From: an uncultured virus (IMG/VR IMGVR_UViG_3300026167_000080)
Taxonomy: Duplodnaviria; Heunggongvirae; Uroviricota; Caudoviricetes
IMG/VR virus record: IMGVR_UViG_3300026167_000080
Length of the DNA: 20,000 nucleotides
Direction: 5' to 3' (one strand)
In this document: positions 1 through 20,000 of the stretch, in pieces
How the letters are laid out: each line of letters begins with the position of its first letter
How positions within the stretch are numbered: the first letter of the stretch is position 1
Made by a program: the position numbers and the translations under genes
Notes under the pieces: generated by a model
Databases searched by the model: none
What the model saw: the letters and a program-made list of their open reading frames with translations, nothing else
Told to the model about the DNA's origin: nothing

Positions 1-349
1 ATTCTGCTTTAATCAGTCCAAGTAATACTCGTACACTATTCTCGTTATTGTCAACGTATCCATTAATCTCTTCCTCTTCTTTACTACGAATAGTCTTTAA
101 AAAGGATTGAGAAATATAGAATACGAAGAACGCCATGTAAACTGTGGGTAAAGATAATACCCCAAATCCTTGACCCATTAACAAAGGCCAGGATACAAAG
201 CTAGCATAACGACCTGCATTTAAACCTAACACTAATGCAGAAAGTGCTAGTCCCAATAATAATCCCATTACTAACGGAGCAACTGCATTAAAGCAGACTG
301 TCGCTAGGATCACTAGAATGCTGATAATAATAATATTGAGCTTATTCAT
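1..349 (-). CDS. Membrane protein, 3'-partial (runs off the left edge); not in the supplied ORF track
   Basis: ATG at 349 is preceded by AAAGGAAAGGAAAGAT. The frame is open to position 1: MNKLNIIIISILVILATVCFNAVAPLVMGLLLGLALSALVLGLNAG...TVYMAFFVFYISQSFLKTIRSKEEEE..., with about three hydrophobic segments. Confidence 0.8.
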   Translation of the reverse strand, partial: MNKLNIIIISILVILATVCFNAVAPLVMGLLLGLALSALVLGLNAGRYASFVSWPLLMGQGFGVLSLPTVYMAFFVFYISQSFLKTIRSKEEEEINGYVDNNENSVRVLLGLIKAE

Positions 350-404
350 ATCTTTCCTTTCCTTTCCTTTATCTTTATTCTAAGAATATATGACACTCAG
401 CCTC

Positions 405-492
405 TATTAGACTTGAACTTATTTGTTATGGTCGTATAGATATCATCAATATACCTTTAAAATAATGATGATATCTATTTCAATGTCTAATA
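405..492 (-). promoter_or_regulatory. Long intergenic stem-loop overlapping the stop codon of the 331-aa gene
   Basis: Inner IR ATAGATATCATCA (436-448) / TGATGATATCTAT (466-478). Outer IR TATTAGAC-TTGAA (405-417) / TTCAA-T-GTCTAATA (479-492). Confidence 0.65.
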
Positions 493-1482
493 ACTCTCCA
501 ACATCTCTTTAATAAATGCACTTACATGCCCTACTGCTAGAATGACGATGGGTATAGAGATTATGATCACTGGATAGGTGTACCACGGCTTAGGATCATT
601 ACGATATCTTACACCCATATCTCTTTGAATTACTTCATTTAAGAAGTCCTTTTCATTGCGGACTTCTGTAACCGTTCTACCCTGCGGGTCTCCATAACCC
701 TTACAATCACTTAAATCAGACACTTCTTCAGATGCTACTAAAGAATATCGGTCATTTGCATGTAAAGCTTGAATCTTGACTAGTTGATCTTTTTTTAATA
801 CCGCCTCATTTACAACGTATGTTTCACTCTTATCCAAAGGACGACTTCCATACTCTGTAAGGTAGCCAGCTTCTGGGTCCTTCAAGAAGACATCTATTAG
901 GACATCTTTATATGAAACAAGTTGCCCGTTAATTACACAGAAAGTAACGGTTTGTACTTCACCTGTATTATCACTGGATAATCCTTGAGGATGTACATTA
1001 GGTTGAGCTAAGTTGAAACCATCTTTCTCAAGAAGGTTTCCATAACTATCAATTTGAAGAGATAATTCACTTACATCTCCTGGTTCCCCTAATGCAAAGT
1101 CATTAGATAAATCTAATGATACTGGCTTCTTGTTATTAGGAAGTTCTACTCTTAATTCATCCCCAATATTTAACTCTTTTTTACTCTGATATAACCACGT
1201 AATATATCCTGCAGCTTCAGTAAGTTGATACCTATTATCTCCATAATCAGCTGTGACGAAGACCTTTTCTACTAACCCTTTACTATCAGTATTCGCTGCA
1301 AGATTATAATCACTACAAGTATAATGGACTACACTTTTATCTTTGCCTTCAAATCCTTCTAGCATGCAAATCTGTTCGATTACTCTAATATTATTCCCAC
1401 TGAATAATTTAGGTACAAAAAAGGCTATTAAAAGGATGATAATCCCTAACCATGCGAGATTTGAATTTTCCTTAGAAGTCAT
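487..1482 (-). CDS. Hypothetical membrane-anchored protein (N- and C-terminal TM helices, ~270-aa soluble domain between them)
   Basis: 331-aa ORF with GAGGA RBS. Hydrophobic LAWLGIIILLIAFFV near the N-terminus and PWYTYPVIIISIPIVILAVG near the C-terminus. Confidence 0.8.
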   Translation of the reverse strand: MTSKENSNLAWLGIIILLIAFFVPKLFSGNNIRVIEQICMLEGFEGKDKSVVHYTCSDYNLAANTDSKGLVEKVFVTADYGDNRYQLTEAAGYITWLYQSKKELNIGDELRVELPNNKKPVSLDLSNDFALGEPGDVSELSLQIDSYGNLLEKDGFNLAQPNVHPQGLSSDNTGEVQTVTFCVINGQLVSYKDVLIDVFLKDPEAGYLTEYGSRPLDKSETYVVNEAVLKKDQLVKIQALHANDRYSLVASEEVSDLSDCKGYGDPQGRTVTEVRNEKDFLNEVIQRDMGVRYRNDPKPWYTYPVIIISIPIVILAVGHVSAFIKEMLESY

Positions 1483-1595
1483 AATATCCTCTTTCCTTTC
1501 GAATATTGTTTAATCTCTGATTCTTATCTTAATATGGCTTATCTCAATTAATCTAGAAATAAAACTTAATCTTTAAGTTAAAGTTTATTTTTACC

Positions 1596-1613
1596 TTTAC
1601 TTTATAAAGTAAA
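1596..1613. repeat. Perfect 18-bp palindrome in a very AT-rich intergenic region
   Basis: TTTACTTTATAAAGTAAA is its own reverse complement. It is flanked by (TA)n and (ATAG)n-like runs. Confidence 0.7.
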
Positions 1614-1686
1614 TATCTTATTTAGATATATATATATATATGAATTTTTTATAAATAGATAGACAGATAGATAAATAGAAATGTAT

Positions 1687-2124
1687 TTAGTTCTTTGCCT
1701 TAATATGGTATAACGCGTTAAGATGACGTTTTATATGTTGTAACGCTTTCTCATGAGCCCAGTCTAAATGTTCTTTACTTAAATGATTTACACTAAGTCT
1801 TTTTAGTCTTTCGTCTTTAAGACATAAATAATCTACTGCCAAATGTAATGGCATAGGATTCTCGATTAGTAACTTAGGTACATCCTCTAGACATCCTTGG
1901 TATGCTTTTGATATAGCGCTATAGCACGATAGATCCTTTGATCTATAACTTATATTATAGAGTTCAATTACTGCATTTAATATTGAGTTCTGTTTCTCTT
2001 CATCATACACACCTCTATAAGCTGCGTGAGGGGCTAATATTAAGTCCTCATACCTCTCTAGAGTGTAGGGCTTACTATCTATTTCCCTTAACCTCCTTAT
2101 CTTATTTGGTTCGACTGTATACAC
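1687..2124 (-). CDS. Hypothetical protein
   Basis: 145-aa ORF, GTG start, co-oriented with neighbours, no motif recognised. Confidence 0.65.
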   Translation of the reverse strand: MYTVEPNKIRRLREIDSKPYTLERYEDLILAPHAAYRGVYDEEKQNSILNAVIELYNISYRSKDLSCYSAISKAYQGCLEDVPKLLIENPMPLHLAVDYLCLKDERLKRLSVNHLSKEHLDWAHEKALQHIKRHLNALYHIKAKN

Positions 2125-2267
2125 GATATGTTTTTATTATATGTTTAAAGGATTAAAATCAATTTATATTATAATCCTTACCCAGTTCACTCAACTCTAA
2201 CTTCCAAGTGATGTACATATATACAAATTCATAATAGATATAGCTAATAAATCAATATAAAAATTAA

Positions 2268-2468
2268 TTAGCTAGTTTTATTCGTATCTTTCTCTTCTTT
2301 AGAAGTGTCAAGTTCTTCGTATAACTCTTGGAGAAATAGTGCTGCCCAAGCTAGCCTATCGTTTGTTTCAGCACATTCTTCTATTATCTGTCTAGCTGAC
2401 ATTAACAGCAATGCCCGCCCTTTTGTATTCATATCAACGATAGATTGAGACATTACAGATTGAGACAT
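2268..2468 (-). CDS. Small hypothetical helical protein with duplicated start (MSQSV-MSQSI)
   Basis: 66-aa ORF with an A-rich leader and a 15-nt tandem duplication that includes the ATG. Confidence 0.6.
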   Translation of the reverse strand: MSQSVMSQSIVDMNTKGRALLLMSARQIIEECAETNDRLAWAALFLQELYEELDTSKEEKDTNKTS

Positions 2469-2535
2469 GATAATTTGTTTTGTATTAAAAATTCAGAATT
2501 AATCAATATAAGAACTTCAATAAAAACCTTGACAT

Positions 2536-2768
2536 CTTCCCTTCCCTTCCCTTCCTCCTCCCCTATGTCTATCCCTTCTTTATGTAATAATCATTCTTTA
2601 TGTAATAATCATTCTTTGTTCTTTCTCCTCTTTATCTTATTATTTCTTTTATTAGAATATATCTAGATTCTTATCTTTATCTTCTAGAATTCATAATATG
2701 GAATTCTATGAGAGATTCTTAGATAATAAAAATATTTAATTTTAATCTTTAATCTTTAATCTTTAATC
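2536..2768. repeat. Cluster of intergenic tandem repeats
   Basis: (CTTCC)x4 at 2536-2555; 18-mer TTCTTTATGTAATAATCA x2.3 at 2576-2617; (TTTAATC)x4 at 2741-2768. Confidence 0.85.
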
Positions 2769-2784
2769 TGAAATCTATTTGGAC

Positions 2785-3516
2785 TTATCCGGGTATTAAA
2801 GCTATACCCATAAATCCATTCTGCGGAGGGAATCCATATTTAGGTTTACACTCCACAGTTAAATGAAAATCTCTTAGAGCCTCTTCAATAGAAGATACCG
2901 CCTCCTCGAGAACTATAGACTTTGGATGAATGTAAATGATGAACAATAGATAGTAAGGAGTTGAAAGAGTAGGTTCCCTTAACTCTACCTTAGCTATCTT
3001 TGATGAAGCAGAAGTAACACTCGGACTTAGATCTATTAGACACTCATTATAAGCACATCTAATATTTACTCCTTCTAATCTATCTAGAAGTAATTCCTCA
3101 TTACCTTCTATTGGTAATAATAAATTATTACCACTCGCTTCAATAGGTAAAGCTAGTTGACTATTTTTATATTCTTCTAAGGCTTCATCTCTATCTTTGC
3201 TGTATTTATAGTAGTTGGGAAGACAGACTACTTCTACCTCAAATAAAGTTAATCCCTTCACTTCAAGACTAAATCTCTTATGACTAACTTTTAAATAGTG
3301 ACTATTACCAAAGTCGTAGAGAGTAATTAGATCAATCTCTTCTTCTTCTTCCTCTACAATCTCAGTTGATACCCTGTAAGGTCTCTTTTCTTTTACCTTA
3401 TAAAGTTCCTCCCTCCTTGAATTTATGTATTCATTTAGACGAGAAGCATGGCATTCTCCATATAAGTATCCACTTATAATATGCAATGGCTCTTTCGGTA
3501 ATCTTAGATCGATCAT
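2785..3516 (-). CDS. Hypothetical protein
   Basis: 243-aa ORF with purine-rich leader (AGGAGAGAAGAGGACATAAAAGGT-ATG). Confidence 0.75.
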   Translation of the reverse strand: MIDLRLPKEPLHIISGYLYGECHASRLNEYINSRREELYKVKEKRPYRVSTEIVEEEEEEIDLITLYDFGNSHYLKVSHKRFSLEVKGLTLFEVEVVCLPNYYKYSKDRDEALEEYKNSQLALPIEASGNNLLLPIEGNEELLLDRLEGVNIRCAYNECLIDLSPSVTSASSKIAKVELREPTLSTPYYLLFIIYIHPKSIVLEEAVSSIEEALRDFHLTVECKPKYGFPPQNGFMGIALIPG

Positions 3517-3574
3517 ACCTTTTATGTCCTCTTCTCTCCTATCCTTGTTTGATTCTTTCCTTTAATTAATTATT

Positions 3575-3662
3575 TAAACCCTAGTCTAATCTAATCTAAT
3601 CTAGTTTAGTCTCTTCTAGTTTAGTAAAGAATGAAGAATTGATAAAGGAAGACTAGGGTTTA
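3575..3662. repeat. 13-bp inverted repeat enclosing (CTAAT)n-like repeats
   Basis: TAAACCCTAGTCT (3575-3587) / AGACTAGGGTTTA (3650-3662). (CTAAT)x3 at 3586-3600. Confidence 0.7.
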
Positions 3663-3718
3663 GCATTCTTTCTTATCCTATATCATTCTCTTATTACAGT
3701 ACACTGAACCACTCCCCC

Positions 3719-4423
3719 CTATACTATTACGAGTTTGAATAATAGGAACGATATTAGTCTCCCTATAAAAACTGACATTGAATAAGTAATGCAATTTTTA
3801 AGTAAACTCTTTGCTCTTAAGTGATAAGATAACTGACAATTAGCTGAAGATGTCTGTAAATAATACTGTATAAAATTACGACTTCTTCGAGCACCATAGT
3901 CAATATCTCTTACGTCATATATATGATCCTGAGGCCCTTCTATCTTTCGTAATAAAGATAGATCGTACACAGTTGATGTTACTCTAACTCCTTGACCTAA
4001 AGGATTAATTCTATAATCTACTCTCTCTACAATATATGGATTTTGAGGAGAAGTATTAAGAGTTAAAATAGAACCTTCTCGAGAAAAGAATACCCCTGAA
4101 TGTTTTGATAAATTCATAAAGATAGATAGGAATTGAGTTTTTATTTTGACCTCTCCTATTGATCCTAAGAACTTGTCAACACACCGGGAGTCTTCAATGA
4201 CTGTAAGATTCCCACCTGCCTTTATCTCCTCAATAACAAGATAATATAGCAGTTCCTGAAATATAGTTTGATACTCCTCACAACCTCTAACTGACCTACA
4301 GTCAGGTAGGCCTTTAGAAAACTTCTTTAGATTGTAATAAAAGTAATAAGGTAGAGGTAGACCATATACAGACGGTAATAATTCTACATCTGTTTCTCTT
4401 ACTGTATTAATTCTTTCGCTCAT
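3719..4423 (-). CDS. Hypothetical protein, possibly with a C-terminal hydrophobic anchor
   Basis: 234-aa ORF with AAGGGA RBS; ends in VFIGRLISFLLFKLVIV. Confidence 0.7.
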   Translation of the reverse strand: MSERINTVRETDVELLPSVYGLPLPYYFYYNLKKFSKGLPDCRSVRGCEEYQTIFQELLYYLVIEEIKAGGNLTVIEDSRCVDKFLGSIGEVKIKTQFLSIFMNLSKHSGVFFSREGSILTLNTSPQNPYIVERVDYRINPLGQGVRVTSTVYDLSLLRKIEGPQDHIYDVRDIDYGARRSRNFIQYYLQTSSANCQLSYHLRAKSLLKNCITYSMSVFIGRLISFLLFKLVIV

Positions 4424-4476
4424 GAAGTATTCCCTTTTTCCTTTTCCCTGGTTTATATGGTTTTATTAGCAACTGG

Positions 4477-4528
4477 TAAAGAGAGACAACTTATTCCTAA
4501 ATTAATTAGTTTCAGTTATCTCTCTTTA
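4477..4528 (-). promoter_or_regulatory. Intergenic stem-loop, 15-bp stem, 22-nt loop
   Basis: TAAAGAGAGACAACT (4477-4491) / AGTTATCTCTCTTTA (4514-4528). The single mismatch is a G-U pair on the minus strand. Confidence 0.65.
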
Positions 4529-4570
4529 TTCCTTCATCTCTTTACCCCTTTTCTCCCCTTCCCTTTATAC

Positions 4571-4617
4571 AATTAGTTAGATTTCCCTCCCGCCCTCCGC
4601 ATACGATCTAACTAATT
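4571..4617 (-). promoter_or_regulatory. Stem-loop just 3' of the 329-aa gene, 12-bp stem, G-rich 23-nt loop
   Basis: AATTAGTTAGAT (4571-4582) / ATCTAACTAATT (4606-4617). No U-tract follows on the minus strand. Confidence 0.65.
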
Positions 4618-4631
4618 TCTATTCTCTTTCT

Positions 4632-5621
4632 CTACATTGGAGAGTCAAAGTTAACTTCACCTTCTGCTGCTGCTGCTGCTGCTTCTTCAGGTACACTTGG
4701 GAAACTAGCAGCAGAGTCGGCTACTCCTTCCTCAGGATTATACTCCGACTCACTCGGTGCAGGCTCTAGCCCTAACTCACTAGCCAATCCTTGAAATAAA
4801 CTATCAGGAATATCAACCCTTGAAGAACTAGGACTAGAGACTTGCAAATAGCGAGCAGCGGCTGCTAGTTTTCGTGACAAGGCGTTGGGGCTAGTAAGTA
4901 CACTGCTACTCATAGCAGCCTGTGAGAGGCGAAGTTTTTGACGATCCTGTGCAATAATGCTTCTAGCAGTAGCATTATTGTTTGCTGCTTGCAGCACCAT
5001 ACTTTTCACCATACCAGGTGCGTATTCAGCCGGTACGAAACTAGGCATTCCATTGAACTGAGCAGTGTACCGCTCAATTTCAACAATATCAATTGCTGAA
5101 GGATCAGAAGGTAACGTTGGTGTGACTGTTTCTACACCATTAGGGGCTAAGAATACCCCTTGAAGAATCGCATGCGGAATACGGATAGTAACCGTAACCG
5201 CGTCTACATTTAGCTCATTCATTTTGTTTTGAATAAGCATCAGTTGCTGACTGTCCACTGTCACTTGAATAGTCACACCCCGACCTGCATTTTCAGCTGA
5301 GGTTGCAATGGGTAGCTGATGTGTCTTACCTTGGGTTGTAATATATTGATACTTCAACCGCTCGAATAGGTTTTCTCCATCTTTTTCTTCTTTTACATAA
5401 GAAGCTTCGTATAAACCTAAGATGTTGTACCACCCTTCGATGGCAGAACGACCTGCGTATATTTCATTTGGATTGGAGATAGTGTCTCTCAACCCACTAT
5501 TATTCGAGTTGGGCTTCAGTCGACGGACTACTAAGTCTACAAACAAATTGCTGTAAGACTTTCCGAAGTTGTAGCTGGTGTTTAAAGGTAAACCTTTAAT
5601 GTTCTTGCGTTTGATGCTCAT
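4632..5621 (-). CDS. Hypothetical protein with acidic/Ala-rich C-terminal tail; candidate ssDNA-binding or other abundant protein; probable paralog of 11389-12039
   Basis: 329-aa ORF with GAGG RBS, visibly higher GC than its neighbours, and tail ...EEAAAAAAEGEVNFDSPM. The SSB role is inference only. Confidence 0.8.
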   Translation of the reverse strand: MSIKRKNIKGLPLNTSYNFGKSYSNLFVDLVVRRLKPNSNNSGLRDTISNPNEIYAGRSAIEGWYNILGLYEASYVKEEKDGENLFERLKYQYITTQGKTHQLPIATSAENAGRGVTIQVTVDSQQLMLIQNKMNELNVDAVTVTIRIPHAILQGVFLAPNGVETVTPTLPSDPSAIDIVEIERYTAQFNGMPSFVPAEYAPGMVKSMVLQAANNNATARSIIAQDRQKLRLSQAAMSSSVLTSPNALSRKLAAAARYLQVSSPSSSRVDIPDSLFQGLASELGLEPAPSESEYNPEEGVADSAASFPSVPEEAAAAAAEGEVNFDSPM

Positions 5622-5634
5622 ATTCGTTTCCTCA

Positions 5635-5669
5635 GAATTGTTGAATTGTTGAATTGTTGAATTGTTGAA
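5635..5669. repeat. Octamer tandem repeat (GAATTGTT)x4 immediately upstream of the 329-aa gene RBS
   Basis: Four perfect copies at 5635-5666 plus GAA; reads (AACAATTC)n on the mRNA strand. Confidence 0.9.
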
Positions 5670-5690
5670 ATTAGATTAGATTAACTTGTT

Positions 5691-6431
5691 TTAATCTAAT
5701 TGTTTATAGGGCCAGTAAAAGGTAGAAGGATCTCCACCTTTTGCTTCATGTAAAGCTAACCCTGTTTGAACATCTAATTTAGGCTTTACATCCTCTCTTC
5801 CTCCTTTTTCTATAAGATGACACCAATCTCGGTCTGAAGTATCAACTACTCCATTCACCAATAGTGGGTGAAAGAATTGGATTTGTGTAAGAAGCCTATT
5901 CTCGTACCACTCTTCTATTACATAGTCAGTGATACGGTATAATTTGCTAGATACATCTAAAAGCTCTCTAGCAAAACTGACTGCCTCTTCAAGATTAGAC
6001 ACACATCCTTCTACTAATCCACCCTTTCGGGTTATTACAAAGGAAGAGGAGTTTTTACTGTCCCCCTTTGCAAACGGATATCTGTTGATAGCTAATTGCC
6101 TATTCGTATATACAGGCTTTAATAGCTCTTCTCTCAGAGAACTTTTTATTTCATCACTATCCCCTCTTAATTTCAGCAGACATAGTACGTCTGCTAACCT
6201 GATTTCCTCATAAGTAAACGTTCTACCTTCTATTACCCTAGAACACGTCTGTTTGTACCCTACCCCTATAACATATACACCTGATATATGCGGGATAGAG
6301 CTTAAAAGCTCCTCTACGTACTTTTCGTTATGTTCCTTTAACCTACACTTATCCTTCTTTCTGACTCGCCTTTTAGTAGGCTTAGGGAGTCCAGGCCTTT
6401 GAGTCCTTCTCTTTTCTAATAGTAATGCCAC
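5691..6431 (-). CDS. Hypothetical protein with basic N-terminus
   Basis: 246-aa ORF, GTG start after AAGGAAAG, K/R-rich first 30 aa. Confidence 0.75.
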   Translation of the reverse strand: MALLLEKRRTQRPGLPKPTKRRVRKKDKCRLKEHNEKYVEELLSSIPHISGVYVIGVGYKQTCSRVIEGRTFTYEEIRLADVLCLLKLRGDSDEIKSSLREELLKPVYTNRQLAINRYPFAKGDSKNSSSFVITRKGGLVEGCVSNLEEAVSFARELLDVSSKLYRITDYVIEEWYENRLLTQIQFFHPLLVNGVVDTSDRDWCHLIEKGGREDVKPKLDVQTGLALHEAKGGDPSTFYWPYKQLD

Positions 6432-6502
6432 TATTTTCTTTCCTTGTTCTTTCTTTGCTTCTAAATAGTTTTAATACTTTAGATGATTATAAGAAGCAGT
6501 AA

Positions 6503-7795
6503 TTAGACAAACTCTAAAGCTTTCTCTTCAAAGAAGAATGACGCTTTTAGAAAATCTAAATTAAATACTCCTTCATCATCAACTGGACACACAACCTTCA
6601 AACTGGTTGTATGTCTCGTGATACCAACAAATGCTCCTCCATGCATCGTAGTCATATGCTGCTCTAGGAACAACTGGACATTCTCAAAGGTTTTCCCTTG
6701 AGAAAGATGCAGGGTTAATGCAAACGCTAATTGAATGGGTAGTCCAAGAACTACTTCTCCCTCTTGTGGTACATACCCTTCCTTATATTCTTTTAGCTTG
6801 CCTTGACTCTCGATTTGGATCTCATATGTCACCTCCTTGTCTAATCTATTTACATAAATGCAAATATTCTCTGTTGATAGATGGACTACTTTGCCAAGGT
6901 CGCCATTCACAACACCTTTCTCCTTATCATTCTTACGAATAATAACAGGACAACCCTTACATAAATATAAAGGGGAATTGCCTAGACCCTTATAGCAATA
7001 TAAGTCTTTACCTTCTGAACCACTATTTACAAACTGTAATAACCTGATGTTATTTCTTTCTTGTAACATCTTTCGGCTAAGACAAATATCTACTTCATTG
7101 GGGTCTAAGGAAGGTGAATCCAACAAGATGCCTCGACTAAGCAAATAGTTCAGAATAATATTTTCTTTCTTAGCCGTGTCTTTCCCTCTTAACAAGGAAA
7201 TTACTTCAGCAAAGTCTTGGTCCTTTTGTCTCACAACTTTAGTGAGCCGGATGACCTTTACCTCTCTTAATCTTAAAGATAAGAAGAATGGCTGTACTTT
7301 CACTCCCAATAATTGAGCAGGATCCATGACTAGACATATCTTAAATCCCAATTTATCTGCTAGATTAAAGAGTTCGTCTATCACTCTCCCGTCTAAAAAT
7401 GAGGCTTCATCCACAATCATTAAGGTGGGTCCCTTTAAAGTTTCTTCATAAAGTTGACCTTCCGCATAATGAGTTAACGTATATAACAAACTATTAAGAC
7501 CATTCATTCCTAAATAAGAATGAATAGTTTTACCATTTTGATATTCTGCTGCAGCAGCTCCCGTAGGAGCTACTACAATAACGTTTGTTCCCTCATTCTT
7601 TGCTCTTTCTATCAACTTACGAGTGTGATAACTTTTACCCGTTCCCGGCCCTCCAGAGACTACTATTTTGTTGTCTTTGCTATCTAGGACTTCACCTAAC
7701 TCTAAGTCTTTATGAAGTCCTGTTCCCTCTGTGTTAAACGTTGATCTTTCTACGACCCGAGGCGGGGTCGATAAAGCTAACTGACTTGCTGCCAT
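6503..7795 (-). CDS. Pif1/RecD-like SF1B helicase (start uncertain: ATG at 7795, TTG at 7831, or fusion with the upstream ORF)
   Basis: Walker A GGPGTGKS, motif Ia APTGAAA, TIHSYLG, Walker B IVDEAS, motif III MDPAQL, motif IV LTKVVRQ, KN..KGVVNGDLG, motif V PIQLAFALTLHLSQGKT, motif VI FVGITR. Confidence 0.92.
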   Translation of the reverse strand: MAASQLALSTPPRVVERSTFNTEGTGLHKDLELGEVLDSKDNKIVVSGGPGTGKSYHTRKLIERAKNEGTNVIVVAPTGAAAAEYQNGKTIHSYLGMNGLNSLLYTLTHYAEGQLYEETLKGPTLMIVDEASFLDGRVIDELFNLADKLGFKICLVMDPAQLLGVKVQPFFLSLRLREVKVIRLTKVVRQKDQDFAEVISLLRGKDTAKKENIILNYLLSRGILLDSPSLDPNEVDICLSRKMLQERNNIRLLQFVNSGSEGKDLYCYKGLGNSPLYLCKGCPVIIRKNDKEKGVVNGDLGKVVHLSTENICIYVNRLDKEVTYEIQIESQGKLKEYKEGYVPQEGEVVLGLPIQLAFALTLHLSQGKTFENVQLFLEQHMTTMHGGAFVGITRHTTSLKVVCPVDDEGVFNLDFLKASFFFEEKALEFV

Positions 7796-8459
7796 CTTTC
7801 TTTGCCTTTGTCTCTCGTCTAATAATTCCAAATCTCTCTACAGATAAGTCTTGTTCCAAAGGTAATTCTTTGTCTGGATTATATGTCTCATCTTTTACTT
7901 TTACTACTTGAGACTTCTTCTGAGGTCTCTGAGGCTTCTGAGGTTTCGTATTATTCTGGAAAGAATACTCCGATTTGGGTACAATAAATACTTCTAAATA
8001 TTCATCTTTAACTTCATAGTCTTTAAGTCTTTCAAGAGAGCCAATGAGTTTCGGTAACTGAACTATAATTCCCTCAACTACCTCTTCATTACAGACCTTG
8101 TCCGTAAAGAATTTGATACTGTTATCATCTTGCTTGATGCTTAGTACTCTTACAAATCCTGCACTACTACAAATAAGCACAGGATTGAAGTCATGCTTTA
8201 AAGCCACATCAAGCTTATTATCCCTCATCCATTCTTCAAAAGATAATTGAAGAACTGTAGAACACCAAGAGTAATCTTGACTGTTCTTTACCGGACTAAT
8301 TAATTTCTTTAGCTTATTACCATATTTGGTAAAGCAAGCTTTACGAATTCCCTCAGAAATCTCTTTAAGATTATTGACTTGTTCAACAAACGATTTGACT
8401 TGAGTAGGATCTAGTCCTAGTTCGTGACACAGGTAATTTAAGACTGTACTGGCAGACAT
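7734..8459 (-). CDS. Hypothetical protein whose 3' end overlaps the helicase ORF
   Basis: 241-aa ORF with strong purine-rich RBS (AAGGAGAGAAGATATT-ATG). Confidence 0.75.
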   Translation of the reverse strand: MSASTVLNYLCHELGLDPTQVKSFVEQVNNLKEISEGIRKACFTKYGNKLKKLISPVKNSQDYSWCSTVLQLSFEEWMRDNKLDVALKHDFNPVLICSSAGFVRVLSIKQDDNSIKFFTDKVCNEEVVEGIIVQLPKLIGSLERLKDYEVKDEYLEVFIVPKSEYSFQNNTKPQKPQRPQKKSQVVKVKDETYNPDKELPLEQDLSVERFGIIRRETKAKKDGSKSVSFIDPASGRRKINV

Positions 8460-8508
8460 AATATCTTCTCTCCTTTTCTTTCCTTTCCTTTCCTTTTTTC
8501 CTTTTATC

Positions 8509-9111
8509 TTAATTACGATCTACATACTGAAGTATATCTCTGTAATAAGGACACTTTCCTGTAGCACGAGAAATAACAGGCTCTGATGCTAGTTGAAAGC
8601 AGTTAGGTCCCATTCTTCTTATTTCTGCAAGTGTAGGAGAAAAATCAGAATCTCCCGATAATAAGACTAATGAGTCTTTTGAATTCATTCCTCTTGAAAT
8701 CCTCATTAGAAAAGCAAATATTAACCCATCTAAATTTGCTTTAACTCTTTGCTCATTCTGATTGATAAAGACTGAACCTTCTACCACGATAGGTATAAAT
8801 CCTAACCTACGCATACTGAAGACATGGTTACTCAACCTTTCCCTTTGAGAAAAAGGTAATCTAGGAGAAACTCCTAAAAATAAATATCTCTCCCTAAACT
8901 TTCCAAACTCTTTATCTAGATTCTCTACTATATTCTTAAGAAGGAAATATATGGCCTTTAAATCAAATGTATCATCTAATGGTGCATTTAAAAATAGAAC
9001 ACCCCAGTTGATGAAATTATTATAATCAACTATTAATACATTCTTATTCTCAATTCCTTCCCCTTCCTCTTCCTTCTTCTTCTTCTCTTTGCTCTTCTCT
9101 ATACTACCCAT
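8509..9111 (-). CDS. NYN-domain (LabA/DUF88-like, PIN fold) ribonuclease
   Basis: N-terminal VDYNN (D-x-x-N), central K-x-x-x-D (VKANLDG) and the hallmark LLSGDSDF acidic motif. Confidence 0.85.
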   Translation of the reverse strand: MGSIEKSKEKKKKEEEGEGIENKNVLIVDYNNFINWGVLFLNAPLDDTFDLKAIYFLLKNIVENLDKEFGKFRERYLFLGVSPRLPFSQRERLSNHVFSMRRLGFIPIVVEGSVFINQNEQRVKANLDGLIFAFLMRISRGMNSKDSLVLLSGDSDFSPTLAEIRRMGPNCFQLASEPVISRATGKCPYYRDILQYVDRN

Positions 9112-9146
9112 CTCTGCTCTTTAATTTATCTATTTGAATTATTAAA

Positions 9147-9704
9147 TTAAAATTTAGTATATTCATGTATGCAATTTTCATTAGCCCATAAAGCTTTATA
9201 AGAAGTCGATATGGTAGACCCCCAATTAGTATGTATTGGACTGGTTAACTCTAATCCAACACTTGAATTCCATTTATCTAATAGTCCTACCTTAGGAATC
9301 CATTTTACTAATCCATGGGTATAGGCTCCTTTAGTATCTCTAATCTTATCTTTAGGTAAAGGACACCAAATCCTTTTAGGACCAGATTCTTCTGACTCTT
9401 CACAAAGATAAACTCTGTCAATAATTACCGTCTTATTGTCTGTGTTTTGATAGAGATGTAGAGATAACCTGATGTTATCTATACACTCGTCTCTTAAATC
9501 TCCAATTAATACATATCCCTTTAAACCTCGACTTACTATAGGGCCCGATGAAGTTGATCTTAAAATCTTTTCACCTATTTTCATAAGCTCTATTCCTTCT
9601 ATATCTTTTAGTCTTTCAACTATAGAACTAAAAACTCCTTCAGGATAATCTTCTAAAGACACTGTTTCTTCTATATTAATAGTTACGGTTCTTGTGGACG
9701 GCAT
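9147..9704 (-). CDS. Hypothetical protein
   Basis: 185-aa ORF co-oriented with neighbours. Confidence 0.7.
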   Translation of the reverse strand: MPSTRTVTINIEETVSLEDYPEGVFSSIVERLKDIEGIELMKIGEKILRSTSSGPIVSRGLKGYVLIGDLRDECIDNIRLSLHLYQNTDNKTVIIDRVYLCEESEESGPKRIWCPLPKDKIRDTKGAYTHGLVKWIPKVGLLDKWNSSVGLELTSPIHTNWGSTISTSYKALWANENCIHEYTKF

Positions 9705-9790
9705 ATCAAACTTATAGATACTGTTTAACTGTTTATTCGAGTATTAATCTCTAAAATCTATATCCCATCCTTTTAGGATTTCTTTGAACC

Positions 9791-9868
9791 AGGATATATC
9801 TTGTCTAATATGTACTTCAATCTGTAATAATTACTTATTGAAATTATTATTAGATCAAGATATATCCT
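9791..9868 (-). promoter_or_regulatory. Long intergenic stem-loop
   Basis: AGGATATATCTTG (9791-9803) / CAAGATATATCCT (9856-9868), continued after a 1-nt bulge by TCTAATA / TATTAGA and an inner TTCAAT / ATTGAA. Confidence 0.7.
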
Positions 9869-9909
9869 CTAAATTTTTATTTAGTTCGTTCAATAAAGAA
9901 TGTGTAAAT

Positions 9910-10425
9910 CTAACTTACACACTCTTTATTGACTGTAGAAAAGTCTAAGAATAATAGTACCTCTTCCACTTGTAGTGGTACTGATCCATTCTTAAATTCT
10001 TCAAGACCCTTTATTCTGGTGTACTCCTCTAAGGTTAATTTTATATGTCTGTCATTGGATAAAACCAATGTATATCCCTCTTGGGTTCTGTTAACCATAA
10101 GAACCTTTAAGGGATTCCAGCTTAACGAACCAGCTAGACTAGTCATACCAGACATTCCTTCTCTTTTATTCCTGAATTCTATGGATTCAGGCTTGAAGAA
10201 ATTGTAAACAGTTTTATCAATCTCTTCTGTAGAAACTTCTCCCCCTATACGAAGGTTGTTTACTATCTTTTCCTCTGTCCATTCATGAGGACTCTTTGCG
10301 TTCCATGGGATGATTACGGTATCTGTTGGGGAGAATTCATAAACGTAATCTCCTCCTACAATCTTAGGAACCCTTAGGACATAAGGACGAGTTCTCTTTT
10401 CCTCTTTTCTTCCTTTACTACTCAT
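9910..10425 (-). CDS. Hypothetical protein
   Basis: 171-aa ORF. Confidence 0.7.
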   Translation of the reverse strand: MSSKGRKEEKRTRPYVLRVPKIVGGDYVYEFSPTDTVIIPWNAKSPHEWTEEKIVNNLRIGGEVSTEEIDKTVYNFFKPESIEFRNKREGMSGMTSLAGSLSWNPLKVLMVNRTQEGYTLVLSNDRHIKLTLEEYTRIKGLEEFKNGSVPLQVEEVLLFLDFSTVNKECVS

Positions 10426-10470
10426 TCTTCTAATTAGCTCTTTGTGGTCATACTTTAACTCCTGTATATC

Positions 10471-10545
10471 TAATACCTAATATCTAATACCTAATATCTA
10501 ATACCTAATATCTAATACTTAATATCTAATACTTAATACCTAATA
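10471..10545. repeat. Heptamer tandem array (TAATAYY)x10 with 14-bp higher-order period
   Basis: TAATACC or TAATACT alternating with TAATATC over 10471-10540. It abuts the 8-bp hairpin ATAAGTCC (10543-10550) / GGACTTAT (10560-10567). Confidence 0.9.
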
Positions 10546-10563
10546 AGTCCATGAGGAAAGGAC

Positions 10564-11211
10564 TTATATTAAAGTTAATTCTTTTCTTTGGGATATGTAT
10601 CTAAGACATTCAAATTTAATACCTTTCTTTAATATATCCTCTTCATCTTTAATAGATATTTGAGCTTCTGTTCTAGATAATAACTCTACTTTACCATCTT
10701 TATTGATGACACAAAATCTGTCATTTATTAAATCTTCTAAAATCTCTTCTAGAACTTCTAATGCATAATGGTCCTCTTTAGGAAAATAATCATAGGTTGA
10801 TATTATTCTTAACTTATCCTGCTTCTCTTTTTCCTCATTAGGATATAAACGCTCCCTTAGTGCTTTTGGGATTAACATTTTATATTCTTCTAAAATTATG
10901 TATCCTCTGATAGGTCGTATTCCTTTTAGTTCAATTTCATATCTCCCTTTATCAGTATCTAATACTAGAAAAGAACTTTTTATTTCCCATTCTTTTAATT
11001 GAACTTCTTTTAAACTTTTCAGCAAAGACCCTCTATTATTTGTCCAGTTATTAATGATTTTAATTATCTCTTCTACTTTAACTGGACCCCCCTCTAGATC
11101 CATGCTTGAATCAGGTCTTATTCTTATTAATGGTCCATTCATTAACCTATATGCAATAGTGCTATCAGTTTTATTTCTTTGAGCGTTATATTTTCTTGCT
11201 TTTAATTTCAT
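10564..11211 (-). CDS. Hypothetical protein
   Basis: 215-aa ORF, very AT-rich. Confidence 0.7.
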   Translation of the reverse strand: MKLKARKYNAQRNKTDSTIAYRLMNGPLIRIRPDSSMDLEGGPVKVEEIIKIINNWTNNRGSLLKSLKEVQLKEWEIKSSFLVLDTDKGRYEIELKGIRPIRGYIILEEYKMLIPKALRERLYPNEEKEKQDKLRIISTYDYFPKEDHYALEVLEEILEDLINDRFCVINKDGKVELLSRTEAQISIKDEEDILKKGIKFECLRYISQRKELTLI

Positions 11212-11264
11212 AATATTTTAATAAATATGGATATGATGGCTTCAATAAAAATAGAAGAAAGATG

Positions 11265-11351
11265 GAAGAAAGATAAGATTAAAGATAGAAGAGAGTCAAG
11301 TTTAAGTTATCTTGAACTCTCTTCCCTCCTAATCTTTAATCCTATTTCTTC
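11265..11351 (-). promoter_or_regulatory. Long imperfect stem-loop 3' of the 216-aa gene
   Basis: Nested IRs: GAAGAAA/TTTCTTC; GATTAAAGAT (11277-11286) / ATCTTTAATC (11332-11341); GAAGAGAGT-CAAG (11288-11300) / CTTG-A-ACTCTCTTC (11311-11324). Confidence 0.65.
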
Positions 11352-11388
11352 TGCTCAAACCTACTTTCATCTTGGCCTGGCACTAATC

Positions 11389-12039
11389 CTATCGCACCGT
11401 ATAACTCGGGACGGGAGCATATTGAGCAGGAGTAGGAGCAGGACTAGGAGTAGGAGTAGGAGAAGACTCCCGTGTACTTTGAGCACGTTCTTCTCGTTCA
11501 CGCTGTTGTTGCTCTCGGAAGTCCTCTACTAAAGGATGTTCAGGAGCCCCTAAACGTAACACAGAGGTTTCCATATTAACCGTCGATGGCCACATCGTAA
11601 TGTTAAAGAAATCGACACGCTGGGTTCCGTCACTTAAATCGAGACCTAAAGTCGCTGGGAGAATCTCCTTGTGAGAAATAATTAACGTAGCCACTTTTGT
11701 ATCTTTCATGGCGGCGTTAACACGAGCGTAGTCTTCTTCTTTCATGTAGAGACGTACAGTGTCACCCTTTTTAATGGGTGCGATACCTAAGTTTTCATCT
11801 GTCTCTTCATACTTCGTTCCGTTGGCTTCACGGACAACTAGGCTCGGAATGCATTGAGCATTACCTTCCGCATTGTCGATAAATTGACCAAGAACTAGTT
11901 TCCAAGGCTCCCCCTTGACCATTACATCCTTAGTATATAAATCGGGATTGTTTTTACCGATATAAAGGGCTACTCGACTAGTAGTCATTACTTGTTTTTG
12001 TTCTTGTTGGGTAGTGGAATTAAATTGGTTGATTTTCAT
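11389..12039 (-). CDS. Hypothetical protein with coiled-coil/Pro-rich tail; probable paralog of 4632-5621
   Basis: 216-aa ORF, GAAGGAAACA-ATG, higher GC than neighbours, tail REQQQREREER...PTPTPSPAPTPA. Confidence 0.8.
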   Translation of the reverse strand: MKINQFNSTTQQEQKQVMTTSRVALYIGKNNPDLYTKDVMVKGEPWKLVLGQFIDNAEGNAQCIPSLVVREANGTKYEETDENLGIAPIKKGDTVRLYMKEEDYARVNAAMKDTKVATLIISHKEILPATLGLDLSDGTQRVDFFNITMWPSTVNMETSVLRLGAPEHPLVEDFREQQQREREERAQSTRESSPTPTPSPAPTPAQYAPVPSYTVR

Positions 12040-12168
12040 TGTTTCCTTCCTGCCTTTTTACTTAGTACATTGATGGTCAATATTTAAGTTGATAACTTAA
12101 ATACGGTTTGATGTTATCTTATATTGACCAAATTGTTTCCTTCTTCCTTGCTCTTTCTATCACTATTC

Positions 12169-12245
12169 GATAGATAGTACCATCTATGTATATAAGATAA
12201 AACTAGAAGTCTCATAAATTATATACATGGATGGTACTATCTATC
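12169..12245. promoter_or_regulatory. 27-bp near-perfect inverted repeat directly downstream of the tilS-like gene
   Basis: GATAGATAGTACCATCTATGTATATAA (12169-12195) / TTATATACATGGATGGTACTATCTATC (12219-12245); one mismatch, 23-nt loop. Confidence 0.8.
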
Positions 12246-12264
12246 TTTCTTTATTTCTACAACT

Positions 12265-12942
12265 CTAACTTAAACTAGCTAATAAAGCCTGGTCTTCTTT
12301 GTCTAAGCTAGTGATATATCTATTTAACCAATCTTCGTATTGATTAGCGAAAGCTCCTTGCATTTGTGAGATGGCTTCTTTGAGCGCTGGGATTAATTTC
12401 TCTACAGCTGCTCTATCACCATGACTATTCTCAGGATCCTCTAAATAAGGAATACTCTTACGAATGACCTCTCTTTTTATATCTTCTTTAGCCATTCGAT
12501 ATAGAGGTCTTACAACCTTTACACCTTGATGATTCCCTATTAAAGGAATAAAACATCTTCGACTATTTTTCAGTCTAGACATTATCCACGAAACTAATTG
12601 ATCTGTTTCATGATGAGCTACTAACAATACAGGTCGTTCATTAGAAGCTGTATTCGTTTTATTTAAGACTCTTGCAAAGAATTTATATCTACTATCCCTC
12701 CAATTAGCTTCCTTATTGTTATTACTACAATCCTTATTATGGATTCCTTCTAACTCACTACTAAGTATTAAAGGTACTTTATATTGATTACAAACCTCCC
12801 TTAATAAATTATCGACTTGATCAGAATATGGATCTCCGTAATGATAATTGATAACTTTAATATTTGCCTTTCTTTCGATAAGACAATGAAGAAGGTACAT
12901 TGAATCAATACCTCCACTTACGGCTAAATAAATATTAGTCAA
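12265..12942 (-). CDS. tilS: tRNA(Ile)-lysidine synthetase-like PP-loop ATPase, N-terminal catalytic domain only
   Basis: LAVSGGIDS (PP-loop), EANWRDSRY, VAHHETDQ, VVRPL, YLEDPEN and a downstream R follow the TilS motif order. TTG start with GAGG RBS. Confidence 0.85.
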   Translation of the reverse strand: MTNIYLAVSGGIDSMYLLHCLIERKANIKVINYHYGDPYSDQVDNLLREVCNQYKVPLILSSELEGIHNKDCSNNNKEANWRDSRYKFFARVLNKTNTASNERPVLLVAHHETDQLVSWIMSRLKNSRRCFIPLIGNHQGVKVVRPLYRMAKEDIKREVIRKSIPYLEDPENSHGDRAAVEKLIPALKEAISQMQGAFANQYEDWLNRYITSLDKEDQALLASLS

Positions 12943-12977
12943 TTTCCTCTCTCTCCCTTCCCTTTTACGATTTAAGT

Positions 12978-13709
12978 TTAAGGTTTTAAACTAGGAACTA
13001 ACTCCTCCTTTATTCTCTGTTTCCTAGACTCAGTCATCACACATTCCTTGATATTCAATCTTAACCATCGACTCATATATACATCTGGCTCATTTTTATT
13101 AAGCCAAGTATCCCATCTAATAGGCTTATAGCTAGAACTAGAATTCTTGACTTCTAAAACAAAAGATTTTAAAGGAATGAATTTTGGATTGACCATATAA
13201 TCATAAACTACTTTAGTTATGATCAATCTCTCATCACTGAATTCTTGATTGAGACCTAATGTAGTTATTAATCTTTTTCCTGCCGGTGTAGCACTACTTA
13301 CTCCCCTTCTTAAATATGGATATTCATTCAGGATATGTGCATATTCCTCTTCTCCTAACACTCTAATTATTTTACTAGAACTGTTACTATTAGGTGAGTG
13401 AGAAGCTTTTATAGCTATATCTGATACTGCAGTGACAAATGATGGAAGAAATGGACCTATCGATTTATTGAAGGCTTTTAGAGACTCCAATAACTCTATT
13501 TCATTTCTCCTCATATATTCGAAAATATCTTTTACTGGTATGTTATAAGGAGTCTTTCTAGTATCAGTAAAGTATATTATTTTATTACTTCTATTGCAGA
13601 CGGGTCTTAAATCTTCCTCGATTATCTTTAAAATATCGGGCCATGTATAACCTTCACAGAATAACCCTTTATTCGATACTAGAATTCCGTCAGGTGTCAG
13701 TTCAATCAT
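12978..13709 (-). CDS. Hypothetical protein
   Basis: 243-aa ORF, tightly spaced with neighbours. Confidence 0.7.
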   Translation of the reverse strand: MIELTPDGILVSNKGLFCEGYTWPDILKIIEEDLRPVCNRSNKIIYFTDTRKTPYNIPVKDIFEYMRRNEIELLESLKAFNKSIGPFLPSFVTAVSDIAIKASHSPNSNSSSKIIRVLGEEEYAHILNEYPYLRRGVSSATPAGKRLITTLGLNQEFSDERLIITKVVYDYMVNPKFIPLKSFVLEVKNSSSSYKPIRWDTWLNKNEPDVYMSRWLRLNIKECVMTESRKQRIKEELVPSLKP

Positions 13710-13715
13710 AGACTT

Positions 13716-14066
13716 TTATAACTTCTTTAAATTATTCAGTTTCTTCTCTATAATTCCTGCAGCCCTTCTTCCTTCATTAGTAATACTAATCAAATCCTCT
13801 CTATACCCCCAAATAGACTCTATTAAACCTTCACTAGCTAATACTTTGGTCATTACGTTTATATCAGCCATTGAAAGACTACGGCCATATTCAATAATAT
13901 GGTGATATAAGTTCTCTTTAGTCTTTGGGCCTGCATAGAGTAAGAGTAGAAATAAAAACTCTAATTCTTTATAACAAGGTTTATTTAAACTCTTGTTAAT
14001 TAAACTAACTATAAACTTACTTGGTCTAACTCTTTTTAACTTCAGACTTTTCAAAAAGGGCAACAT
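13716..14066 (-). CDS. Winged-helix DNA-binding protein, PadR-like
   Basis: LLLLLYAGPKT...LSMADI...LASEGLIESIW...ISITNEGRR fits the PadR wHTH pattern (L-LL--GP...L--EGLIES-W...IT--GR). Confidence 0.6.
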   Translation of the reverse strand: MLPFLKSLKLKRVRPSKFIVSLINKSLNKPCYKELEFLFLLLLYAGPKTKENLYHHIIEYGRSLSMADINVMTKVLASEGLIESIWGYREDLISITNEGRRAAGIIEKKLNNLKKL

Positions 14067-14076
14067 AATAATTACA

Positions 14077-14349
14077 TTAGTAAACTTTTATACATAAACT
14101 TTCCTCTTCCTCTACATTATTCACTTTACCTTTACGTATTATTGGCATTATCTGCTTTCTATTTAGATTACAGATCTTCCTTTTCTCTTTCAAAAGAACT
14201 ATGAAAAATTCACCTACAATTAATATTTTCCACTCTTCATAACTTAACGTTATTGGGTCTTTATGTGTTAGAACCCATTTAGATTCCTCTAACAGTTTAT
14301 CTACATCATATCTAGGACTCTTAATGATTTTTCTTCCTCTTCTTGTCAT
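14077..14349 (-). CDS. Small basic hypothetical protein
   Basis: 90-aa ORF. Confidence 0.6.
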   Translation of the reverse strand: MTRRGRKIIKSPRYDVDKLLEESKWVLTHKDPITLSYEEWKILIVGEFFIVLLKEKRKICNLNRKQIMPIIRKGKVNNVEEEESLCIKVY

Positions 14350-14413
14350 ATCTTACACCCTATACTCTATACCTTACTTTCTTTACCATTTGATATTGAA
14401 TCTATATGCAAAT

Positions 14414-14456
14414 AATATTAGAGATACAACTCAATACCTGTTATATCTCTAATATT
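14414..14456 (-). promoter_or_regulatory. 17-bp stem-loop 3' of the nuclease-like gene
   Basis: AATATTAGAGATACAAC (14414-14430) / GTTATATCTCTAATATT (14440-14456). The single mismatch is G-U on the minus strand. Confidence 0.7.
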
Positions 14457-14471
14457 TATAGACTTGTTAAT

Positions 14472-15224
14472 TTATTTACCTACTCTCATTAACTCTTCGT
14501 TAGTCTTCCACGAACTTAGAATTCTAACGATTTTAGGATATGGTACCTTTCTTTCTAAGGCTACCTGATACTCTTTATAGAGTTTAAAGCCTGCTTTGAC
14601 CATTAAAGGTACTAAGACCTTTAATAACTCTTTAGGACCTTCCTCATTCCAAGAGCGGACGAATACTGTATTGACACAGTCAATATTTGACACACCAAAC
14701 TTAGCAGCTGCAGAGATTACTCCCGCCTCACTACCCTTTACTTGGAAGAAGTAACAAGCTCCACTAGGATGTTGGACAGCAATGTCTACACCGAATAAAT
14801 CATCCGCTGGCGAGAACTGTTGTGAACGAACTAGCTCCTTCACCTCAAACATCTTTAGGATGCTTGCTACTAATTCTTCATTCAAGTCCCCTCTTCTCTG
14901 TCTCAAGGCATGACTCGTAGGATCACCGTCCCATGAAGAAGCATCTCTTCTTGGATCTAATTCAGCATCATAATCACTTTGGCTTGCCAACTTGACAAGA
15001 TTATAAGAGGTTGACGAGACCTCAATTAATTGCTCTAGTTTATTTCCTGATGAATCAAATGCTCCCGCTAACTCTATAGATGAAGATGAAGCCTTGGAGG
15101 TAGAAGCATTTGTAACCTTTTTAATATACTTTTTAGTCCGCTCTGATCTCTTTAAAGGACGCTCTACTTTATGTCCTTTATGGGCTTTGGTGTCCTTTTC
15201 CTTTAATACTAATCCAGTAACCAT
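14472..15224 (-). CDS. PD-(D/E)XK-like nuclease with basic, low-complexity N-terminus
   Basis: RRGDLNEELV (motif I G--E), DDLFGVDIAV (motif II D), YFFQVKGS (Q-x-K motif III variant). Confidence 0.6.
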   Translation of the reverse strand: MVTGLVLKEKDTKAHKGHKVERPLKRSERTKKYIKKVTNASTSKASSSSIELAGAFDSSGNKLEQLIEVSSTSYNLVKLASQSDYDAELDPRRDASSWDGDPTSHALRQRRGDLNEELVASILKMFEVKELVRSQQFSPADDLFGVDIAVQHPSGACYFFQVKGSEAGVISAAAKFGVSNIDCVNTVFVRSWNEEGPKELLKVLVPLMVKAGFKLYKEYQVALERKVPYPKIVRILSSWKTNEELMRVGK

Positions 15225-15277
15225 CTTTCCTTTATCCTTTCTCTTTCCTTTCTTTTATTTAATATCTTCTTTAACAA

Positions 15278-15338
15278 GAATAATGAATGACTGTAATATT
15301 TCTATCTTATATGTATGAATTACAATCATTCATTATTC
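15278..15338 (-). promoter_or_regulatory. 20-bp stem-loop overlapping the stop codon of the 140-aa gene
   Basis: GAATAATGAATGACTGTAAT (15278-15297) / ATTACAATCATTCATTATTC (15319-15338). The single mismatch is G-U on the minus strand; 21-nt loop. Confidence 0.75.
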
Positions 15339-15748
15339 ATAAACTTCATGAGTCTATCCCAGACTATCCGAAGTTTACAAGGCATCTCTTCTTTCTCTTC
15401 TAATCCTTTAACCTTAGTATGAGAAGGAGAATACGTATGAGAATGAGAATGAGAAAGAAATAACTCTTCCAGTAACTCATGGATATTAGAATTCTTATAT
15501 ATATATCCTTGATTCACATCCTCATATAACTCGTTAATACTATTCTGTATAATCCTTGTTAGTTCATCATAAGGCGGTTTGCCATTGTATTTACTCCTTT
15601 CTATCTTACTCTTGCATTCTTCATATAGAGTAGTCGCGTCTTTAATAAACGATGAGGGAGGTACTCCCCCTCTAGGATCACTCTTATAGTAATTGTCTAT
15701 ATATAACTCTCTGGCGATCCTAAGTATATCTGGATTATTTAATGACAT
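15326..15748 (-). CDS. Hypothetical protein
   Basis: 140-aa ORF with AAAGGT RBS; contains an SHSHSH repeat. Confidence 0.7.
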   Translation of the reverse strand: MSLNNPDILRIARELYIDNYYKSDPRGGVPPSSFIKDATTLYEECKSKIERSKYNGKPPYDELTRIIQNSINELYEDVNQGYIYKNSNIHELLEELFLSHSHSHTYSPSHTKVKGLEEKEEMPCKLRIVWDRLMKFMNNE

Positions 15749-15762
15749 ACTTTTTAACCTTT

Positions 15763-16251
15763 CTAACCGTTCTCATCATCATTGTCATCGTTATCATTAT
15801 CCTCTTTTATATACTCCCAAATTGATGATGTGAGTATAGAAGATAGTTGATGTTTCTGCTCCTTTCTCAAACTGATAAACTCCGTACACCATTCTTTTAT
15901 ACTCTCAGCAGAGGCGGCAATTCCTTTCCCACTGAATCCCATATAAACTCTTTCTGATGCACAGAAAACTACAAATACAAATACATTTAAATTAATACGT
16001 TTTGAGTGGATCTCAAAAGGTCCACTAATAAAATCTCCGTCCTGTCGCGTATAGAGAGCTTCTATATCGACTTTTACTACCTTCGGGTCCTCGTATTTAT
16101 CTAGGTTAACACTGAACTGCTGTTGGTAATATATGGCTATACCAAGTCCATCTGACTCATGCTTATCGTGTCTGAATCTTAAAACCCAATCTCCTTCTAA
16201 AATATAATCTTGAGTTGGGGTTCCATTAGGGCCTAATATGAAACTGTTCAT
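15763..16251 (-). CDS. Hypothetical protein with acidic tail
   Basis: 162-aa ORF ending EDNDNDDNDDENG. Confidence 0.7.
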   Translation of the reverse strand: MNSFILGPNGTPTQDYILEGDWVLRFRHDKHESDGLGIAIYYQQQFSVNLDKYEDPKVVKVDIEALYTRQDGDFISGPFEIHSKRINLNVFVFVVFCASERVYMGFSGKGIAASAESIKEWCTEFISLRKEQKHQLSSILTSSIWEYIKEDNDNDDNDDENG

Positions 16252-16263
16252 TCTTTCTATTAA

Positions 16264-16545
16264 TTAGTTCTTATCTTTGATGAATGACCAACCTTTAGGA
16301 AAGTCTTTATAACATCTCTCCTTCGGTGTAAGGGGAATTAAAAGAGGTAAAGACATTTTCTGTTGAAGTCTTTCTTCTAACTGCTTTAATTTCTTTAATC
16401 TCTCTCTTCTAATCCTAAAAAAGATTGAAAGACTTTCTAGACTGGCTCTCTCATACAACTCTATTCTATCGACAGCTACTTCAAGTGATAATATTATTAC
16501 CTCTTCTTGAATCTCCTTATGTACGAATTTATAAAGTACGACCAT
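16264..16545 (-). CDS. Small hypothetical protein
   Basis: 93-aa ORF with GAGGTG RBS. Confidence 0.7.
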   Translation of the reverse strand: MVVLYKFVHKEIQEEVIILSLEVAVDRIELYERASLESLSIFFRIRRERLKKLKQLEERLQQKMSLPLLIPLTPKERCYKDFPKGWSFIKDKN

Positions 16546-16561
16546 TAGGACACACCTCTAT

Positions 16562-17371
16562 CTATACACTAAGTATTACTTTTCTTTTTACCTCTTCTTG
16601 AATCTTCTTATGTAGATTTGAGGAGATTGCTTTTAACATCTCTTCTAATTGAAGGGCTTTAGAAAGACTCTCTATCTCAATGCCTTCCTCAGGCATCTTT
16701 TTATGAATATTGGAGTCACCTATAATGATAGTTTCTGTACCATTCCATCCTATAGTTCCTCTTTCTTCTTCCTTCCACTTCATGAATAATTTGCCACTCC
16801 TCTTGTCAAATGTAATCTTATCTGGTAAGGATAATTTATATTCTTGAGGAGATATAGACCAATTAAAAGTAGAAGCTAAACTTAAATCTATACTTACAAG
16901 GATTTCGTCTTTAGTCTCTATAAATCCTTTATCCTTTAATCCCTCAAGAGGTTGATATGGTATAACCTCCATCTTAGTTAACGGATTTATATGTGGTGAG
17001 ATTCTGAATGCATCACCAATAGTAATCGATAGTCTAGAACATAGCCTCTTTCTGGTTGTTAATTCTGTTTCTTCATTTTTAAAAGCATCATCTATTTCCT
17101 TTCTGACTGAAAAACTAACTTGTCTCGTAGCTTTATTTAATTGATCGGCCCAGGATACCACTTCATCTATCTTCGGTACTATTAATGTAACCCTCTTGTA
17201 ATTGTTTACTAATAAAGGATTATATCCAATGAATTTGCAATCCTTTCCATTTTCATTCTCTTCTACTACCCAATGAAAGAAAGGACATACTGCCCTTTTA
17301 TTAGTAAATTTCGTTAATAGATACGCCCTCAATTCTGGTGTTACGTAATCACTTTCATGTAAATGTATCAT
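16562..17371 (-). CDS. Hypothetical protein
   Basis: 269-aa ORF with GAGGAG RBS. Confidence 0.8.
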   Translation of the reverse strand: MIHLHESDYVTPELRAYLLTKFTNKRAVCPFFHWVVEENENGKDCKFIGYNPLLVNNYKRVTLIVPKIDEVVSWADQLNKATRQVSFSVRKEIDDAFKNEETELTTRKRLCSRLSITIGDAFRISPHINPLTKMEVIPYQPLEGLKDKGFIETKDEILVSIDLSLASTFNWSISPQEYKLSLPDKITFDKRSGKLFMKWKEEERGTIGWNGTETIIIGDSNIHKKMPEEGIEIESLSKALQLEEMLKAISSNLHKKIQEEVKRKVILSV

Positions 17372-17430
17372 AGTATATACTCCTCTAAATAAATAAAACT
17401 AAAGATCTTTCTATACCATCATTTTATATA

Positions 17431-17718
17431 TTATTTGAATGTTGCGTCAGATACACTCCGACCCAACCCTTTCACTTCTGCAATATTACAGAACTGTTCT
17501 CCTAAAGACGAACCAAAGAAATATTGTATAGGCAGTACTGTAGAGTTTAGTTGATGACAAATAAGAAGAATTATTCTTAATGAGATAAATACAGCCCCAA
17601 TTGTTTCTAAACCTAAACTTGGTTTAGTATAATTACTAGTTGGAATAGATCCTATTTCTAACGCTTCATCTAGAATTTGGATCTTTAAAGTACGTAAGGC
17701 TACTTGCTGTATATTCAA
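17431..17718 (-). CDS. Small hypothetical protein with one hydrophobic segment
   Basis: 95 aa; TTG start 8 nt after GGAGG; hydrophobic IGAVFISLRIILLIC. Confidence 0.6.
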   Translation of the reverse strand: MNIQQVALRTLKIQILDEALEIGSIPTSNYTKPSLGLETIGAVFISLRIILLICHQLNSTVLPIQYFFGSSLGEQFCNIAEVKGLGRSVSDATFK

Positions 17719-17720
17719 CT

Positions 17721-17927
17721 TAAAGTCCTCCCCAGTTAATTACTTACTGATATTGAGAATACGGAGGACGGTATCTCTTTTAAGACTTTACTTATTTGTC
17801 TATAAACTCTCTACCTATATCAATTCTTTCTCTCTATTAAGTTAATGATGATTTAATGATGATATAGAAAGAATCTAAAAGGAAAGAAGAAAGCAAAGAA
17901 TAAAGAATCAATATCAGTAATAACTGG
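17721..17927 (-). ncRNA. Candidate structured cis-regulatory leader RNA with RBS-sequestering pairing
   Basis: Long-range IR 17732-17756 / 17908-17927 (20 bp with a 5-nt bulge). Hairpin 17755-17777 has loop CGUCCUCC complementary to GGAGGAC at 17725-17731. Inner IR 17823-17831 / 17866-17874. Confidence 0.45.
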
Positions 17928-18019
17928 TTCTTCTTATTTCTTTTTATACTTTTCTTCTTTTCTCCTTCTCTGCTTTATACACTCTTTTGCTTAGCTCCAT
18001 TACTTTGTTTTACTACATC

Positions 18020-18169
18020 TTACTCTTTCCTTATACAAGTAGTATCATCAACAATTTCATACAGTTCATTAAACCTCTCTTCGCTAATGTTACTGTATGA
18101 ACCGTTTGGATACTTTAACCTAACTTGTTTCTCTTCTGTTCTCTCGTATTCTATTACGTACATGTACAT
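18020..18169 (-). CDS. Small hypothetical protein (49 aa), not in the supplied ORF track
   Basis: MYMYVIEYERTEEKQVRLKYPNGSYSNISEERFNELYEIVDDTTCIRKE*. The start overlaps the upstream stop as TAATG (translational coupling). Confidence 0.65.
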   Translation of the reverse strand: MYMYVIEYERTEEKQVRLKYPNGSYSNISEERFNELYEIVDDTTCIRKE

Positions 18170-18456
18170 TATAAGCTGAACCCTCTAATTGCCCACATAC
18201 CAATGATTCTATTTTGATCGTGACTCAAATCCCCAAATTGAAGATGTTGAGCTAATGTCCAGATACTATCTAGAGACGCACAATTTTGTGCTCTATAGAA
18301 TTCCTTTTCAACTTTTTTATTGTTCACTTCCTTCATTACCATTGCTTTGAAATGGCTTACTAACTCAGGGTCTAATCCATCTGTTAGTAATAGCTCGTAC
18401 AGTTTCTCCCACTCGCATTTTTGTGTACGTTTAGGATTATTATCAACTGCTAACAT
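18169..18456 (-). CDS. Small hypothetical protein
   Basis: 95-aa ORF with AGGGG RBS. Confidence 0.7.
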   Translation of the reverse strand: MLAVDNNPKRTQKCEWEKLYELLLTDGLDPELVSHFKAMVMKEVNNKKVEKEFYRAQNCASLDSIWTLAQHLQFGDLSHDQNRIIGMWAIRGFSL

Positions 18457-18472
18457 ACTTCAACCCCTAAAT

Positions 18473-19144
18473 TTAAACTACTAATACTTCGTACATAGAT
18501 CTGGAAGTACATCCTAAACCTTTAACACACGTTCCATTTATATTAGTCATATAACTAATATGATGGTGTCCATGTATCAAAAGGCTAGGTTTGGCTAACA
18601 TTACCAATTGCTCAATAGCTTCCCTACAATTATCTTTCTCTTCATAAGCTATTACCTCACTTCTAATACCTTCATGGCTCAGAATGATGTCTACTTTACA
18701 AGAGCTTACATTACCTATACATCTATAATATTCTGAGAAGTCTATTGTTTCTTCTCTCCACCAATCTATCCCTTCTTTTCTATAACGTCTATCAGTTGAG
18801 TTAGCCCCTCCGATAAACATTATATTAGAAGAACCTACAAGCTTCATATATCCTCTAGGAATATAGTAAAAGTTATAAGAGTCATATCCCATATCTTCTA
18901 AGCTTATAGGGCTATTTTCATGACGATACCTTTTTAGAACTGAATGATCGTCATGATTACCATCAATAAAATAAAAGGGGATTGGAGAATTTAGATTAGC
19001 TAGGAAATCAGGATAAAGATTAGGAAAGAACCCAAAGTCCCCTACTTGATAAATCTCTTTACATCCCATTTCTTCAGCATAATCTATTGCTTCATATATA
19101 AGCTTAATATCTCCATGAGTATCCCCCACTATTAGTATTTTCAT
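18473..19144 (-). CDS. Calcineurin-like metallophosphoesterase
   Basis: All five motifs are present: VGDTHG, VGDFG, DGNHD, ILSH, HGHHH. Confidence 0.93.
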   Translation of the reverse strand: MKILIVGDTHGDIKLIYEAIDYAEEMGCKEIYQVGDFGFFPNLYPDFLANLNSPIPFYFIDGNHDDHSVLKRYRHENSPISLEDMGYDSYNFYYIPRGYMKLVGSSNIMFIGGANSTDRRYRKEGIDWWREETIDFSEYYRCIGNVSSCKVDIILSHEGIRSEVIAYEEKDNCREAIEQLVMLAKPSLLIHGHHHISYMTNINGTCVKGLGCTSRSMYEVLVV

Positions 19145-19145
19145 C

Positions 19146-19436
19146 CTAATCTAAGATTCGTGGATCAATCTTCCACGGTTCTTCAGCATAGGTGTAGTTG
19201 GGCTTATAACTTTCCGATGACTCTAATATAGAGTAGACTTTCTTATTCGCCCTTCTTTTTCCTTCTTGTTCTTGTATGTAACCCATCTTACATAACTCTC
19301 TTATAACTGTGTGGAGATAAGATGGTGAAACATCAGATTCTAACGCATCTCTGATATCTTCAAATTCTTTAAATTCTTTGGGGTCTGACGATGCTAAAAA
19401 TATGCTGAGTACTTCTTGTTGAAGTTTTGATAACAT
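19146..19436 (-). CDS. Winged-helix DNA-binding protein
   Basis: LSKLQQEVLSIF...EDIRDAL...SPSYLHTVIRELCKMGYIQ...KKVYSI is a typical wHTH pattern. Confidence 0.65.
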   Translation of the reverse strand: MLSKLQQEVLSIFLASSDPKEFKEFEDIRDALESDVSPSYLHTVIRELCKMGYIQEQEGKRRANKKVYSILESSESYKPNYTYAEEPWKIDPRILD

Positions 19437-19453
19437 AATAATTTCCTATTCCT

Positions 19454-20000
19454 TTAGTTATTGCGTAGAATTGCTTCTAATTCTTCTACCTCTGTGTATC
19501 GAGGATTATGCTCTACCACTCTTTTGATTGATAGAACGTCGTCTGTTGCTATTGTTGGTATATTAGATTCTTTCTTTTTACCTATCTCTACCTTTTCACT
19601 TTTACTTCTCCGTTTACTAGGTTTCACTCCGTGTCTCTTGAGAGCACGTCTGTATTTCTTACGGGCATTCATGGGTATATCACCGTAATTTATTTTGCCC
19701 CACTCATTGGCACACATCTTTTGCTCTACAATACCTATCTTAGATCTTAAGCTAGTCAATGTCTTTCTATATATTGCTATTCCTCTCTGACCGCTTATAT
19801 ACGACACTAACGCTTTAAAGGCATTAGGATATGCTACAGCATGAGCTTTATATTCTGACGGTAACCATTTCGCTAAGAGAGATGGGTTCCTTGAACTCAT
19901 ATCTTTTCTTAACGTATCTTTTATAAGCTCCAATAAAACAAGATAATTGAAGTTTGTCTTATCTTTCTCCTTCTCCTTCTCCTTCTCATTATCCTTATTA
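19454..20000 (-). CDS. DUF2828-like (TROVE-related) protein, 5'-partial; the true start lies beyond the window
   Basis: SLLAKWLPSE, YRKTLTSLR..IGIVEQKMCANEWGKINYGDIP match DUF2828 motifs as I recall them. The frame stays open from 19933 to 20000 (NKDNEKEKEKEKDKTNFNYLVL). Confidence 0.75.
   Translation of the reverse strand, partial: NKDNEKEKEKEKDKTNFNYLVLLELIKDTLRKDMSSRNPSLLAKWLPSEYKAHAVAYPNAFKALVSYISGQRGIAIYRKTLTSLRSKIGIVEQKMCANEWGKINYGDIPMNARKKYRRALKRHGVKPSKRRSKSEKVEIGKKKESNIPTIATDDVLSIKRVVEHNPRYTEVEELEAILRNN

Follow-up and report, generated by a model that had tools for sequence, protein, structure and literature searches.

A candidate self-closing translational lock, dependent on the 5' end, in the mRNA of a small orphan protein

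Loss of the first 44 nt of the dinQ mRNA frees an element that pairs next to the Shine-Dalgarno (SD) sequence and thereby opens it, as given in the available parts of PMC5066626, and the antisense antitoxin RNAs of type I systems measure 60-200 nt according to the portion available of PMC8594479. Here we describe a locus on the minus strand of a 20,000-nt stretch of DNA (the whole stretch analysed, hereafter the window) in which, as in the dinQ account available from PMC5066626, mutually exclusive pairings would be switched by loss of the 5' end in the modelled RNA. The predicted unit of ~570 nt (17969-17403, minus strand) takes in the whole of a 95-aa open reading frame (ORF95), and we give a probability of about one half to the reading that it acts as a self-closing lock on the translation of this small orphan protein, one that depends on the 5' end of the mRNA; the elements of this model are collected in Table 1.

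Table 1. Elements of the predicted unit and adjacent signals, in window coordinates
Element	Position	Strand	Remarks
Two TATAAA boxes	17943-17982	-	17982-77 and 17948-43; starts would lie near 17970 and 17936; weak candidates
Hairpin A, purine-rich 5' arm ('lock')	17931-17969	-	Predicted to pair with 17907-17877; activator in stem top and loop; helix p 0.76-0.93
12-nt 'guard' (activator extension)	17928-17939	-	Perfect 12-bp match to 17570-17559 in the ORF, -14.9 kcal/mol
Activator strand B (5' strand of the preliminary description)	17908-17927	-	20 bp with 17756-17732 in the predicted ON fold
Pyrimidine-rich strand	17877-17907	-	Predicted OFF: 3' arm of hairpin A; predicted ON: 5' strand of inner rod with 17811-17776
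Terminal stem P1, 5' strand	17855-17876	-	Predicted full-length OFF fold, p 0.99; part pairs with 17822-17814 in ON
Two tandem 11-nt copies	17842-17863	-	Second copy: possible slid-register pairing with the P1 3' strand, -11.6 kcal/mol
Rod P2, 5' strand, long and irregular	17772-17833	-	Predicted to pair with ORF codons 44-68 in full-length OFF; segments p 0.84-1.00
Weak hairpin showing the anti-SD in its loop	17755-17777	-	Predicted in the ON fold; could also be pseudoknot stem 1; -3.3 kcal/mol
Anti-SD GUCCUCC	17763-17769	-	p 1.00 with the SD in the predicted full-length fold
B', target of the activator	17732-17756	-	Inside the loop closed by the anti-SD:SD helix
Shine-Dalgarno tract GGGGAGGAC	17725-17733	-	Core GGAGG 8 nt before the TTG
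95-aa TTG-start orphan ORF	17431-17718	-	Probably translated; hydrophobic residues 35-53 (17616-17560)
Rod P2, 3' strand, within the ORF	17515-17587	-	Predicted full-length fold
P1, 3' strand	17403-17423	-	8 nt past the stop codon
U-rich tract, 12 of 16 U	17387-17402	-	Between P1, which it adjoins, and the SD of the 269-aa gene

Genome setting and relatives of the locus

The window is A+T-rich and every credible gene in it lies on the minus strand. Its recognisable genes encode a RecD2/PIF1-like helicase (best phage matches 26-29% identical), TilS, an NYN-domain protein, a metallophosphoesterase and a DUF2828 protein; the phosphoesterase has homologs at 7 loci with 25-33% identity, a 329-aa protein gave no homolog, and the homolog search with the 269-aa neighbour of the locus returned only that protein itself. 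Proteins of the window were found on contigs of up to 119,540 bases, and the runs that contain most of its DNA are labelled soil metagenome, with no RNA run listed among them, which carries no information on expression; no capsid gene was seen among the proteins scanned, so the label of large phage is inference only.

The locus is flanked by this 269-aa orphan gene and by an unannotated 49-aa ORF (18169-18020, minus strand), which falls below the listing limit of 50 aa, is present in the protein collection and has a start that overlaps the stop of the upstream gene. The catalytic domain of TilS (tRNA lysidine synthetase; 12265-12942, minus strand) scored above the NCBIfam cut-off, and ARAGORN found 0 tRNA genes both in the window and in L015, the contig of a near-identical strain. 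The DUF2828/PHROG 850 RNA-binding protein (327 aa; window 19454-20000, minus strand; L015 7282-8265) is encoded 1.5 kb upstream of the structured RNA. L015 also encodes three proteins of 102-111 aa (270-605, 4833-5150 and 5756-6064) with hydrophobic N-termini and a common Pro-x-x-Cys core, which are 22-25% identical, match no Pfam family and are probably paralogs, as well as a Staphylococcal-nuclease-like lipoprotein (6537-7049) and a 615-aa protein without family match (709-2556). Around the start at L015 4833, opening the ribosome-binding region of nascent RNA takes 11-12 kcal/mol whatever the 5' end, so that either a local inhibitory hairpin lies there or the start is miscalled. The window has arrays of short tandem repeats, most of them in spacers, at 10466-10545, 5635-5669, 2731-2769, 3581-3625 and 11424-11462, the last of them coding and differing by one 6-nt unit in L015. 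At the unrelated viral loci L025/L071, L026 and L040/L044 a symmetric pair of SD tracts lies between divergent start codons, and the leader of each strand thus bears an anti-SD to its own SD.

Among the matches listed, L015 is the closest relative of the window: it is 99.84% identical over 12,573 aligned bases and carries 17372-18020 without change in one contig. One contig of run X6 spans 17801-17972, also with no differences, and since both contigs carry the identical sequence the locus is not an assembly artefact. A change at 17787, present in one depth-3 contig of one run, keeps a G-U pair in either pairing; it may be an error and was not counted, and the structural reading is drawn from one distinct sequence. 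Searching 50,697 phage records by blastn gave one chance match at E 0.6, while metagenome contigs searched with ORF95 contained at least one locus, that of L015. DNA pattern searches returned 7 loci matching the pattern alone; two further ones returned 0, and another returned 69 loci, 0 of which had BLAST similarity at E 0.05. Across the collections covered, the protein, DNA and pattern searches yielded the near-identical strain and no diverged relative, so that neither conservation nor covariation lends the lock support.

The 95-aa ORF and the predicted folds of its mRNA

ORF95 is probably a translated gene, a putative assignment made from the sequence, and its treatment as a small gene in the preliminary description is supported by its coding signature. 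Its codon score of 0.077 (24 other genes, leave-one-out: 0.033-0.204) was reached by 4 of 5000 composition-matched shuffles and by 0 of 82 off-frame chunks, and also by 10 of 39 spacer frames, these taken without composition matching; a stop-free run of at least 96 codons arose in 20 of 5000 shuffles. Among 38 genes ORF95 shares the top rank for SD strength, and its SD is the most buried, costing 12.2 kcal/mol to open (next 11.5); these ranks are flattered by selection because the locus was picked for its structure. The protein has one hydrophobic segment with a mean hydropathy of 2.11, and this hydrophobic character may be a by-product since the segment overlaps the U-rich strand of P2. AlphaFold on the single sequence gave a pLDDT of 51, with no confident fold and a value too low for a fold search. 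Homolog searches returned only the protein itself among 5.8 billion proteins and among 1.84 billion representatives, with no usable match in the ESM Atlas and none in viral or genome contigs, and no Pfam or NCBIfam family matched. A membrane location and toxicity are putative properties of the protein.

Moreover, nothing in Rfam matched the locus at gathering score and, at E up to 10, the matches were low-complexity ones to unrelated families, which agrees with the preliminary description, where no known RNA family had been recognised. Several candidates were rejected individually: a tmRNA (0 genes by ARAGORN, no Rfam match), a retron (no Rfam match, no reverse transcriptase among the genes scanned), and RNase P, SRP, a group I/II intron and a hammerhead, for which there were no Rfam matches. 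The general hallmarks of the latter RNAs, as well as those of retrons, were compared by eye with the locus.

The preliminary description had drawn a leader of ~200 nt caged by a long helix, and all the pairings that it quoted are present at their coordinates. The closing helix B:B' (17927-17908 with 17756-17732) consists of 13 bp, a 5-nt bulge and 7 bp, with a stacking energy of about -26 kcal/mol; the inner helices of the cage reach -11.8 and -10.9 kcal/mol, the loop GUCCUCC (17769-63) with GGAGGAC (17731-25) -15.7 kcal/mol, and UAAAGUC with GACUUUA -9.3 kcal/mol, the hairpin that bears the loop being weak on its own. These complementarities exceed the local controls. B:B' is outdone in just 2 of 1970 genome windows and in 0 of 967 low-GC windows, which is more than chance; P1 is the strongest of 251 long-range stems in the window (-26.1 kcal/mol) and is outdone in 1 of 1945 windows, P2 in 1 of 980. 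Taken alone, the 241-nt piece first described is modestly stable (z -2.4, 6 of 200 shuffles). The minus strand of 17400-17880 gives z -8.8 (0 of 100 shuffles) compared with z -6.6 for the plus strand, a difference counted in favour of the lock, and a weak strand test by G-U versus A-C pairs gave 12 G-U and 0 A-C on the minus strand and 11 G-U and 3 A-C on the plus strand. The pairings of the preliminary description stood, and its extent was incomplete: hairpin A, the 12-bp extension into the ORF, the rod through the ORF and the stem joining 5' and 3' parts had been missed.

Folds were computed while varying both ends of the RNA, in a model without pseudoknots, and the three folds and their energies discussed here are computed ones. 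The predicted full-length fold contains hairpin A, P1, P2 and the anti-SD:SD pairing, the last of these a conventional nested helix of p ~1. RNAs whose 5' end lies at or above 17960 are predicted to keep the activator in hairpin A, with the SD paired whatever length was computed; hairpin A, a low-complexity purine/pyrimidine pairing, reaches p ~1 for 5' ends of 17985 and higher. For 5' ends within 17956-17920, B:B' is predicted to form in the nascent RNA and to release the SD, and for those at or below 17912 the SD is paired once more. A 5' end at 17940 would give the activator 12 more perfect pairs, with 17570-17559, a segment that P2 needs; this guard pairing competes with the OFF rod and is seen in the constrained ON fold. 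In RNA extending past ~17530 and in every full-length form the OFF fold wins, at full length by 17-33 kcal/mol, and in the model it does so at 20-65 C as well.

Opening the interval from SD to start is predicted to cost 0.5-3.2 kcal/mol in the nascent ON RNA (3' end 17720-17700), compared with 6.9-9.6 kcal/mol in OFF forms and 10.6 kcal/mol at full length. For 3' ends at 17690-17660 the gap narrows to ~2 (6.7-7.0 vs 8.4-9.2 kcal/mol), because the RNA from codons 8-10 on is then able to fold back onto the SD, and when the opening interval includes two G's clamped by B the gap between ON and OFF is just 1-4 kcal/mol. The swing of 7.9 kcal/mol that depends on the 5' end is the largest of 37 genes (next 6.1), a rank flattered by the same selection. 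Of the 76 cage pairs the full-length fold retains none; among 64 control windows none passed both thresholds and one showed as complete a rearrangement (73 of 73 pairs), in a control whose fragment limits were set after seeing the target. Since the cage frees the SD, it would be the ON fold: the alternative-fold, toxin-type switch proposed in the preliminary description is retained in our model, and its cage as the resting fold is not. The loop-SD pairing on which that proposal turned is likewise present, and in the folds other than the cage it appears as a plain nested helix (p ~1). As a pseudoknot within the cage it is geometrically plausible by comparison with H-type dimensions (stem 1 of 5-7 bp, a 1-nt loop, stem 2 of 7 bp and a third loop of 26 nt); it could coexist with the 13-bp arm of B:B', not with the whole 20-bp helix, and it could re-close the SD inside the cage.

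Under the lock reading, an RNA started upstream of ~17960, by read-through or from a distal start, would fold hairpin A first and keep the activator out of play, so that the anti-SD would capture the SD upon its synthesis and the message would be born OFF. A 5' end within ~17956-17920, from an internal promoter or from 5' cleavage, would free the activator, whose pairing with the loop that separates anti-SD from SD, joined at a later point by pairing with 17570-59, would pry the SD free and leave the RNA ON while nascent. Once transcription passes ~17530, P2 and P1 would win by 17-20 kcal/mol and the anti-SD:SD helix would be restored, ON persisting only while ribosomes hold the ORF unpaired or while the fold is kinetically trapped; a protein that would do harm when produced early or without pause would thus appear in a brief, timed burst. 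We infer transcription of the unit, its 5' ends and the trigger of the switch. A further elaboration, which we regard as doubtful, is a viral translational timer working without an antitoxin, OFF on read-through, ON for a 5'-end interval of ~36 nt and OFF again when the rod completes, in which translation would sustain the ON state and its lapse would lock the mRNA. In this elaboration, since P1 is predicted only in the OFF fold and abuts the U-rich tract, read-through to the block of genes downstream might come under the same switch. Should the folds be real, the strictness of the control would make ORF95 a candidate for a protein of lysis timing, exclusion or host killing.

The promoter scan found 6 sites where 7.8 were expected, none of which supports a 5' end in 17956-17920, and no cleavage signal was found for a 5' end in the ON interval. 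A promoter based on the TATAAA boxes finds no support, the motif not being enriched on the sense strand of the spacers (13 vs 10). The plus strand has no promoter match in 16900-18500, and in the ~28 kb outside the unit no trans antisense partner matched the leader over more than 14 nt perfectly or 17 nt near-perfectly. By its sequence the U-rich tract is a possible transcript end; the terminator scan called no terminator, this tract included.

Competing readings

The alternative that survives best, although we consider it unlikely, is a permanently damped or processed mRNA, in which the anti-SD:SD helix, P2 and P1 exist and leave a strong SD nearly shut, P1 is a stabilising or RNase III-type stem bracketing the gene within a long transcript, and the cage is a folding intermediate or a relic of duplication. 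The preference for OFF in every full-length form (17-33 kcal/mol, and at 20-65 C) speaks for it, P1 as the strongest long-range stem brackets the ORF closely, and 17960-17935 and 17797-17772 are 81% alike over 26 nt, a likeness that is enough to produce alternative pairings. However, B:B' lies outside this duplication, is a near-perfect 20-bp helix and is aimed at the loop between anti-SD and SD, while the 12-nt extension of B blocks the best segment of P2; both features speak against this reading.

Less probable is that the ~480-570 nt form a large structured RNA, ROOL/GOLLD-like in size, that acts as RNA, with the ORF untranslated or secondary. The z of -8.8, the closed 5'-3' stem, the long rod, the multibranch domain and the 3' hairpins would suit such an RNA, as would its stability to 65 C in the model and an ORF with neither homolog nor confident fold. 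It is opposed by the gene-like codon position bias of the ORF together with the best SD, by the Rfam result up to E 10, where only low-complexity matches to unrelated families appeared, and by the coding regions of this genome, which fold equally strongly.

A little fainter still is the possibility that the whole arrangement is a by-product of a genome-wide tendency to inverted repeats and has no regulatory role. Long hairpins occur in most spacers and within many genes, and low-complexity purine/pyrimidine tracts make hairpin A easy to form; 7 of 41 non-overlapping 480-nt windows have z < -4.5, and 9720-10199 (-8.6) beats the switch region (-7.7). Because the background is so rich in hairpins, strong folding by itself proves little here. 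On the other hand, the perfect stems elsewhere are mostly local, and the locus is set apart by the convergence, within 570 nt, of three top-ranked long-range helices from mutually exclusive sets upon the strongest SD. Should the folds have no function, the locus would be a clear case of general hairpin richness mimicking a switch.

The minus (coding) strand of window 1-20000 is unusually rich in hairpins, genes included, which may be a feature of the genome as a whole. Examples are a 20-bp hairpin over a stop codon (9932-9890), 9868-9791, 12245-12169 and 18824-18781, and, in the helicase gene, 7578-7549 and 7528-7499; several of the hairpins listed contain G-U pairs.

The least likely reading is the ligand- or protein-sensing leader of the preliminary description, with the loop-SD pseudoknot within the 200-nt cage as the switch: the loop-SD helix is strong (-15.7 kcal/mol), its H-type dimensions are workable and by rough arithmetic the states with the pseudoknot closed and with the 7-bp arm closed lie within a few kcal/mol, yet long and full-length RNAs favour folds other than the cage, the interior of the cage, an A/U-rich rod, offers no evident pocket, no Rfam riboswitch matched, the gene is not recognisably metabolic, and we found no evidence for a riboswitch that binds a ligand or protein.

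Comparison with known systems

A literature search covering few subscription papers turned up no account of a phage leader of this type. The lock can be set beside several kinds of described RNAs, and it is favoured by the demonstration of its logic in dinQ (PMC5066626), aapA3 (PMC6733600) and T4 gene e (PMC3014915). Like ROOL, GOLLD and OLE, as presented in the available parts of PMC12286853, the unit spans several hundred nt with many helices; unlike them, it has no covariance-model match and contains a gene-like ORF with a strong SD.

Regarding the features of type I toxins given in the available portion of PMC8594479, the cis anti-SD that hides the SD has its counterpart in the predicted 7-bp helix (p ~1), and the 5' stem-loop and 5'-3' interaction would correspond to the modelled hairpin A and P1. 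The protein has 95 aa compared with a range of 20-60 aa in that source, and the predicted folded unit, whose ends are those of the fold, has 530-570 nt compared with mRNAs of 150-400 nt. As to the 3' terminator stem-loop, another type I feature, none was called, and P1 is followed by the U-rich tract. Given the 95 aa, the lack of an antitoxin among our findings and a toxicity that is putative, we do not class the locus with the type I toxin-antitoxin systems, membership of which would be putative.

As far as the available parts of PMC6733600, and of PMC5066626 for hok, describe them, aapA3/IsoA3 of Helicobacter pylori and hok/sok resemble the locus in hiding the SD both co-transcriptionally and at full length, in their 5'-3' long-distance interaction and in having structure inside the ORF. 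The difference is that there 3' trimming activates the mRNA; here 3' processing alone cannot be the trigger, because the trimming needed to favour ON, to ~17530, would take away the last third of the ORF. With timP/TimR the locus shares folds that exclude one another and a long-range pairing by which the helix hiding the SD is destabilised, whereas timP switches without processing and its pseudoknot activates, while any loop-SD pseudoknot here would inhibit (PMC13000454 and PMC11228461, in the parts available).

The bacteriophage T4 genes e, soc, 49 and I-TevI offer another parallel, since according to the available parts of PMC3014915 their long early transcripts are shut and shorter transcripts are translated, as the modelled lock would have it. 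For a late promoter inside the 5' arm, as in e and soc, the TATAAA at 17948-43 is a weak candidate, its motif not being enriched on the sense strand of the spacers (13 vs 10). The short T4 RNA, however, is described in the same parts as lacking the 5' half of the inhibitory hairpin, whereas here the anti-SD is present in all forms and a shorter 5' end would unmask an activator, making the predicted control double-negative, with a closing step.

The modelled lock works like the leaders of dinQ/shoB of Escherichia coli, for which the available parts of PMC5066626 give a length of ~200-250 nt, a primary form kept inert by a 5' stem that traps the activator and a small hydrophobic product. The locus differs in having no sequence likeness by Rfam, Pfam and NCBIfam profile search, no agrB-like antisense RNA found and a phage-like host genome. 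With respect to what those parts of PMC5066626 describe, it also differs in its 95 aa compared with peptides under 50 aa, in an activator predicted to pair with the loop between anti-SD and SD and not with the anti-SD, and in an added rod spanning the ORF and a 5'-3' stem that would re-close the full-length RNA. If the folds are real, they would place the multi-step mRNA folding control of type I toxins in a large virus-like genome, with the addition of a self-closing step that depends on the coding sequence.
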